Virus record (IMG/VR): IMGVR_UViG_3300037484_000502 | Location: 1-63,912 of that record | Strand: one strand, 5' to 3' | Source: a virus | Lineage: Duplodnaviria; Caudoviricetes | DNA length: 63,912 nucleotides | In this document: positions 1 to 63,912 of the stretch, one piece after another | Layout: the number at the start of each line of letters is the position of its first letter | Position numbering within the stretch: position 1 is the stretch's first letter | Notes under the pieces: generated by a model | Database searches by the model: none | The model's input: only the letters and a program-made list of their open reading frames with translations | What the model was told of the DNA's origin: nothing | Translations under genes and position numbers: made by a program

Positions 1-85
1 CCATCGGTTTGTCCTGTGCCGCTGCACCCGCATCGGCACAGGCTGTAGGTGCAGCTCTCTCGATGAACGATAGCGAGGTAGCGGG

Positions 86-1216
86 TCATACGTGCCCACC
101 CCCCTCCACGTTGTTCAAAATGATGGATGAGGCCAAGTCCAAAGCCTGGTCAATTCCTTGCACCGAATGCTCGAAGAACTTGGCTGTATCTCGCGCATCA
201 GTTTTCTCGTGCTTGTCAATATCGAAGTACTTTCCGTCTCTGAACATTTGGAGTTTCACTGGTCCGTGGTTCCGCCCCCACTCAAGATCAACAGTCCAGC
301 CTAGAGCGATTTGATGCCCATTTTCATCTCTAGGCTTGTCGAGCATCCGTTTGCAAACACGAGCATCTGCAATCTTCTGGGTAGGGTGCCAACCCTCGAA
401 GCACACACCCGTAGAAAGAGAGTATCCAATGTGCTTGAATGGAGGATGATCTTGCCTCTCTATCACCCGAAGAAACAGTGGATCCGTGGCTTTGTACTCT
501 TCCCACTTCCGGTCATATTCCTTCTGTCGAGCCTCACCTTCTGCTCGACGTATGACTTCGGCATCGTCAATCCAGGAGGAAACCTCAACAAGACTAAGGC
601 CCTCTCGTTTTAGGGTGTGTGTAGCGACTACAACTGGAGTTTCATCATAGTCCTCTGAGACATACTCGACGCCATCAAGACGACCCTTCTGTACCGTCTC
701 GTAGGTGGTGATCGTACCGTCCGATGTGATAGTGGGGGCTATCCCTTCAGCATCAAAACAGGTATCCTCTCCCAACTGAGGCCAGCCCCCCATGGGATTT
801 GAGAAGTCGTAGAAACGGTACTCATAGGGGCACGCCCAGATACAGCCATTCACGAGCATCAATTGATGCTCCCGGTTGTACTTGAAGTCCACCCAACAAA
901 AGCCGTGACCCTTGCTGGCTTCAGGTGGCAGGTAATCTCGACGTTGCACGGTGTCTAACTCAATGACAGTTTGGCCCTGATAGTCCTCACCTGTCACAAG
1001 GTAGTCGTGACCATTAGGATGGTCTTCAACCCACTCATAACAGAACGAGCTGTAATTCCTCTTCACGATGGAGATAGGAGAGCCATCTGCTTTGGTCACT
1101 ACACCATGAGTGTAGTTCCAGCAGCCAGGCTTGGTTTCTATCGTGGAGATCGTGAGTGTGTAGCGCCCTGAGGGGCTCGTAATGACCGTGGGCGAATGTT
1201 CATTGGGGGAATTCAC
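86..1216 (-). CDS. hypothetical phage protein (376 aa)
   Basis: Long ORF; ATGA overlap with the upstream gene at 1213-1216; no family recognised. Confidence 0.8.
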   Translation of the reverse strand: MNSPNEHSPTVITSPSGRYTLTISTIETKPGCWNYTHGVVTKADGSPISIVKRNYSSFCYEWVEDHPNGHDYLVTGEDYQGQTVIELDTVQRRDYLPPEASKGHGFCWVDFKYNREHQLMLVNGCIWACPYEYRFYDFSNPMGGWPQLGEDTCFDAEGIAPTITSDGTITTYETVQKGRLDGVEYVSEDYDETPVVVATHTLKREGLSLVEVSSWIDDAEVIRRAEGEARQKEYDRKWEEYKATDPLFLRVIERQDHPPFKHIGYSLSTGVCFEGWHPTQKIADARVCKRMLDKPRDENGHQIALGWTVDLEWGRNHGPVKLQMFRDGKYFDIDKHEKTDARDTAKFFEHSVQGIDQALDLASSIILNNVEGGGHV

Positions 1217-1662
1217 GCTGCCACCTTCCTTGCCGCTGACCGAATCTTGTACTCGGTTCGGGCCTTTTCCTGTGCCGCAGCCAGGTGCTGTTCGTACGCT
1301 AGGCGCTCTTCTTCGCTAGGCACCTCGTCGAGCCATGCGCGAATCGCTGCCTCTTGTTCCTCAGAGCTATCCCCAAGCATCTGGCAGATCATGTGGCCCA
1401 TCGGCGGGTCGTTGGTGAACCGCTCACACACCCAGTACCGACGGCCCCGTAGCCAGGCGAGGGCGAGCCCCAAGTGTCGCAGCTGCTCCTTATGGAGAGA
1501 GTTCTCGATCCAGTAGGATCGAATGCAGCCCATGCGCTTGTAGTCACCTGGACACGCGGGGTCCGGTGGGTTGGCCTTCTTGTAGGCCAAACGTGCTCGT
1601 GTGTTCTCTTGCTTCCGAGAGATGGTCTCGGCAATCGCCTTCTTCAATTCAATTCGTTCCAT
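1213..1662 (-). CDS. hypothetical protein (149 aa)
   Basis: AAGGAGG SD upstream of ATG; downstream of a sigma70-like promoter. Confidence 0.8.
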   Translation of the reverse strand: MERIELKKAIAETISRKQENTRARLAYKKANPPDPACPGDYKRMGCIRSYWIENSLHKEQLRHLGLALAWLRGRRYWVCERFTNDPPMGHMICQMLGDSSEEQEAAIRAWLDEVPSEEERLAYEQHLAAAQEKARTEYKIRSAARKVAA

Positions 1663-1769
1663 AATGAGATCCTCCTTGAGATTCGTGACGTGGATGACGT
1701 ACAGCGAACTCAGCAGGGGGCGGATCTCGGAGACGAACCTAGTGACGACGTAGTGGCTTCATACCTGGC

Positions 1770-1798
1770 AACCTAACGCAGCTTACGCAGCTTGTCTA
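1770..1798 (-). promoter_or_regulatory. sigma70-like promoter TAGACA-17nt-TAGGTT
   Basis: Minus strand -35 at 1793-1798, -10 at 1770-1775; same architecture, including CCTAGACAAG, at 5311-5339. Confidence 0.65.
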
Positions 1799-1808
1799 GG
1801 GGGTGGCA

Positions 1809-2048
1809 TCATAAAAATCGAGCCAGGGCTCTCATTATCGCGGCTGGGGGTTCCTCGTTCAGGCCAACCACTTCAATTTGTTCACCTTTCTCTGGATCGA
1901 TGAGAGTGACCTGAAGACCGTGATTACCTGAGGCCACGACGATCAGCCGGCCGAAACCGCCAGCCAACCACGCCTCAACGATCCCCCACTTCTCTATGAC
2001 TTGAAGGGATGGGTGCCTAGTTCGTGGGGGTGGGCTATCGTGGGACAC
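1809..2048 (-). CDS. hypothetical protein
   Basis: ORF fills the gap between promoters; protein-like composition. Confidence 0.55.
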   Translation of the reverse strand: MSHDSPPPRTRHPSLQVIEKWGIVEAWLAGGFGRLIVVASGNHGLQVTLIDPEKGEQIEVVGLNEEPPAAIMRALARFL

Positions 2049-2098
2049 GGGCGTAGATCCCTTGAGTACGACGGATCATAGAAGAAAAGGGTAACCCG

Positions 2099-2129
2099 TC
2101 GTGTAATCCTCGATCCGTGAGACGTTACT
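2099..2129 (+). promoter_or_regulatory. ECF-sigma-like promoter TCGTGTAA-16nt-CGTTA
   Basis: Same bipartite motif and 16-nt spacing at 60344-60374 and 62751-62779 (minus); all intergenic and upstream of genes. Confidence 0.6.
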
Positions 2130-2147
2130 GAGGTGAGGATCTACATC

Positions 2148-2363
2148 ATGAACGTCAAAATGCTTCGAGAACTTTTGTCGCACCTTCCGGATGATGCCCC
2201 GATCGTAGTGCCAGACGGGGACCATTCGTACCGGATCGCAAGCGCAAGCGTCACGTCCGCAGGGCGCGTATCGGAACGAGGCCGGAGCCACTACTGCGAG
2301 TGGTATGGGGAAGAGCACGCGGGTGACGGAGAAGAGCGCATCGATGCGCTGGTAGTCCTGTAA
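2148..2363 (+). CDS. hypothetical protein
   Basis: GAGG SD then ATG 2148 (MNVKMLRELLSHLPDDAPIVV, a common phage small-protein start). Confidence 0.7.
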   Translation: MNVKMLRELLSHLPDDAPIVVPDGDHSYRIASASVTSAGRVSERGRSHYCEWYGEEHAGDGEERIDALVVL

Positions 2364-2638
2364 TGGAGACGATTCTCAAGTATCGGATCCCACCGGACGG
2401 CGTCATCAGCATGCCTGAGGACGCCGTGATCCTCCACGTGGATACGCAAGATGATGCTCCTGGCCTCGCCATCTGGGCATTAGTGGAATCCGAAGCAAAG
2501 ACCGTGAGTCGTAAAATTGCAGTCTTTAAGACTGGGCAAGACACCCAGAGTCTCATCCGGATTCACGATGGGAAGTACGTGGGCACAGTTCATCGGATCC
2601 TCCACGTCTTCGACCTGGGTGAAAGCCCATTCTGGTAG
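2363..2638 (+). CDS. hypothetical phage protein
   Basis: TAATG overlap with the previous gene; 91 aa beta-rich. Confidence 0.7.
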   Translation: METILKYRIPPDGVISMPEDAVILHVDTQDDAPGLAIWALVESEAKTVSRKIAVFKTGQDTQSLIRIHDGKYVGTVHRILHVFDLGESPFW

Positions 2639-2769
2639 GCCATGCCAAGCAAGTATCCTGGCCTCAAGCCAGGTAGTTCCGGCGGAACCCCGGCAAGTAG
2701 CTCACTTTCTTGATCGCCATAGGCGACACGAAGCTGAGAAATTCCAACCGCAAGGTTGGAGTGGTTCAC

Positions 2770-2777
2770 GGCGTAAG
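2770..2777 (+). promoter_or_regulatory. GGCGTAAG motif 6 nt before GTG (putative -10 element, leaderless start)
   Basis: Recurs at 3189, 25553, 26756 and (minus) 62709-62716 with 6-7 nt spacing. Confidence 0.55.
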
Positions 2778-2783
2778 AGAGCC

Positions 2784-3449
2784 GTGACGGCCAACATCCA
2801 GAAGACCCCCGGTCTGGAAACTAGCGAGGGGCAACGTGCGTGTATACTCGCGTTGGAATCGATTGGATGGGAACTACACACTGCTGAGATTGACTTAGCG
2901 CGCGGTGTTGCTCGCCTGGAGCTTCAGCATGAAGACCTGCTTGTCACGCTGGACTCAGACGCTCTTGGCCGAGCCACGGTGACTCGTGAACACATTACGC
3001 GCGAGACGGTCCTCGTGGGCCGTCGGGGAGATCAATGTCGAGTAGAGAGGCTTGGCACTGTCTTTCTGGGTCGCACCAGGCATGAGGGCCCTCGTGCCGC
3101 TCTAAGGTGGCTGGCCAACTACATTGAAGACAACAGCTCCTGTGAGAGGTTCTTTGTACGCCACTCACTGGCTCTTTTGACAAACAGTGGCGTAAGAGAG
3201 CACATGGGGTACCACTCTCGGCCAATCGCAAAGGGCGTTTACGGCGAAGTCTCCAAGATCCGAGAGGAACTTGAAGAGCTTGAGGACAGCGAGGAACTCG
3301 GGGTCAAGATCATGGCCATGTGCGAGCTGTCCGACCTCTACGGAGCCCTTCAGGAGTTCGCCAAGCGCAAATACGGTCTGTCGATGGATGACCTGAAGAA
3401 GATGTCAGACCGCACCAAGGAGGCATTCCGTGACGGGACTCGAAGCTGA
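2784..3449 (+). CDS. hypothetical N-terminal part in frame with a MazG-like/all-alpha NTP pyrophosphohydrolase-like domain (likely separate start at ATG 3204)
   Basis: C-terminal 81 aa MGYHSRPIAKGVYGEVSKIREELEELEDSE..CELSDLYGAL shows EExxE..ExxD acidic pattern; own GGCGTAAG motif 7 nt before ATG 3204. Confidence 0.55.
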   Translation: MTANIQKTPGLETSEGQRACILALESIGWELHTAEIDLARGVARLELQHEDLLVTLDSDALGRATVTREHITRETVLVGRRGDQCRVERLGTVFLGRTRHEGPRAALRWLANYIEDNSSCERFFVRHSLALLTNSGVREHMGYHSRPIAKGVYGEVSKIREELEELEDSEELGVKIMAMCELSDLYGALQEFAKRKYGLSMDDLKKMSDRTKEAFRDGTRS

Positions 3450-4056
3450 CGACTTCCGCAGGGTCGGGGCCATCAATTGGCCCCGATTGTCCAGAGCCCA
3501 CGTCTTCTTTCAGGGGAAGTTCTACCGGTACTTAGAGGTTCCGTGGGCGGTGCCGATCTCCGTGGTGGCCACAACCATCCCACCGGAAGCACGTCCTCTG
3601 TGCTTGGCTGACAGCGACTCTGTGCTGATTGGGTCCGCCGAACAGGGGATCATCGACCTGGTATGGAACAGCGGTTTCTGCCCCAGACAAGGCGAGAAGT
3701 ACTTTGCTGTATCTCCCTGCTTTCGAGGAGAGCACCCAGTAACCCCAGGCATTACCCAACTGACCTTCATGAAAGTTGAGCTGTTTTCCCTGAGCGGGCC
3801 GGGTGTGGTTGAAACGCTCGTGAACGACGCCGAAGAGTTCATGACTGGTGAGGGTGCTGTTCTTTCCCGGGTGGAGACCCCTGACGGGATGGACTTGTAC
3901 TGTGGTGGCCTGGAGGTGGGATCCTACGGTGCGCGGTCGGTGCGAGGGCTCCACTGGTCTTACGGTACGGGTCTCGCGGAACCCAGGTTCAACACATCAT
4001 TACGGGCAATGCGCCTCCAACAAGCGCACCAACTGCACCGGGACTACCACACATGA
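3430..4056 (+). CDS. class II aminoacyl-tRNA synthetase-like catalytic core (SerRS-like, no anticodon/tRNA-binding domain)
   Basis: GSAEQ, motif 2 SPCFRGE..TFMKVELF, LEVGSYG, motif 3 GTGLAEPRF; only 208 aa. Confidence 0.75.
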   Translation: MTGLEADDFRRVGAINWPRLSRAHVFFQGKFYRYLEVPWAVPISVVATTIPPEARPLCLADSDSVLIGSAEQGIIDLVWNSGFCPRQGEKYFAVSPCFRGEHPVTPGITQLTFMKVELFSLSGPGVVETLVNDAEEFMTGEGAVLSRVETPDGMDLYCGGLEVGSYGARSVRGLHWSYGTGLAEPRFNTSLRAMRLQQAHQLHRDYHT

Positions 4057-4358
4057 CAGGGCCTCTCGAAAATCTGGTCGATTTGAAGTACAAGATGCTC
4101 TCTGCGGCTTCTCTGGTGAGAACCATTGAGGATTCTCTTCAAAGGGCTCGTACAGAGCTGCACAATGCAGAGCGTGCCTACGAAACCAGCGTATCTCGCA
4201 GTGCGGAGCCTGAGGACAAGAACCTCACTACAGAAGATCTCCGTGAGAGGATTGCCAACTACGCACGGGCGCACGAAACGGGAGAAACGGACTTGTGGTG
4301 GAGGCTGTTCCGTAGGTCACTTGCAGTACTTGCCCAGCGTGCCGAGGGGAAGACCTAA
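4053..4358 (+). CDS. hypothetical coiled-coil protein
   Basis: ATGA overlap; heptad-like helix. Confidence 0.65.
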   Translation: MTGPLENLVDLKYKMLSAASLVRTIEDSLQRARTELHNAERAYETSVSRSAEPEDKNLTTEDLRERIANYARAHETGETDLWWRLFRRSLAVLAQRAEGKT

Positions 4359-4885
4359 TGGGCATCCGAGTTCACAAGGCCATTGGCTATGGAGTGAGGA
4401 AGTTCCGACCAACACTGGAGTTCAACCAGCGTCGAGAAGACTTCTGCGACATGAGCCGTGGTGACTTCAACAAGTGGGTCGCTGCAAATCGCCAGGCCAT
4501 TGAGTCCCTTGCCGGTGGTGATCCCAAGCGGCACTTCGACCTAGACGTTCTTCTCGCGTGCGAGAAATCAAAGTCCTGGGCATACCAAAAGGGCGCGAAC
4601 AACACCAACTACGTCTTCTTGGAAGAGGAGTTCGGGTACAAGGATGCTCTCCTCATTCGGCCCTTGACCTCACACCCTGACTGGTATCGGTTTGACGATT
4701 CCATTGACTACCTTGAAGAGCACACTAAGGACGGCCCACGCAATCGATGGAAGTTCCTCAATCAAGGGCTCTATCCCTATCTCAGGGACGGAGCCCCGAC
4801 GAACGTTGCGGCTGTCTGTTTGTTTTTAGGCGTTCCTGAGGTGTTCCCTCAGTTGCGGGAGGCCTTGTACGTCTGGTGGAGTTGA
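4358..4885 (+). CDS. hypothetical protein
   Basis: TAATG overlap; 175 aa. Confidence 0.7.
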   Translation: MGIRVHKAIGYGVRKFRPTLEFNQRREDFCDMSRGDFNKWVAANRQAIESLAGGDPKRHFDLDVLLACEKSKSWAYQKGANNTNYVFLEEEFGYKDALLIRPLTSHPDWYRFDDSIDYLEEHTKDGPRNRWKFLNQGLYPYLRDGAPTNVAAVCLFLGVPEVFPQLREALYVWWS

Positions 4886-5208
4886 AGAGGCGCTACAAGC
4901 GGTCCAGCGACATATGCCTTGGATGCAGCGAGGTTATCCCGCCAGTCGCAGTCGGCGCATTCACAGTCGAAGGCATCCTGCCAATAGCAGCAATCAAGGC
5001 CATTACAGGACTCGTCCTCTTCCCAGGCCGCATACAAGTCGTTCCGACACAAGTACGTCGTTATCTGCTCGCGCTCTGAGATGCGAGATTTGCGCTCCTG
5101 CCAGGTCTGATGGGCCTCGCTGCCCTTCAGTCCATTTGCCTTCTCAGGCTTGCAAAGAAGACAGCCCGCCCTACGATTTTTCGCCCGTCCGCGTTTGTGG
5201 TGACCCAT
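4849..5208 (-). CDS. basic Cys-rich putative Zn-binding protein (MGHHKRGRAKNRRAGCLLCKP)
   Basis: AAGGAG SD before ATG 5208; CxxC motifs. Confidence 0.65.
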   Translation of the reverse strand: MGHHKRGRAKNRRAGCLLCKPEKANGLKGSEAHQTWQERKSRISEREQITTYLCRNDLYAAWEEDESCNGLDCCYWQDAFDCECADCDWRDNLAASKAYVAGPLVAPLQLHQTYKASRN

Positions 5209-5223
5209 TGGATTTCTCTCCTT

Positions 5224-5264
5224 GTGCAGCCTCAAGCTGCACGTACATGGCAGCCTCAAGCTGC
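5224..5264 (-). repeat. two direct copies of the hairpin GCAGC-CTCAA-GCTGC in a 5' UTR
   Basis: Identical 15-mers at 5226-5240 and 5250-5264, between promoter and SD. Confidence 0.7.
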
Positions 5265-5310
5265 GCGATGAGGATTGAAATCGATCTGGGTACAGGCGGC
5301 ATGAGATGGG

Positions 5311-5339
5311 ATCCTACAGCAGGTTTCAAGTCTTGTCTA
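5311..5339 (-). promoter_or_regulatory. sigma70-like promoter TAGACA-17nt-TAGGAT
   Basis: Exact 17-nt spacing; matches 1770-1798. Confidence 0.65.
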
Positions 5340-5342
5340 GGG

Positions 5343-5978
5343 TTACTCTTCCTCTTCGTCTTCGAGGGATAGCACCCACTCGTCGTAGATCTCTTCGAGC
5401 TTGTTCTCTAGCCGTTCCCGGAGTTTCGGCGTGACGAGCTTTTCGTCCTCGTCACTCAGTTCCAGCCCACTGGCTCCGTACATGCCAGTCGTGAGCTGCT
5501 TTGAGCCCTCGGAGACCTCTAGGTCAATGGCTGGGCGGGGACCGCTGTCAGGCTCGAATGTGAGCTTGACCGTCAGTTCCTTCGTCTTGTCTTTCACCTT
5601 GATGGACTTGGTCTTGGACTCCGCAGCGGCCTTAGCCAACTTGATGAGGTCTGATTGAAGGGAGCTAAGGCGAGGCTCTAGGCTGGATCGCTGTCTGGAT
5701 CTGGCGAATTCCTGATCTGCGATGTTCTCTGACAGCTCCTGATAGTAGGTACGCATGTCCAGAAGTTGTCGGAGGTGGCCTTCGTACTCCTTTCGAGCAG
5801 CACTATAATCCTCTGGTGGGTTCAGCTGAAAGTTACGGCCATGCGGAGCTGCTTCGCCCACTGCCTCTACGGCCTTAAGCAACGCACGGTAAGCCTCCGT
5901 GGCTTGCTTCTGCAAAGTGCGTGTAGTATCCCCATTCATGTTTACAATGGGCATCGTTGGCTTGGTCATTGGAATCAC
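5343..5978 (-). CDS. hypothetical protein, two-domain
   Basis: Overlaps stop of upstream gene; internal LQSDLIKLA resembles a degenerate tag. Confidence 0.7.
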   Translation of the reverse strand: MIPMTKPTMPIVNMNGDTTRTLQKQATEAYRALLKAVEAVGEAAPHGRNFQLNPPEDYSAARKEYEGHLRQLLDMRTYYQELSENIADQEFARSRQRSSLEPRLSSLQSDLIKLAKAAAESKTKSIKVKDKTKELTVKLTFEPDSGPRPAIDLEVSEGSKQLTTGMYGASGLELSDEDEKLVTPKLRERLENKLEEIYDEWVLSLEDEEEE

Positions 5979-6790
5979 TCTTCTCTTTGAGCCAGTAGTG
6001 GAAGCAGGTAGGGGCGCAGCTCGGGGTTCTGATATGCGAGTCGGATCGTGGCCGAGCGGAGATTGCCAGCCTTCTTACCCTTACCCTTACCCATAATCTT
6101 GTGCCAGGCGTCAGTGACGAACTCACTGACAGTCCTCTTCCCGTCGGGGTGCTTCTTGACCCATTCCTTGTGGGCGCTCTCGGACTCAGCCTCGATCTTG
6201 TCCCAATCCTCTGGGGTGTATCCCTTGGGCCATTTGGTCTTGTCATCGAACTTGACCCGGTAGAGGGTGGCTCCCGTCAGGTCTGCATCCGTCAGGTCCG
6301 CACCGCTGAGATCCGCGTGGGACAGGTCAACCTTTTGCAGATTGGCGTCCACCAGATTTGCACCTGACAGGTCGGCCTTGGCCAACTGCGTCTCTTTCAG
6401 ATTGGAGTGGCTCAGGTCTGCCTTGGAGAGTTTGGCACCATTCAGGAACGACTGGCTGATGAAGGCACCCTTCAGGTCGGCACCAGAAAGGTCTTCGTCG
6501 TTCAGTGTCCGGCCGGTTACGCCGCCCTCCGCCATGAGTTCTTCCTTGATGGCTTCCGTGCGCTTCTTGCTCTTACCGGGGGCCTTGTCCTCAGTCTTTT
6601 TCCCAGACTCCTCGGTCTTCTTGACCGAGTGATTGGACTTGTCTGCGTCAGGGTGTTCCTTGAGATACTCTCGAAGGGCATCCTGGGTTGCAAACTCCTT
6701 GGCTGTCTTTGCCAGGATGGGTAGAAGGAATGCACGCAGCTCGGGTCGGGAGTGTGCGAGGCGGATAGTCTGACTTCGAAGATTGATCAT
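5975..6790 (-). CDS. pentapeptide-repeat protein with N- and C-terminal LRS..IRLA..PELR..LLPLL tags
   Basis: A(D/N)LSx repeats (ADLSGANLVDANLQKVDLSHADLSGADLTDADLTGA); tag at both ends. Confidence 0.85.
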   Translation of the reverse strand: MINLRSQTIRLAHSRPELRAFLLPILAKTAKEFATQDALREYLKEHPDADKSNHSVKKTEESGKKTEDKAPGKSKKRTEAIKEELMAEGGVTGRTLNDEDLSGADLKGAFISQSFLNGAKLSKADLSHSNLKETQLAKADLSGANLVDANLQKVDLSHADLSGADLTDADLTGATLYRVKFDDKTKWPKGYTPEDWDKIEAESESAHKEWVKKHPDGKRTVSEFVTDAWHKIMGKGKGKKAGNLRSATIRLAYQNPELRPYLLPLLAQREE

Positions 6791-6799
6791 GGTAGAATC

Positions 6800-7735
6800 C
6801 TAGGCAGCCTTAGGCTGTTTAATCGTCTCTGGGTCCGGCTCTTCGCCACGAAGGATAGCCTGCATGTCTTCGTCGGAAATGCCCTTTGCCATCACCTCAC
6901 CTACAGCCACTGTGAGGTACTGGACGAGCGTCTCTTGGTACTCCTCGTCACTGACCTCGGTGTCTGAAGCCATGACGAGATGCTTGAGCACTTCGGTGAT
7001 CGGGTGCATCGCGTGCAGCGCGGTTTCACCAGCTTCAAAGTGAAGGAAGCCGTGGTCTACAACGTGGGAGATGGCCTTCATCCCAACGTGCATCGCGAAG
7101 CTCTTCCCAACACCCGCCACCGCCATGAGAGGACCCCCTCCGGAGGCTGCCAGTGCCGCACCCGCAGCGTACACCGCAACCGAGTACACGGCCGCTCGGT
7201 CTTCCTTGTTCCACTTCTCCACGGGCTTCTTGAAGAGCTTCTTGACAGCGGTCCCCGCGTGCTTGATCTCTTTCAGCTCGCTCTTGGCCTGCTCCCAAAT
7301 GTGTTTCGCTAACTTCTCGGGGGACTTCTTGATGGCGTTGGCAACATTGGTAGTTGCCCTCTTGCGAGCCTCAGGATCCGACACAAACTCTTGCATCTTC
7401 GCGGGGGCCGCCTGAAGGGCCTTCACCATGTCGGCCTTGGCTCCCTTGACCTTCGAGAGAAAACTCTTGAACTTAGCCGCAATCCCTGGTGAGGGCTTGT
7501 CCTCCCCCTTGGGCTTGTCGTGGGAGGTGTCTTCCTCCTTCCCTTTGCCCTCACTCTTCGAAACGGCAACCGTGTGCTTCGAAGCGTCTGCGTCCGGGTG
7601 CTCGTCCAGGTACTTCTTCCGGGCGTCCTCAGTCGGGAACTCCATGGCCGTCTTCATGAGCAAGGGCAGAAGATGCGGTCGTAGCTCGGGGTTCTGGTGG
7701 GCGAGTCGGATGACTTTGGATCGAAGATTTGACAT
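6800..7735 (-). CDS. tagged hypothetical protein (putative virion internal protein)
   Basis: N-terminal MSNLRSKVIRLAHQNPELRPHLLPLLMKTA plus EFPTEDARKKYLDEHPDAD module shared with neighbour. Confidence 0.8.
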   Translation of the reverse strand: MSNLRSKVIRLAHQNPELRPHLLPLLMKTAMEFPTEDARKKYLDEHPDADASKHTVAVSKSEGKGKEEDTSHDKPKGEDKPSPGIAAKFKSFLSKVKGAKADMVKALQAAPAKMQEFVSDPEARKRATTNVANAIKKSPEKLAKHIWEQAKSELKEIKHAGTAVKKLFKKPVEKWNKEDRAAVYSVAVYAAGAALAASGGGPLMAVAGVGKSFAMHVGMKAISHVVDHGFLHFEAGETALHAMHPITEVLKHLVMASDTEVSDEEYQETLVQYLTVAVGEVMAKGISDEDMQAILRGEEPDPETIKQPKAA

Positions 7736-7747
7736 GGTGTTGGACTC

Positions 7748-8599
7748 TCAAACGACTTCGATGCTTTTCACACGTACGTTGCGGGGGTTGAATACGGCCA
7801 CTTCGGGGACGCCACCGACTAAGTCAAACCCATAGTAAACCACACTATCGAATCCTTTGGAACGTGCCTTACTAGCCTGAGATTTACTTTTAGTGATCAA
7901 GGGATTGTTCACTGTCACTACTACTGTGTAGACCTTTGGACGGTAGGTCTTTGAGTCCAGACCTACTGTATCCAGCTCAGCGTATAGCCAATCAGGCGCC
8001 CCCGTGCTTTGACTGAAGATGTTGATTGGGCCGTCATCCGTACTCAGCGGGGTAATCTTGCTGCCAAGGATATACCCACTGATGTCATTGAGCGTGTTGG
8101 GGTCCACACCGCCCAAGAACCTCCCAAATCCAACCGAGTCAAATGTACCCTCACCAGGTGGTGGATTGTCATTCCAGAACCCTGTGGCCTTGGGGTATGC
8201 CTCCCAGGCGTCAGTGCCCATCTCATAGAGGGTCTGTAGCATCCCGCCCGCATTGGGATTCTTTCGCTTCAAGTCGTCTATGATCGAAACGTCAAATCCG
8301 ATGTTCCGATTGGCATCGGCATACCGCATAGCCACCCGCTTGGATGGAGACAGGAAGATGCCCTTGCCGTAGAATCGATTTACAAGCTCGTCCCGGCTCT
8401 TCTCCATGCTAAATGATTTGAAGAGCTTCGTGGTTCCGTGGTACAACACGACGGGCTTGCCTTCTGCCAATCCCTCCAACCCGTACTCGGATAGGTTGAA
8501 TGCCGTTCTTGCGCTCTTCAACAGAGGTAAGAGAACAGGACGCAACTCGGGTTGGGAGTGGGCCAATCGAATCACCTTGGATCGAAGGGTATCTCCCAT
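7748..8599 (-). CDS. tagged ADP-ribosyltransferase-fold protein (ART-PolyVal-like)
   Basis: LYHGT, FYGKGIFLS..A.RYA, NP, KGFDSV, EVAVFNP motifs. Confidence 0.7.
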   Translation of the reverse strand: MGDTLRSKVIRLAHSQPELRPVLLPLLKSARTAFNLSEYGLEGLAEGKPVVLYHGTTKLFKSFSMEKSRDELVNRFYGKGIFLSPSKRVAMRYADANRNIGFDVSIIDDLKRKNPNAGGMLQTLYEMGTDAWEAYPKATGFWNDNPPPGEGTFDSVGFGRFLGGVDPNTLNDISGYILGSKITPLSTDDGPINIFSQSTGAPDWLYAELDTVGLDSKTYRPKVYTVVVTVNNPLITKSKSQASKARSKGFDSVVYYGFDLVGGVPEVAVFNPRNVRVKSIEVV

Positions 8600-8604
8600 T
8601 CAGA

Positions 8605-9015
8605 TCACTTCACTTTGGAGAGGGGAACCGGGCGGAAGTAGAGATCTCGCTCAACCAGGGGCAGTCCCTTCCGGTTTGCGCTCTCAAGCTCATCGAGGGA
8701 AATGTAGCCCAGCTCTCCCTCACCGTGACCCAGATCGGACCAACCAAACATGGTGTCCTGTCCATCGAACTCTGTGACGTACCAGGTTGCACCCGAGTAC
8801 GGAGAGAAGAACTTGACCACGACCATCGGGTCCGGATTCTTTTCCTGCGAATAGAGCTTGGGAAGTTTTGATCGGATCGCCGCTGGCATGAGCTGGTGCT
8901 TGCGTACCCTATCAAGTGGGGACGCCGCGCTCTTTACCAGCAGGGGCAACAGATGGGTTCGTAGCTCGGGGTTCTCGTGAGCGAGTCGAATTACTTTGGA
9001 ACGAAGATCGGCCAT
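8605..9015 (-). CDS. tagged DUF2958-like protein
   Basis: VVKFFSP..GATWYVTE..MFG..DLG.GE.ELGYISLDEL..VERDLYF; start at MADLRSKV. Confidence 0.8.
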   Translation of the reverse strand: MADLRSKVIRLAHENPELRTHLLPLLVKSAASPLDRVRKHQLMPAAIRSKLPKLYSQEKNPDPMVVVKFFSPYSGATWYVTEFDGQDTMFGWSDLGHGEGELGYISLDELESANRKGLPLVERDLYFRPVPLSKVK

Positions 9016-9038
9016 ACCTTCGAACAGAAATAAAGGGG

Positions 9039-9254
9039 TTAGCGGCGGCTCGCAACTCGCCTTGTAATGGGCCACTCGGAGGAGGCCTTCCGGGCTTCGA
9101 TACTCAGCTCTTTGGCTTCTGTAATAGCCTTTCTCACAGTGGAGGCAAATCCTTCCACGGATGGCTGTAGGGCATAGAGATAACCCATGAGTTCCCCGTC
9201 AATCCGTGCAGCTTCATCCGATTCACGACGAGTTCTCTTAGGCTTGGTTGACAT
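9039..9254 (-). CDS. hypothetical protein
   Basis: AGGAG SD; 71 aa. Confidence 0.55.
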   Translation of the reverse strand: MSTKPKRTRRESDEAARIDGELMGYLYALQPSVEGFASTVRKAITEAKELSIEARKASSEWPITRRVASRR

Positions 9255-9256
9255 TG

Positions 9257-9619
9257 TCAGCTCCTATGGTTCCGAAGTTCATCCCTGAGATCCTTAATCG
9301 TGGATTTGGTTTCCAACATCGTTTCTCTGATGGCCTCAACGGCTGCCGTGGCTGCTGCTACCGCCATCGTACTTTGCTTGGATACCTCAAGCAGGGTTGC
9401 CTGCATCTTTGTGTGATCCAAGATTCGTGCCTCTTGGATAGTGTTCTCTCCTGCCACACGTAAGTCCTGGAGACTGGCAATCCTAGCAAGAAGAGATGTT
9501 CTCTCAGCGTTCCCAGCCTTCCACAGAGCCCAAATCACCACTGCAAAAACAATGGTGTTGATCCCAAGAACGCCATATTGGAGGAGAGGATTGAAAGCGG
9601 TCTTCAGGATGTTGTCCAT
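9257..9619 (-). CDS. single-TM plus coiled-coil protein, holin-like
   Basis: LLQYGVLGINTIVFAVVIWALW hydrophobic helix then coiled coil. Confidence 0.5.
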   Translation of the reverse strand: MDNILKTAFNPLLQYGVLGINTIVFAVVIWALWKAGNAERTSLLARIASLQDLRVAGENTIQEARILDHTKMQATLLEVSKQSTMAVAAATAAVEAIRETMLETKSTIKDLRDELRNHRS

Positions 9620-9653
9620 AGGTATGGGAGGCTATAGGAAATCAACCCTTACG

Positions 9654-9998
9654 TTACGGAAAGAAAGAGCCTAATCCCATACAATGTGGGCATGGGATGC
9701 ACACATCACATCCATGCTGGAGTCCCAAAATGGGAATAGTAATCGTCTGAGGAAGTGTGACCGTAAATGGGGTCACACTGATTTCACAATTTCTCGTGAC
9801 TGACACCTTGCAATTCGGGCAACCCGCAGTATCGCCCTGCATGCCACAACTGAGGCATCGTCCATCGGGGCCACACGCCCCAGGCATAGGATGATTGGGG
9901 AGACTGGTGGTGTATCCCCCAGGTAAGGAATGGACAGGTAGATTGGTGGTGTATTTCATGTCCGGGGAATGGACAGGTAGGTTGGTGGTGTATTTCAT
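9654..9998 (-). CDS. Cys-rich hypothetical protein with N-terminal tandem duplication
   Basis: MKYTTNLPVHS twice (39-bp period, 9927-10001); several CxxC. Confidence 0.55.
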   Translation of the reverse strand: MKYTTNLPVHSPDMKYTTNLPVHSLPGGYTTSLPNHPMPGACGPDGRCLSCGMQGDTAGCPNCKVSVTRNCEISVTPFTVTLPQTITIPILGLQHGCDVCIPCPHCMGLGSFFP

Positions 9999-10897
9999 GT
10001 CTGGATACCTCCATTTGCAAACTCAATGCCGAAGTCCTCTTGGAGCTTTTCCCGATTGAGCTTGAACCCACCGTTATACACCACGTAGCGTGCGCCCATC
10101 ACGAAAAGGAGTCTGGCGGCAAGGGCAGCGGGCAGCAATGTGAACGTTCCGAATCCAAGGGAGTTCATAAGAAAGCCGATGACGGATCCTGGCAAGCTAA
10201 CCAGGAGATCCGCCAAAGAGAGGTGCCCCGTGGCAGCACTGAGAAGCGCTCTCATATCCCACTCGAACTCGACGACATTCACCCATATGAAAATGTAGAC
10301 TGAGACCATGAGCATCTTGCTCATGGTCGGGAGAGACTCCCTGAGCCAGAGGTCAAACTGGTCAATCCTTGGTTTGACGTTCTCCCGAAGGAACCTCTCA
10401 AATCGGGGGGAAGACTTGACGAGCTTCTCTAGGAGCTTGTTGATGCTCAGAAGCCCCGCCTCAGGAAGGGAATAGAGCTTCAGTGGCCATGTACGGAAGG
10501 CATGGGTAAATGCCCTCTTGAGCACTTGGAAGCCCTCACGAGCAAGTTCCTTGATGCGGCCTGGGAGATCACCCAATCCCTCGACACCGAGCAGCTCTTT
10601 GAGCTTACCCCAGAGCTGAGGAAACCGCTTCACAGAGAAAACAACTTGCTTGAACTTGTGGAGCAAGCCCGTGAAGGACGCCTCTCGTGGGAGCCCCTCA
10701 TCTGGGATCAGTACACCCTCTGCCATCGCAACGAGAATGCGTTCTAGATCCAGTCCGGAGGCCATCTTGATGCCAGAAGCACTCTGACAGGCCTCGTGTG
10801 CGGCCCTGAGGATTTCATGGCGGGCAGCAACCCGGACAGCCGAGTACCTGGCTAGGACGCGACTCACCATTGCGGCATGATGAGCCCGGCGGATCAT
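9995..10897 (-). CDS. membrane-associated hypothetical protein
   Basis: C-terminal hydrophobic segments; N-terminal RVLARY/RVAARH motifs. Confidence 0.7.
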   Translation of the reverse strand: MIRRAHHAAMVSRVLARYSAVRVAARHEILRAAHEACQSASGIKMASGLDLERILVAMAEGVLIPDEGLPREASFTGLLHKFKQVVFSVKRFPQLWGKLKELLGVEGLGDLPGRIKELAREGFQVLKRAFTHAFRTWPLKLYSLPEAGLLSINKLLEKLVKSSPRFERFLRENVKPRIDQFDLWLRESLPTMSKMLMVSVYIFIWVNVVEFEWDMRALLSAATGHLSLADLLVSLPGSVIGFLMNSLGFGTFTLLPAALAARLLFVMGARYVVYNGGFKLNREKLQEDFGIEFANGGIQT

Positions 10898-13800
10898 GGG
10901 ATGATCTCAATACCTACCAAACCATGGCAGGTAGCTGTAGCGGCTGTAGCCACAACGTTCTGCCAATCCAGATCCTTGGCAGTGGCATTGTCCCGAAGTC
11001 TGACTTGCACGAGGACTGGGCACTTGTTCTCCCCGTTCAAGAAGAGTGGAGCTAGCGCACCAAGATTGACTTCTACCTGGGCGCATTGAATCTGGCTGGA
11101 GGGGTCCGTGATGTCGAACGTGTTGGGGCCCAAGACAAGACAACCCGCACCATCCACAGCCACATCCTGCTTGGATGGTCCAGCGCCATCCGTGCGACCT
11201 ACATCCATCCAGGTTGTGAGACCTGGAACCTTGGCGAGAAGGGCCAGGCCCACGCCACCAGGGGTCGGACCCACGTAGGCAAAGTCCGCGAGGGAAACAC
11301 CCCAGAACTTCAAGATGACAGACTGCTCACCTACGTTCGCAGCCCCCGCATCGAACGCACGTACGAAATACCTCTCTCCTGCACATGCGGAGTAGTCAGC
11401 ACCCGCTGGTGTGTATCCGCCAGCAGCATAGTTATCCTTCGGATAGATGCAGATGCCTCTTGATGGGAAGGGGGCATCCAACCCATCCGTGTACGGCGGA
11501 TTTCGTTCCGGGAGACCAGCTACCTGGGCTTCTGTCGCGACAGCCGGAACACCAGTAAGGGCCAATAGTTGATATGCCCCGAAGTAGTACCCAAGGTAGT
11601 CAGGATCCCCGAGGATAGGGCGGACCGGGACTGAAACTGCGGCCAGACCACCAGGCAAACCAGGACCAATCAGTTGAGCTGCATCCGCAGGGATCGTTGT
11701 AGCCAGAGGCTCCCAGGTCACGGGATACCGGTAGATTTCGTCAAGGAATAGCTCTTCCCGGTCCTTCGTTGTGTTTTGTATGTAGTTCACAACGTTGGTT
11801 GGGTTACCATAGTTGGGCTTGGTGAATCCAGTGTGCTCGAACATCGAGTGAAAAAGGATGCGCGCACCGCCTGCCTCCACTGCTGTAAGACCTGTTGCCG
11901 GAAGTGCAGGGAGTGGGTAACCCGTAGTGATGTCTGTGTTTAAGGGTCGACGGACGAATACCCGGACCTTGGCGTTCTCCGAAAACGCAGGTGTTGCAGT
12001 ATCCCCAGTAAAACCAATCCAGTCAAATGCACCGCCCCCAACCCACAAGACAGTAGCAGCACTTGCCACAGCGGGATTAGTCAACCCACCGAAAAGATCA
12101 GCGAATCCAAATTCGATCCTTTGGCGCTTGACCTTCCCAAGAGAACCTAGGAAAAGTTGTGGGCTAGCAAAAATCCCGATGTCAATCCCACCCACTTCTG
12201 GGCTCTCTGTTCCCTCATAGGAGAACGGGGAAAGGGAAATGAATACCGGGCACTGATTGAGTGCGTCCCCACGATCATCTCCGAAGAGTGGGCCCGCCGA
12301 CGGAACCGCATCGTGAGTCCGATAGCTTGAGTTGAAGACGTTGGTAATGGACAGGTCCAACCCTGTGATGCGGGCAGTTTGAAGCCCTGTAACCGCGTTA
12401 AGGGGCTTGTAGTAGGAGATGCCTGATACCCACGTTACGTCCGCAGCTGTGAACGTGAACGTGTTGTTGGGGCCAACCATCGCGGGTACAGCCGTCCCCG
12501 TGGGGTCTTCACTGACCTCAGAAACATTGACTGGATATGCTGGGGAAGTAGCGGGAGCCGGGAGAGTCAGGTCAATCAGATTGTCGATCTGAGCCGCGCC
12601 ACTCCACGACACCATGTTGACTGAGTAGAGCTTCGCTGCCGTTGGGACAATGCCGTCTCGGACATACTCCTCAAAGTACTGTTCCTTGCGGAAGTGCACG
12701 AGTGCATAACTACCATCTCGGCGAAGGGCTCCAGGCGCTCCTACAGCAAGAACAAATCGGTGCCGGTAGCGGGCAAGTTGAATCGCCCAGTAGTCAGTTG
12801 TGAAGTCGTCGTAGTTCCCAGCCTTGCCCAAGGCACCGGCTGGTGGGATGCCCACGAAATATCGGGTGGTCTCGTCGTCTGGCAGTAGAGGCGTGTAGCT
12901 CAGAGTCGCGTAGTCCGAAAGGTACGGAAGTCGGTAGGCAAAGAAATTGCTGGCCGTACCACCACCAGTCGCCGCTGCGGTGGCACCCAAGATGGGCATA
13001 CCCCCCGCGACTGTTCCCGGGGAGAACGAAACCGCAGTTGGATCCGTCAGCAACCGGACTTGCCCAGCAGTGGGGTCGGCCGCTGGCGGAGGTCCAAACG
13101 TTCGGGAGATACCGGTGTGGATCTCGTCCAGGTCATACTGACCCGCAGCCTGACCCGGGAAATCGTATGGGGTGGGCGAACCCACCGTGAAAATCCCACC
13201 CACTGTTCCGTCGCATCCACCAACGCCAGTTACGATGCCCTTGCCCAGCAGAACCGCTGCCACACAGACATTCTGAATGTCTGCTACAGAAGCTACCGCA
13301 ACAGGGGGCGTCATGAACCCCGCGTCCCACTTGACGAGCGCAAGAACACCACGGTCAGCCGGAGATACAATTCCGGAGACAATGACTTCGGAAGTCGTGC
13401 CGGGAATGATCCTCCAAGACGGGAACCCATCCGCTGCACCACCACCCATGGAGACCGTGGTAAATCCAGCGTGAGCCTCTCCTGGCCCACCTCCCGAATA
13501 CAGCCCATTCACAACGTTGAACACAGGATCAGTCGCGATATCTGTGCCCGTGCCCGTCTTCGAGAGAGGAGCCCTCCAGTAGTAGGGGTAGACCTCTGGG
13601 GCAGTGTTGCCAGACGTGAACGTGAGCGCCCCATCCCAGAGCTTGAGAATGCCCCAGTCAGGTACCCCCGTGTTGATCGCACCCAGCCATGGAACACCAG
13701 CCGAACCCACACCACCAGGTGACGGGGGAACCAACGCCGCCAGCTCTTCCAGGGCCCCCTCAACCTGTCCGGCGAGGTACCTGTCGAAGATGTCCTGGAT

Positions 13801-13959
13801 GGAGATCGCGGAGGCCGCGTGCGCCCCCTGAGGGTCCAGGACGTGCGCATCGAGCGCGACCCCCGTATCCCCAGAGGTAACGGAGGAAGCACTCACGGAA
13901 CCAGGAACAGCGGATCCTGCGCCCGTAACAATCAGAGATGGGTCTAGTGTACGAGGCAC
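10894..13959 (-). CDS. virion structural protein (tail/baseplate associated)
   Basis: 1021 aa G/A/T/P-rich; AH.ASAIS..VEGALEEL motif typical of phage tail proteins; in operon with baseplate genes. Confidence 0.7.
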   Translation of the reverse strand: MPRTLDPSLIVTGAGSAVPGSVSASSVTSGDTGVALDAHVLDPQGAHAASAISIQDIFDRYLAGQVEGALEELAALVPPSPGGVGSAGVPWLGAINTGVPDWGILKLWDGALTFTSGNTAPEVYPYYWRAPLSKTGTGTDIATDPVFNVVNGLYSGGGPGEAHAGFTTVSMGGGAADGFPSWRIIPGTTSEVIVSGIVSPADRGVLALVKWDAGFMTPPVAVASVADIQNVCVAAVLLGKGIVTGVGGCDGTVGGIFTVGSPTPYDFPGQAAGQYDLDEIHTGISRTFGPPPAADPTAGQVRLLTDPTAVSFSPGTVAGGMPILGATAAATGGGTASNFFAYRLPYLSDYATLSYTPLLPDDETTRYFVGIPPAGALGKAGNYDDFTTDYWAIQLARYRHRFVLAVGAPGALRRDGSYALVHFRKEQYFEEYVRDGIVPTAAKLYSVNMVSWSGAAQIDNLIDLTLPAPATSPAYPVNVSEVSEDPTGTAVPAMVGPNNTFTFTAADVTWVSGISYYKPLNAVTGLQTARITGLDLSITNVFNSSYRTHDAVPSAGPLFGDDRGDALNQCPVFISLSPFSYEGTESPEVGGIDIGIFASPQLFLGSLGKVKRQRIEFGFADLFGGLTNPAVASAATVLWVGGGAFDWIGFTGDTATPAFSENAKVRVFVRRPLNTDITTGYPLPALPATGLTAVEAGGARILFHSMFEHTGFTKPNYGNPTNVVNYIQNTTKDREELFLDEIYRYPVTWEPLATTIPADAAQLIGPGLPGGLAAVSVPVRPILGDPDYLGYYFGAYQLLALTGVPAVATEAQVAGLPERNPPYTDGLDAPFPSRGICIYPKDNYAAGGYTPAGADYSACAGERYFVRAFDAGAANVGEQSVILKFWGVSLADFAYVGPTPGGVGLALLAKVPGLTTWMDVGRTDGAGPSKQDVAVDGAGCLVLGPNTFDITDPSSQIQCAQVEVNLGALAPLFLNGENKCPVLVQVRLRDNATAKDLDWQNVVATAATATCHGLVGIEIIP

Positions 13960-13962
13960 GGA

Positions 13963-16900
13963 TTAGGCTCCGACTGTCAGAAGAAGGTTACGCGTTCGGT
14001 ACAAGGCCGCCGCCGTGCGGATCGCTGGAAGGTCCGTGAACGCAATCTTGTTGTCTTGGTCCAGGTCCGCAAAGCGAGACACCACCATCAGTAGCAGCTC
14101 ACCCCTACGAAAGAGAAGCGTGTCCTGCGTTGTCCGCACCAACATCGGCTGCCACACCTTGTGTCGAGTCGGTCCGAAGAGAGGCTGCGTCATAGCTGTA
14201 GGCTTGTAGCCGCCAGGGTTCGCCATGTCGTAGTAGGCACGGAACTCAGGATCCTTGATGGGCCCACGGCCACCCACAGCATATCCCAATTGAATTGGGT
14301 TCGTGCCGTCCACTTGAACGAACGAGTGCAGACTGAGGATGCCCGTTGCGGCCGAAAAGTCCGAAATTGAAACCTCAGCCATCGCCGAGAAGTACCACTC
14401 ACGAGGCACAGCAGCCGGTGGGTTTCCAGTAGCAATGGCTATCTGGTCCAGAGGGGATTCGTAAGGGAATCCCAACTCTGTGGAGCCCTTGCCGGTCTGG
14501 CCCGTCCACACCTCTGATGAGATAGCTACGGGCTCCACGGTCAGTTCCGTTGGCAGCAAGGTAGCAGGGAGTGCCCCCGCCTGTGTTCCCGCAGTTTGTG
14601 GGGCGTTCGTTCGGTAGTAGACCGCAGTCTGGTAGCCTACGGCGCCCGCGTTGGGAACAGGGTCTTGTGGGTAGTAGTCAACCTGAACGAGGGTTTGACT
14701 CACAACAGCGTGATTGAAGATGATCTTCCGTTCGGAACTCCCATAAGTCGTACCCGCAGCAGTTGCTGCGCCATCTGCCACAAGGGAGTCCGCAAAGAAT
14801 CTTCGGGGGAGGTAGCAGGTGTTGACGCCGGATGCAGAGACCACGAAATCGGTAACTATCACACCAGCTGGAGCCGACTTCTGCTCCAGCTTGACTTCAC
14901 GGTAACCTGCACGGAATTTGGGATTTGGGACCCAAGCGGCAAGCATTTCAGGCGGGCGCTGGGCAGGTGCACTCTCGATGATGGGGCCACCCACATACCC
15001 ATTGTAGCCAGAAGCTGGGTCTGGTACTGCGTCCATGTCTGGAGTCTGGGTCAGACCGAAACCCGTTGGGTACGTGATCTCCAACTCGATGAAAATACGG
15101 CGAGTACTACCCAAGTCAACTGCTGGGTCATCCACCACAGGATGGTCCGCAACCACCGGTCCTAGAACCGCAGGGGCATTGACTTGACTTGCGTTGCCAT
15201 CCAAAGTGATTTCAATCAGATTGGTGCCAATACCAACAATGGTTGTGAGTTGGACATGCTGATCAATGGGTACAGCATTGTGTCCATCATCATGGAACAC
15301 CGAGAGAACATCTGTGACTCTGGTGCCCGCTGGCCATACAGCACCCACATTGGTCAAACCAGCTCCGGTGGTCCAATCCTGTAGAGCGTTTGGATCCAGA
15401 GTGTCAAAATCTATGGAGATAAGGTCTCCCTCACACCAACTGTTCACACTGGCTCCAGCCTTCACCACGGTGATTCCCGGAGGAAGAGCACCGGCGGGGG
15501 TCACTTGGAATACCATGCTTTCAACCACACTCTGCGAACCAAACCGACGAGCTACGTGGTCGTAGTTACGGATCACGTTCCCACGAAGAGTTGCGCCAGA
15601 GGCTGGGGCAACACCACCGGAGGCGGCGGTGCGACCAATCTCATCGCAAAACAGGGGATAGGTGGACTGATCGCCAGAGCCATTTCCAATCGTGGCCCAG
15701 TCGGATCCATCCACCTGCCAAGTAGCAGTCTTCTTGTCGAACAGACTCTGTAGTTGGTACTTGAGTTCGGAGCCAAAGTCGTAGCCCGGTGGCGTGACAT
15801 GCCGACGAAGGTCTAGGATGTCAGTTGAGGCAATGATGTCCGCAAATAGACCGTCTGGACGGTCTGAGTTTCCGGCGAGAATCAGGTACGGTCCCGCAGG
15901 ATTGAGATTGGTGTTGTTGAAGTTTATGTGGGCCACCAGGAGGCCGCTATTGGCGGTTGCTGCCGGGTTGAATCCCCCAGTAGCCGTGGCATCCGCCCGG
16001 CGGAAGGCAAAGCAGATGGGTATCGCGTACGCAAATCCATCCACTGTCCCAAGAGCAATGGCCGAAGCCTGGGTGCCGTTCCCTGCGATGTACAGGCCAT
16101 TGTCCTGAATTCCGTACAGGGTTGCATCAGAGTTTGCAGAGATAGTTGTGTTGTTTGCGCGGACAAAGGGATAAGCCGCAACTGGGGCCGCCTGCGCCCC
16201 CTGAGCTAGGATCACATTCTCGAAGCCATCGGGCTGCGTCTTGGGATTGACTCCGCCAGGGGGTGCTGCCGATGTGATTCGGATACGGTACTGGATCTGA
16301 ACTCGTTGCGCGGTCTCGATGTTCAGGACAGGGTCTACAAGCTCGTCTGCTAGGGCCACAGCCAGTGGGCTGTCCACATTGCCATGGCGGTAGATGGTAT
16401 TCTGAGAAGGCTTGTTTGGACGGTCTGCGCCACCCAGTAGAGTCGCAGCCGATAGGAGAATGGACCCGGGGATGGCTTCAACGAAGGCGAGTGTAATGCC
16501 ATTTCCAAGGACACCGCCAAAGGTCGCCGTGATGGTGACCAGGTTCGAACCACTCGTGTTGGCCGCAACGTAGAGAGGATAGAGCCCGTTGGCTGGGTTG
16601 TTGATCGCCGTAGCAAGATTGGTTGCTGTTGCGGCACCTGAGATACCTATTGCGAATCCAGTTGGGCCACCACCGTTCGCCGTGAAGGTGACTGTGGGTC
16701 CGCCTACGGGAATCGCATTGATCGTAACGGTGTCGCCTGCGGAGATTGCAAAGACAGGGTCTACGATCTCCACCGTGCCAATAGCCCGTGGACTTGGTGC
16801 AACCAGTGTCCGCCAGACCTCAAGGAAAACGAAGTCTGTACGCTTGATGTCTGGAGCTACACCCGGAGAGACCTCAGGCACAGGGAGGGTAATCTCGTTC

Positions 16901-17256
16901 GTACCGGGGGTCACCGTGTTCGAGTACTCAACGACGACGGGCATCCCCGCAACAAACGCCGTGAGCTTCGTGAGGTTGAACAGGTTCTCGTTGCCCGCAA
17001 CCGCCGCTGGGAACGTGTAGTCTGAGAACGAGTTGCTACTGGACTGGCCACGGATGAATCCCGATGGAAGCGTGTGCCCCGCAAGCAACAACCTTGCGTA
17101 CTCCGCCGCCCCCTGAGTGAGCTGGAGTTCAGAGTCCAAAACAGCCCGGCCGCTTTGAAAGATGACCGAGTCGAACGAGTACTCGCCAGCCGGAATGTCC
17201 CGGGAAACCGTTGTCGGGTAGGCCGGGTCATCATAGTATCTGCGGGAGATTGGCAT
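13963..17256 (-). CDS. virion structural protein (baseplate/tail-fibre anchor-like)
   Basis: N-terminal SVIFQSGRAVLDSELQ and RTDFVFLEVW motifs of myovirus baseplate/fibre proteins. Confidence 0.7.
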   Translation of the reverse strand: MPISRRYYDDPAYPTTVSRDIPAGEYSFDSVIFQSGRAVLDSELQLTQGAAEYARLLLAGHTLPSGFIRGQSSSNSFSDYTFPAAVAGNENLFNLTKLTAFVAGMPVVVEYSNTVTPGTNEITLPVPEVSPGVAPDIKRTDFVFLEVWRTLVAPSPRAIGTVEIVDPVFAISAGDTVTINAIPVGGPTVTFTANGGGPTGFAIGISGAATATNLATAINNPANGLYPLYVAANTSGSNLVTITATFGGVLGNGITLAFVEAIPGSILLSAATLLGGADRPNKPSQNTIYRHGNVDSPLAVALADELVDPVLNIETAQRVQIQYRIRITSAAPPGGVNPKTQPDGFENVILAQGAQAAPVAAYPFVRANNTTISANSDATLYGIQDNGLYIAGNGTQASAIALGTVDGFAYAIPICFAFRRADATATGGFNPAATANSGLLVAHINFNNTNLNPAGPYLILAGNSDRPDGLFADIIASTDILDLRRHVTPPGYDFGSELKYQLQSLFDKKTATWQVDGSDWATIGNGSGDQSTYPLFCDEIGRTAASGGVAPASGATLRGNVIRNYDHVARRFGSQSVVESMVFQVTPAGALPPGITVVKAGASVNSWCEGDLISIDFDTLDPNALQDWTTGAGLTNVGAVWPAGTRVTDVLSVFHDDGHNAVPIDQHVQLTTIVGIGTNLIEITLDGNASQVNAPAVLGPVVADHPVVDDPAVDLGSTRRIFIELEITYPTGFGLTQTPDMDAVPDPASGYNGYVGGPIIESAPAQRPPEMLAAWVPNPKFRAGYREVKLEQKSAPAGVIVTDFVVSASGVNTCYLPRRFFADSLVADGAATAAGTTYGSSERKIIFNHAVVSQTLVQVDYYPQDPVPNAGAVGYQTAVYYRTNAPQTAGTQAGALPATLLPTELTVEPVAISSEVWTGQTGKGSTELGFPYESPLDQIAIATGNPPAAVPREWYFSAMAEVSISDFSAATGILSLHSFVQVDGTNPIQLGYAVGGRGPIKDPEFRAYYDMANPGGYKPTAMTQPLFGPTRHKVWQPMLVRTTQDTLLFRRGELLLMVVSRFADLDQDNKIAFTDLPAIRTAAALYRTRNLLLTVGA

Positions 17257-17277
17257 CAGGTTAGCTCAGAGTCGCTA

Positions 17278-17934
17278 TCAGTGAGTAAGGCGCCAAGTTA
17301 GCGTGAGTATTGACAAATTCGGCTTTGAAATGGCGCCAAACGTAAGCGCGTTCGCCTGGATGTCCCATAGAGTTAAATCAATCGTAGTGTCGTATGCAGG
17401 GAACACCGAAGGGACTGGATTGAGAACCAGAGGGTTCATTGAGATCGTCCTAAGGAGGCACATCTCATTCAGGGCACCCACGGCCTCCGCCTCGCCGAAG
17501 ATCGTTGTGTAATCCACAATGTTTGTGGGTACTGCGGACACGGCACCCAAAGACGTACGGAACGTCACACTAGAAAATGGCTTACGGGCAATCTCAGCAT
17601 TGAGGTGTCTCTGACGGGCGTCTGCAACGTCAGGATTAAGCACGGGCCCAGTGGCCCCAGTGCCCACTGCAAGCATCGTAATGCCTGAGGTCATTGTGGC
17701 ACCTGCGGCAAAACACATGGCTGCCAAAATTCCGCCGTCCCGCGTGATGAGGTTTTCCTTCTCTTCGTAGTGAAGGACTTCCCCAGTGCGGGAGTCACGG
17801 AGATCAATGATGAACTTGCCATTTGGGCCCTGGGCTACATCCTCGTAGCGCGCAGCTAGACCCATCTTGAAACCCTGCTTTGGCCTACCCATCGAATCAT
17901 TGTGTCTCACAGAGTTGCTCCCGGTAACCACCAT
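17278..17934 (-). CDS. baseplate wedge / tail-fibre N-terminal-like protein
   Basis: ENLIT..G, MLAVGTG, LNAEIARK, EAVGALNEMCL, LTWRL pattern. Confidence 0.7.
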   Translation of the reverse strand: MVVTGSNSVRHNDSMGRPKQGFKMGLAARYEDVAQGPNGKFIIDLRDSRTGEVLHYEEKENLITRDGGILAAMCFAAGATMTSGITMLAVGTGATGPVLNPDVADARQRHLNAEIARKPFSSVTFRTSLGAVSAVPTNIVDYTTIFGEAEAVGALNEMCLLRTISMNPLVLNPVPSVFPAYDTTIDLTLWDIQANALTFGAISKPNLSILTLTWRLTH

Positions 17935-18050
17935 ACGTCTCAGTGAGAGCGCACAGGTGCCTCATGGGGTGTGATTCCATAGGCCACGTAACGCTGGGAA
18001 GGCGTAAGAGACATGCCCGGAATCCAGGCATTCCGAAGAGGAGATCCCGC

Positions 18051-18347
18051 ATGGACCTTGATCAAAAAATGTTACGGCGTCAGATATTGATCAATGCTGG
18101 CTATATCGAAGCACATATTGATGGCCTTGATAAGGGCCACTATCAGTTGAAGCTGGATGATGTGCCTTCCATTATTAGTGGGTCAGCGGTTTTAGAAGTC
18201 GCCATTTCGAATAGGGAATCCGGCTCTCCCCAGTATATGACCCACATTTGTGAGAACGGTGAGGACGGGATCTCCCTCTGCGACAAACCCGTAAGAAATG
18301 AAGATTGGATATTGCTGAGGGCCATGAGCGAGCGGATAGGTGACTGA
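18051..18347 (+). CDS. hypothetical protein (opposite-strand insert)
   Basis: GAGGAG SD before ATG 18051; GGCGTAAG at 18001. Confidence 0.6.
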   Translation: MDLDQKMLRRQILINAGYIEAHIDGLDKGHYQLKLDDVPSIISGSAVLEVAISNRESGSPQYMTHICENGEDGISLCDKPVRNEDWILLRAMSERIGD

Positions 18348-18847
18348 TGCAATCATACATTTTTAAACTTCGTCAGCTTTGGAGGCTCCATAAAGCTACC
18401 CAAAAGGGGAGGAGATTCCTCCAGACACGGGACAATGACCCCCGATCATTCCGGGATGAGATTCGGTCCACAGGTCTGAGTTCGTCCGACTACAGGCAAG
18501 ATGAAGAAGGGGGTGCGGGACAGTCCCGGCGTCTTTGGGTGGAGGATACAACCCAAATACTCCTAGATACATTTAGCTATGAGGAAGCCAGCCAGTTCGA
18601 GTCCGTAATGCCGAAGAACATTTCTTCGGAGGAAACTCCGGGTATGGCACGACTACGAGCCCAACTTGGTATCCTGCGCCCGCTCAAGAACCAGAAACTA
18701 GATGGGGTGCTTTTCTTTCCTATGGCCCTTTGCAGTGGTTTTCTTTTCACTGCGAGTATTGTACATTCGTGTCCTGTTGCCAACGTACTCGCAACAGGTG
18801 CAACATGCCTTCCGGTCTGGTTAGCTCTGTGGATTCGTTCCAGTTGA
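18347..18847 (+). CDS. hypothetical membrane protein (two C-terminal TM segments)
   Basis: TGATG overlap; hydrophobic C-terminus. Confidence 0.6.
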   Translation: MQSYIFKLRQLWRLHKATQKGRRFLQTRDNDPRSFRDEIRSTGLSSSDYRQDEEGGAGQSRRLWVEDTTQILLDTFSYEEASQFESVMPKNISSEETPGMARLRAQLGILRPLKNQKLDGVLFFPMALCSGFLFTASIVHSCPVANVLATGATCLPVWLALWIRSS

Positions 18848-18856
18848 CCTGAGTCC

Positions 18857-21800
18857 TCAAGGCCGCAGATACCAGAGCACTTCTCGATTGATGGATCCGC
18901 CACCGGAACCGGGTACCATGCCTGCGCTTGGACCAACTGGCACCAACATAGCCGCTACCAAACCGGTGGGTGTCGGATTGGGTCCTGAGAATGGCGTTAC
19001 GTAGCTGGCTGGGCCCAACAGCCCAAGCACCCCAGCGACACCGCCAGATGCGTAGAGCACAGGTCCAAATCGTCCAGCACCCCGCCCAAAGTTCGAGGCG
19101 TACGGCGACGTAGGTGGAGTCATGTTCTCAGAGAACAGTGTCCCATCGAGGCCAATACCACTGGCCCCGGAGCCATCGCAGAACGACGCGATTTCTCCCC
19201 TGGACCCTCCGTCTTCGATCTGGAAGAAGTCCATCCGCTCGTAGAGCACATCAGGATCATCCGAAAACTTCCGTGCGAGGTACTTGTCCCGAAGGAAGTA
19301 GTTGGGGTTGGCCGGAATAGCTGGTGGGAAGGCTGGAGTCGGTCCACCATCCGCAGAGACCGTAGTGACCGTCGCCTGCCCAACGTGACTCATTGGAACG
19401 GGAGGTGTGCCCTCATTCAGGACTGTCTGCGACTCCGAGAGTGGTTGCCCCTGAAGGTATGTATTAGTGACGGGCTTGCCCGCAGCGAACACCACCGTAA
19501 CAGGGAACCCTGTGCTTGCCAGAGCCGTGGTGAGTGTGATTTCCTGGCTGTCCGTGTTAAAGGACCACGAACCCGCCGCAAGGGGCACGCCCTCCACAAT
19601 GACGACGAACACCCGATTGGCGTAGATGTGAGCCGGTCGCAGGCTCACCCGAGTGGGTGTGAGGCTAGCCACGATGACTTGCTCGGGAGACTTATCTTTC
19701 AGGAAGTCACCAGAGGTGATGACGTTCCACTGATTGAGCGCCATTCGCTGAGGCGCCCTGTAGTCCACCGAGGTGTGCGTGAAGACCCGGTACTGGACCT
19801 CGTTCCAGAACTGGAGTGTGGATGCGGCGGGATTCAGTGCTCCGAAGAATACACTTCCGAAACGGGTGTCACTCGTAGAGCGTGGGAGATTGGCGTACTC
19901 CACGCGCACCCAAGCCGCCGTGGGATCCAAGGACTGTGTCGCGAAGTCTCCTGTATATCCTGCGGGTGGCGCCAGATCCGGTCGGATGAGAACGGCTCCG
20001 AAGGTCGGGTCCACAAACAGACGTACCCAACACTCCACGGTCCAATCCATGTCTACGATGACAGAGGATGGATCCGAGTTCAGTACACTGAGGCCATCGG
20101 ACCGGGGGAGTGCCCAGTTATCAATGTCATACTGTGCACCACCCTTCCATAGGCCGAACGTGCGATGGATATTCGCAATCCCATCGAGCCCCTCCATGAA
20201 GCACAAGCTGCTCAGAGAGACCACAAACGAGGCATCCGTGTACGTCAGATACCCCAACTGAAGTCTGTCTGGGATGGGGAACGCTACGATGGGGAACGCT
20301 GCGTATGCCGCTGAGGTAGCGAACACATCATCCACATACAGGCTCACGAGATTGCCCGTGGGGTCTACGTCCAAGCGGTAAGTGCGCTTCGCTCCATCAC
20401 TCCAGGGAATTGCAGCACTTGCCAGAACAACTGGTCCCGACATGTCCATTAGGTTCACTACGTCAGGGCCGGTGAACGTAATGACAATGGAGCTGTTGCT
20501 GACCACCGCCCCAAAAAACAGACCCGTCTCTCCCGTACCACTGAGCGTGTAGGAGTCTATGGCAAGTCGGAACTCAAGGATTCGACCCAGGCTGACAGAC
20601 CCCAATGCGAGGGATTGAGTCAGTAGCCAACTGGTATCCCCCGAGCCCGATAGCAAAGTCTCCGGGCCGTTTGCATAGGGGGTACCCGGACCGTTTAGTG
20701 TCCAACCCTGTTCTGTGTATGAGGTCGCGCCCACCAGGGAGAACGAAGGCTGTGGTAGGATGACCTTCCCGCTTGCTCCCTTGTCCTGGAAGAGGATGTT
20801 CCCGAGCCGTGCCTCACGATGGGTGTCCATCATGGAGATGGCCGCACCGCCCGCTCCGCTGGTGTCCCTGTCTAGATAGAGCTTGGCGTCGAAGGCCGAG
20901 ACCCGCCTCCCGTTCAGGAAGGGATCGATTAGCCCATATCCGTAGGAGGTACCGAGGCTCTCTTCAGCGGGCGTTGCCGTGATTCGAAGGAGTCCACCGG
21001 ATGTGGCGGAGTCTCCGTAGGGAGTCGTGAGGAACCACTCGGCGTCCTCAGGATCTCCCGTCATTAGGGTGTCTACTACGGTGCCCCGAGAAAAGCGTGT
21101 GCCCCCGTCAGGCGTCGAGAGGTAGCGAACGAAGTCCCACTGGACCTTGTTCGTGGCCTGACGGCTGAATGAGCCCCACAGGTACCGACCAGACCCCGAC
21201 GGTAGAACATCGGGCCCCAAGTACGCTGGTGAGGCCAGAACCGGCCCACCAGAAACCGTGGCGAGGGTGCCGCCAGTCGCGCCGCCGAATACGAGTTGAA
21301 CTCCGTCGTTGAGAGTACTTACATAGAGTCGCCATGTACACTGTCCTGTATCCCACGCTGTCTCAAAAACGATGTCTGCGTACTTGTTGCCAATGAGCGC
21401 TGGGTTTGCGGGGAACGTCTCCACGATGGAGATCGTCACCACGCTACTGACTGTATCGATGGAAACCTCATCGACAGTGTAGACGCCTGTCTGACTCCCT
21501 GTGAGAATCTGAAACCGTTGACCACTGGCCAGGAGCTTGGGGGCTTGGGCTACAGAGCACGTCACAATCTTCGTAGATTGGATCGTGCCGTTTGCGTACG
21601 GCCCCACGATCCACGAACTCTGCGCGCTGATCTCCCCAGGTCGAGCCAGAAGGCCAATGTGCTTGAGTCCGTTGACCACAAGGGCGCCAGCCAGGTACAA
21701 GCGCCGATCGTTGTGGAAACCGAAGCCCACGCCGGTGAACACACCATCGAGGGCGTAGCTCTCTACCTGGAAGCGGGCCGCAGTACCCACAACCGACGCC

Positions 21801-24013
21801 GTAGGCAGCTCGAAGTCCTGACTCCAGTAGCCAACTTGCGTTGTGCTCGTAGTTTCAAGGGTGTAGCGATCTCCATCCGAGGAGCCCACGATGCTGCCAG
21901 TAACTGCCCAGGGAGTCGCGGGCCCCTCCGTACCCTCGTACTGGACAGTCGTGGAGGTCACGTCAGCTTCTGCGTACGGAACCGAGACGCGACCGGGTGC
22001 TGCGTTGAGGAGGAAGGTCGTGGGGCTGTTGAGAGCCGCCGTGTACGCACGCTCGAAGGCGATGTACCTGTGGGCAATCTTGACGGGGGGCTTGCGTGTA
22101 GGGAACCTACCAAGGGCGAAGGACAGTGGGAACTTGGAAGTCCGGTACCCTCCCCATAGGCCACCGCTGGTAGGTGACGTGGCCGTACGGCCGCTTGCCA
22201 GGCTCCACCGATTGAGTGTCATGCCCTTCGTGTTGAGCCCGGTAAATCCCATCAGGGGAGCAGGAAACCACCTGTACGTGACCGTGACTGTGTGCGCTCC
22301 GACCGCGAACCGGACGATAGGCGCAGCCAGAGTGATCTCCCCCGTGTATGGGTTCACGTCTGATACCGCGACGGGTGTCCCGTCGTAAAGGACCGTTACG
22401 TCCATACGCGTGGCTGGTGTGGCATCTCCCCAGCGACGTACGAGGGGACCACGCGCCGTGAAGAGAGCTGTGGAGCCACCTGCGGGGGGTGAGTAGAACT
22501 GGGAGGTGACGTTCTCGTTCGTGACCTCCACGGAGGAGCGAACACCCAGCCGATCAACCTCGACCGTGTACTGTATCCCGCTGCCCGCAAGTGGAAAGCG
22601 TGGATTGACGACACGCACGAAGCACATTGCCGGACGCACTTCGGTAGCGGGCCCGGTAGCTATGCCCAGTGGGCCACCGTCGGGTCCCAGAAGGGTCTCA
22701 AGAAGATAGCTGCCCGCGTTGGGGCCCGTGGCGAGTGTCAGAATCTCTCCGGGTACGGCGCCCGCCCAATCCTGAAGGTCATCTACCAGGGCCCCATCCA
22801 CGACGGTGACGGTGCCAGTGAGTCCCGTGGGGGACGTGGTGTACGCTCGTGCAACAGGATCCGACCCGAAGGGAAAATCGAGTACCTCAGTGATTAGGTA
22901 CCGACCGGCATTGGCTCCTACCGTGATGAGCAGCGGAGCCCCCACGCGTACCGATCGAAAGCTCAGTGTGTCATTGAGCGTGTATCGGTCGCTGAGGATG
23001 ACTCCCGTGCTGGAGGAAATCTCCTTGATGCCAGAGCAGTACTTGCGGAAGTCGTCGTAGTAGTAGGCTTGGAGCCCCACTTCCAGATGGTCGTCTGAGA
23101 AAACTTCAGAATACGTCTCGCGAAAGAGATTGCGGTACTCGAAGAGCGTGTGTGCAGGCCGCAGAGCCCTGAGGACAATCCCAACGTTCGTCGCAAGGAC
23201 GAGGGGTAGGTCCGCAAAGTCGGAAAGAAGGTCATGCGTGTGGGAGGCTAGCGCTGGTGGGCCGACAATTGCCGTGGAGTCCTCTACCAGAAATCCGGCG
23301 ATCGTGTGCGTGTGGTCCGGACCCGAACCATCATCCCAGGTGGTGCCCGTCGTCTCCCCGTCGCCCGCAGCGTTGATCGAAACCGTGTGATAGTGAACGT
23401 CTGTCCCGGCGGCAGTCGTACGCCTGTGCTTCGAAACATTGACCTCAAAGGTGAATCGATCCTTGAGGGTCCAACCCACGCCAGGCTGACCAATGTAGGA
23501 GAATTTCTCCAACACAGAGACTTCGGCGTCAGTCAGTGCCTCAACACCCTCCAGCAGAACCGCGGTCTTGCTCCCTCGAAGAAGCAGTGTCACCATCTTC
23601 CGCAGGAACTCGCGGTACGTGATGTCCCCGCTGATGACGGGAAGGCCCGTGGTTTCAGACGTGGGGAAGATCAGGGAGGCGAGAAACTGAAAGAGGACTT
23701 CTGGGCGTGTGAAGTCGTAATCCGTGTCCTCGAAGGCATCCTCTGCGCTGACTTGGATGCGGGCCAGCTCCTCGCTGATCGCCTGAAACTGCTGGACGTA
23801 GCTCGGACCTTTGGTCTGCGAGACGTAGTTCGAGGGCAGCGAATTGAGAAAAACAAGCGTGATTTGGTCGGCGACTGCACGAACTCGCGACTCATCTACC
23901 TGCCCTTCCTGGTCGAAAGGGGCCGGATTCTGCGGCTCTGGGCCAGTGACGCTCGCAGGCAGGACCGTGACTAGGCCGTCTTCAGCCCGGGACTTGGGGG
24001 TGGTGTCGGCCAT
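18857..24013 (-). CDS. large baseplate wedge / tail protein (gp7/tail protein I-like N-terminus)
   Basis: LPSNY..YREFLR..LLRGS and LRPAHT motifs; next same-strand gene after baseplate J-like if the CRISPR locus is removed. Confidence 0.75.
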   Translation of the reverse strand: MADTTPKSRAEDGLVTVLPASVTGPEPQNPAPFDQEGQVDESRVRAVADQITLVFLNSLPSNYVSQTKGPSYVQQFQAISEELARIQVSAEDAFEDTDYDFTRPEVLFQFLASLIFPTSETTGLPVISGDITYREFLRKMVTLLLRGSKTAVLLEGVEALTDAEVSVLEKFSYIGQPGVGWTLKDRFTFEVNVSKHRRTTAAGTDVHYHTVSINAAGDGETTGTTWDDGSGPDHTHTIAGFLVEDSTAIVGPPALASHTHDLLSDFADLPLVLATNVGIVLRALRPAHTLFEYRNLFRETYSEVFSDDHLEVGLQAYYYDDFRKYCSGIKEISSSTGVILSDRYTLNDTLSFRSVRVGAPLLITVGANAGRYLITEVLDFPFGSDPVARAYTTSPTGLTGTVTVVDGALVDDLQDWAGAVPGEILTLATGPNAGSYLLETLLGPDGGPLGIATGPATEVRPAMCFVRVVNPRFPLAGSGIQYTVEVDRLGVRSSVEVTNENVTSQFYSPPAGGSTALFTARGPLVRRWGDATPATRMDVTVLYDGTPVAVSDVNPYTGEITLAAPIVRFAVGAHTVTVTYRWFPAPLMGFTGLNTKGMTLNRWSLASGRTATSPTSGGLWGGYRTSKFPLSFALGRFPTRKPPVKIAHRYIAFERAYTAALNSPTTFLLNAAPGRVSVPYAEADVTSTTVQYEGTEGPATPWAVTGSIVGSSDGDRYTLETTSTTQVGYWSQDFELPTASVVGTAARFQVESYALDGVFTGVGFGFHNDRRLYLAGALVVNGLKHIGLLARPGEISAQSSWIVGPYANGTIQSTKIVTCSVAQAPKLLASGQRFQILTGSQTGVYTVDEVSIDTVSSVVTISIVETFPANPALIGNKYADIVFETAWDTGQCTWRLYVSTLNDGVQLVFGGATGGTLATVSGGPVLASPAYLGPDVLPSGSGRYLWGSFSRQATNKVQWDFVRYLSTPDGGTRFSRGTVVDTLMTGDPEDAEWFLTTPYGDSATSGGLLRITATPAEESLGTSYGYGLIDPFLNGRRVSAFDAKLYLDRDTSGAGGAAISMMDTHREARLGNILFQDKGASGKVILPQPSFSLVGATSYTEQGWTLNGPGTPYANGPETLLSGSGDTSWLLTQSLALGSVSLGRILEFRLAIDSYTLSGTGETGLFFGAVVSNSSIVITFTGPDVVNLMDMSGPVVLASAAIPWSDGAKRTYRLDVDPTGNLVSLYVDDVFATSAAYAAFPIVAFPIPDRLQLGYLTYTDASFVVSLSSLCFMEGLDGIANIHRTFGLWKGGAQYDIDNWALPRSDGLSVLNSDPSSVIVDMDWTVECWVRLFVDPTFGAVLIRPDLAPPAGYTGDFATQSLDPTAAWVRVEYANLPRSTSDTRFGSVFFGALNPAASTLQFWNEVQYRVFTHTSVDYRAPQRMALNQWNVITSGDFLKDKSPEQVIVASLTPTRVSLRPAHIYANRVFVVIVEGVPLAAGSWSFNTDSQEITLTTALASTGFPVTVVFAAGKPVTNTYLQGQPLSESQTVLNEGTPPVPMSHVGQATVTTVSADGGPTPAFPPAIPANPNYFLRDKYLARKFSDDPDVLYERMDFFQIEDGGSRGEIASFCDGSGASGIGLDGTLFSENMTPPTSPYASNFGRGAGRFGPVLYASGGVAGVLGLLGPASYVTPFSGPNPTPTGLVAAMLVPVGPSAGMVPGSGGGSINREVLWYLRP

Positions 24014-24046
24014 CGTTCCACCCTACGGCGGTCAAAGGTGGATTAC

Positions 24047-25470
24047 CGCCCATCCCCGTTTGCACGGGGGATACCAACCAACGCCCGGTTGACCAATGAA
24101 GGCGAACGGTTCATCCCCGCTTGCACGGGGATACTCCTCGACCAGCTCGTCTCTGAGACCGCCGAGGGGTCCATCCCCGCTTGCGCGGGGGATACTCAGG
24201 TATCTGAGGGCAGCCCCCGCCTTATCGAGGTCCATCCCCGCTTGCGCGGGGGATACCCATTGACGTAATAATTTCCGTACCCGTCGGAAGGTCCATCCCC
24301 GCTTGCGCGGGGGATACGTCTCCGCAAACGTTGTGGTGCCCAAGATGGCAGGTCCATCCCCGCTTGCGCGGGGGATACCGACGAGAGCTGTTCGGTGGAC
24401 GTGGAGCCACTGGTCCATCCCCGCTTGCGCGGGGGATACCGGGAGTGCGACGTGCAACAGCAGCGGCTCAGGGGTCCATCCCCGCTTGCGCGGGGGATAC
24501 CCTTGCACCGCCTCGGCCCCTTCGAGAGATCGAGGTCCATCCCCGCTTGCGCGGGGGATACGTGGGATTCGGAGCGACCGCTCGTAGCTCTTCAGGTCCA
24601 TCCCCGCTTGCGCGGGGGATACGAATCGTGGAACTTGCTACCGATGCCGAGACCGGGTCCATCCCCGCTTGCGCGGGGGATACCCTACTTCCGTCTCTAC
24701 CCACACGGCCGCATAGGGTCCATCCCCGCTTGCGCGGGGGATACTAGCATGCCTTGGCCAGGTCCATGTCTACGTAGGGTCCATCCCCGCTTGCGCGGGG
24801 GATACGTCACGTCCAGGCCACAGGACCCTACTAGACGGGGTCCATCCCCGCTTGCGCGGGGGATACGACGCCACGCACCCAGATAGTTCTGTAGGGCAGG
24901 GTCCATCCCCGCTTGCGCGGGGGATACTAGGCTGTGCAGACCGACGGTAGTAGAGGTGGAGGTCCATCCCCGCTTGCGCGGGGGATACCTGGGCAGCCGC
25001 TACCTGAGGGCACGATCAGAAGGTCCATCCCCGCTTGCGCGGGGGATACTCACCGTGAAATTTACCCGCGAGGAGTACTCCATCCCCGCTTGCGCGGGGG
25101 ATACGCCGCTGCCTGCTGTGCACGGGTCAGGACTGAGGGTCCATCCCCGCTTGCGCGGGGGATACCACGGGCGTACGCTTCCGCCGATCACCCGCATGGG
25201 TCCATCCCCGCTTGCGCGGGGGATACAATACGATGCCCCTGGTGCAACTGCTGCCCGGAGGTCCATCCCCGCTTGCGCGGGGGATACTCCTTAGTGGTAA
25301 GCGCCCATGCGTGTTCACGCGGTCCATCCCCGCTTGCGCGGGGGATACGCGGCGTGACGTAAGTGCCAGGCGCTACATGGAGGTCCATCCCCGCTTGCGC
25401 GGGGGATACAGGGAGGCGGGTAGCTGGTAGGTCGTCGCTGCAGGTCCATCCCCGCTTGCGCGGGGGATAC
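24047..25470 (-). CRISPR. type I-E CRISPR array 1: 24 repeats / 23 spacers; repeat GTATCCCCCGCGCAAGCGGGGATGGACC
   Basis: 28-nt repeat, 61-nt period; leader on right, degenerate repeats at left end; one unit shortened by 6 nt near 25050-25104. Confidence 0.98.
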
Positions 25471-25541
25471 TCTGCGACAACTTGTCGCAGGAAAGAAGTC
25501 TGATTCAGTTTTCAGAGATGGAGTCGAGACCCCCTTACTCC
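25471..25541 (-). promoter_or_regulatory. CRISPR leader 1
   Basis: Shares 21-nt TCCATCTCTGAAAACTGAATC and the palindrome CTGCGACA-N3-TGTCGCAG with leader 2; GGAGTAAG (minus, 25534-25541) resembles the promoter motif. Confidence 0.85.
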
Positions 25542-25552
25542 TTTTTCCCGGG

Positions 25553-25560
25553 GGCGTAAG
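25553..25560 (+). promoter_or_regulatory. GGCGTAAG motif 6 nt before cas1 ATG
   Basis: Recurrent motif; no SD before cas1. Confidence 0.55.
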
Positions 25561-25566
25561 TAGTTC

Positions 25567-26463
25567 ATGTTTCTGAAAGGTCGCCTTGGAATCGATGGGG
25601 CGCAGATTGCGCAGGCGGATCGCCATGGGGTACTTTGGTTGGGTCGTGGGATCCTGGATGTTCGGGATGGTGTCGCACGATTCGTGACTGTGGGAACAGA
25701 ATGGCTCCCGGCGGGGGATTACGCAATTCCATTTCAACAATTGTCGTGCGTGGTTTTGGGGCCCGGTACCTCTATTACGCACGATGTACTTAGGATCTTT
25801 GCGGCCCACGGAACTGGTTTGGTAATGACTGGTGAGGATGGGGTGAAGTTCTATGCCAGTATGCCATTTGGCCCGGATGACTCCAGGCGGGCTAGAAGAC
25901 AGGTCGCGATATGGTCAGATGAATCAAAGAGATCACTCCTGGTGAGACGAATGTATGCCTGGCGTATGGGAGAAATCTTCCCAGATGCAAGTCTCGATGT
26001 TCTTCGTGGGATGGAGGGTGCACGAGTGAAGGCATCCTATGAGCATCTAGCACACGCTCACGGAATTACTTGGAAGGGGAGGCAATACGACCGCGGTGAC
26101 CCCGAATCCGCAGATCACCCCAACCAAGCGATAAATCACGCATCCACAGCAGTCAACGCATGTGCAATGGTCGCAACGGCTGTGACTGGCACCATCCCTC
26201 AACTGGGATTCATCCATGAGACGAGTGGTAATGCACTCTGTCTCGATGTTGCGGATATGTTCCGGGAATCTGCGACAGTACCGACGGCATTTGCAGCAGT
26301 GAAAGAGCACCAGAAGGCACCTGATAAGTCACTTGAACGCACAGTGCGTAAGTTCGTGGGAAAGCTGGCACGGAGAACACAGCTTGTTGCTCAGATGATT
26401 GACAAGATCAAGGAGATGTTTGATGGGTGCGACAACGATTCTAGTGACGAGAAACGTACGTGA
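25567..26463 (+). CDS. cas1: type I-E CRISPR integrase Cas1
   Basis: LGPGTSITHD, LRGMEGARVK, LGFIH, LDVADMFR; catalytic E/H/D present. Confidence 0.97.
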   Translation: MFLKGRLGIDGAQIAQADRHGVLWLGRGILDVRDGVARFVTVGTEWLPAGDYAIPFQQLSCVVLGPGTSITHDVLRIFAAHGTGLVMTGEDGVKFYASMPFGPDDSRRARRQVAIWSDESKRSLLVRRMYAWRMGEIFPDASLDVLRGMEGARVKASYEHLAHAHGITWKGRQYDRGDPESADHPNQAINHASTAVNACAMVATAVTGTIPQLGFIHETSGNALCLDVADMFRESATVPTAFAAVKEHQKAPDKSLERTVRKFVGKLARRTQLVAQMIDKIKEMFDGCDNDSSDEKRT

Positions 26464-26770
26464 CCGCTTTCGTGGATTCCTTGCATCATGTACCTGTGAG
26501 GTGGCACCTGGAGTGTACCTCGGTTTCGATATGAACTCTAGGGTACGAGAACGTGTGTGGGATGTTCTTGAATCGTGGTGGCAACTTGGGGACGACGCCA
26601 GCGTTGTTATGGCATGGCCCAAAGCTGATGCACCTGGAGGTATGCGTGTCAAAACTCTCGGTGTCCCACCCGTTGAACTTGTCGAGATTGATGATTTGAT
26701 ACTAACACGTCGGGATGCGGATGCAGAACAACGAACTGTTCTGACGAAGCGGCTGGGCGTAAGAACCTGA
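26423..26770 (+). CDS. cas2: type I-E Cas2
   Basis: RFRGFLAS..EVAPGVY..RVRERVW; follows cas1; start approximate. Confidence 0.93.
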   Translation: MGATTILVTRNVRDRFRGFLASCTCEVAPGVYLGFDMNSRVRERVWDVLESWWQLGDDASVVMAWPKADAPGGMRVKTLGVPPVELVEIDDLILTRRDADAEQRTVLTKRLGVRT

Positions 26771-29451
26771 TGCGAGGAACACCAACGACATTTTGGGGGA
26801 AGCTGACGAGAAACGCGGCTGGAGAAGTCACCGATTGGCATCCCCTGGTTGCCCATTGCGCTGATGTGGCTGCTGTTGTGGAGGCCCTGCTCACAAGAAC
26901 GATCCTTGGTATCAGATTTGCCCATATTTTGGGTATGGGTACCCTCGACAGATGCACCATAGCAAAGTTGTGTGTCCTTGCTGCACTCCACGATATCGGA
27001 AAATTTAATCATGGATTTCAAGCAAAATCCCTACCCCTGGGTAGCAAGGTAGAACGTAGGGGACACACCACTGAAGGTTTGTCACTTTTCAATCCACCGG
27101 GACCAGATCCTGAGATTCTTGCTCTGCAAGAGCGCCTCCCTCTTGCGGATTTCAAAATGTGGGGGGAAGAAGAGAGCATCGGGCTTCTTCTTGCTTCAAT
27201 CAGTCATCACGGTAGGCCGGGGGATGTGGATGCAGCTCGATTTGAACGGGAGATTTGGCGCCCTCGGGGTGGGAAGGATCCAGGTGAGGGCCTTGGCCTT
27301 CTTGTCTCCCACATCAAGGGATGGTTTCCGGAGGCATTCTCCGGTGTTGGGACACTCCCATCCGCACCGGCTTTTCAACACGCCTATGCGGGGCTCGTCA
27401 TGCTTGCAGACTGGGTTGGATCGGATAGTTCGGAGGGGGCATTCCGATACCAAACAGATCTGGATCCTTCTGACCGCATGGTGTTCTCCAGGGCGCAAGC
27501 TGCTAAGTCCCTAGTTGCACTAGGTCTCGATGTAGAAACCTACCGAACCTCCCTTGGTATTGAGACCCCCAAATTCGGGAACATTTGGACACCATATCAA
27601 CCCAACAGTGCCCAACAGGCTGTGATTGATCTCCGCTTGGCACTCAAGTCGGGCATGCTGTCGTTGCTTGAGTCAGAAACAGGATCCGGCAAAACAGAAG
27701 CGGCGATCATCCACTTCCTGAGACTTTTTCATCTGGGTCTTGTGGACGGCTTGTACTTTGCGTTACCTACCAGAACAGCTGCAACACAGATTCACAAGCG
27801 AGTAGTGGATGCTGTTGCGAAAGCTTTCCCGGATAGTGTGTGTCGGCCACCAGTCGTACTTGCAGTACCTGGGTATCTTCGCATAGATGAAATCGAGGGC
27901 AGGAAGCTTCTACCTGGGTTTGAGGTTCTATGGAACGATGACCCACTTAGGGCTCAACGGTATAGGGGGTGGGCTGCCGAACTCCCGAAGCGTTTTTTAG
28001 CCGGGGCTATTGCTGTCGGGACCATTGACCAGGCATTACTTTCGGCACTGCAAGTAGACCATGCCCATCTTCGATCTACAGCACTGTTGAGGCATCTTCT
28101 CGTAGTCGATGAAGTCCATGCCTCGGATGCATACGGAACGAGACTCCTCACGGAAGTTTTGGGCACACACCTATCGGCCGGTGGTCATGCATTGCTGCTC
28201 TCTGCAACACTTGGGACAGAGGCTCGAACCAGACTTTTCACACCTCAGGATGCACCACCCCAAAAACCGCCCCCTCTCTCGGAGGCCAAACTTGCTCCGT
28301 ACCCAGCACTCACTACTCGTATTGAGGGTGAGACTGAGGTGGTTGTACGCACAATCAAAGTCTCCTCAACTTCAGTGCCCAAGTATGTGATGCCAGACCT
28401 GCGCCCTTGGATCCGCGATCCCTCAAAGATCATTGCCGAAGCACTTGAAGCAGCTAGAAGAGGAGCACGCATCATCATCCTGCGAAACACTGTGGGTGAC
28501 TGTGTTGCGACACAAAAGGCTCTCGAAACAGCGGTAGCTGCTAGTGGGGAGGGTCATTTGCTCTTTAGGTGCAAGGGCGTTTCGGCCCCCCACCATTCCC
28601 GCTTCGCCCGTGAGGATAGGAACGATCTTGACGTTGCGATTGGGGAGTCCTTCGGTAGAAATGGGAAACACCACTTTGGGATGATTGCGGTTACGACTCA
28701 GACCATACAACAAAGTCTCGATTTGGATGCCGACCTACTCATTACTGATTTGTGCCCCATGGACATACTGCTCCAGCGTATTGGGCGTCTTCATAGGCAC
28801 CCAATACGAGTAAGGCCCGAGGGATATGGGAAGCCACGAGTGGTTGTGCTTGTCCCTACGGACCGTAATCTAGGCAAACTGATTGGTCCCAAAGGTGAGG
28901 CGCGTGGAAGACATGGGTTTGGCCGTGTGTATGAAGATCTACGCATCCTGGAAGCAACGTGGAGACTGCTGGAAACTGAGAGTGTCCTGGAGATTCCGAC
29001 GATGAACCGGCACCTCGTTGAACACACCACCCATCCTGAGGCACTTGGTGCAATCGTGCGTGAACTTGGGGGCGTGTGGCCTGTGCACCAGATAAGGGTT
29101 GACGGGATCCGACTAGCTAGCAGCGGTGTGGCAATGCTCAATCTAGTCAGACGTGATCAACCCTTTGGTGAGCTTGCAACATGTTTCCCGAGCAAAGGGG
29201 AGGACAGTCGTCGCATCCCCACTCGCTTGGGGGAAGGGGATCGCAGGTTGGTGTTCCAGGACTCCTTTGAGAGCCCGTTTGGGCATTGGATTCGAGAACT
29301 GAGCGTGCAAGGGTGGCTCGCTGATGGGGCGGCTTCCGATGGGGCTGCGATAGTTATGGGGGTAAGTGGGGAATCGACTCTAATCTCGTCTGGGGATGCG
29401 ATTTTTGTCTACGATCGGCTGGGACTGCGTAAAGGAGACAACGCACTGTGA
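26770..29451 (+). CDS. cas3: Cas3 HD nuclease-helicase
   Basis: LVAHCADVAAV, LHDIGK, SHHG, LADWVGS; TGSGKTE, DEVH, SAT, QRIGRLHRH. Confidence 0.97.
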   Translation: MRGTPTTFWGKLTRNAAGEVTDWHPLVAHCADVAAVVEALLTRTILGIRFAHILGMGTLDRCTIAKLCVLAALHDIGKFNHGFQAKSLPLGSKVERRGHTTEGLSLFNPPGPDPEILALQERLPLADFKMWGEEESIGLLLASISHHGRPGDVDAARFEREIWRPRGGKDPGEGLGLLVSHIKGWFPEAFSGVGTLPSAPAFQHAYAGLVMLADWVGSDSSEGAFRYQTDLDPSDRMVFSRAQAAKSLVALGLDVETYRTSLGIETPKFGNIWTPYQPNSAQQAVIDLRLALKSGMLSLLESETGSGKTEAAIIHFLRLFHLGLVDGLYFALPTRTAATQIHKRVVDAVAKAFPDSVCRPPVVLAVPGYLRIDEIEGRKLLPGFEVLWNDDPLRAQRYRGWAAELPKRFLAGAIAVGTIDQALLSALQVDHAHLRSTALLRHLLVVDEVHASDAYGTRLLTEVLGTHLSAGGHALLLSATLGTEARTRLFTPQDAPPQKPPPLSEAKLAPYPALTTRIEGETEVVVRTIKVSSTSVPKYVMPDLRPWIRDPSKIIAEALEAARRGARIIILRNTVGDCVATQKALETAVAASGEGHLLFRCKGVSAPHHSRFAREDRNDLDVAIGESFGRNGKHHFGMIAVTTQTIQQSLDLDADLLITDLCPMDILLQRIGRLHRHPIRVRPEGYGKPRVVVLVPTDRNLGKLIGPKGEARGRHGFGRVYEDLRILEATWRLLETESVLEIPTMNRHLVEHTTHPEALGAIVRELGGVWPVHQIRVDGIRLASSGVAMLNLVRRDQPFGELATCFPSKGEDSRRIPTRLGEGDRRLVFQDSFESPFGHWIRELSVQGWLADGAASDGAAIVMGVSGESTLISSGDAIFVYDRLGLRKGDNAL

Positions 29452-30992
29452 CCAACCATCAAAACGATCTACTGACAGAATCCATCTTCGGAGTCGAAGG
29501 TCGGGATGGACGATCCAGAGTATCTCTTGCGGGCCTTCTAGCGCGCCTTGGACAAGGTGTTCCGACCGAGATGACGGCACTTATGTCGCATCAACAGCAC
29601 CCGTGGCACGCATTTGTAGTACAACTTGCGGCACTGGTTCTTGCTCGAAATGGGGACACTAGACTCGACCGATCGGAAATCGAGTGGTGTGACGCCTTGC
29701 GAAATCTGGCCGGTGGGGAAGAGGCATTCTCTCTTGTCGTCCCTGACCTGTCAAAGCCTGGATTCATGCAGTCCCCGGTTCCTGAGGGCTCCCTATCGGA
29801 TTGGAAGAAAGATCAGGTACACCACACGCCGGGTGAACTCGATGTAATCCCTACTGCGAGAAACCACGATGTGAAGATCGGCAGATTTAGTAGTCCTGCA
29901 CTTGAGCACTGGATCTACGCGCTTGTGTCCCTACAGACGAACGAAATGTTCATGGGCGCTAAGAATTGGGGTATTGCACGCATGAATGGTGGGACTTCAT
30001 CGCGCCCTTGTATCAGTGCTGCCAGAAGTAGCAACTTTGAAGTGCGGTTCACCCGTGACGTGACAACGTGGCTGCAAGAACGCGAGAGACTCGTTCGTGA
30101 ACGTGGTTACGATTCCGCTGGGATTGGACTCGTGTGGGCTGCCCCCTGGGATGGCGAACAGAGTCTGGCACCCTCGGACTTAGATCCTTTCTTCATAGAG
30201 GTATGTCGTAGAGTCCGATTTGTGTCGAATGGGTGTGGTGGATTACAAGCACACTATCGCCCTACTAACGTCTTACGAATCTCACCAATGGGGATGCCAA
30301 AGGCATACGGTGCAACGGGTGACATTTGGACTCCCCTTAAAACCAAAGATGGCGGTTCCCTGACTGTTTCCTCGAATGGTTTCGACTATAGAACTCTTTC
30401 AGACCTACTATTCAGTTCTGACTGGCGCCAAAGCCCCTCACAGATAGTACGAAAGGAAGACGGCCCTACCCCTGTACTGATTGCATGTGCGTTAGCGCGT
30501 AAGCAAGGTGGGACTGAGGGACTTCATGAGCGTGTCATCCCTATCCCAGAGAAAGCGAAGAGATGTTTTGCTTCCCCTGGGGATCGTGTGCAGATTGGCA
30601 AGGTGGCGAAGGACCGGGTCGCCCGCGTATTGAAGATGCGGGACGGTGTCCTCAAGCACGCACTCCTCGCTATAGTCCAAGGGGGCCCTACCAAGATCAA
30701 CTTCAAGGACAAGAGCGCCAAAGTCCATCTAGATGCCTTCGAGCAACGTATTGATGGCCTGTTCTTCGAGCACCTCTTTGATGCGATAGGTCTTGAACCA
30801 GAAGAGTCTGAATCCCTTTGGGATGCCCTTCTCCTCAAAGAGGCGAAAGACGTGAAGAAGCGTGCGGAGGGTACACTCACGATTCCTATCTCACGTCGGT
30901 ACAAGGCACTTGCCGCAGGGGACCGCACCTTTCTAGATTCGTCCAAGAAGCATAAGTTTTACCGGCCTGTTCCCGATACTGGAGCCAAATGA
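29448..30992 (+). CDS. cas8e: Cascade large subunit Cas8e/Cse1
   Basis: HQQHPWHAFVVQLA, NWGIARMNGG, LDPFFIEVCRRVR; position after cas3. Confidence 0.9.
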   Translation: MTNHQNDLLTESIFGVEGRDGRSRVSLAGLLARLGQGVPTEMTALMSHQQHPWHAFVVQLAALVLARNGDTRLDRSEIEWCDALRNLAGGEEAFSLVVPDLSKPGFMQSPVPEGSLSDWKKDQVHHTPGELDVIPTARNHDVKIGRFSSPALEHWIYALVSLQTNEMFMGAKNWGIARMNGGTSSRPCISAARSSNFEVRFTRDVTTWLQERERLVRERGYDSAGIGLVWAAPWDGEQSLAPSDLDPFFIEVCRRVRFVSNGCGGLQAHYRPTNVLRISPMGMPKAYGATGDIWTPLKTKDGGSLTVSSNGFDYRTLSDLLFSSDWRQSPSQIVRKEDGPTPVLIACALARKQGGTEGLHERVIPIPEKAKRCFASPGDRVQIGKVAKDRVARVLKMRDGVLKHALLAIVQGGPTKINFKDKSAKVHLDAFEQRIDGLFFEHLFDAIGLEPEESESLWDALLLKEAKDVKKRAEGTLTIPISRRYKALAAGDRTFLDSSKKHKFYRPVPDTGAK

Positions 30993-31543
30993 TGACTGAT
31001 TCGACAACTGAGTTGGTGGAACAACCACAAACTGAGCCCCCTTATCGTGAGCGTCTCTCATCGGCGGTCAACACAATCTCGATTGGGATGAGTCGTGGAT
31101 ACTCTCGGGGGGACGTTTCAGCACTTCGCCGTCTCAACTCAAAAAGTTGGGGGGCCCCCATCTTCTGGCACATTGTTACCCAAATACTTGAGCCTAATGG
31201 GCTAGTGTCCCCTGTGGGACACCGTGCACAAGAGGATGAGAGGCGCTGGGCTGTCCTGCTTGCCTCTATGGCCCTACTCCAGGGGCAGCACACACATCAA
31301 GTCCCCTTCGGTAAGGGGCTTGCTGTTGCTCAGGTGAGCCCACTTCGCGTCGAGCGCCTGTTACGTGCACATGGCAGTGCACTCCTCGATCTTGTCAAAT
31401 CCATGGCCCACCAACTATCCTCGAAAGGCGTAAAGTTCGACCAGGTGGGGTTGGTTGAGTTGGTGCTCTCAGACGGGGCCCCCTATGAAGAGAGCATCCG
31501 CCGATCAATTGCCCGAAGCTTCTACCGCATCGAAACACGCTAA
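30989..31543 (+). CDS. cas11: Cascade small subunit Cse2/Cas11
   Basis: GDVSALRRL, SPLRVERLL, RRSIARSFY. Confidence 0.9.
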   Translation: MMTDSTTELVEQPQTEPPYRERLSSAVNTISIGMSRGYSRGDVSALRRLNSKSWGAPIFWHIVTQILEPNGLVSPVGHRAQEDERRWAVLLASMALLQGQHTHQVPFGKGLAVAQVSPLRVERLLRAHGSALLDLVKSMAHQLSSKGVKFDQVGLVELVLSDGAPYEESIRRSIARSFYRIETR

Positions 31544-31574
31544 CAACCGAATCACAATGTACATGGATAACTCA

Positions 31575-32810
31575 ATGACCCTGACCCGTTTCCTTCAGAT
31601 CAACTGTCTCACATCGTACCCGGCGTCCCTCCTCAACAGGGATGACTCAGGATTTGCAAAGCGAATCCCGTTTGGTGGGACCACCAGAACTCGTTGCTCT
31701 TCACAGAGCCTCAAATACCACTGGCGGTCGCATGATGGGGAGTATGCGATCTCTGGTATCGAAGGCGTCGAACTCTCAGTCCGCTCACGGGTGACTTTCG
31801 AGAGTGAGGTGTTTGCGAAGCTTGTCGCTGAGGGGGTACCTGAGGTGCGGGCTGACGTGCTGACGAAGGCGCTTCTGGCACTGGTACTCGGAAAGAGTGA
31901 CAAGGCCGCACAGGAAGAGACGGACGAAGAGGACAAGCCCAAGAAGAGCAAGAAGAGCAAGAAGAGTGAACCTGAGTCCCGTGAGTCGATCCAAACGAAT
32001 CAGGTGACTGTTTTCGGCAGGCCCGAGCTGAGTTATCTGTTTGGGGAAGCCCTGAAGATTGCAACCACCCCCACCTTTGAGGCTCTTTTCAGTAGCCCCG
32101 AGAAGGTAAAGGAGGCCGTCAGTGGTGCTGTTGAGGCGCACTTCAAGTCGAAAGACCATAAGGCCAACCTCAAGGCTCTCAAGCTGGGTGCTGGTATCGA
32201 CGCAACGCTCTTTGGTCGAATGGTAACTGGGGACATCCTTGCGCGATGTGATGCGGCAATTCATGTCTCCCATGCCTTCACAGTCCACGAGGAAGCAACC
32301 GAGAGCGATTACTGGTCGGCAGTGGACACCTTGTCGGAAGCAGCGGGAAGTGCACACATCAATTCCAGTGAACTCACGACCGGTCTCTTCCACATCTACA
32401 TTTGTGTAGACATCCCCCTACTCGTTTCGAATCTGGGTGGTGACTTGGCGCTTGCAGGTGAAGTCCTTGCACGTCTGGTGCACACTGTCTCAACAGTGTC
32501 TATCGGTGCAAAGCTGGGATCAACAGCGCCACATACCTACGCACAAATGGTGCTCGTGGAAGCTGGTAACTCTCAACCCTGCACAATGGCAAATGCTTTC
32601 GCAAATGCTGTGAGCACCAACGGATCCCTGCTTGCAAATGCCTACGATGCACTCGCACGATTCGTAACTGACCTCGATGCGATGTACGGTTCGAAGAACA
32701 AGCGTGTGATCGCAATGATGGGGCCCCGAGAGAAGCTCGCAGGTGTGTTCCCGGCACCTGTAACTCTTGCGGAGGTTGCGGACTTTGCTCGCGCTGTGGT
32801 CTCCAAATGA
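31575..32810 (+). CDS. cas7: Cas7/Cse4 backbone subunit
   Basis: LLNRDDSGFAKRIPFGG..R.SSQSLK, LFGRM, ESDY.SAVD; start may be 31557 or 31563. Confidence 0.95.
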   Translation: MTLTRFLQINCLTSYPASLLNRDDSGFAKRIPFGGTTRTRCSSQSLKYHWRSHDGEYAISGIEGVELSVRSRVTFESEVFAKLVAEGVPEVRADVLTKALLALVLGKSDKAAQEETDEEDKPKKSKKSKKSEPESRESIQTNQVTVFGRPELSYLFGEALKIATTPTFEALFSSPEKVKEAVSGAVEAHFKSKDHKANLKALKLGAGIDATLFGRMVTGDILARCDAAIHVSHAFTVHEEATESDYWSAVDTLSEAAGSAHINSSELTTGLFHIYICVDIPLLVSNLGGDLALAGEVLARLVHTVSTVSIGAKLGSTAPHTYAQMVLVEAGNSQPCTMANAFANAVSTNGSLLANAYDALARFVTDLDAMYGSKNKRVIAMMGPREKLAGVFPAPVTLAEVADFARAVVSK

Positions 32811-33565
32811 TCGATGTCCTCGTGCTGCGATTTGAGGCCCCCCTTATGTCGTTTGGTGACGTTGCCATCGACAGTAAGAGGCCCACACGCATGTTTCCTA
32901 CCCAGTCCATGATCACAGGTCTGTGTGCCAATGCACTAGGACATGGGCACCATGAGCCGGATCGAACCGGTGCCTTGCAAGCAAGAATCCGTTTTGCTGC
33001 ACGGCGTGACCGTGAGGGGGAAATGCTGCGTGACTACCACACGGTAGATTTGGGTCAAAAGGACTCCCGTGGGGTGTATTGGATGGCAGACACAGGTTGG
33101 ACAACACACGGCGCCCCGGAGTGTCGTGGCGGGGACTCCAAAAACAGAATGGGGACACACCAACGTGAGCGGTTCTATCTGGCAGATGCCATCTACACTG
33201 TCGTGCTGGCTCTGTCCCCATCTGAATCTGAGGAGTCACCATCTCTTGAGTCCTTAGAAGCTGCATTACAGGAACCAGCTCGCCCTCTCTTCCTCGGACG
33301 GAAGACATGCATCCCCGCGTCCCCAATCCTTGTGGGTCGTACAAGCGCAAGCACCCTACTCTCAGCACTCTCTACAGCCCCACTCGCAAATAGGTCCACA
33401 ATCCGAGATGGCCGTGTCCTTGCGGAGTGGCCTGACGATGGGACTGAAACGGACATCTTGAAATCGCGTCGATCAGCAATCACTGATGAACGAGATTGGG
33501 CAAATCAGATCCATGTTGGCCGACGATTTGTACGTGAAGGAATGCTGACACTGGAGATGAAGTGA
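32807..33565 (+). CDS. cas5: Cas5e
   Basis: LRFEAPLMSFG, PTQSMITGL.ANALG, DYHTV, R.YLADA, LFLGRK.CIP. Confidence 0.95.
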   Translation: MIDVLVLRFEAPLMSFGDVAIDSKRPTRMFPTQSMITGLCANALGHGHHEPDRTGALQARIRFAARRDREGEMLRDYHTVDLGQKDSRGVYWMADTGWTTHGAPECRGGDSKNRMGTHQRERFYLADAIYTVVLALSPSESEESPSLESLEAALQEPARPLFLGRKTCIPASPILVGRTSASTLLSALSTAPLANRSTIRDGRVLAEWPDDGTETDILKSRRSAITDERDWANQIHVGRRFVREGMLTLEMK

Positions 33566-34239
33566 CCCCCCAATTGCACCTTGTCCGACTCGAACTGAAT
33601 CCCTCACGGGTTTTTGATTTTGGGGCGCACCTTCGTCTGCCTCAGGGTACAGACTTGGGCTATCTGGTGCACTGCCAATTAGGCACCCTCTTTGGAGAGT
33701 GCAGCCTCACACCATTTGTTATAGAGGACACCAAGAAATCCCGTAACATCATTGTGCAAGGATACAGCACGCGTAGTGGTGAAGAACTTCGAGAGTATGC
33801 TCAGACTTTCTCGGACCCCAGAGCCTTTGAGGCGTGTGATTGGACTACATTTGCAAGCAAACCCATGCCTATGGCTTCGGTGCTCAAGCATGGAATGCAA
33901 CTAGGTTTTGCCACACGAGTTCACCCAGTTAAGCGTACTAGATCGGGGGAAAGAACACTCTCAGAACAAGAATTGCCTGCGTGGGTTACAAGAGAACTCT
34001 CCCGTAATGGGGCAGCAACTCTCAACGTAGTCAAAGTGTCACCTATCCGACTTATCCCTATGACTCGGCGCACGCAGGGTGTTGATCGTCAGATTGTGTG
34101 TTGGGGTGGTCCTGAGGTTCACCTGGAGGGGGCCTTCACTGTCAGGGACCCTGAATCTTTCCAAATGTTGTTGTTACGAGGTGTGGGACGCCAACATGCG
34201 TTTGGATTTGGAATGCTTCGGTTGCGTTCTGCGCGATAG
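33562..34239 (+). CDS. cas6e: Cas6e/Cse3 crRNA endonuclease
   Basis: N-terminal His (GYLVHCQL) and C-terminal GVGRQHAFGFGML glycine loop. Confidence 0.93.
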   Translation: MTPQLHLVRLELNPSRVFDFGAHLRLPQGTDLGYLVHCQLGTLFGECSLTPFVIEDTKKSRNIIVQGYSTRSGEELREYAQTFSDPRAFEACDWTTFASKPMPMASVLKHGMQLGFATRVHPVKRTRSGERTLSEQELPAWVTRELSRNGAATLNVVKVSPIRLIPMTRRTQGVDRQIVCWGGPEVHLEGAFTVRDPESFQMLLLRGVGRQHAFGFGMLRLRSAR

Positions 34240-34289
34240 AATCCATCTCTGAAAACTGAATCGGAGCCCCTGCGACAACCTGTCGCAGA
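34240..34289 (+). promoter_or_regulatory. CRISPR leader 2 (50 nt)
   Basis: Conserved blocks 34242-34262 and 34270-34288 shared with leader 1. Confidence 0.85.
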
Positions 34290-36037
34290 GTATCCCCCGC
34301 GCAAGCGGGGATGAACCTCTTCCCAAGACCAGGTGATGCACACCTGACCGTATCCCCCGCGCAAGCGGGGATGAACCTCCTCGAACGGCCCCATCTCCAC
34401 CCTGAATGCCGTATCCCCCGCGCAAGCGGGGATGAACCTTCTCGATTAGTCTACGAAGTTCCGGGGCGCGAGTATCCCCCGCGCAAGCGGGGATGAACCC
34501 GACACGCTCCCGCCCTACCTCGGAAACCGAATGTATCCCCCGCGCAAGCGGGGATGAACCGATGCAGCGCTGCTATTTCCAGCACGCTAGGACGTATCCC
34601 CCGCGCAAGCGGGGATGAACCTACCTAAGTAATAGTTTTCTCTTAGGTGAAAAGGTATCCCCCGCGCAAGCGGGGATGAACCTCTTTATGAAGGCTTCAG
34701 CGAAGGACGAGAAGGGTATCCCCCGCGCAAGCGGGGATGAACCCTCGTAGGAATACGACAGGCGGGGTCTTGGCGAGTATCCCCCGCGCAAGCGGGGATG
34801 AACCCTCATTACAGCCTCTGTAACGGAGATTCCGAAGGTATCCCCCGCGCAAGCGGGGATGAACCCGTGACAAGGCGCTCTCCGTCCCCCATGCCGTCGT
34901 ATCCCCCGCGCAAGCGGGGATGAACCGCCACCTTTGTAGCCGCTAGGGTGGCCCACACGGTATCCCCCGCGCAAGCGGGGATGAACCTGCCACCACGTAC
35001 CTGTCATCTACCGGCAACATGTATCCCCCGCGCAAGCGGGGATGAACCTCCACTGTGACGACTTTGGAGATCATCTTGGCAGTATCCCCCGCGCAAGCGG
35101 GGATGAACCTGCCTGGGCACCGGCCCCCGTAGCATGGATGATGTATCCCCCGCGCAAGCGGGGATGAACCTCATCTCTCGTGTCCCTACCCAGACAGCAG
35201 TACGTATCCCCCGCGCAAGCGGGGATGAACCTCTATCTCGTAATCCAGCACGTCATCGGGGTCTGTATCCCCCGCGCAAGCGGGGATGAACCTGAGTGCT
35301 CTCCAAATTCAATACCTGGTGGACAGTATCCCCCGCGCAAGCGGGGATGAACCGTGAAGGAGCCCACGTATGAACGACTACAAGACGTATCCCCCGCGCA
35401 AGCGGGGATGAACCCTGAGATTCAATGCCGCAGAGCTGGCCTCCCTCGTATCCCCCGCGCAAGCGGGGATGGACCTCCCAGTGCCGCTCTCGAATCGCGT
35501 TGCGGACAGTATCCCCCGCGCAAGCGGGGATGGACCCGGAGGGGCACGTCGACCGATCTGATGCCGCTTGTATCCCCCGCGCAAGCGGGGATGGACCCCT
35601 GCGTTTGGCGCGTTCTGGTCGATCGAAGTTGTATCCCCCGCGTAAGCGGGGGATGGGCCGCGAGTCGATCATGCGGACGTAGTGGGCGGGTGTGTTTCTC
35701 GCGTATCCCCCGTGCAAACGGGGATGAACCCGACGGAGACCTTCCGGCGGTGCGGCCCAAGGATTATCCCCCGTGTGAACGGGGATGGACCTCCCACACA
35801 TCGTTAGGTTTATGCAACGTTGGAGTGTCTCCCCCGTGCGAACGGGGATGGGCCGCACTCTTCCAGCGTCATCATGGCGGCACCGCAGTATCCCCCGTGT
35901 AAGCGGGGATGAACCGTGTCCGACGCTTTCCGAACGTCTGTCGGAGAAGTATCCCCCGTGCGAACGGGGATGGACCCTTCACAGTCACCTACCAAACCAA
36001 TCTGATCACGTATCCCCCGTGCAAACGGGGATGGGCC
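34290..36037 (+). CRISPR. type I-E CRISPR array 2: 29 repeats / 28 spacers; repeat GTATCCCCCGCGCAAGCGGGGATGAACC
   Basis: 61-nt period; last 7 repeats degenerate; one 43-nt spacer (35660-35702). Confidence 0.98.
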
Positions 36038-36041
36038 CTGG

Positions 36042-39000
36042 TTAGGCCCGATCTTCACTGAACGAGAAAGTCCAAACCCCGGGAGTCAGGTATTCAACTC
36101 CCGTCGGGTCAATGTCTCGTTCACCAGTCTCAAGTCCCACGATGTATGTCGCCCAGTACGCATGATTGCTTGGTGCGTCTCCCACAGGCAGGGACACCAT
36201 CACCCTATTCTGTGTGATTGCCACGCGCCGGGCGGCAATCTCCGCCGGTGTCACGTACCCTTGGGAAATTAGTGTATTATCGTCACTATAGGCGGGGATC
36301 ACCACGCCTTCAGCCCCGATGATGTACGTGCGACCCGCAGCCTCCTGCAACTGCTCAGGCAGCGTCAGTTGCAAGGTGAGTTGCACATCGTCCTCGAACA
36401 CACCAACGAATGAGCCTGTGGGCCCGCCGCCAGTCGTTGTCGCCGCAGTCAGCTCTTGAGTTATGAGCCAGGTGCTTACGACAGCATCCGACCACTGATC
36501 TAGGCGGACGGTGTCTCCGATTTGCCCTGACGCCAAGTCATCCTTTGCCACGGTTGATCCGAAGGCACGCACAAGTGTCGTGAGTGGGAGCACCACGTAC
36601 GACACTCCCGAGCTGGAGTCCAACACGTTCACTACATCAGAGCGGCGAAGGGGGCTACCCATACGCAACCGTGAGAGAAGAAGCCCTAGATTTGTGCGCA
36701 GCGTAGCATCCACCGTGCTCTGCTGGAATCCCTTCTTGAGTACGCATGTCGCCGTCAGATCTACAGGAACGGGAATCCCGCCCTTCGCCAGCACATCTGC
36801 CGCTCCGTGCTTGGATCCATCAAGGGCCGTTTGCAGGGCGCTTGTGATCAAGTTGGTCTGGTAGGTGATGACAAAATTCTCGTCGTAGGAGTAGCTAATG
36901 AGAATCGTCTGGCCATCGGTGATTGCACTGCCGGATGTTCGCTTGATTCCCAGGGGGTTCGTCTGGTCACCGTCGGCAATAGAGTAATCTGGCGACACCG
37001 AGGTAAATGGATTGTTGTAGGTGACCGTGCCGTCTGCATTCTTCACGACGATGGTCATGGAGTCCGCGCCCAAGTGCAGCACGTACTCCGTGTAGTCGCC
37101 TACGATCACATGTTCTTCGTCCACGACCGAAAGGATCGCCCCCGTGGGTACGGAAAGTGCGGGGTCCGCGCTGCCCGTGATCTGAAGGTAGTCCCCAGCC
37201 TGCGTAGACCGCCCTAGGGCGAGGGGCGAGTTGGGATGGACCAAGGTCCAGGTAGAGGCGTCGAGCGTGCCGCTGGCCTCCCCCACGACCTGCGTTATGC
37301 TCTCTACGGGCTGGCGCGTGAGGACGAACTTCTCACCTGTCCGGTACCGGTAGTCTCCGAGGATTACGTCGGTCAATGTGGGAAGGCCAACGGGCTGTGG
37401 CACATCCAGAGAGAGTGCAATCGTGTTGTAGTTGAGGTACGTGACCCCCGACAGGTTGTAGACCATCGAAGTGGTGGCGTTCCGCAGCCCCAGACCGATG
37501 GCCGAGTAGTCGAGCATCTGGCTCAGGGGATTTGTTGCGGACAGGTCGGAGTCCAATGCCTGAAATTGATAAGCACTGGGGTCCCCCACCACCACGAACT
37601 GCACGTCCCGCTTGCGTACGAACGTGAAGGCGAAGGAGTCTGTTACCGTGGCGAGACGCTGGCCCTGGGACCACACGTCGACCTTGCCACCGATGTGCGT
37701 GGCACTCGCCACATCGTAGTCCCGCTGCATGAGGGGATTGCCAGCCTCTACGACCTGTGCCTGAATCAGGCCGGGTACCTTGGCAGCCGTCTGGAAGTAG
37801 CCACGCTGCGTGCCGGTGTCCACTGCGGAGAGTGCGCCTCTGGACTCCGCAGCGAGCTGTGCGTTAGTCTGTGCGTTAGTACCCCCGAAGAACTCGTTGT
37901 CATTGATGACGGAGAGGCCGAATGGTGCCCCAGAAGAGATCTGTCTGGCTCCAATGTTTCCCGAGCTGCCAGGGTTCACGGCCTGAGCCGGAACCGTGAT
38001 CGAATATTGCCCTGTGGATGGGTTGTAGAATGAAGCCAATCTCGAAAGTGGGATTTCCGCAATCCTAGACGATCGAAACGAGACACCTCCCCCTGAGAGT
38101 AGGGTTCCCAGTTGGGCTTGAAGCGTTGTCGTGGGCGTGGTCCCCGTGTAGAAGCGGGCCTCTCCGATTGCCCTTTGCCCGGGAGTGCGTGTCACCCCGA
38201 AGTTGGCAGCCAGCTTATCGAAGGCGCCGTCGATGACGGTTTGAACGAGGGCCGGATCCGAGAGATAAAGTGCCTTGCTCAAAGCAATCTTGTAGTTGGA
38301 GGACGCAGGCGCGAGGGATACACCGCTGCCTGAGGGATCATCGATCTCCAAGAGCGTATCAAAGGACGACGCCCGGTAGATGAAGTCCAACAGGAACCGG
38401 ATGCGTTCGGCCTCTGTCGAGAACGGATCTAGAACCGTGTCCCGAACGACGGCACCCGGCTGGACTGCAATGTCCTTGTCCTTGCGGTAGATGCTGGCCA
38501 CCGCGTTCTGTAAGATCTGTTGCCGGCTAACCGACGGCAGACTCTGCGTGCTCACCCTGATGTTGATAGGATTGGCAACGACCTCTTGAGAGAAACTAGA
38601 CTCATACTCAATCTGAGTGAGCGGATCGAAGTACACAGCGGTCGCCACGTAGTAGAGAGGCTCCGTAGAAGGAAGCACCGCGAATGCGCCCACAGGGATT
38701 GTAGAAGGTACAGAGGTGAGGTTGTACTTCCTGTTGTGTAGGAACTCGAAGTACTCGATCAACTCAAGAGAGGAAATCGAAATGTCCACCTGAACTTCGG
38801 TGACTGTCTCCGGAATTTGAACCGCAGAGTTGACGTCGGTCTCCAACGTAGCCTGGGTGGAATCCTCTTGAGTGATGAGCGCTCTCACGAAGAGGGGGTC
38901 TGCACCCTGTGCGACATTCTTGCTGGTCAGGTTGAAGAGAGAAACCGTGCTCTCTTTCGTTACGGGCACCGTCACCGAGATGGCATTGATTCTGGAGTAT

Positions 39001-39467
39001 CCTACGGTGCCTCCACCTGCGAAAGCGGAAGCGTAGAAGTTGTACCCCGTGATATCGGGGTCGCTCATCCCCTGGACAGAGACATTCACCGAGGAGTCGA
39101 ATCGCTCTACGGTGATAGCTGTAGGGGACTCAATCGATGAGACCGTTGAAGACGCAAGAAGGAAGGCGGTTGCCAGAACGGGAGCGGATGGGGTTCCACT
39201 GAGGGGGATAGACCGTACCTCGATCGTGTTCTCACCGGAGAACAGTTCCAACCCATTTGGGTAGGCAGTTGGGTTGGGCACGATCCAACCACTTGCAGAG
39301 AAAGAGATGAGAGATGGGTCCGTGGAGAATCCGCCCCCACGAATCGATACTTCAAGGTCCGCAGTATCCGTGTTGATCGTGCCGGTGAAGAAGCGCGTAG
39401 TTGAAGTGGTCGAAAAGGCCACCTCATCTGCGTATACCGAGTCAGGTCCGAGTACTTTGAGCGCCAT
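36042..39467 (-). CDS. baseplate J-like (gp6-type) wedge protein
   Basis: QPGAVVRD..DP, FDKLAANFGVTR..GQRA.G..RF, PGSSGNI, GG...QT..QL, GKVDVW. Confidence 0.85.
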   Translation of the reverse strand: MALKVLGPDSVYADEVAFSTTSTTRFFTGTINTDTADLEVSIRGGGFSTDPSLISFSASGWIVPNPTAYPNGLELFSGENTIEVRSIPLSGTPSAPVLATAFLLASSTVSSIESPTAITVERFDSSVNVSVQGMSDPDITGYNFYASAFAGGGTVGYSRINAISVTVPVTKESTVSLFNLTSKNVAQGADPLFVRALITQEDSTQATLETDVNSAVQIPETVTEVQVDISISSLELIEYFEFLHNRKYNLTSVPSTIPVGAFAVLPSTEPLYYVATAVYFDPLTQIEYESSFSQEVVANPINIRVSTQSLPSVSRQQILQNAVASIYRKDKDIAVQPGAVVRDTVLDPFSTEAERIRFLLDFIYRASSFDTLLEIDDPSGSGVSLAPASSNYKIALSKALYLSDPALVQTVIDGAFDKLAANFGVTRTPGQRAIGEARFYTGTTPTTTLQAQLGTLLSGGGVSFRSSRIAEIPLSRLASFYNPSTGQYSITVPAQAVNPGSSGNIGARQISSGAPFGLSVINDNEFFGGTNAQTNAQLAAESRGALSAVDTGTQRGYFQTAAKVPGLIQAQVVEAGNPLMQRDYDVASATHIGGKVDVWSQGQRLATVTDSFAFTFVRKRDVQFVVVGDPSAYQFQALDSDLSATNPLSQMLDYSAIGLGLRNATTSMVYNLSGVTYLNYNTIALSLDVPQPVGLPTLTDVILGDYRYRTGEKFVLTRQPVESITQVVGEASGTLDASTWTLVHPNSPLALGRSTQAGDYLQITGSADPALSVPTGAILSVVDEEHVIVGDYTEYVLHLGADSMTIVVKNADGTVTYNNPFTSVSPDYSIADGDQTNPLGIKRTSGSAITDGQTILISYSYDENFVITYQTNLITSALQTALDGSKHGAADVLAKGGIPVPVDLTATCVLKKGFQQSTVDATLRTNLGLLLSRLRMGSPLRRSDVVNVLDSSSGVSYVVLPLTTLVRAFGSTVAKDDLASGQIGDTVRLDQWSDAVVSTWLITQELTAATTTGGGPTGSFVGVFEDDVQLTLQLTLPEQLQEAAGRTYIIGAEGVVIPAYSDDNTLISQGYVTPAEIAARRVAITQNRVMVSLPVGDAPSNHAYWATYIVGLETGERDIDPTGVEYLTPGVWTFSFSEDRA

Positions 39468-39472
39468 GGTGA

Positions 39473-40591
39473 TTAGAATCCTGGATTACCGAGGGAGAGA
39501 CGGTTTGTACCGGGCAGCGCGTAGGCTCCGGGGGCGGTGTACACGATCGAGATCTCAACTGGTGTCTGGGCGTAGTTTCGAACGGTCACGTCCACGAGGA
39601 AGACGGTGGGATCGGAGGGAGACTGTCGCACTCCAATGTTATCCACTGAGTAGAGGCGTTCCTTGGGAGTGATTCTCTGATACTTGGACTGCTGCGCCTG
39701 GAGGTTTTGAAAGGTTGCAAGGGCCTGTTGAATTCCTTGCCGAATGTTGACCTCGGAAGCGGAGTTGGACTTCGAGCCAATGAGGCTCATAAGATTGGTC
39801 CCGTACCAGGGGTAGTAGATGTTGGACTTCAGCTCCGTGAGTAGAATCTTCAGGACCGACTGATAGAGCAGATTGTCATCCTGTACGACAAGTACCTGTC
39901 GGTCCGCACCGTACCGGAAATCGTTTTCAACCTCTGTGCCACGGCACCGCAGGCATTGGTGCCAAACCACCTGGTAGGTGACGCTGAAATAGTAGTTGGC
40001 CCTCACTGGCCGGTCGAACCGGATGAAGTAGCCCTCTTCGAAGACACCTTCAGGATCTTGGAACGCGAGGCTGAATAGGTTGAAGGGCGGCAGAACGACC
40101 TGCCCAACGGAACCTGTCTGGTCCAGGAACCCAAGGCCGCTTGTTGCACCACCTGTGACCCTGACCTGGGAGGTAGGGCCAAAGGCCTGGTTCTCTGTGA
40201 GCACCAGGACCCCTCGGACAACCGAGGCAATGAGGTAGGGGCGCTCTGTGGGATTTGCTACCGCTGTGTTGATCAGCGTGGCGAGAGTGAGAGCCGACTG
40301 GTACCCCGTGGGGAGAGTGAGTGGCAGGTACCGTGTTTGCGTCCGGATGACCAAGTCCGTAAGTCCTGGGGTAACCAGGTAGGGCTCTGCCTTGCTGGAC
40401 GTGAGCGACGCCCCGGACTGAATCCCTTGGGATGGGCTCACAGGGTACACGTCATTAGCCACGACCTGCAACAGGCCCACGCCGCTGATTGGCTTGCGCG
40501 TTTGGAGCGTAGCTCTATCTGCGGAGAGCGCCGTGCGCTCCTCTCCGATGATGTGTTCGCAAGCCCACCCCAATCTCAGATCGCGTGACAT
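39473..40591 (-). CDS. gp25/GPW-like baseplate wedge protein with N-terminal extension
   Basis: LLYQSVLKILLTE..SN.YYPWYGTNL..LIG; directly upstream of J-like gene. Confidence 0.8.
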   Translation of the reverse strand: MSRDLRLGWACEHIIGEERTALSADRATLQTRKPISGVGLLQVVANDVYPVSPSQGIQSGASLTSSKAEPYLVTPGLTDLVIRTQTRYLPLTLPTGYQSALTLATLINTAVANPTERPYLIASVVRGVLVLTENQAFGPTSQVRVTGGATSGLGFLDQTGSVGQVVLPPFNLFSLAFQDPEGVFEEGYFIRFDRPVRANYYFSVTYQVVWHQCLRCRGTEVENDFRYGADRQVLVVQDDNLLYQSVLKILLTELKSNIYYPWYGTNLMSLIGSKSNSASEVNIRQGIQQALATFQNLQAQQSKYQRITPKERLYSVDNIGVRQSPSDPTVFLVDVTVRNYAQTPVEISIVYTAPGAYALPGTNRLSLGNPGF

Positions 40592-40641
40592 GCTGTGGTC
40601 TCACACCTTGCGCAGGCATAGACCGAAACGCGCAGCGTGTG

Positions 40642-41505
40642 TCAAATCCCAGTCCAATCTTCTTCGCCAGTAGGGGCGTCCTCAAGGAGAACAGGGTACG
40701 GAGGATTGTTCTCGGACGCACGGGGGTTGAGGAAGTCGTACTCCCCATCTTCTGTGAGTGGGTAGAACACCTTGTCTACGGCGTCCACAATGGAAGAAAC
40801 GTGAAACGAAAGGGCGAAGTTGTCTCCCCAGGGTAGACCGGGGACAACGCCGCCGACGGCTTGTGGGAGAATCTCGTCCCGCTCTTTCATGAGCTGTTCT
40901 CTCAAGTCGCACTGCTTGATGATGCGAGCCTCAATGTCATTTCGCTTAGTGCGAATCTCTTGGGAAATCCAATCACGAGCTGCGTGGATGGCTGTGGCCA
41001 TCTCGGCAGACTCTGAAACGTGTGATATCGAATTCCCAAATTTGCGATTTGGGTAGCGCCAGATTGGGAGCCAACCGCCTGTATAGAGACCCTCGGTTAC
41101 GGGGTCCGCTGTCCGTGGGGAGAGGATGCCACCGTAGGGCTGCGTCTCGCGGATCTCCGTGATGTTCCCGTCCCCGTCTGTGTCCGCAATCTCGAAGCTA
41201 TCGGGGACGAGGAAATGTGAGATATCATACGGGTTTCCACCCATTGCGATGTACGCCTGCAAGAGCCTTTCGAGAGTCGTATTTGCAGCAACGTCCAGCC
41301 CGATTCGGTGCTCGCTCATGGGGCTGTTGGGGTCTTCCGGATTGGATCGGCCGTATAGAACCCTTACCTCCCCCGCGCGAACCAATTCAGAATTAATAGC
41401 GAGTATACGGGCAGTTGTATCCCGCCTTTCGTTCAGGGTGAACGAACGCATTGTGCGCCACGAACCCGCGCGAAAAAATCCAAGCCAACCAAAACTCATT
41501 TGCAT
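40642..41505 (-). CDS. hypothetical protein, probably structural
   Basis: 287 aa ORF upstream of baseplate genes. Confidence 0.7.
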   Translation of the reverse strand: MQMSFGWLGFFRAGSWRTMRSFTLNERRDTTARILAINSELVRAGEVRVLYGRSNPEDPNSPMSEHRIGLDVAANTTLERLLQAYIAMGGNPYDISHFLVPDSFEIADTDGDGNITEIRETQPYGGILSPRTADPVTEGLYTGGWLPIWRYPNRKFGNSISHVSESAEMATAIHAARDWISQEIRTKRNDIEARIIKQCDLREQLMKERDEILPQAVGGVVPGLPWGDNFALSFHVSSIVDAVDKVFYPLTEDGEYDFLNPRASENNPPYPVLLEDAPTGEEDWTGI

Positions 41506-42281
41506 TCCCCTTGGGTTCGTAGTCTTGCTTGACGGAGAAGTTGAGCTTGCCTCATCCTCTCTCGCGTCTCCATAGAGAATTTCCTACCGAGTTTTGCCTG
41601 GCGCATCTTCCGACGCGTCTCCTCGCCTGGACTTCTCCCTAAGCTGGCCTGTCGCGTCTTCTCCCTACTCTCTGGAGACTGTTTTCTATTGGCCTCGCCT
41701 ATTTTGGCTCTTGTCTCCGGGGAAAGGATTCTACCCAAGCCCTTCTGTCGGATCTTCTCCTTAGTCTCAGGAGAAGCTTTTCGACCGAGACTAGCCTTCC
41801 CTATCTTTACCAATGCTTCTGGAGTGTGTTTTTTCCCCTTACGACGTATGAGACCAATTTGAGTACGACCCTCTATGGTCTGGGCCCATTTCTTCAAGCT
41901 CTGTCGGAGTTTCTCGGAATGCTCTGGGGAACGAATACGACCACTCATTTTCTCCCTGGTTTCGAGAGAATGCTTACCCATACCCCCACCTTCTTTGAGG
42001 TTGTACCCATTTGGGGTTTGGGTATTCAATTTCTGAATCCAAGACCTTTCCTTCTCATCCAACTCTTCTTGATTGCAGACTGAATCTACAACCGATATGG
42101 AGAAGAGATCCACCCCGTATTTGGTGATGGATTTTGATAACAGAAATCCTTTCCCAGATCTCGCAAGAGCCTTATGTTGCTGCCAACGCTTCTCAGCACC
42201 GCAAGTAGTCTGCCCGACGTACTGCTTGCCATTGATAGAGCACGTCACGACGTAAACCTCGCCATATGGTGGGAGGGTCAT
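41496..42281 (-). CDS. GIY-YIG homing endonuclease with NUMOD3 repeats
   Basis: VYVVTCSINGKQYVGQT, NGYN, repeated (H/A)SxET(R/K)xK(M/I) units. Confidence 0.92.
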   Translation of the reverse strand: MTLPPYGEVYVVTCSINGKQYVGQTTCGAEKRWQQHKALARSGKGFLLSKSITKYGVDLFSISVVDSVCNQEELDEKERSWIQKLNTQTPNGYNLKEGGGMGKHSLETREKMSGRIRSPEHSEKLRQSLKKWAQTIEGRTQIGLIRRKGKKHTPEALVKIGKASLGRKASPETKEKIRQKGLGRILSPETRAKIGEANRKQSPESREKTRQASLGRSPGEETRRKMRQAKLGRKFSMETRERMRQAQLLRQARLRTQGECK

Positions 42282-42454
42282 GGTGTTTCTACCGGGGCAG
42301 AGGTTGCCGCTGCTTCCGAAGCCTGACGATCCACGATCAGATCACGGACGATCTGGGAGAGTGAGCTATGCCTGCGCGCAGCCTCAGCCCTCAGCCATTC
42401 CATGAGAGGTAGGTCGAGGTAAATTCTTGCCGGATGCTTGTCTGTAGTAGTCAT
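42278..42454 (-). CDS. ribbon-helix-helix (CopG-like) DNA-binding protein, 58 aa, not in ORF track
   Basis: Translated by hand: MTTTDKHPARIYLDLPLMEWLRAEAARRHSSLSQIVRDLIVDRQ...; ATGA overlap with the endonuclease. Confidence 0.75.
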   Translation of the reverse strand: MTTTDKHPARIYLDLPLMEWLRAEAARRHSSLSQIVRDLIVDRQASEAAATSAPVETP

Positions 42455-42456
42455 AG

Positions 42457-42486
42457 ATAGGCCCGCTCTACCTAGAGCGGGCCTAT
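42457..42486. promoter_or_regulatory. perfect 14-bp inverted repeat (operator or hairpin)
   Basis: ATAGGCCCGCTCTA-CC-TAGAGCGGGCCTAT, 2 nt from the RHH start codon. Confidence 0.7.
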
Positions 42487-42515
42487 AACGAGCCTACCGC
42501 GAAACGATCCGGACC

Positions 42516-42737
42516 TTAGGTAATGGTCACCACCACCAGGGCACACTCACCAATGTTCTCACGCTTGAAACTCCCGATCCCGTCGAACCACACACAAGAT
42601 GCGCCGTCCTGTCCAACATACTCCACGGTCATCATGCGGTGGCGCTCGGTGTCAGAACGGAGACTCACGACGTTTCCGGCCTGGATTTTCTTGGTCTTTG
42701 CCTCGACCTCGGTAGTCTTCTTGGTCCTCGTCTTCAT
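42516..42737 (-). CDS. YodC/DUF2158-like small protein
   Basis: GNVVSLRS..MTV..SCVWFDG..FKRE. Confidence 0.75.
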   Translation of the reverse strand: MKTRTKKTTEVEAKTKKIQAGNVVSLRSDTERHRMMTVEYVGQDGASCVWFDGIGSFKRENIGECALVVVTIT

Positions 42738-42864
42738 GTTGCCCCCGTCGTGCGCAACCGTGCGTCCCGCTTCCGCTGGCGTTTCGCCCCGGCGGCGGCC
42801 ATCAGACGCGCCTGTATCGCCTCGCTGGGTGGGTTCTTGGGTGGGTTCTTCCTGGTTGTCTTTT

Positions 42865-43038
42865 TCATGGGTCAGTCCTTTCGATCACGCCGCCAGTTAC
42901 CGGGTCTCGATCCAGGAAGAAACGCGGACGTCCTTCCAGGTCGATGAATGCGATCCAAGATCTGTCCTCGGGCTCTAGCCACCCAGCCCAACCGACTGCC
43001 TGTGGATTGCTGTACCGCTTTACGCTGATGTTCTGCAT
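42865..43038 (-). CDS. small hypothetical protein
   Basis: AGGAG SD before MQNISVKRY. Confidence 0.55.
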   Translation of the reverse strand: MQNISVKRYSNPQAVGWAGWLEPEDRSWIAFIDLEGRPRFFLDRDPVTGGVIERTDP

Positions 43039-43054
43039 GGGATCCGACTCCTGA

Positions 43055-43333
43055 TTAGGGGTTTGATCCGCGAACATCCATCGCGGTTGTTGACACTATA
43101 CCCTTAGTCCCATAGTGCTTGCACCACTTCGCATGCTCCCCGTCGAAGCCGCGACATTGGGTGACATGGTCGTAGTCACTCACAACTCGACATAGCTTTG
43201 CTGCCTGCTTGGGGTCATCCCCGCCAGTTGCGGAGTTCCGCATCATTTCCCAGATCTTGTTACGAACAGCCCCCGCAGCGTGCGGATGGTCATTCAGGAA
43301 CTCAATCATATCCGGTGGTAGTTTGAATGTCAT
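43055..43333 (-). CDS. hypothetical protein
   Basis: ATGA overlap at 43330-43333 (MTFKLPPD). Confidence 0.5.
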   Translation of the reverse strand: MTFKLPPDMIEFLNDHPHAAGAVRNKIWEMMRNSATGGDDPKQAAKLCRVVSDYDHVTQCRGFDGEHAKWCKHYGTKGIVSTTAMDVRGSNP

Positions 43334-43701
43334 TGGAATGGGGACTCCAAAAGGAATTGGACACAGACGTCCACTGCTTCCCCATCTCCAGCGAGTGCCG
43401 CAGAGCAGCAAAGGGCCAGATCAAAGTCCCATTGGGCGATGGCCCTGATTCGAAGCCTAGCCACTTCAAAACGTGTCACCTCAGGATGCTTCGTTGGATC
43501 GCTACCCAACAGGCTGTCAGGACACGCGCAGATGCACCACCCAAGCTCTTTGCTAGTACAAGAGGCCAGGTGTTCCCCACTCCAATGACCCTTGCAAGAG
43601 ACTGGAGTGCCATCCCCACTCGGCACGTTCCAGACGCATGTGGACTCTGTGCACGGTGTCCACATGAAGGGATTGTCGATGTTCAGCTTCTCACTGGACA
43701 T
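43330..43701 (-). CDS. Cys-rich hypothetical protein
   Basis: ORF overlaps neighbours on the same strand. Confidence 0.5.
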   Translation of the reverse strand: MSSEKLNIDNPFMWTPCTESTCVWNVPSGDGTPVSCKGHWSGEHLASCTSKELGWCICACPDSLLGSDPTKHPEVTRFEVARLRIRAIAQWDFDLALCCSAALAGDGEAVDVCVQFLLESPFQ

Positions 43702-44596
43702 AGATCACCAGATCGTACTTTTTGCTTGGATTCCACTTGTTGCTCTTGGAGATGGTGAGGTTCTTACTGGTTGGCAAGTTCGCGCGTAAGACCAACTCTT
43801 GTTTGTCTGAGTCAATGACGATGAGAACCTTCCCGTTGTTCGCCAAGGCTTCTCGAACCTTCTTGACTACCGCTTGGACATCGAACTTGACAGGCTCGTC
43901 GGCCACCTTCTCCCCAAGTTCTTCCCTCGGATCCGGATTGATACCCACCCAGTGACCCTTGTTGTACAGAGAGTTGTTCGCGTCGTGCAGCCTTTCCTTG
44001 TCCTTCTTTTCGAGATCTAGTGATAGCGACAAGAGTCTGCGCGCCGTGAGTAGCTGAAATCCAAGGCACTTCACCTGACGTTCCAGGGCCAGCTTCTCCC
44101 GTTGCTTTGCAACCCGTTGGGCCTCCTCCGGACCCTTTCCGTTAATTTCTTCGGACTCCTCATGGGTACCACGATCTGATTCCACGAGTGCCAGAAATGG
44201 CACCAAAGTAGGGTCCGAAGGGCCAATCTCATTGGAAAGTCTGTCTGGAATGAAATCCTCTAGGGATCGGGGAAGGCTGCTTCCGCGCCACCCTGTTTCA
44301 CCAGCAATTGGAGGTGAGTTGTTGCGCTCAAATCGAGCCTCAACACCCAGATCCAAGCTATCCGCGGCGTCCATGAACATGAGCGCCAAGTCTCGGAGCT
44401 GGTGAGCTGTCATGCCCTTGTAGTCATTCCCCCTGATGCCCATTCGGGTTGTGAATGCCCCAAAGGCACTGTTTTCAACAGTGACCTCAGCACGGTCCAC
44501 CCGCTCAACATCGCGATTAACAGAGAATGTCACACCAGAGTTTCCGGTGTGGATATAGCGCGACGAGAGGCAAAGCCTCTCCTGATTGCGTGACAT
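43691..44596 (-). CDS. hypothetical protein (301 aa)
   Basis: AGGAG SD; long ORF. Confidence 0.7.
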   Translation of the reverse strand: MSRNQERLCLSSRYIHTGNSGVTFSVNRDVERVDRAEVTVENSAFGAFTTRMGIRGNDYKGMTAHQLRDLALMFMDAADSLDLGVEARFERNNSPPIAGETGWRGSSLPRSLEDFIPDRLSNEIGPSDPTLVPFLALVESDRGTHEESEEINGKGPEEAQRVAKQREKLALERQVKCLGFQLLTARRLLSLSLDLEKKDKERLHDANNSLYNKGHWVGINPDPREELGEKVADEPVKFDVQAVVKKVREALANNGKVLIVIDSDKQELVLRANLPTSKNLTISKSNKWNPSKKYDLVIYVQ

Positions 44597-44653
44597 GTCG
44601 AACTCCTACGGTTAGGTGTTCAGCGGGGATGCTGAATTTACCTGTGACGTACT

Positions 44654-44848
44654 CTACCGAGATGGCCAAGTCTTCTGACAACGAGCGCACTCCATGAAGG
44701 TCGTTCTAACGGTGACCTCAGGCAATGTGATCTTGACCACACTGTTGTTGTCAGACACCCAAATGTGTCCGAGTCCGTAACCCACACCAATTGGGGTGAT
44801 GGAGCACACGAACTGCTTCCAACGAGTTCGAAAACTACGGTGTGTCAT
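44654..44848 (-). CDS. small hypothetical protein with CxxC
   Basis: ATGA overlap at 44845-44848. Confidence 0.45.
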   Translation of the reverse strand: MTHRSFRTRWKQFVCSITPIGVGYGLGHIWVSDNNSVVKITLPEVTVRTTFMECARCQKTWPSR

Positions 44849-45594
44849 TTTCCCCACCGCTTTTGGGCATCGTAGTCGCGAGCTGCGATGCATACCTGGT
44901 GTGCACAGGTGACCTCACGTGGGTTATTAGTGTTCTCTGTGCTGCACAGATCATGTGGATAGGCATCTCTCAGCACATCAGCTGCAATAATGATACGAGC
45001 GGCGTTCCTGGCCCACTCAGTTACCATCATCGTGTGGATTGGGGTCGGAACGACCGAACCCAAAATTGCGATTACCTCTGCGTCCAGCTCTTCCTGACGG
45101 GCCTCAGCTGACTCACTACGCAAGCGTGGTCCTTCGGGATGTTCGTCAGACCATTCACAGCAGCAATCTGGTGCCATCTCACCGCGTCCACTCCAGCAGA
45201 ATCCAGCGTGATCCAGTGCGGTCTGTCGTAGCTTGTCGGTTCCGTAGTGTTGATAGGGGGAGTTCACATCGTGCTTTGGGTGCTTCAGCGCTCGCAGCAT
45301 CCGACGAATCTCCCGACCAGTCTTTATGGCACGGATCTCCATGCACTCCAGTGACTCATCATTGATCGGAGGCTGATCAACAACACCCACCCGTGCAGCG
45401 TCATAGCCCAGAGCAGCATCAGTCAGCTCACCGGGCCCATAGTACACGAGTGGCTGCACTCGGCGCATGGCATCGGCCGCTGCAATCACCTTGTCCTGTG
45501 TGGCGACTCGCGCCCGTAGACGATCTATTTCTACGTTCCGGCGCTCAAGTTCACCCTCGGCCCATACTTGCCGTTCCTCTGTCATGGTGCTCAC
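44845..45594 (-). CDS. hypothetical protein
   Basis: GTGA overlap; 249 aa. Confidence 0.65.
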   Translation of the reverse strand: MSTMTEERQVWAEGELERRNVEIDRLRARVATQDKVIAAADAMRRVQPLVYYGPGELTDAALGYDAARVGVVDQPPINDESLECMEIRAIKTGREIRRMLRALKHPKHDVNSPYQHYGTDKLRQTALDHAGFCWSGRGEMAPDCCCEWSDEHPEGPRLRSESAEARQEELDAEVIAILGSVVPTPIHTMMVTEWARNAARIIIAADVLRDAYPHDLCSTENTNNPREVTCAHQVCIAARDYDAQKRWGK

Positions 45595-45863
45595 TTGAGC
45601 CCCCGTGCAGCGTAGTACATGCTGGCACTGCGTGCGACGGACTCACTACAGGTACAGACATCGGTACATTGGTGCATCAAGTCCGCCACCGTGACAATCA
45701 CTCGTAGTGCGTCGATCTCAGCCAGAAGCTTGGCTATCTCATGTGCCTGCGGAATGCCTCTCGGCTTCTCTCGGATGTACTGCTCTTCCTCCGCTGTCAT
45801 CGTGAGTGGCTTCACATCTACGGTGACCGAGTCAAACACACTCTTCGGTGTGAGTGGCTTCAC
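45591..45863 (-). CDS. hypothetical protein
   Basis: GTG start overlapping TGA of upstream gene; LLAEIDALR helix. Confidence 0.5.
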   Translation of the reverse strand: MKPLTPKSVFDSVTVDVKPLTMTAEEEQYIREKPRGIPQAHEIAKLLAEIDALRVIVTVADLMHQCTDVCTCSESVARSASMYYAARGLK

Positions 45864-46915
45864 TTGGGATCCTTGGTGGCGTCTACCACGGCCCAACCAC
45901 ACTCCGGACGCAGAGTTGCATCCCCCGCCATGGAAACCCCAAGAAGGCCACCATAGAACTTCACGTCGAGTTTCATCCCATAGCGGATCCACTCCACATC
46001 CACCTTGGAGATGCCCCGGTCGAAATCACTCGGGTGAAGTCCATGCATCGAGAACCTGTCACCCTTCTTCGGGATGTCACCCAGGTAACGGTTCTCAATC
46101 CACTCGCTCTTGTAGTTGAGGACGTACGGGAAAAAGTTCACGACGTGCCCACTGACATAGGGCCCGCCAGAACCACCGCCCTCCCGGTAGAAACTCCGCC
46201 AGAACTCCTTGTTCACGTTGCCCTTGGAGGACTTGTACATCGCGGCCAAGGTAGGCAAGATGGCATCCATCCACCGATTCATGTGGGCGTCGCTAGCCAC
46301 AGTGACGAGGTCACCGAAGGCCCGGACACGGTCGTAGATTTTCTCCCAATCTTCTGGTGTCCCCTCCAGAGTGATTCTCGGGAATCCGCACTTCGTCAAC
46401 ATCCCGTAGTCGAAGTACCCGCTCATCCCATACATCAGCACAACTTCGCTCGCCACCCTCTCATGAATGGTAGTCGTGCTGAAATCGGCAACGAACAGAT
46501 CTCGCTTCTTGCCGATGTACCCCTGAAGGATCCCGGAGAACTTGGCCAAGGTCAAGTCCCAATCGGGCTCCGGTGGGACTTCAAGTACAATCTTGACCTT
46601 GCCCTCGAAGTCCACAAACTGCTTTCGGACGGCCTCAGTATTCCTGGTAATCCACGTGCTCATGCCCTGAGCAATCGTCATCCAGACCGCGTCCGGAGAG
46701 AGACTGAGGGGGTGATGCTGATTGTACGCCAGGCCCACGGCACCCACGAGCGGGTGTGATGCGGCGGATTCCGAGATGAAATTCCCTGGGGAACACCCAA
46801 GCACCCTACCCCCGAAGGACTCCTTGCACAAATCGTCCGCCGTGACCCGCTCAGCCGTAACCTCATTCGCATCTATGATCTCAACGTCATCTACTTCGAA
46901 AGTTCGCATGATCAC
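45860..46915 (-). CDS. DUF4419-like protein
   Basis: AYNQHHPLSLSPDAVWMTIAQG, DFSTTT, CGFPRITLEGTPEDW, GSGGPYVSG. Confidence 0.85.
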   Translation of the reverse strand: MIMRTFEVDDVEIIDANEVTAERVTADDLCKESFGGRVLGCSPGNFISESAASHPLVGAVGLAYNQHHPLSLSPDAVWMTIAQGMSTWITRNTEAVRKQFVDFEGKVKIVLEVPPEPDWDLTLAKFSGILQGYIGKKRDLFVADFSTTTIHERVASEVVLMYGMSGYFDYGMLTKCGFPRITLEGTPEDWEKIYDRVRAFGDLVTVASDAHMNRWMDAILPTLAAMYKSSKGNVNKEFWRSFYREGGGSGGPYVSGHVVNFFPYVLNYKSEWIENRYLGDIPKKGDRFSMHGLHPSDFDRGISKVDVEWIRYGMKLDVKFYGGLLGVSMAGDATLRPECGWAVVDATKDPK

Positions 46916-47235
46916 TCCTCCGGCCGGTTACACATACTCAGTGGGTCATTCATTTTGGATGGTGCATTCCCACAGATACAGCAGAACACAGTCTCATCCA
47001 GAAAACTCTGTTCAAGTCGAAGCACCTCGTGCTTGCACTGCGTTTCAAGAGCAGTTTTCTTTGCCTCGTTGTCCCTCTCACTCTGAGCGAAACGTTGAGC
47101 GTTGAGCTGAATCTCGGTGCTTACGCCTTGGATTTCAAACCGAAGTTGTTTTTGCTCACCCGTAAGCTGCCACACAGGCTTCCATTTACCCTTACGGCTT
47201 TGCCTGTACCCAATGGGGGGAGGGGGTTTTTTCAT
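46912..47235 (-). CDS. hypothetical protein
   Basis: Overlapping start/stop with neighbours. Confidence 0.55.
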   Translation of the reverse strand: MKKPPPPIGYRQSRKGKWKPVWQLTGEQKQLRFEIQGVSTEIQLNAQRFAQSERDNEAKKTALETQCKHEVLRLEQSFLDETVFCCICGNAPSKMNDPLSMCNRPEE

Positions 47236-47441
47236 ATCGTCTCTGGGTTACTGAGTTGCTCTTTGTATCCTGCGATCCTCTCAAGAGTTCTTTTGCGCTT
47301 GGCCGTTAAGCGCACAATGTTCTCATCAATATGGATCAGATCCTCTTCGGCAAACCTCAACGAGTCCCGTATGTAGCGCAGCCGATCAGCAGGACTACTG
47401 AGGTTGTAAGACGTTCCAGCATTGTCAGTTCCACTGCTCAT
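47232..47441 (-). CDS. small coiled-coil protein
   Basis: GGAG SD; heptad pattern. Confidence 0.55.
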   Translation of the reverse strand: MSSGTDNAGTSYNLSSPADRLRYIRDSLRFAEEDLIHIDENIVRLTAKRKRTLERIAGYKEQLSNPETI

Positions 47442-47458
47442 AGGACTCCCTTACGCTC

Positions 47459-48139
47459 TTACTCGAATACGACGATTGCGTGCTCCGCATAGAACTCCAA
47501 ACCAACCTCGGCCGTCTTGAGGAGGTATGGAAAAGATCTCAGGGTGTCATAGTATCCAATGACCACTTTTCCGTTAGGGTAGGCACCCACAGGGTCCGCA
47601 GATCGGTAGGGCCCAGCACCAATCTCCCGAGGCTTACTCAAAGGTCCAAACAAAGACCGAATGATACGTTCCTCTGAGAACACGGTGTCCTTCAGCGCTG
47701 TTTGTATCCCACGAAAGAGTTCTGAGAGTAGCACATCACCATTAGCCTTGCGGTCGATGAATACCCGGGTTACGAAACAGGTGAACTCCGGGTACGCGGA
47801 TCGATAACGGAATCCAGACGCTGCTCGTTGGTGCACAGCCCACGGGGTACGAGCCGTGGTGACATTAGCGGGCCATGCGGGATTGAAAAACGCACCACGC
47901 GGTACTTCATGTACCTGGATGTTCATGGATGTGCGATGTCTCATCCAGATTTCTTGAACGTGCTCCGCAATCAAATCTCCAACAGGATTTTCCTTCACGA
48001 GTCCGTGAATCTCTATCGGTACAACAGCAAGAGCCCTAACAACTGCCTGGATCTCCTCATCTGTGAGCTGCGGTTGCTCTGGTGAGACATACGCTTGTTG
48101 GACGTACTTCTGAATTGCGGACCCAAGGGCAGACATCAA
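47459..48139 (-). CDS. hypothetical protein (226 aa)
   Basis: Long ORF in gene-dense minus-strand run. Confidence 0.65.
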   Translation of the reverse strand: MMSALGSAIQKYVQQAYVSPEQPQLTDEEIQAVVRALAVVPIEIHGLVKENPVGDLIAEHVQEIWMRHRTSMNIQVHEVPRGAFFNPAWPANVTTARTPWAVHQRAASGFRYRSAYPEFTCFVTRVFIDRKANGDVLLSELFRGIQTALKDTVFSEERIIRSLFGPLSKPREIGAGPYRSADPVGAYPNGKVVIGYYDTLRSFPYLLKTAEVGLEFYAEHAIVVFE

Positions 48140-48354
48140 TACTTCCGGTAGAAGCGCGGACCTGCATACCCCGAGGTCTCGACTGTCTCAGTGAAGTTCT
48201 TGACCGAGCGAACGAACTGTCTTCCCGGATCACTTTGAAGAGCTTCGTAGAGGACGCACTCGATTGGCGGGTCTGCTTCGACATTCATAACCACTCCGTG
48301 AACGAAGTAGTCCTTGCCTTTGAAGTGCCGATAGATCCCACGAGTCACCGTCAT
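48136..48354 (-). CDS. DUF1653-like protein
   Basis: GIYRHFKGKDY.V..VLYEAL..FVRS...F...PRF. Confidence 0.85.
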   Translation of the reverse strand: MTVTRGIYRHFKGKDYFVHGVVMNVEADPPIECVLYEALQSDPGRQFVRSVKNFTETVETSGYAGPRFYRKY

Positions 48355-48992
48355 CGCGCCACCAACATGACACTCTCTGGGTCATTCAGAACTCGAATAG
48401 CGTGCTCCACATGCTCTCTAGTGATCCCCGTCTTGAAGTCGGTTTGCACAAGAAAATCACCCAGTGGTCGCCTCGTTGCAGCAGCCAGCTTTCCCCAGCC
48501 ATGGTCCTGATCATCGAGCACGGCAAATCCTGTGATGTCAACTATCAGCATCCATACTAGGAGGAAACCAATGATCTCATCAGCGCGTGAGGGCGCCTCA
48601 TACACCGAACCGTCCACATTCGTATCCCACAGGAGTACGGGAGTTGGTGCGAGGATGGGACGCAGCCCGGCACGTGCTAGAACTACGCTCATTCGAGGAT
48701 CTACCCGTGTGCTACTAGAGAGGACAATCTTGGCACCTGTCCGGTCAACAATCTCGTTCACAAGAGCGACGAGTGCAGGGTCAATCCAACGCACGAGATC
48801 CTCGATGCTTGGAGTAAGACTCGGAGTGAGTCCATGATCTGGACCCCACTGTTCATTGTTAATGACGCCATCGACGTCCAGAAACAACAACTTGAACTGC
48901 TCCCTTGATAAGGGGTCAAGTGTGATTTGCACTACCCCTTCCCCATCAACTCGCACAGAGGCATCCATGTTACCTGTCATTTGTACCCCCAC
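48351..48992 (-). CDS. HAD-family phosphatase (Swiss-army-knife RNA-repair-like)
   Basis: FLDVDGVIN, IVLSSS.R, RADEI, FAVLDD. Confidence 0.85.
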   Translation of the reverse strand: MGVQMTGNMDASVRVDGEGVVQITLDPLSREQFKLLFLDVDGVINNEQWGPDHGLTPSLTPSIEDLVRWIDPALVALVNEIVDRTGAKIVLSSSTRVDPRMSVVLARAGLRPILAPTPVLLWDTNVDGSVYEAPSRADEIIGFLLVWMLIVDITGFAVLDDQDHGWGKLAAATRRPLGDFLVQTDFKTGITREHVEHAIRVLNDPESVMLVAR

Positions 48993-49465
48993 TTCACGCG
49001 CATGAAGCTCTCTAATGGGATATGGTGCTTGGTCGGCTCATGCTCCTCGTGGCTAGCTAAGTCGAGTCTCAGGCGCCTACGTACACGCCGCTCCCAGTCT
49101 CGCTTTGTCGCGCTCCAGATCCGAGCATGAGAGAACATCCACGAACCCCACCGGGTTCCAGCCCTGCCATGGGCTTGTAGATAGCCATTCATGATGGGTG
49201 GTACAATCTTGCGGCGATAGTTCTTGTGGCTGCCACCGCAACCCATCCTGGGTGTGATCCAAATCTCCCCTTCAGGCAGATCTCGGACCAGAGTGAGTGG
49301 GTCGATGACCTGGCCTGTGGCGTCCCGAATCTCAAAATCGGATGGTGGGCGGCTCACGTTGTGAGTCTCAATGAGGACTTGCAGCCGGATGGCAAACACC
49401 ATCTGACTCTCGTCACACTCCCGGCGAAGAGGATCCCCCATCACGATAAAGTTCAGGACTCTCAT
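48977..49465 (-). CDS. ubiquitin-like (DUF2604-like) domain ending in GG with a C-terminal extension
   Basis: LNFIVMG..ETHN..RP..FEIRDATGQVIDP..IWITPRMGCGG then about 84 further aa. Confidence 0.6.
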   Translation of the reverse strand: MRVLNFIVMGDPLRRECDESQMVFAIRLQVLIETHNVSRPPSDFEIRDATGQVIDPLTLVRDLPEGEIWITPRMGCGGSHKNYRRKIVPPIMNGYLQAHGRAGTRWGSWMFSHARIWSATKRDWERRVRRRLRLDLASHEEHEPTKHHIPLESFMRVKWGYK

Positions 49466-49831
49466 GGCAGTCACCTCATGGCCTTGAGGATCGCTAGTAA
49501 ATCCAACCGGCACTGTTTCTTTTCCAGAGCTGACAACACGTCATAGTCTGGACCAGGCTGCCCCTCCCCCTCGGGAATCCAGTCCTGTCGCATACGAACT
49601 GCACAACCAGCGTCTAGTTGCCTAATTGTGAATGGTCCCACCTTAGCCATCGGAATCCCTTTCCAGTGATGTGATTGAAGCTGGAATCGTCCGCCGCCGG
49701 CCTCCATGCCGGTTTGCGCACAAGTTGCCGTGGTCAAAGCTCTTTGGCTCAAGGATGGCCGCGAATGCTCGCACGACTAGACGTCAATTCGCCCCGTTTG
49801 ACAGGCCCCTGCATCAGCCCGCGCCACAAGG

Positions 49832-50116
49832 TCAGCCGATTCCAGCTTCAATCCCACCACCCCGTAGCGCCGCAGCCTCCTCCAATGCGTACAACTGAGT
49901 TTCTTGCCGAGCAACTCTCTCCCGAAGCTCACTCAGCTCCTTACGCTGTAGCTTGTTCAAGAAGTTGCTGAAGTAGAGCATAGTCAGGCCGGTGACCAGC
50001 CAGCCACCGGTTCTCCAATCCCCCAGTACAAAACAACCGATGACCCCGAAAAGAAGAGCGACTCCAGCCAGTGCCCCAATCAGAGGGATGATTCGATACG
50101 AAAATTCCTTCATCAC
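49832..50116 (-). CDS. two-TM membrane protein with coiled tail
   Basis: Two hydrophobic helices. Confidence 0.65.
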   Translation of the reverse strand: MMKEFSYRIIPLIGALAGVALLFGVIGCFVLGDWRTGGWLVTGLTMLYFSNFLNKLQRKELSELRERVARQETQLYALEEAAALRGGGIEAGIG

Positions 50117-50568
50117 TCATCCCCTGGAGTAGCAAGAAGCTCATGCTCTTGAACGTCTTCTACCCCGTAGAAACTAGGCTCGTGACCAGTCTGTTCACAC
50201 CAGGTGTCAAACACTTCTTGTAGCAGCACATCGAGTGCCGCCTGCTGTTCCTTCGTCACACCATGAAGCCAGCTCTCTGCGTGATCTCCAACTGCCTCAT
50301 ACGCAGCCTCTTGAGCGTGCTCAACCATACGTTCTGCGTAGTCCCGAATGTAGTAACTTGGGGGCCTCTTTATGCATCGCGCCGTGTACACCGTCGTCAC
50401 TTCCGCAGGGGTGAACGAGGAGTGTTCGCAAGTACCCGTTCTGTCTGCTACCGCCACTATGGCCTCTGCAAGAGCTTCCTCACGGGTACCCCCTCCGTTC
50501 TCGTAGTCCTCTTCATTGAGGGAGTAGCAGTACTCCACAGGCGGTACCAACCATAACATTTCGCTCAT
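50113..50568 (-). CDS. acidic hypothetical phage protein
   Basis: TREEALAEA..PSFYGV pattern common in phage small proteins. Confidence 0.7.
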   Translation of the reverse strand: MSEMLWLVPPVEYCYSLNEEDYENGGGTREEALAEAIVAVADRTGTCEHSSFTPAEVTTVYTARCIKRPPSYYIRDYAERMVEHAQEAAYEAVGDHAESWLHGVTKEQQAALDVLLQEVFDTWCEQTGHEPSFYGVEDVQEHELLATPGDE

Positions 50569-50852
50569 GACATCCCTCTCGGCTCTTGTCCTGGCAACCA
50601 GAAGATTCGCACGCGTCTGTTACGCCCCGTTAGGGTTGTTCCCGCCACGAGTGTGCCTGGTTGACGAGAGAGTGCAGCCAGTACTCGATCATGGAGGTCC
50701 GGAATCCCACCCATGTATTTGGTTGGGCGCCGCAACACACCAGCACGAGCAGCAATTCGATCGAGCAGGCCACAATCGCCCCACATCACGGCAGGGTTAC
50801 CGGTTTCCTGGAGTACTTCTACCGCAGCGTCGCACATCCTCATTCTGGTCAC
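50565..50852 (-). CDS. hypothetical protein, possibly winged helix
   Basis: Overlaps both neighbours. Confidence 0.55.
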   Translation of the reverse strand: MTRMRMCDAAVEVLQETGNPAVMWGDCGLLDRIAARAGVLRRPTKYMGGIPDLHDRVLAALSRQPGTLVAGTTLTGRNRRVRIFWLPGQEPRGMS

Positions 50853-51802
50853 TCGGTAGGTACTCTTAGGATGGACCCATCAGCTTCAATCCTAACGGAT
50901 CGAACCCGAAGCTTTCTCACTTCGCTCTTTCTGCCCTCGTACTCTTGAGCTGTTTGTACGTTGGAGTTGATAACCTCCAGAGCTTCTTCCAGGGTAGGAA
51001 ATAATGCCAATCCCATACCCGACTCTACTATATCCCAAACTGGAGGGGCACTCTCCAGTTCGCCATTCGCTGGGTTGCGAATGCCCTCGATCGCAAATCC
51101 CTCTACTGGTCCACCACCCAACTCATTGAGCTTGGCCAGTAACGTAACCAAGGCAGGTCGAATTCTTGCGATCAACGAAAGGTCGAATGCCTTCTCTTGA
51201 ATGTGCTTTTCTTTCCCACGTTCAAATGATCTGATCATCGAGAGTGCCCAACTTGATCGGCCAACCGTGCGCAGAGCCAAGTCAGCTTCTGACAGGTGGG
51301 TTGCCGCAAGGTGCATCTCGGCCGTTTGGTCAAAGAAGTCCTTCAAGAGATACCAGGCCATAGCGATACGACCCCAAGAGCTGAGCTTTGCGTCGTTTTC
51401 AGGGTCAAGATGGGAGGCAATTACCTTGGAGATTCGGTCATCCCCCATATCGTCACTCCAAGTGTCATCCCCACAGTCGTGCTGTCTCATAGCCTCTGAA
51501 ACAGTTTGGAGATCTCGCACAGGGATCCAGTCCCCCTCCCGCCACCACCCATTCACGACGTCCTGTACATGGGACATTGCCCCGCAACAACCTCCTATGT
51601 AGGCGTCACCATCTCGACGAGTCAGATCAGACCAGTCTTGTAGACTGAGTCCGAAGTTTACTTCATTGACCACAGAAACGTCGTACGGAGATCTGTTGGG
51701 ACCGGTACCACGCCACTCCTGATCTAGACGGACGTCCATCCCAATCGATTGAAGCTGTGCAATTGCACTCTGTAGTCGAACAGCTCGCTCGGTGTTTGAC
51801 AT
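50849..51802 (-). CDS. hypothetical protein (317 aa)
   Basis: Long ORF; GAGG SD. Confidence 0.7.
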   Translation of the reverse strand: MSNTERAVRLQSAIAQLQSIGMDVRLDQEWRGTGPNRSPYDVSVVNEVNFGLSLQDWSDLTRRDGDAYIGGCCGAMSHVQDVVNGWWREGDWIPVRDLQTVSEAMRQHDCGDDTWSDDMGDDRISKVIASHLDPENDAKLSSWGRIAMAWYLLKDFFDQTAEMHLAATHLSEADLALRTVGRSSWALSMIRSFERGKEKHIQEKAFDLSLIARIRPALVTLLAKLNELGGGPVEGFAIEGIRNPANGELESAPPVWDIVESGMGLALFPTLEEALEVINSNVQTAQEYEGRKSEVRKLRVRSVRIEADGSILRVPTE

Positions 51803-51812
51803 GCTTCCGTCC

Positions 51813-52826
51813 TCAGATTCCCAGTCGGTCCCACATCTTACGCCATGAACTTCGTGGGGATGTTGGCATCGACACTACAGGTGCTGAATTCTTCGTCGTG
51901 TACGAGTCCCGGAAAGCATCGAAGGCCGACACTGCTGGGCCCAGGAACTCTTCCTTCAGGCACAGCTCATCGCAGAGCATGATGTTTCGGTAGCCAATGT
52001 CGTAGAGCCACGCCAGTTCCGAGAAATCAGTACACGATGGGACCGGGGAGCGAACGATGGAAAGGAGCAAACGGGAGGCCACACACGCCTTCGGATCCTT
52101 CTCAATGAGCATCTTCTGAGCCGCTAGGATCTCGTGTGGCATGAGTAGCTCAACGTAGAGGTCCCCTCGGGCTACCACCAGAGTCAGGTTGTCCTGCTTC
52201 TTGAACTCTCGTTCGACGTATTCGAGTCCCTTTTTGGACTCGATCTTCAACATCACGTCTGCGTCCTTCCCCACTAGCTCGCGGAACTCATCAATGTCCC
52301 GCTGACTTTCCACGTAGGATAGGAACCACTTGGTAAACCCAGATTTCCTAACTCGATCGATCTTGGACAGCTCTGCATCCGTGAACTGATTGCCACCCAC
52401 GCACAGACTCGGATGACGGATGTGGAGGGACTCCCCCGCTCGCACCACGTACTTCGGCCCACCCTCAAAGACCAAACGATAGCCGTCATCTTCGATGGAT
52501 TCGAGCAGGGCTGCATCGGCCCCCGCCTTGAACAGGACCGGAGTCGGAGTGTTAACGGTGATTGGGTGATTGAGTCGGATCTCCAGGTGATCTGGATTCG
52601 GGATGACCTCTTCGATACGAAGCTGCCTGCCCTTAATGTCGTAGAACAAGGGAACAGTGCGAGTTCCCTGTTCACGCTTCACGATGGACAGCTCCCGATC
52701 CAACTCTGTCAGCGCCATCATGGCGCTATTGAGTCGAATACCAGAAAGGCGATCATCATTCAGAAACGACTTAAAGTGGGGAAAGCTGGGCCACAGTGTA
52801 ACCATCAGCTTGAGGTCGTTTTTCAT
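51813..52826 (-). CDS. pyruvate kinase-like protein (barrel plus B domain, no C-terminal domain)
   Basis: IRLN, DIKGRQLRI, LSYVES..D, LKIESKKGL, VARGDL.VE, MLCDE. Confidence 0.85.
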   Translation of the reverse strand: MKNDLKLMVTLWPSFPHFKSFLNDDRLSGIRLNSAMMALTELDRELSIVKREQGTRTVPLFYDIKGRQLRIEEVIPNPDHLEIRLNHPITVNTPTPVLFKAGADAALLESIEDDGYRLVFEGGPKYVVRAGESLHIRHPSLCVGGNQFTDAELSKIDRVRKSGFTKWFLSYVESQRDIDEFRELVGKDADVMLKIESKKGLEYVEREFKKQDNLTLVVARGDLYVELLMPHEILAAQKMLIEKDPKACVASRLLLSIVRSPVPSCTDFSELAWLYDIGYRNIMLCDELCLKEEFLGPAVSAFDAFRDSYTTKNSAPVVSMPTSPRSSWRKMWDRLGI

Positions 52827-53125
52827 GTGCCCTCCGGCCAGGTAAGGTAAGGGCCTTGACCATTGGACTGAAGATCTAACCAGCGCTGTTCCCTGTCATC
52901 CACACTCAAATGACATGCTTGCCCCTCTTGCCAAATGATGTACGGCCCTTGACCACTAGATTGGATGACCACCCAACCCAGGATCGGATCATGTGCGATT
53001 CCAGTGGGTACACGGAGAGCAGACTCCCCCGTAGCCAGAGCCACTGCTTCAGGCGGAGCACCACAAGTCCACCACTCTGCGTAGGGGACGAGCTTTCGCT
53101 CAAGCTCGAATAAGTCGGTGGTCAT
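52823..53125 (-). CDS. hypothetical protein
   Basis: ATGA overlaps; internal repeat QS(S/N)GQGPY. Confidence 0.55.
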   Translation of the reverse strand: MTTDLFELERKLVPYAEWWTCGAPPEAVALATGESALRVPTGIAHDPILGWVVIQSSGQGPYIIWQEGQACHLSVDDREQRWLDLQSNGQGPYLTWPEGT

Positions 53126-54090
53126 CCGAGCGGCTTTGTCTTCGTGCCGGTACCTGGCTTGTGCAGTGTGCTGGCGCCACGAGGGAGTCTCTTGTCCATT
53201 GGGGTCGAGGCATGAACCGTTGCCAGAGACCTCATGACCGTTGCCACTTGGGCTGGGGTCTGACGGTCATTCAGTTCCTTCGTGAAGTAGTCGATCTTGC
53301 CCGACTCCCTAGCGAAGATACCGAAGATCACGTCTATGACGCGACCCGCTTCAGGCAGATAGACCACACGGTCATCACCCACGAGATCACACCACGTCTT
53401 GTGTTCTCGGCTAACACTCCCATCCCTTTCCTCCCCGTAGGGCTTACGGATGTAGTAGACAGAGTATTTCTGGGCCAGCTCAGCGAAGACTTCCTTCGTG
53501 GTGATCTTCTGTGGCATGGCCGTGTGAGTGTACCTCTCTGCGATGTCCGGAGCGATCGTGTCGTACGGAATCTCGTCTCCGATCATGATGAAGATCGGCT
53601 TCCGAACAGCTCGTGGCATAGCCACATTGCGGGCGAAGTACAGAGCCGCCAGCTCGTAGCTCTCGTTGCCGCCACCCCCGCCGCCACCTTCGATGACAAG
53701 ACTGGTGAGGCGTGCCTTCATCTCTTCGCCCTTGGCGAACTCCCCTGCCTGGAGTGGGTACTTGTCAGAGAAGGCATCGCCCACTGCGGCGAAGCAGATC
53801 TCTGATCCCGATCCGAAGTACTCCGTATTCATCTCATGTTCGAGATAGGGTAGCTTCGAGAAGATGGTCGCAGGCCACTTCGCCATAGAACCGGTCACAT
53901 CGCATGCGATGACGACCGGAGCCGGGCTATCTGTCGTGATTGAACGGGGCAGAAAGTCAGCCGCCGTCTTGCCAGCGCTAGCGGCTGTAGCGTAGCTGCG
54001 TCCGGCATAGGCATCGTACGAAGCCCTTGCCGATGCGAAGCTGTCCTTCTTGGCCCACGTTGCGGGAGCGTAGTCATCGCCTTCAGCCAT
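53122..54090 (-). CDS. vWA (MIDAS) domain protein
   Basis: DVTGSM MIDAS, GGGG..ESYELA, IGDE. Confidence 0.88.
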   Translation of the reverse strand: MAEGDDYAPATWAKKDSFASARASYDAYAGRSYATAASAGKTAADFLPRSITTDSPAPVVIACDVTGSMAKWPATIFSKLPYLEHEMNTEYFGSGSEICFAAVGDAFSDKYPLQAGEFAKGEEMKARLTSLVIEGGGGGGGNESYELAALYFARNVAMPRAVRKPIFIMIGDEIPYDTIAPDIAERYTHTAMPQKITTKEVFAELAQKYSVYYIRKPYGEERDGSVSREHKTWCDLVGDDRVVYLPEAGRVIDVIFGIFARESGKIDYFTKELNDRQTPAQVATVMRSLATVHASTPMDKRLPRGASTLHKPGTGTKTKPLG

Positions 54091-54319
54091 CTGAGTCCCT
54101 CTTTCTTTGAATCGCTTTTTCTACAGCACCTTCGCAGGTGCATTCGTAACCGTCCACATCAAAGACCTGGCAATCCCTAGCATGATCCGCAGGTGCCGTC
54201 CCATCCAAATACTCGCAACATTCGCACTCCCAACCACATTGCGGACCATCATGAACCGTGAGGAATATACCCTTCCCTGAATTGTACTCTGTACCTATGT
54301 AGTAGGTGCCTGGCTTCAT
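54083..54319 (-). CDS. small Cys-rich protein
   Basis: ATGA overlap; multiple Cys. Confidence 0.5.
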   Translation of the reverse strand: MKPGTYYIGTEYNSGKGIFLTVHDGPQCGWECECCEYLDGTAPADHARDCQVFDVDGYECTCEGAVEKAIQRKRDSDG

Positions 54320-55338
54320 GCGAATCCAGGAATGGCCTTGAGATTGGACTGCGTGCGCCCGAACGAGTCAACACGCATCTTCTGGAACGTCTCGATGAGA
54401 TTCTCCTTGGTCCAGTTGGGACGGGCCAATGGGTCTCGAACGATGAGTCGCTTGATGAACTTGCACATGGGATCTGGGGTAGACGCGGGGACGTTAAGCT
54501 TCTCTACGCCTTCGTAGTCCCCAGTGAGGCAGTACAGCATGGTCTTTCCCAGGCTGTAGAAATCTGTCTCCGGGATAGGTGGCTTACCCTCTACCATCTC
54601 AGGCGCCGAAAAGATTTCGGTGTACCCCTTACTCGCTGTCTTCCCAGTTGGTCGGATTGCACTGAGACCGAAATCCACGAGCACAGCAAGATGATCACTC
54701 GGCTGCACAATGACGTTCTTCGGCTTCAAATCTCCGTGCACGATTCCGTGCTGGTGGAGGTACAGCAAGCCATTGAGCAAGCGTTGAATAATCCACGCCA
54801 CATTCTCCGGATCCAACCGCCCTGCCTTGGTCACCACTTCTTCAAGGGTCGGTCCCTCGATGTACGACATGACGAGAATGATGCTGCCATCATCATGGCG
54901 AATAACGTCCCGCATGGAAGGGAGCGCATAGTGACGCATGTCCCAGAGAGCACCGGCCTCATCCAAGAGGATGGACTCGGATTCAGAGCTGTTCAGGAAC
55001 CCCTGCTTGAGGCAAGACAGGCGCTTCGAGATCGTGTGTTCGGCCTTGTAGGTAGACCCAAATCCACCATCTGTGATCTTCTCCACAATGCGGTAGTTGC
55101 CGATGATCGCGCCCTTCTTCGCACGCTTCTCGAAGCGAGCACGATGCTCGTCATCCGTAAGAATATTGTGGGCCTCCGAGATGTCCTTGAATCGCAGATC
55201 GTTCCCGACCTTATCTGGATGGTACTTAGCCATCAGGGCTTTCTTCGCTGCATCCATGACCTCACGGGAGGCATGGATGGAGACCTGAAGAACCTCGGCC
55301 ACATCCCGAAGGGAATCTGTGCTATCGCTAAGGCTCAC
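54316..55338 (-). CDS. DnaJ-domain / Hanks-type Ser/Thr protein kinase fusion
   Basis: KYHPDK J motif; GGFGSTY, LK, HGDLKPKN, DFG, APE. Confidence 0.92.
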   Translation of the reverse strand: MSLSDSTDSLRDVAEVLQVSIHASREVMDAAKKALMAKYHPDKVGNDLRFKDISEAHNILTDDEHRARFEKRAKKGAIIGNYRIVEKITDGGFGSTYKAEHTISKRLSCLKQGFLNSSESESILLDEAGALWDMRHYALPSMRDVIRHDDGSIILVMSYIEGPTLEEVVTKAGRLDPENVAWIIQRLLNGLLYLHQHGIVHGDLKPKNVIVQPSDHLAVLVDFGLSAIRPTGKTASKGYTEIFSAPEMVEGKPPIPETDFYSLGKTMLYCLTGDYEGVEKLNVPASTPDPMCKFIKRLIVRDPLARPNWTKENLIETFQKMRVDSFGRTQSNLKAIPGFA

Positions 55339-55850
55339 GACTTGTCCTTGGTGTCGTCTACGATTGCAGCCCCAAAGCAGGCACGCAAGAACTTCTCTTC
55401 CGGAGACAGGATTGCCGAAGGTCTACGACTCGCAAGAAGTCTGGTCTCCGGGGTCGTGGGCGGTCCTGGGTGGAAGTACCACATGCACTCAGGGGAGCCC
55501 TCACCTGGACCAATGATGGCAGTCACATAGGGGGCCTTGACCAGCCTTTCACTCAGGGTTCCCATCCAACCCTGGAGGTCGAATGTACGGAACGCCTTAG
55601 CAGTACTTGGGACCCCAGGATGGTCGAAGGCGCTCCACTCGCAGGCACGCAACGCTGCCTCCACGGTGCCCGTGTAGCCCGTGCGAAGGTCCAGGACGCC
55701 CCCAGCTAGGGGTCCCTGGACGCGCGGGTCACAGAGGTTGCAGCACTTCTCCCAATAGGTGGGGTCCGCCTTCCGGATGACGTCGATTGCCGCGTGAACT
55801 CGCGGGGTGAGGGCAGGATCTGGTGTGAGGTCTGAAAGCACGGGATTTAG
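55335..55850 (-). CDS. hypothetical protein (start uncertain)
   Basis: 3' part of ORF 55335-56078 not overlapping the upstream gene. Confidence 0.45.
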   Translation of the reverse strand, partial: LNPVLSDLTPDPALTPRVHAAIDVIRKADPTYWEKCCNLCDPRVQGPLAGGVLDLRTGYTGTVEAALRACEWSAFDHPGVPSTAKAFRTFDLQGWMGTLSERLVKAPYVTAIIGPGEGSPECMWYFHPGPPTTPETRLLASRRPSAILSPEEKFLRACFGAAIVDDTKDKS

Positions 55851-56275
55851 TCCTGTTTCTGATGGTGCTGGCGCACGATTTTCGATAGATAGTGCGCCAG
55901 AGCCCCATCTTCTAGGCGAAGTCTTGTGATGGCGTCGGTGAATCCCACAGCCACCTTTCCGCCTTCCGAGGTCAAATCGTCCACGACGCAGGTGATGTTG
56001 TTCGCCGAAAAAATGACGTGGACCATCTTCGAGTCGAATTCCGGTACATGTCCGTGATGGCACCAGGACATGAAGCACTCAATGTTCTTGTAGGCAAAAA
56101 ACCCACTCATGGATGGAGACGGGAACGGGACGGCAGAGAGTGCTGTGAGCGTGTGTCGTGCGCCGTCCTCTAGAATCCCATCCGGCCACACTTCCCTCAG
56201 GAACAGAATGATCACTTCCTGCTCCGACGGATCTGGGGCCCCTTCAAGGATGACGTTCACTCCGCGGCCCATCAT
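55847..56275 (-). CDS. hypothetical protein
   Basis: GAGG SD before MMGRGVNV. Confidence 0.6.
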   Translation of the reverse strand: MMGRGVNVILEGAPDPSEQEVIILFLREVWPDGILEDGARHTLTALSAVPFPSPSMSGFFAYKNIECFMSWCHHGHVPEFDSKMVHVIFSANNITCVVDDLTSEGGKVAVGFTDAITRLRLEDGALAHYLSKIVRQHHQKQD

Positions 56276-56286
56276 GTGTACCTCAT

Positions 56287-56877
56287 TCAGATGCCACTGC
56301 ACTGGGACTTACGCTGTTTGGATCGTGACTGCACGCGCTGTTGCACCAAACCTTCTGGCACTTCGCCCACACCCCCGTTTGCTATCCATGCACGCATCGC
56401 TGACGCTTTTGGGCTGTCACCGATTGCAACGTCAAGCCTAGCCAATTCTGCGAGATCCTCAGGCGTAGGATTGTGCTTCAACAACAGATCACGTTCCTGC
56501 ATCAGAAGTGCGTCACGTTCCGATAGTGGGCTATCCTTCGGATGGATCTCTTTCGGCCTTGACTTGGTGGCCATAGACCCATTGGACTTCCGAATCTTTC
56601 GAGCTTCATTCGGGCTCCACTCGGCCACAACTATCCAATGGGTGCTCAAGTCTTCCACCAAAACACCCTCTTGGAGCATCTGTGTAATCTCGTAGTTGAC
56701 AAGCTCCGGAGAGTACTGGCGCTTCCGCACTTCCCCCCAGATCGTATTTTCGGCTAAGGCCTCTTTGACAATGAGATTTCGTGGTGTTCCTTTATCCACG
56801 AGGAAGAGGATATCCGCTCTCAGAGACCGGACCTTTCCATCCAGTCGTCGAATGGCCTTCGTGCTGATCTTGATCAT
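56287..56877 (-). CDS. hypothetical protein
   Basis: ATGA overlap with sigma factor gene. Confidence 0.65.
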   Translation of the reverse strand: MIKISTKAIRRLDGKVRSLRADILFLVDKGTPRNLIVKEALAENTIWGEVRKRQYSPELVNYEITQMLQEGVLVEDLSTHWIVVAEWSPNEARKIRKSNGSMATKSRPKEIHPKDSPLSERDALLMQERDLLLKHNPTPEDLAELARLDVAIGDSPKASAMRAWIANGGVGEVPEGLVQQRVQSRSKQRKSQCSGI

Positions 56878-57728
56878 GATAGGAGAGCCTTTCTAGCATC
56901 CCCGAATCGCTCTGTCAGGTACGCTTCCAGTCTCCTTTTCAAACTCCACTCAATCTGTTCCACACGTTGCTTGCTAACACCCCAGGACTCCCCCAGAGTA
57001 CCAAAAGGAGTTGGGTCCACGGACAAGAGGCGCTCTCTGAGGATGGTAGTCTCCTGTTCGTTGAGACTCTTGCCGAACTCAATAATCGCCTCACGAAGCA
57101 AGTCGAACACTTCCCCATTGGCGGCTGCCTCATCCGGAAGCTGGCAATCCGAAGACAGGCTGTCCCCAAGTGGTAGAAGGGTAGATCCCACAGGGACGTC
57201 TGTGGAGACCTCGTTGAAGCTACTGAGCTTGCAATCCATCATCTCCACATCTTCGGTCGTCACGCCTAGGCGCTTAGCGACCTCCACTACGGTTGGGTCA
57301 ATCCCCATGGCAGACAGCCTGGCTCTCTCCTTAGCAAGGCCGAAGAAGAGACTACGTTGTGCCTTGGTTCCGCCAACCTTCACTAGGCGAAGATTGCTCA
57401 TCGTGAACCGAATGCAGTACGCTCGGATCCACCAAGCTGCATAGGATGTAAGCTTCACGCCCTTGTACGGGTCGTACTTCTTCACAGCCTGCATGAGGCC
57501 AATGTTCCCCTCCTGCACCAAGTCCAACACATTGGTAGACCTACGCTTGTAGTCCTGAACAATCTTCACAACCAGTCGCAGGTTCGAGGTCACCAGGCGC
57601 GCAGCTATTTTGGTGTCTCCAGTTTCTACGTAAGCCACAGCCAGTGCATGTTGCTCCTCGTGAGAAAGCACCGGATACCGCTGGATATCACGCATGTACG
57701 AGTCTAGTGGATCTTGTCTGGAAAGCAT
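56874..57728 (-). CDS. RNA polymerase sigma factor, sigma32/RpoH (myxobacterial SigB/C/E-like) family
   Basis: LVTSNLRLVVKI, DLVQEGNIGLMQAVKKYDP.KG.KL.SYAAWWIRA, RpoH-box-like TKAQRSLFFGL, region 4 HTH; start at MLSRQDPLDSY. Confidence 0.92.
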   Translation of the reverse strand: MLSRQDPLDSYMRDIQRYPVLSHEEQHALAVAYVETGDTKIAARLVTSNLRLVVKIVQDYKRRSTNVLDLVQEGNIGLMQAVKKYDPYKGVKLTSYAAWWIRAYCIRFTMSNLRLVKVGGTKAQRSLFFGLAKERARLSAMGIDPTVVEVAKRLGVTTEDVEMMDCKLSSFNEVSTDVPVGSTLLPLGDSLSSDCQLPDEAAANGEVFDLLREAIIEFGKSLNEQETTILRERLLSVDPTPFGTLGESWGVSKQRVEQIEWSLKRRLEAYLTERFGDARKALLS

Positions 57729-57735
57729 ATGGTCT

Positions 57736-58062
57736 TCACCCAAATCGAAGAGTAGTGCCGTAGTGGGCATCCCATCCGGATGCTCCGAATGGAGACACCA
57801 TGCTACCCTCATCTACCAATTGGAAGGGCTGAAAACACCCATCGTTCTCGCGATACAGAGGTTCACATTTGATGACCCACTCATCGAACTTACTGCCAAT
57901 CACGAGGAAGTGTTTCCCCGTCCAAAGTCCAACGTTACCGTTACGTCCACGACCCACGTACCATCGGTTCACAAGGAGCTGTCCTTCAGGTATGAGAGGT
58001 ACGTCAGTCAAAACGGAATGACCCCCTTGCAGGACCCTCTTGGAGAGCATTCGACAGTCCAC
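57736..58062 (-). CDS. hypothetical protein (start probably downstream of 58062)
   Basis: WYVGRGRNGNVGLWTG..CFQPF. Confidence 0.55.
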   Translation of the reverse strand: MDCRMLSKRVLQGGHSVLTDVPLIPEGQLLVNRWYVGRGRNGNVGLWTGKHFLVIGSKFDEWVIKCEPLYRENDGCFQPFQLVDEGSMVSPFGASGWDAHYGTTLRFG

Positions 58063-58892
58063 CCACCTGGGAATGTGACTGTCCTTGGAGCGAAGACCAC
58101 AGACCCCTTCCCAACAGGGATGGGGTCATTGCAGAGATGGCACTTCCCATCCTTTTTGTTCCGTTTGATCCGACCGGAAGACCCAACGTGGGCATCCTGC
58201 TCTTTCTTCTTGGCATCGTATGCCCCGGTCTGAGCCAGAAATATAGAGTACTCTGCTTCTGCAATGCTGTAGTTAGCACGCCTTACGGAGCTGAACTCTG
58301 AAACTAGCTTGTCTGCATTGGAGAAGAGCTTTGCGATACGTAAAAGCCCTTCTTTCTGAGTGGCACTTGGTTGTGATGACTCCGCCACAAGCAACAGGGT
58401 CAGGGCCTCCGCCACACAGTATTGAGGGACGAACCACAAGCGGGACTTGGAATCCCATTTACCATGCAGGTCTTTCTTGATCTTCACCCGAAATGGGTAT
58501 GTGTCTCCATAGATGGCAACTAGTTTGTGCCCTACAGGAGGGGGTTCAGATGTGGGGTCGAAGGAATCTGGTAGGCTCTCAGCCTCATTCTGAATGAGCC
58601 CATCCCACTCGCTCTTGGACATGTAGAGAACGGACCCATACACCATCTTGTGTTGAAGGACAATTCTACGTGTATCCATGAGACTCTTGGCCCGTGTGTT
58701 CACGTAATCCGTAAGAGCACTGTCCTCAACCCCGAATGGATTAGCGCATATGAACGCCTCTCCCAAGGTAGACATCCACACCTCGCGTTGGAAGACCGGC
58801 ACCGACCCTGAGATCAGTGCATCCACCCCAAGACGACTTTGAGGGGGGGCTATGGGTAGCATCTCGCCCAGCACTGGGATCAGGGTTGCCAT
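58008..58892 (-). CDS. hypothetical protein with HARP/DUF5710-like motif and C-terminal Zn ribbon
   Basis: GDTYPFRVKIK..GKWD...RLWFVP; CHLC. Confidence 0.65.
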   Translation of the reverse strand: MATLIPVLGEMLPIAPPQSRLGVDALISGSVPVFQREVWMSTLGEAFICANPFGVEDSALTDYVNTRAKSLMDTRRIVLQHKMVYGSVLYMSKSEWDGLIQNEAESLPDSFDPTSEPPPVGHKLVAIYGDTYPFRVKIKKDLHGKWDSKSRLWFVPQYCVAEALTLLLVAESSQPSATQKEGLLRIAKLFSNADKLVSEFSSVRRANYSIAEAEYSIFLAQTGAYDAKKKEQDAHVGSSGRIKRNKKDGKCHLCNDPIPVGKGSVVFAPRTVTFPGGWTVECSPRGSCKGVIPF

Positions 58893-58931
58893 TCAAGCTC
58901 CATTACACCCCCTGACCTCAAATCTTTCCTG

Positions 58932-59507
58932 TCATGAGATTGGTCTCTGGGTGTGCCTTGTCGAAGGACGCCCGCAGCTCTTCCAGACGCACAGTCGCCT
59001 TGAGACGGGCTTCCTTGGCCTCAGCCTCCAACCGCTTGTAGTCCGGGTGCTCAGTGAGCAACAGGCGCTTGGCCTCGACTTCTGATTCGCCCGGATCATC
59101 TTCCAGATGTTCGGGAGGTACTTCTTCAAATTGATGGAGGACCACCGGTGCGATGTACCGGTCTGACTCCCACCACCCCCGCAGCCACCCTCAAAGAAAT
59201 CGCGCCCGTAGCCTGTCCACTGAGAAAGAATGGAGCCCTTCGGTGCACGGTGCTGGCACCGGCCATTGGCCAGATCCAACCACACGTAGTCGTTCCGCCA
59301 GTCACCATCCCCCACGTAGGTCTTGGACGCCTCGATGTTGAAATCCAGATAATCTCCGCTCACATCTGGGCGGACACCGCTGACCTTCCAGTACTTGAAC
59401 TTGCGGCCCCGAATTCGCTCCAAGTCTGCCCGCAGAAGCCTGAAGAACTCGTTGAGAGACGTAACGTTGACGAACGGATTGTCGATCTTCTTCTTGCTCA
59501 TGTACAC
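58932..59507 (-). CDS. hypothetical protein
   Basis: GAGGGG SD; 191 aa; 3' end overlaps an alternative small ORF. Confidence 0.55.
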   Translation of the reverse strand: MYMSKKKIDNPFVNVTSLNEFFRLLRADLERIRGRKFKYWKVSGVRPDVSGDYLDFNIEASKTYVGDGDWRNDYVWLDLANGRCQHRAPKGSILSQWTGYGRDFFEGGCGGGGSQTGTSHRWSSINLKKYLPNIWKMIRANQKSRPSACCSLSTRTTSGWRLRPRKPVSRRLCVWKSCGRPSTRHTQRPIS

Positions 59508-59722
59508 CCCTCATCGGAACAGTCTGTCCAACATCCCTTACGAAACTGCACTGCGCCAAATCCGTGCAGCGCAGTCCACAGCCATGCACGAAGGTATGCG
59601 GTCCAGTACCAGCGGTGCCACGTGTATGACTCGACCTGCGCACCGTAGACGATGTCTACACGGCGTACTGTCCAACCAGACTCATTGGTCGTCAGAATCC
59701 CAGCAGTGCGGTACGGGCTCAC
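59498..59722 (-). CDS. small hypothetical protein
   Basis: GTGA overlap with HD gene. Confidence 0.45.
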   Translation of the reverse strand: MSPYRTAGILTTNESGWTVRRVDIVYGAQVESYTWHRWYWTAYLRAWLWTALHGFGAVQFRKGCWTDCSDEGCT

Positions 59723-60324
59723 GTCCGCTCCTTCACGTCTACGGCAGTGGTCTTCTGCGCCGCACGGAACTCCATCTCCGAGGCTAGGTCCAGGACTTCC
59801 TGGGAGGCTTTCCAGAAGAGGGCTAGGAGCTGAGGAGGCACCTCCCCGTTGGCGTTCAGGCCCGCCACAACCTCACGGGAATGATTGGCGTAGTCCCTGA
59901 AGTCCTGGACCGTGTACTTCGGCGGGTGGTAGCGAATCAGGTCGCGGTTGTTGCTGATCTTGTCGGCGCACTTGACGAGCTTCGCAGCATAGCTCTTGGT
60001 GTGGGCCGCCGAGATTTGAGCCAGCTTCTGAGCCTCACGCGTCATCTTCTTGTCGTCGGTGACTTCCTTCACGATCTCCAGGACCCGCCCACCGAACTTG
60101 AAGAGAATGTCCTCTTCCGTTGTGTCCGTGTCTTCGAGCAGGTCATGTAGGGAACCCCCCAGAAGGATGTCCTCATCAAAAACGCCAACATCTACGAGGA
60201 TCTGTGTGACCTCGATGGGATGGGTCATGTAGGGGACCACAGTGTGGCTTGCAGCCTTGCGCCGCATGGTCCCATGCTTGAGGGTAGCGAACTTGATGCC
60301 TTCGAGGAAGCGGGAGCTGGTCAT
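59719..60324 (-). CDS. HD-domain (p)ppGpp hydrolase-like protein (Mesh1/SpoT small alarmone hydrolase family)
   Basis: H..MRRK..PY.THP.EV, LHDLLEDT, FG.RV..IV.EVTDDK, VKCADKISN.RD. Confidence 0.9.
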   Translation of the reverse strand: MTSSRFLEGIKFATLKHGTMRRKAASHTVVPYMTHPIEVTQILVDVGVFDEDILLGGSLHDLLEDTDTTEEDILFKFGGRVLEIVKEVTDDKKMTREAQKLAQISAAHTKSYAAKLVKCADKISNNRDLIRYHPPKYTVQDFRDYANHSREVVAGLNANGEVPPQLLALFWKASQEVLDLASEMEFRAAQKTTAVDVKERT

Positions 60325-60343
60325 GTGGGGTGTCCTTCACCTA

Positions 60344-60374
60344 AGTAACGGACCGGACCCCACCCCTTACACGA
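60344..60374 (-). promoter_or_regulatory. ECF-sigma-like promoter TCGTGTAA-16nt-CGTTA
   Basis: Near-identical to 62751-62779; same motif at 2099-2129. Confidence 0.65.
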
Positions 60375-60394
60375 TTCATTGGGGGAGATTCAAC

Positions 60395-62521
60395 CTAGGC
60401 CAAGAAATCCTTCAAGATTCGGTCCTGGTCGAAGGGGGTGATGCCTTCGTAAAGGGAGAATATGGTCTCCGCCTCTTCCTTCAGAACCGGCTTGCCCCGA
60501 GCCTCGATGTGCATCTCGAAAAGGTCGTAGAGCGCCGGCTTCTGGAGCGTAGAAATCGCCTTCGCCATCTGGGAGATTCCCACTCTGTTCTGACCGACAT
60601 TGTTGATTGCAGCTGCGCTATTCAGGGAAAGGTCGGCCCAGATCGCGACACGCTCCTGCAAGTCAAACACGATCGGCACAGAGACCTTCGTCTCCGCTGT
60701 CACGTCAATCTTGTCCTGGACAGTCCGCGCATCAAATACCTCACCGGACTGGACCTTGGAACGAGCCATCCATCCTGCGAAGCATTCTGGCAGATCCTTG
60801 AACGGCTGCTGAGTGAAGCTGTTCACAACCATCACTACGTACCGCCCGTGCTTGCGGGCCTTTGAGATGTCAATGTCGATGAACTCAGACGCCCCGTTCG
60901 GAGCGCTAGTGATGTCACCGCTGTGATGAGCCCCCATCTCACGGAGATTGTAGTAGGTAACCGCGGTCTTGAACTTGAAGTCATCGTCAAGAAATGCTGC
61001 GGACAAATCCAGATCCGTCCGGCTCTCCCCGTCCTTCCACCAGATGAAGAAGCGCAACGTTGAGCAATCCGGCAGCGGAATCCGCGACCCTCGCGCAACC
61101 GTCCGAAGGCTCTTGCTTGCGGAGCGAACCGAGAACGGTACCAGCTGCGTCTTCAATCGCGAATCGAGATACGTGGGCCCAAGAGCCGGGAGCTTCGCGA
61201 AGCGCCGAACAAGAGCTGCACGAATGATCCCCGCCGCTTGATCGGACACCTCCCCCAACTTCGGGAGTGAACCATCAACGACCTGAACCTTCGCCACATT
61301 TCCCTTCGGAAAGAACGCGCGGAACCCGAGATCGTTGTTCCGGTTCTTGAAGTGAGCGAACGCCTGGAGGAGAACCGGCGTAGAGACCTGATCAACGATT
61401 GCTTCGTACTGCTTCAGAACCCAGAGTGGGTGCGAAGATTTCACACCCCCCTCCAAACGGAGGAGATGATCGAGACGACGAGAGAAATCCCCCGGTCGCG
61501 TCGAAAGGAGATCCGCTGCTGCAAGGACGTTGTCAAACATGAGAGCACTCTCGACTTTGCTGTTGAAAGTGTCGAAGTCCTCATCGTTCCGAATGACCTT
61601 AAAAGCACTATAGGCCTTCGGAAATCTATCAGCGTAGTCCCCGGCACGAAGGCCGTGACCGAAGCGCTTGAACACCTCAGGACGACGCAGCATGTCCTCG
61701 GTTGCCGAAGACGCCCTCTCAATCACTGAGAGGAAGAACCGACGCTCACTCCGCTTGAACTTGCGGAACTTCGTGGGCTTCGCCAGAGACACGTCCCCGC
61801 CAGACATCACTACTGCCACTCGAAGGGCATCCGTTGCAGTCTTCAGGTACGGGAGCAGGTACTCAGGTGTCCCGGAGGCCGAAAGCTCCCCAAACAGGTG
61901 GGCGAGGTTTTCCTTCTGTGGGATCGCCTCCGGAAGGAGGGTCGGAATCTCGGATCGGCGATTCTTCACGAACCACGTTACGATGTCCTTGTCCGCCTGG
62001 GACAGGGCCGCGTTGGCTCCAACGAGCGTGCCGAAAATCGAATCGAAGTCCTTCGCGGACCCGAGCCGTAGGACACGCAACTTGATCTCTCCATCGGGAA
62101 GAGCTTCACGGTGGTCCTTCTGGTAGTCCGGCAAGTACTGGACCGGGACGCTCGTCACATCGTGGATGAAGCTCCCCCAATAGTGGAGGATGGCGTTCAA
62201 GTACAACTCGACCGCCGACGCCTCCATGACCTGCTTCGGGAAGTTCGGGTACATCGGCTTGTGGACCTGATGTGCCCCGGTCATCTCCTTCAAAATCGGA
62301 AAAATCCCATTGTAGAGGGCAACCATGTTCTCAAGACCGCTCTTAGCAACCGCCAGGAGAAGCTCCAGATCCATCGTGAACCCGATAGTGTTGAGGTTCC
62401 TGTTGAACGTCGCGACATACGTGCGCTCTATGGAAATAGTTGGGTGGCCATCCGGGACCCCCTCCGGAAGGATGACCCTTGCCCGCTTCTGGAGGTAAAT
62501 AGATGTGGGGGTCAGAGTCAT
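60395..62521 (-). CDS. large helical protein with C-terminal TerD-like domain
   Basis: PMYPNFPKQVME, RPGDFSRRLDHLLR; C-terminal LRFFIWW..DLDLSA..HSGDITSAPNGASEFIDID. Confidence 0.85.
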   Translation of the reverse strand: MTLTPTSIYLQKRARVILPEGVPDGHPTISIERTYVATFNRNLNTIGFTMDLELLLAVAKSGLENMVALYNGIFPILKEMTGAHQVHKPMYPNFPKQVMEASAVELYLNAILHYWGSFIHDVTSVPVQYLPDYQKDHREALPDGEIKLRVLRLGSAKDFDSIFGTLVGANAALSQADKDIVTWFVKNRRSEIPTLLPEAIPQKENLAHLFGELSASGTPEYLLPYLKTATDALRVAVVMSGGDVSLAKPTKFRKFKRSERRFFLSVIERASSATEDMLRRPEVFKRFGHGLRAGDYADRFPKAYSAFKVIRNDEDFDTFNSKVESALMFDNVLAAADLLSTRPGDFSRRLDHLLRLEGGVKSSHPLWVLKQYEAIVDQVSTPVLLQAFAHFKNRNNDLGFRAFFPKGNVAKVQVVDGSLPKLGEVSDQAAGIIRAALVRRFAKLPALGPTYLDSRLKTQLVPFSVRSASKSLRTVARGSRIPLPDCSTLRFFIWWKDGESRTDLDLSAAFLDDDFKFKTAVTYYNLREMGAHHSGDITSAPNGASEFIDIDISKARKHGRYVVMVVNSFTQQPFKDLPECFAGWMARSKVQSGEVFDARTVQDKIDVTAETKVSVPIVFDLQERVAIWADLSLNSAAAINNVGQNRVGISQMAKAISTLQKPALYDLFEMHIEARGKPVLKEEAETIFSLYEGITPFDQDRILKDFLA

Positions 62522-62548
62522 TGGAATAGCTCGGGGTGGTAAAAAGAA

Positions 62549-62615
62549 GCGCAGGAAAGCAGCAGAGGTAGGTTTTGGTTGAAAAAAGAGAAGGAACCCC
62601 TGCTATGGCCTGCGC
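62549..62615 (-). ncRNA. structured RNA motif copy B (67 nt), unknown class
   Basis: GCGCAGG-CCAU-AGCAG-G-GGUUCCUUCU-loop-CUACC-U-CUGCU-GCUUU-CCUGCGC; stems covary with copy A. Confidence 0.75.
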
Positions 62616-62635
62616 GGAAATTCAGTCGAAAGAGG

Positions 62636-62702
62636 TGTTCAGGAAAGCGGTGGAGGTAGTTTTCCAGTAGTTTTAGAAGGAACCACCACCATGGCCTGAA
62701 CA
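62636..62702 (-). ncRNA. structured RNA motif copy A (67 nt), unknown class
   Basis: UGUUCAGG-CCAU-GGUGG-U-GGUUCCUUCU-loop-CUACC-U-CCACC-GCUUU-CCUGAACA; 5' end 6 nt after GGCGTAAA. Confidence 0.75.
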
Positions 62703-62708
62703 AGTACC

Positions 62709-62716
62709 TTTACGCC
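62709..62716 (-). promoter_or_regulatory. GGCGTAAA motif 6 nt before the structured RNA
   Basis: Same spacing as before the cas1, cas3 and 2784 start codons. Confidence 0.55.
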
Positions 62717-62750
62717 TTTGATCCCGAAATCAGGATCCTGTCTACTCTGA

Positions 62751-62779
62751 TAACGGATCGGACCCCACTTCTTACACGA
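62751..62779 (-). promoter_or_regulatory. ECF-sigma-like promoter TCGTGTAA-16nt-CGTTA
   Basis: Third copy of the bipartite motif. Confidence 0.65.
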
Positions 62780-62791
62780 TTCGTCAGGATT

Positions 62792-63181
62792 TCATTCCCA
62801 GGCCTCGTGCCCTACCAGCTCACCATCAGCGGAGAAGGTCAAAATCGTGAAAAATCTCGCGTAGCCAGGGCCCTTGCCCAACACAGGGATTCGAAGCGCC
62901 GTGATTGCCCGTGGGTCCCGCAGCTCGACGAAGTTCAGGGCGTCAGGGTCCTCTTCCTTCCGCTTCTTGGGGACCCGATGCTCGGTATGCTTGATGCCGG
63001 CACGCGTCAACATTGCGGTCACATGTCCCAAATCTGTCAGTGGACTGGCGCTGGCGACGGTGAACGTCTGGCTGTCGGTCATCTTGAAGGGACGCTCTGG
63101 TTCACAATCCTTGGGCGGATGTTCAGTACATGTACACAGAGCGTGCCCGTGAATCTTGCACCAAGGGTCTCCGAAAGTCAT
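62792..63181 (-). CDS. hypothetical protein
   Basis: 129 aa ORF; start uncertain. Confidence 0.55.
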   Translation of the reverse strand: MTFGDPWCKIHGHALCTCTEHPPKDCEPERPFKMTDSQTFTVASASPLTDLGHVTAMLTRAGIKHTEHRVPKKRKEEDPDALNFVELRDPRAITALRIPVLGKGPGYARFFTILTFSADGELVGHEAWE

Positions 63182-63258
63182 GGCGTTCCCCTGGGGATGG
63201 GATGGGTTGCAAAGCGTGTCATGTGATTTCCTTTACCCCCCACGGGTTAGCAAATCAA

Positions 63259-63912
63259 TCAGAAATGCGAGACAATCCACTCCTTCTCAAATCCGAAGGC
63301 GGGGATGTAGTCCTCGGTTCGGATACCTCGGGTACCCTTCGGAAGAGTGAGAACACGCCCCCCGTTCCGACCGGCCCAAAATTCAGCGTATTTCCTTGAG
63401 GTTGTCCATGCCTGAAGCTCTGTGGGCGCTTCATGGGAACCCCTGTACAAAGGAACCGGGCTGGCCTTGCTGTTGTGCTGCATCTCCCAAAGGAGTGCTC
63501 CAGCAGCCGCACGATCTTTCTTCCCGTTTCCACTTCCAGGATGCTGGTGCCCAACCATCTCGTCCCGGATGTTCAGGATCATTTCCGTAGGTGAGCCCTT
63601 CCAGGTGTTTAGAGCCTGTGCCACCAACTTCTGATGGTTCTGTCTCCAACGGATTGCATCACCATCCTCGTCCCTCACCCACTCTCCGTTCTGCGGGGCA
63701 CCGGGATCCGGCTCGTACTTTTCTACAGTCGAGGCTTCACGCCCCCCGAACTTGAAGGCCACCGAAGAGGCCGCGGACTTATTTGGGAGGGCTCCCATCT
63801 TCTGGAGCATCTCATCGGTAATAGACGAGTCCACAAGGGTCTTGATTGTCTTCCAACCCAACTCCCAGGCTGCACTAAGACGGTGATGCCCCTCAACAAC
63901 GTGGGGTCTCTT
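63259..63912 (-). CDS. partial: ParB/Srx-like motif fused to an ADP-ribosyltransferase-like C-terminal domain
   Basis: Frame stays open to the window edge and reads KRPHVVEGHHRLSAAWELGWKTI; C-terminus LYRG..AWTT..EKEWIV. Confidence 0.6.
   Translation of the reverse strand, partial: KRPHVVEGHHRLSAAWELGWKTIKTLVDSSITDEMLQKMGALPNKSAASSVAFKFGGREASTVEKYEPDPGAPQNGEWVRDEDGDAIRWRQNHQKLVAQALNTWKGSPTEMILNIRDEMVGHQHPGSGNGKKDRAAAGALLWEMQHNSKASPVPLYRGSHEAPTELQAWTTSRKYAEFWAGRNGGRVLTLPKGTRGIRTEDYIPAFGFEKEWIVSHF

Follow-up and report, generated by a model that had tools for sequence, protein, structure and literature searches.

The window (the whole 63,912-nt stretch of the IMG/VR record IMGVR_UViG_3300037484_000502) harbors a 12.0-kb CRISPR-Cas cassette within the baseplate operon of a huge phage, where it separates two baseplate genes (Table 1). 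The cassette comprises eight cas genes in the order cas1-cas2-cas3-cas8e-cas11-cas7-cas5-cas6e, with an array on each side, both reading outward. Pfam and NCBIfam profile searches showed the type I-E gene set to be complete, all eight ORFs of the cassette being type I-E cas genes. The true start of cas2 may be later than that of the listed ORF, as the latter overlaps cas1. Of 15 neighbouring phage genes measured for GC3, 12 lay at 0.58–0.73 and three, among them the GIY-YIG gene, at 0.51–0.52; the cas genes ranged from 0.42 to 0.59, which suggests a foreign origin on compositional grounds.

Table 1. Positions of the cassette features and flanking genes in the window.
Feature	Position	Strand	Basis or remark
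g1718, 1718-aa structural gene, directly downstream of cassette	18857..24013	-	ORF; position after bpJ
LS23 protospacer-like site in g1718	23472..23504	-	27/33, coding strand, AA before site
Left CRISPR array, 24 repeats and 23 spacers	24047..25470	-	Reads towards g1718; 21 repeats identical (GGACC type)
L24, left terminal (oldest) repeat	24047..24074	-	Inverted-repeat arm; old form T11/A16/G25/G26
LS23, oldest left spacer	24075..24107	-	Best match own flanking gene
Left leader	25471..25566	-	~55–60 nt beside repeat common to right leader
cas1 (Cas1e)	25567..26463	+	PF01867; TIGR03638 266 bits, cutoff 215.6
cas2 (Cas2e)	26399..26770	+	Profile matches; listed ORF overlaps cas1
cas3, HD nuclease and helicase domains	26770..29451	+	Profile matches
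cas8e/cse1	29448..30992	+	Weak: TIGR02547 43.7 bits, under cutoff 70; no Pfam match; operon position
cas11/cse2	30989..31543	+	TIGR02548 49 bits, cutoff 28.5
cas7/cse4	31545..32810	+	Profile and homologue matches
cas5e	32807..33565	+	Profile matches
cas6e	33562..34239	+	PF08798 69 bits; under NCBIfam cutoff
Right leader, 50 nt, cas6e stop codon to first repeat	34240..34289	+	Leader alignment
Right CRISPR array, 29 repeats and 28 spacers	34290..36037	+	Repeat listing
RS28, oldest right spacer	35977..36009	+	G403 30/33; own flank 24/33
R29, right terminal (oldest) repeat	36010..36037	+	Other inverted-repeat arm
bpJ, Baseplate_J-like wedge gene, 1141 aa	36042..39467	-	PF04865; phrog_6 baseplate wedge subunit
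RS28 protospacer-like site in bpJ	36844..36876	-	24/33, coding strand, AA before site

In the reading direction of the phage, bpJ lies directly upstream of the cassette. The gene on the other side, g1718, had no Pfam or PHROG match; its homologues (57–77% at the amino acid level) adjoin the bpJ homologue in LR745208, G001 and the sister phage G403. In LR745208 the intergenic site is empty (3 nt). In G403 it is 1,545 nt long and contains a GIY-YIG and a zinc-finger ORF, and in G001 it is filled by unrelated genes over 11,835 nt. It is hence a variable site that takes other mobile genes; the preliminary description had missed both this and the placement in a baseplate operon. The cassette was found in no relative in the phage, metagenome and genome collections searched, which yielded this one cassette-bearing sequence. 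Contigs from run X1 share the repeat and part of the leader and carry other spacers; related cassettes therefore exist.

Repeat forms and the terminal inverted repeat

The repeats are 28 nt and the spacers 33 nt long in both arrays, the left array including one truncated unit (25050–25104). Variant repeats are confined to the outer ends of both arrays; in the right array, R1–R19 are of the AACC type, R20–R22 of the GGACC type, and R23–R29 are variant or old forms. The modern form C11/G16 is found in R1–R23 and L1–L22, an intermediate form T11/G16 in R27 and L23, and the old form T11/A16 in R24–R26, R28, R29 and L24. At the right-array junction of old and modern forms, an irregularity was observed, R23 carrying an extra G and being followed by a 43-nt spacer. 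In the old form, a U-A pair (U11-A16) closes the stem under a GNRA loop, and GG occupies positions 25–26; the later-added repeats have a C11-G16 pair and A at position 26. Folding of all 10 distinct repeats gave the same 6-bp stem and 4-nt loop, with pairing in 60/60 stem cells and the 11-16 pair being UA in six, CG in three and UG in one. The predicted Cas6e-type hairpin is thus kept in every variant repeat, including L24.

The preliminary description had reported an exact inverted repeat, 24048–24074 (GCCCATCCCCGTTTGCACGGGGGATAC) being the reverse complement of 36010–36036, with a shared non-consensus variant. Both statements held: L24 and R29 show no difference over the first 27 nt (position 28 is G versus C) and depart from the modern repeat at the same T11, A16, G25 and G26. 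Chance does not account for the match, as both copies belong to two mutually inverted CRISPR arrays, in which all 53 repeats are inverted relative to those of the other array (700 inverted pairs listed). Among the seven old-form repeats of equal length, L24 is the closest to R29 (0/27 differences), and L24 differs from the other five at two to four positions.

The cassette was also correctly said to end almost exactly at these repeats. On the right, R29 and the bpJ stop codon (36042–36044) are 4 nt apart; on the left, 33 nt lie between L24 and the g1718 start codon (24013), of which the ~20 nt on the inner side are common to the relative G001. Only 4 nt and 13 nt of DNA are without assignment outside the repeats. 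No target-site duplication had been reported, and none was seen here: direct repeats between the 13-nt flanks reached at best 6 nt with one gap, and 8.6% of 20,000 random flank pairs did as well. Beside the first repeat, the two leaders can be aligned over ~55 nt, with an identical 21-nt block and a common palindrome within, and differ by an indel and several substitutions.

Terminal spacers and flanking genes

Of 51 spacers compared with the non-array 61 kb of the phage, the two terminal ones alone rose above background, each matching the gene that flanks its own array; this had also been missed in the preliminary description. The other 33-nt spacers reached at best 19–22 matches to their own phage, and shuffled spacers scored at least 24 in 4/1,880 trials and at least 27 in 0/1,880. 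The oldest left spacer, LS23, matches its own flank at 27/33 positions, G403 at 26/33, G001 at 21/33 and LR745208 at 15/33, and 4/6 of its mismatches to g1718 fall at third codon positions. The oldest right spacer, RS28, matches G403 with an AA PAM and an identical encoded peptide, all three mismatches being synonymous; its own bpJ allele shows nine differences, six of them within the first nine (PAM-proximal) spacer positions. The protospacer-like sites lie on the same strand, 542 nt (g1718) and 806 nt (bpJ) from the ends of the left and right arrays, respectively. No match to the other 49 spacers was found in G403 (76 kb), G001 (97.6 kb) or LR745208 (485 kb). From these similarities, each array's oldest spacer appears to derive from the adjoining gene as present in a relative.

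Origin of the inverted repeat

Each new spacer acquired in type I-E adaptation goes in next to the leader, together with a fresh copy of the leader-proximal repeat, so that the founder repeat is moved to the outer edge of the array and remains at that edge. The 27-nt inverted repeat is hence likely to be a by-product of CRISPR array growth rather than the ends of a mobile element: both terminal repeats would be founders that kept the older sequence, the later repeats having changed to C11-G16 and A26. The more modest proposal of the preliminary description, that both arrays go back to the inverted duplication of a single leader-repeat unit, is supported by the leader alignment and by the older form shared by the outermost repeats. 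A single inverted duplication could have produced both leader-repeat units, and the cassette could have come by recombination at a site that also accepts other mobile genes. The arrays probably grew with the cassette already at its present site, since the oldest spacer of each seems to come from a relative's adjoining gene.

Several observations do not sit easily with the terminal repeats being founders. Both arrays changed U-A to C-G; under a simple model in which an array copies nothing but its own first repeat, the change must have occurred twice in parallel, or the arrays must have exchanged sequence. Equal neutral decay would not leave the terminal repeats identical over 27 nt and each of the five internal old repeats two to four positions off R29; the pattern hints that the terminal repeats are under constraint or have been homogenised. 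To have so little donor DNA beyond the repeats (4 nt and 13 nt) is tidier than illegitimate capture predicts. Moreover, with one cassette-bearing sequence in the data searched, the history is not traceable in relatives.

A homing-like role of the terminal spacers, although of low probability, is possible, and it is compatible with the inverted repeat consisting of founder repeats. The two oldest crRNAs would guide Cascade-Cas3 to the genes bordering the same site in co-infecting relatives with another insert or none; the damage would be repaired from the cassette-bearing genome, copying the cassette in or at least excluding the rival alleles, and the terminal repeat-spacer units would be retained for that role. 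The restriction of above-background matches to the terminal spacers, at scores rarely reached by shuffled ones, favors such a role, as do the better match of RS28 to G403 than to its own allele, the GIY-YIG endonuclease gene at exactly the cassette site in G403 and the processing hairpin kept in all old repeats. The placement of both protospacers on the same strand fits type I-E priming, with one spacer having primed acquisition of the other. However, only two spacers are concerned, the best external match still has three mismatches, no source of LS23 better than the phage's own allele was found, and 49 spacers lack a match in the three relatives. The targets also lie away from the junction rather than across it, so that discrimination relies on allele differences. 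Detection is biased, as old spacers are recognisable only in conserved gene segments, and no transfer event was observed.

It is unlikely that the ends owe their form to recombination of the inverted arrays, whether with each other or with the related cassette of a co-infecting phage. Gene conversion could have equalised the two terminal repeats, or a double crossover within the arrays could have swapped the interior (modern repeats and cas genes), leaving the old trailer units. The abrupt change from old to modern repeats in both arrays, the irregular junction at R23, the ample homology of 53 inverted copies and the related cassettes indicated by the run X1 contigs are consistent with such exchange. 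Nevertheless, no inverted isomer or hybrid was seen, and conversion of one 27-nt terminal repeat that spared the neighbouring spacer is improbable. The indel and substitutions between the leaders argue against their recent homogenisation.

The terminal repeats are very unlikely to be the functional ends of a mobile unit, whether casposon-like, transposon-like or moved by Cas1-Cas2. The preliminary description had speculated that they acted as ends for insertion or inversion, Cas1 being related to casposon integrases; the perfect repeat at the very edges of the insert, the few unassigned nucleotides beyond it and the Cas1 within are in line with this. The speculation found no support: a target-site duplication is absent from the 13-nt flanks, Cas1 is an ordinary Cas1e (54% identical to Cas1 of a Gemmatimonadaceae type I-E locus), and with all eight ORFs being cas genes there is neither a transposase nor a polymerase gene. 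Searches of 2.9 million viral contigs, a metagenome collection and 185,579 genomes gave no further copy of the repeat. The other two inserts at the site, in G403 and G001, are without CRISPR repeats, and no terminal inverted repeat was seen in the 11.8-kb one of G001.

Terminal repeats of CRISPR arrays are often degenerate, yet independent decay of both to the same sequence is scarcely credible given four shared non-consensus positions, a compensatory base pair among them, and the T11/A16 state of five old right-array repeats, which marks it as an inherited older form and not decay.

Comparison with known systems

The cassette resembles bacterial type I-E loci (E. coli type) in encoding all eight proteins, in its 28-nt repeat with a 6-bp stem and 4-nt loop, in its 33-nt spacers and in the AA motif that precedes both recognisable protospacers on the 5' side. 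A Gemmatimonadaceae genome has the nearest repeat found, which differs in the loop only. Unlike the bacterial loci, the cassette is carried by a huge phage in a baseplate operon, has cas1-cas2 first rather than last and has two outward-reading arrays with duplicated leaders; in the Gemmatimonadaceae locus, cas7 and cas1 are followed by cas2 beside the array. The nearest Cas7 anywhere was 56–62% identical, and the phage collections searched yielded no type I-E Cas7 relative.

Casposons have terminal inverted repeats with Cas1 inside the element, together with a target-site duplication, a casposase-type Cas1 and a polymerase. The cassette shares the first two features and lacks the last three. 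In CRISPR-associated transposons, which carry Tn7-like genes, homing spacers with variant repeats match DNA near the element end. Variant repeats likewise flank a spacer matching DNA near the cassette end, but the cassette has Cas3 and no Tn7-like genes.

Free-standing homing endonuclease genes of T4-like phages (the subject of PMC2988022 and PMC2330249) act by intronless homing and marker exclusion. They are inserts between two conserved genes, as is the cassette. Further likenesses are the GIY-YIG gene at the identical site in G403 and the two oldest spacers, which point at relatives' alleles of the flanking genes, the carrier's own being different. Unlike those genes, the nuclease of the cassette would be an RNA-guided Cascade-Cas3 with acquired guides. 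In guide-RNA homing by TnpB/IscB, according to bioRxiv 10.1101/2023.03.14.532601 and 10.1101/2023.11.20.567912, the insert-encoded nuclease targets insert-less genomes, and repair restores the insert. The cassette is alike in encoding an RNA-guided nuclease with potential targets in genomes lacking it. The TnpB/IscB guide reaches across the vacant junction, and a transposase belongs to the element, whereas the cassette has no transposase, and its targets lie at a distance within the flanking genes.

As in phage-encoded CRISPR-Cas, i.e., the type I-F system of ICP1 and the systems of huge phages (PMC7162821; Al-Shayeb et al., 2020), the phage carries its own system. According to that article, structural genes of other phages are among the targets of some phage spacers, Cas1, Cas2 and Cas4 are missing from almost all phage systems and interference genes from many, and the arrays have a median of six repeats. 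In comparison with the systems described there, the present cassette has Cas1, Cas2, Cas3 and 53 repeats.

Outermost repeats of two outward-reading arrays

The preliminary description had reported a perfect inverted repeat at the boundaries of the CRISPR-Cas cassette, and its two arms were found to be exact reverse complements over 27 nt. Each arm is the outermost repeat of one of two CRISPR arrays, which have a repeat length of 28 nt, spacers of 33 nt with few exceptions, and 51 spacers in total. The leaders of the two arrays are alignable over ~55 nt beside the first repeat, including an identical 21-nt block, and the variant repeats are all located at the leader-distal ends. The positions of the leaders and of the variant repeats therefore indicate that both arrays read outwards and that the inverted repeat consists of the two oldest repeats. 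The minimal form of the earlier proposal, i.e., duplication of one leader-repeat seed in inverted orientation, is supported by the shared leader and by the old repeat form present at both edges.

Features of the cassette and its surroundings, in positions of the window
Feature	Position	Strand	Remark
g1718	18857-24013	minus	1718-aa protein; left flank of cassette
g1718 site resembling LS23	23472-23504		542 nt beyond left array
Last left repeat to g1718 start codon	24014-24074	minus	33 nt between repeat and start codon
Segment common with G001	24020-24033	minus	upstream of g1718 start
Inverted repeat, left arm	24048-24074
Spacer LS23	24075-24107		oldest spacer of left array
Left array	25470 down to 24047	minus	24 repeats (L1-L24), 23 spacers
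Shortened left-array unit	25050-25104	minus	repeat ends GGAGT, spacer 27 nt
Left leader palindrome	25471-25492	minus	near-perfect
Right leader palindrome	34268-34289	plus	near-perfect
Right array	34290-36037	plus	29 repeats (R1-R29), 28 spacers
R22 to R29	35448-36037	plus	three-repeat period at positions 25-26
R23 unit	35631-35702	plus	extra G, then 43-nt spacer
Spacer RS28	35977-36009		oldest spacer of right array
Inverted repeat, right arm	36010-36036
bpJ	36042-39467	minus	Baseplate_J-like, right flank; PF04865, phrog_6; follows gp25-like sheath-initiator gene
bpJ site resembling RS28	36844-36876		806 nt beyond right array
GIY-YIG/NUMOD3 gene	41496-42281	minus	homing-endonuclease-like

Immediately 5' of the first repeat, both leaders carry a palindrome (CTGCGACAA..TTGTCGCAG), which may be a protein-binding site involved in integration or regulation. 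A scan of the leaders and cassette ends for promoters and terminators yielded none, with fewer sites than in shuffled sequences. The left array has the same reading direction as g1718, the left flanking gene. Transcripts of the array could continue into this gene, and Cas6e cleavage in the last repeat could set the 5' end of its mRNA; no promoter-like or terminator-like site was detected between that repeat and the start codon.

The repeats, numbered from the leader, fall into layers. R1-R19 end in GATGAACC and R20-R22 in GATGGACC, the ending also present in L1-L22, where one unit is truncated. The shortened left-array unit looks like a 6-nt deletion over the repeat-spacer border. The irregular R23 unit, the sole oversized one, marks the change from old-form to modern repeats and may be a scar of recombination or deletion. 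T11 is present in all of R24-R29, five of the six also carrying A16; in the left array, L23 has T11/G16 and L24 has T11/A16. These two positions constitute the closing pair of a 6-bp stem below a 4-nt loop. Among the 10 distinct repeats, stem pairing was found in 60/60 cells, with pair 11-16 being U-A in six, C-G in three and U-G in one, and folding returned the same hairpin for 10/10. The remaining hairpin changes were confined to loop positions 13 (C/T) and 14 (A/G), and the G-N-R-A loop was kept. Since both stem and loop are kept, the outer repeats are an older, still processable form and not decayed copies. The layering of the repeats offers a readable history of an older form and a compensatory base-pair change, kept at both edges.

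Within a group of seven equal-length old-form repeats, R29 differed from each of the others in its own array at 2-4 positions and was central, and it was identical to L24 across 27 nt. On the basis of these sequence comparisons, L24 and R29 are read as preserved founder repeats. Two observations are at odds with a simple picture: the switch from U-A to C-G occurred in both arrays, and the terminal repeats are closer to each other than the internal old ones are. The two arrays may have exchanged sequence with each other or with a related cassette. A clock argument, in which the terminal repeats (1/28 differences) were set against the spacer-protospacer pairs (15/66), was discarded as too weak (Fisher p 0.03 for all positions and 0.44 for unpaired positions alone). 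Repeat positions 25-26, read from R29 inwards to R22, follow the order GG, GA, AA, GG, GA, AA, GG, GA; tandem duplication as the source of this pattern was rejected, as the spacers of those units are unrelated. No Rfam family was recovered at gathering score.

Terminal spacers and the flanking genes

All 51 spacers were compared with the window by ungapped comparison, with the arrays masked. The best matches of the 33-nt spacers had 19-22 identical positions, and the exceptions were exactly the two terminal spacers: LS23 matched g1718 at 27/33 positions and RS28 matched bpJ, the right flanking gene, at 24/33. Among shuffled spacers, at least 24 identities were observed in 4/1,880 trials and at least 27 in 0/1,880. 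Both protospacer-like sites are on the coding strand, and each spacer, read in frame, encodes the peptide of its site (spacer-encoded FAFIGQPGVG vs. FSYIGQPGVG of the phage itself, and FTVTYQTNLI vs. FVITYQTNLI), the mismatches between spacer and own flank being mostly synonymous.

RS28 matched the related phage record G403 (L026) at 30/33 positions with an identical encoded peptide, though identity between the window and G403 is only 68% in the final 1.2 kb of bpJ. RS28 therefore came from a phage of the G403 lineage and not from the carrier; of its mismatches to the carrier's own allele, six fall within the first nine, PAM-proximal, positions. An origin of RS28 from the carrier itself, through a capture hotspot around an active array, was rejected in view of the derived Thr codon and the 30/33 positions common with G403. 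LS23 was nearly equidistant, matching its own allele at 27/33 and that of G403 at 26/33 positions, and those two alleles share 23/33 with each other, so its source would be a third, intermediate relative or an ancestor; LS23 may, however, still be self-derived. For comparison with the AAG-type PAM that type I-E systems have 5' of the protospacer, the dinucleotide 5' of the site was AA at both window sites and at the RS28 site in G403, and GA at the LS23 site in G403, representing two protospacer families only.

The remaining spacers had no match in G403 or in the related phage records G001 and LR745208, RS28 alone being matched in the spacer search. A second LS23 match elsewhere in G403 (16 nt exact, E 0.09) was taken as chance. 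The spacers had no convincing match among INPHARED phages (Streptomyces phage matches, E = 0.1), and a spacer match in a Saccharomonospora phage was set aside as repeat-like. In Saccharomonospora phage PIS 136 (JX006077.1, 15680-15896), a seven-piece 70% match to the right array was observed within an annotated hypothetical protein; either a repeat-like tract or a small array may underlie it.

What can be inferred most safely is that array growth began while the system already faced close relatives of the phage, and that its two earliest retained memories came from the two genes bordering the cassette's own site. Type I-E priming favours same-strand targets. The two acquisitions may not be independent, because both targets are on the same strand. 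A local bias in spacer capture near active arrays may explain the choice of targets; hotspots around active arrays are described for E. coli and Pyrococcus in passages of two papers (PMC10011333, PMC5737086), but RS28 did not originate in the carrier.

Selection for spacers acting on a rival's version of the locus, with a homing-like or marker-exclusion role, appears unlikely. It is suggested by analogy with the free-standing endonuclease genes of T4-like phages, such a gene being present at this very site in G403, and RS28 fits the rival G403 allele (30/33) better than the own allele (24/33), where six of the nine mismatches are PAM-proximal, LS23 being about as close to the own allele as to that of G403. 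Should the cassette be a natural RNA-guided homing or exclusion element, for which we see only a small chance, its two terminal crRNAs would direct Cascade-Cas3 to the bordering genes of rivals. The two oldest crRNAs, one per edge, would be permanently retained between old-form but processable repeats and would guide the complex to both genes bordering the site in rival phages at co-infection; repair by recombination would then either propagate the cassette or eliminate whatever occupies the rival's site. The terminal repeats would owe their identity to conservation as the 3' hairpins of the two crRNAs. No paper giving a phage CRISPR system such a role was found among the abstracts searched, the nearest concept in them being guide-RNA homing by TnpB. 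If the matches are not a coincidence, CRISPR immunity would be linked to selfish propagation of its own coding locus.

Insertion site and the question of mobile ends

The 63.9-kb contig, which constitutes the whole virus record, has nearly all genes on the minus strand. In LR745208.1, a 485-kb uncultured phage with 53-60% amino acid identity (six genes), the site is empty, with 3 nt between the two genes (stop codon, gcc, start codon). In G403 (bpJ 78% and g1718 77% amino acid identity), the site contains 1,545 nt with a 292-aa GIY-YIG ORF (30.8 bits, cutoff 22.6) and a 174-aa zinc-finger ORF. In G001 (69-71% amino acid identity; metagenome contig L016 represents the same phage), it contains 11,835 nt with a helicase-like gene, a histidine phosphatase, a polymerase A fragment and unknowns; none of these genes has a counterpart in the window or in the part of LR745208 that was compared. 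As the occupants differ across relatives, the site is a hotspot with four states in four lineages; like a homing cassette, the insert lies between conserved genes at a site polymorphic among relatives. The comparison covers one cassette-bearing sequence and relatives of at most 78% protein identity.

Outside the repeats, the cassette has strikingly little extra DNA, 4 nt at its right edge and 13 nt at its left edge. A segment of ~20 nt upstream of the g1718 start is common to the window and G001 (L005 865-885, minus strand) and includes a TGA, with which the last gene of the G001 insert terminates. Judged from this shared segment, the two lineages may both go back to an earlier state in which the site was occupied. 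The GIY-YIG/NUMOD3 gene lies three genes upstream of the cassette and has a GC3 (0.51) as low as the cas genes; counterparts occupy the equivalent position in G403 (45% amino acid identity, L026 1799-2716) and LR745208 (37%, L003 14828-15619). The 76-kb G403 is classed as a provirus in IMG/VR, yet is collinear with the huge-phage structural module; the label may be a misclassification or G403 may be a truly integrated relative.

The more speculative proposal that the repeats acted as transposon-like ends was not supported. Terminal inverted repeats are present as in a casposon or transposon, exact over 27 nt, but they are CRISPR repeats. As stated earlier, target-site duplication is absent; the flanks share just a 6-nt gapped match, and random flank pairs reached this level in 8.6% of cases. 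Each of the eight ORFs is a type I-E cas gene, Cas1 is Cas1e and not a casposase-type Cas1, and the cassette leaves no room for a transposase or polymerase. No ORF for Tn7-like tnsA/B/C or tniQ was detected in the cassette and Cas3 is present, which sets it apart from CRISPR-associated transposons. No further copy of the cassette was found in viral, genome or metagenome contigs, and the one empty site known belongs to a relative of just 53-57% amino acid identity, LR745208; the occupants in G403 and G001 have no CRISPR repeats, and the 11.8-kb G001 insert showed no terminal inverted repeat. Capture of the cassette by spacer-protospacer recombination was rejected, since both flanking genes are intact, and RS28 is inverted relative to its protospacer and LS23 direct. 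Even under the ordinary reading, two arrays grown outwards from a duplicated seed, the locus shows that array ends can be mirror images without any transposition.

One sequencing run was recovered (X1; share of words 0.05), with contigs of 158-291 nt at a depth of 2-5. A 248-nt contig was identical to part of cas3, and further contigs combined the cassette's repeat and a partial leader with other spacers beside the leader, a pattern that fits turnover of arrays in related cassettes. No strand-switch joint was observed in X1, whose contigs (<300 nt, depth 2-5) are uninformative on inversion. A 42-nt piece at the bpJ end running into unlike sequence was too short to interpret.

The cas genes and related systems

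Eight intact genes of type I-E families lie between the arrays. Cas1e (TIGR03638, 266 bits, cutoff 215.6) and Cas2e (TIGR01873, 74 bits, cutoff 33) were above cutoff, and Cas3 showed Cas3_HD, DEAD and Cas3 C-terminal domains, with cas3_core and cas3_HD over cutoff. Cas7, Cas5e and Cse2 exceeded their cutoffs and Cas6e the Pfam cutoff only; Cse1 was weak (43.7 bits, cutoff 70) and is backed by its operon position. Hence, the cassette has the characteristics of type I-E, i.e., cas1e/cas2e, Cas3 with HD and helicase, Cascade subunits, hairpin repeats of 28-29 nt with 32-33-nt spacers, and a leader. The gene order is unusual in that cas1-cas2 come first, and therefore the left leader adjoins cas1 and the right leader adjoins cas6e. 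In the Gemmatimonadaceae locus with the most similar repeat, the order is cas7, then cas1, then cas2 beside the array. The GC3 of the cas genes (0.42-0.59) was lower than in most neighbouring phage genes (0.58-0.73 in 12 of 15 measured), three of them, including the GIY-YIG gene, having a GC3 of 0.51-0.52.

The arrays of a Gemmatimonadaceae genome, G002 (L007 1-1215 and L009 4111-5744), have a repeat identical to that of the phage at 25/28 positions, with loop differences only, and its Cas7 and Cas1 are 49 and 54% identical to those of the cassette. This sequence likeness hints weakly at the phylum of the host or donor; the G002 spacers matched neither the window nor its relatives. Short metagenome contigs encode the six closest Cas7 proteins (56-62% identical). 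No related Cas7 was found on other phages in the viral contigs, searched with the protein and with a 16-sequence alignment, and the four matches of a Cas7 search in INPHARED included no convincing phage system. The exact degenerate repeat pattern had no match in viral, genome or metagenome contigs; a looser pattern recovered the Gemmatimonadaceae genome arrays only, plus six single chance matches.

More interesting than the inverted repeat alone is the presence of a complete, apparently adapting type I-E system in a huge-phage baseplate operon, at a site shared with a homing endonuclease of a sister phage and with founder spacers derived from the flanking genes. In passages of a published description (PMC7162821), phage-borne CRISPR systems are mostly without adaptation genes and have short arrays; rarity is claimed here relative to those passages, as the supplementary tables of that paper may list huge-phage type I systems. 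Compared with the systems described in those passages, the present cassette is complete and apparently adapting, contains 51 spacers, and is situated inside an essential structural operon.
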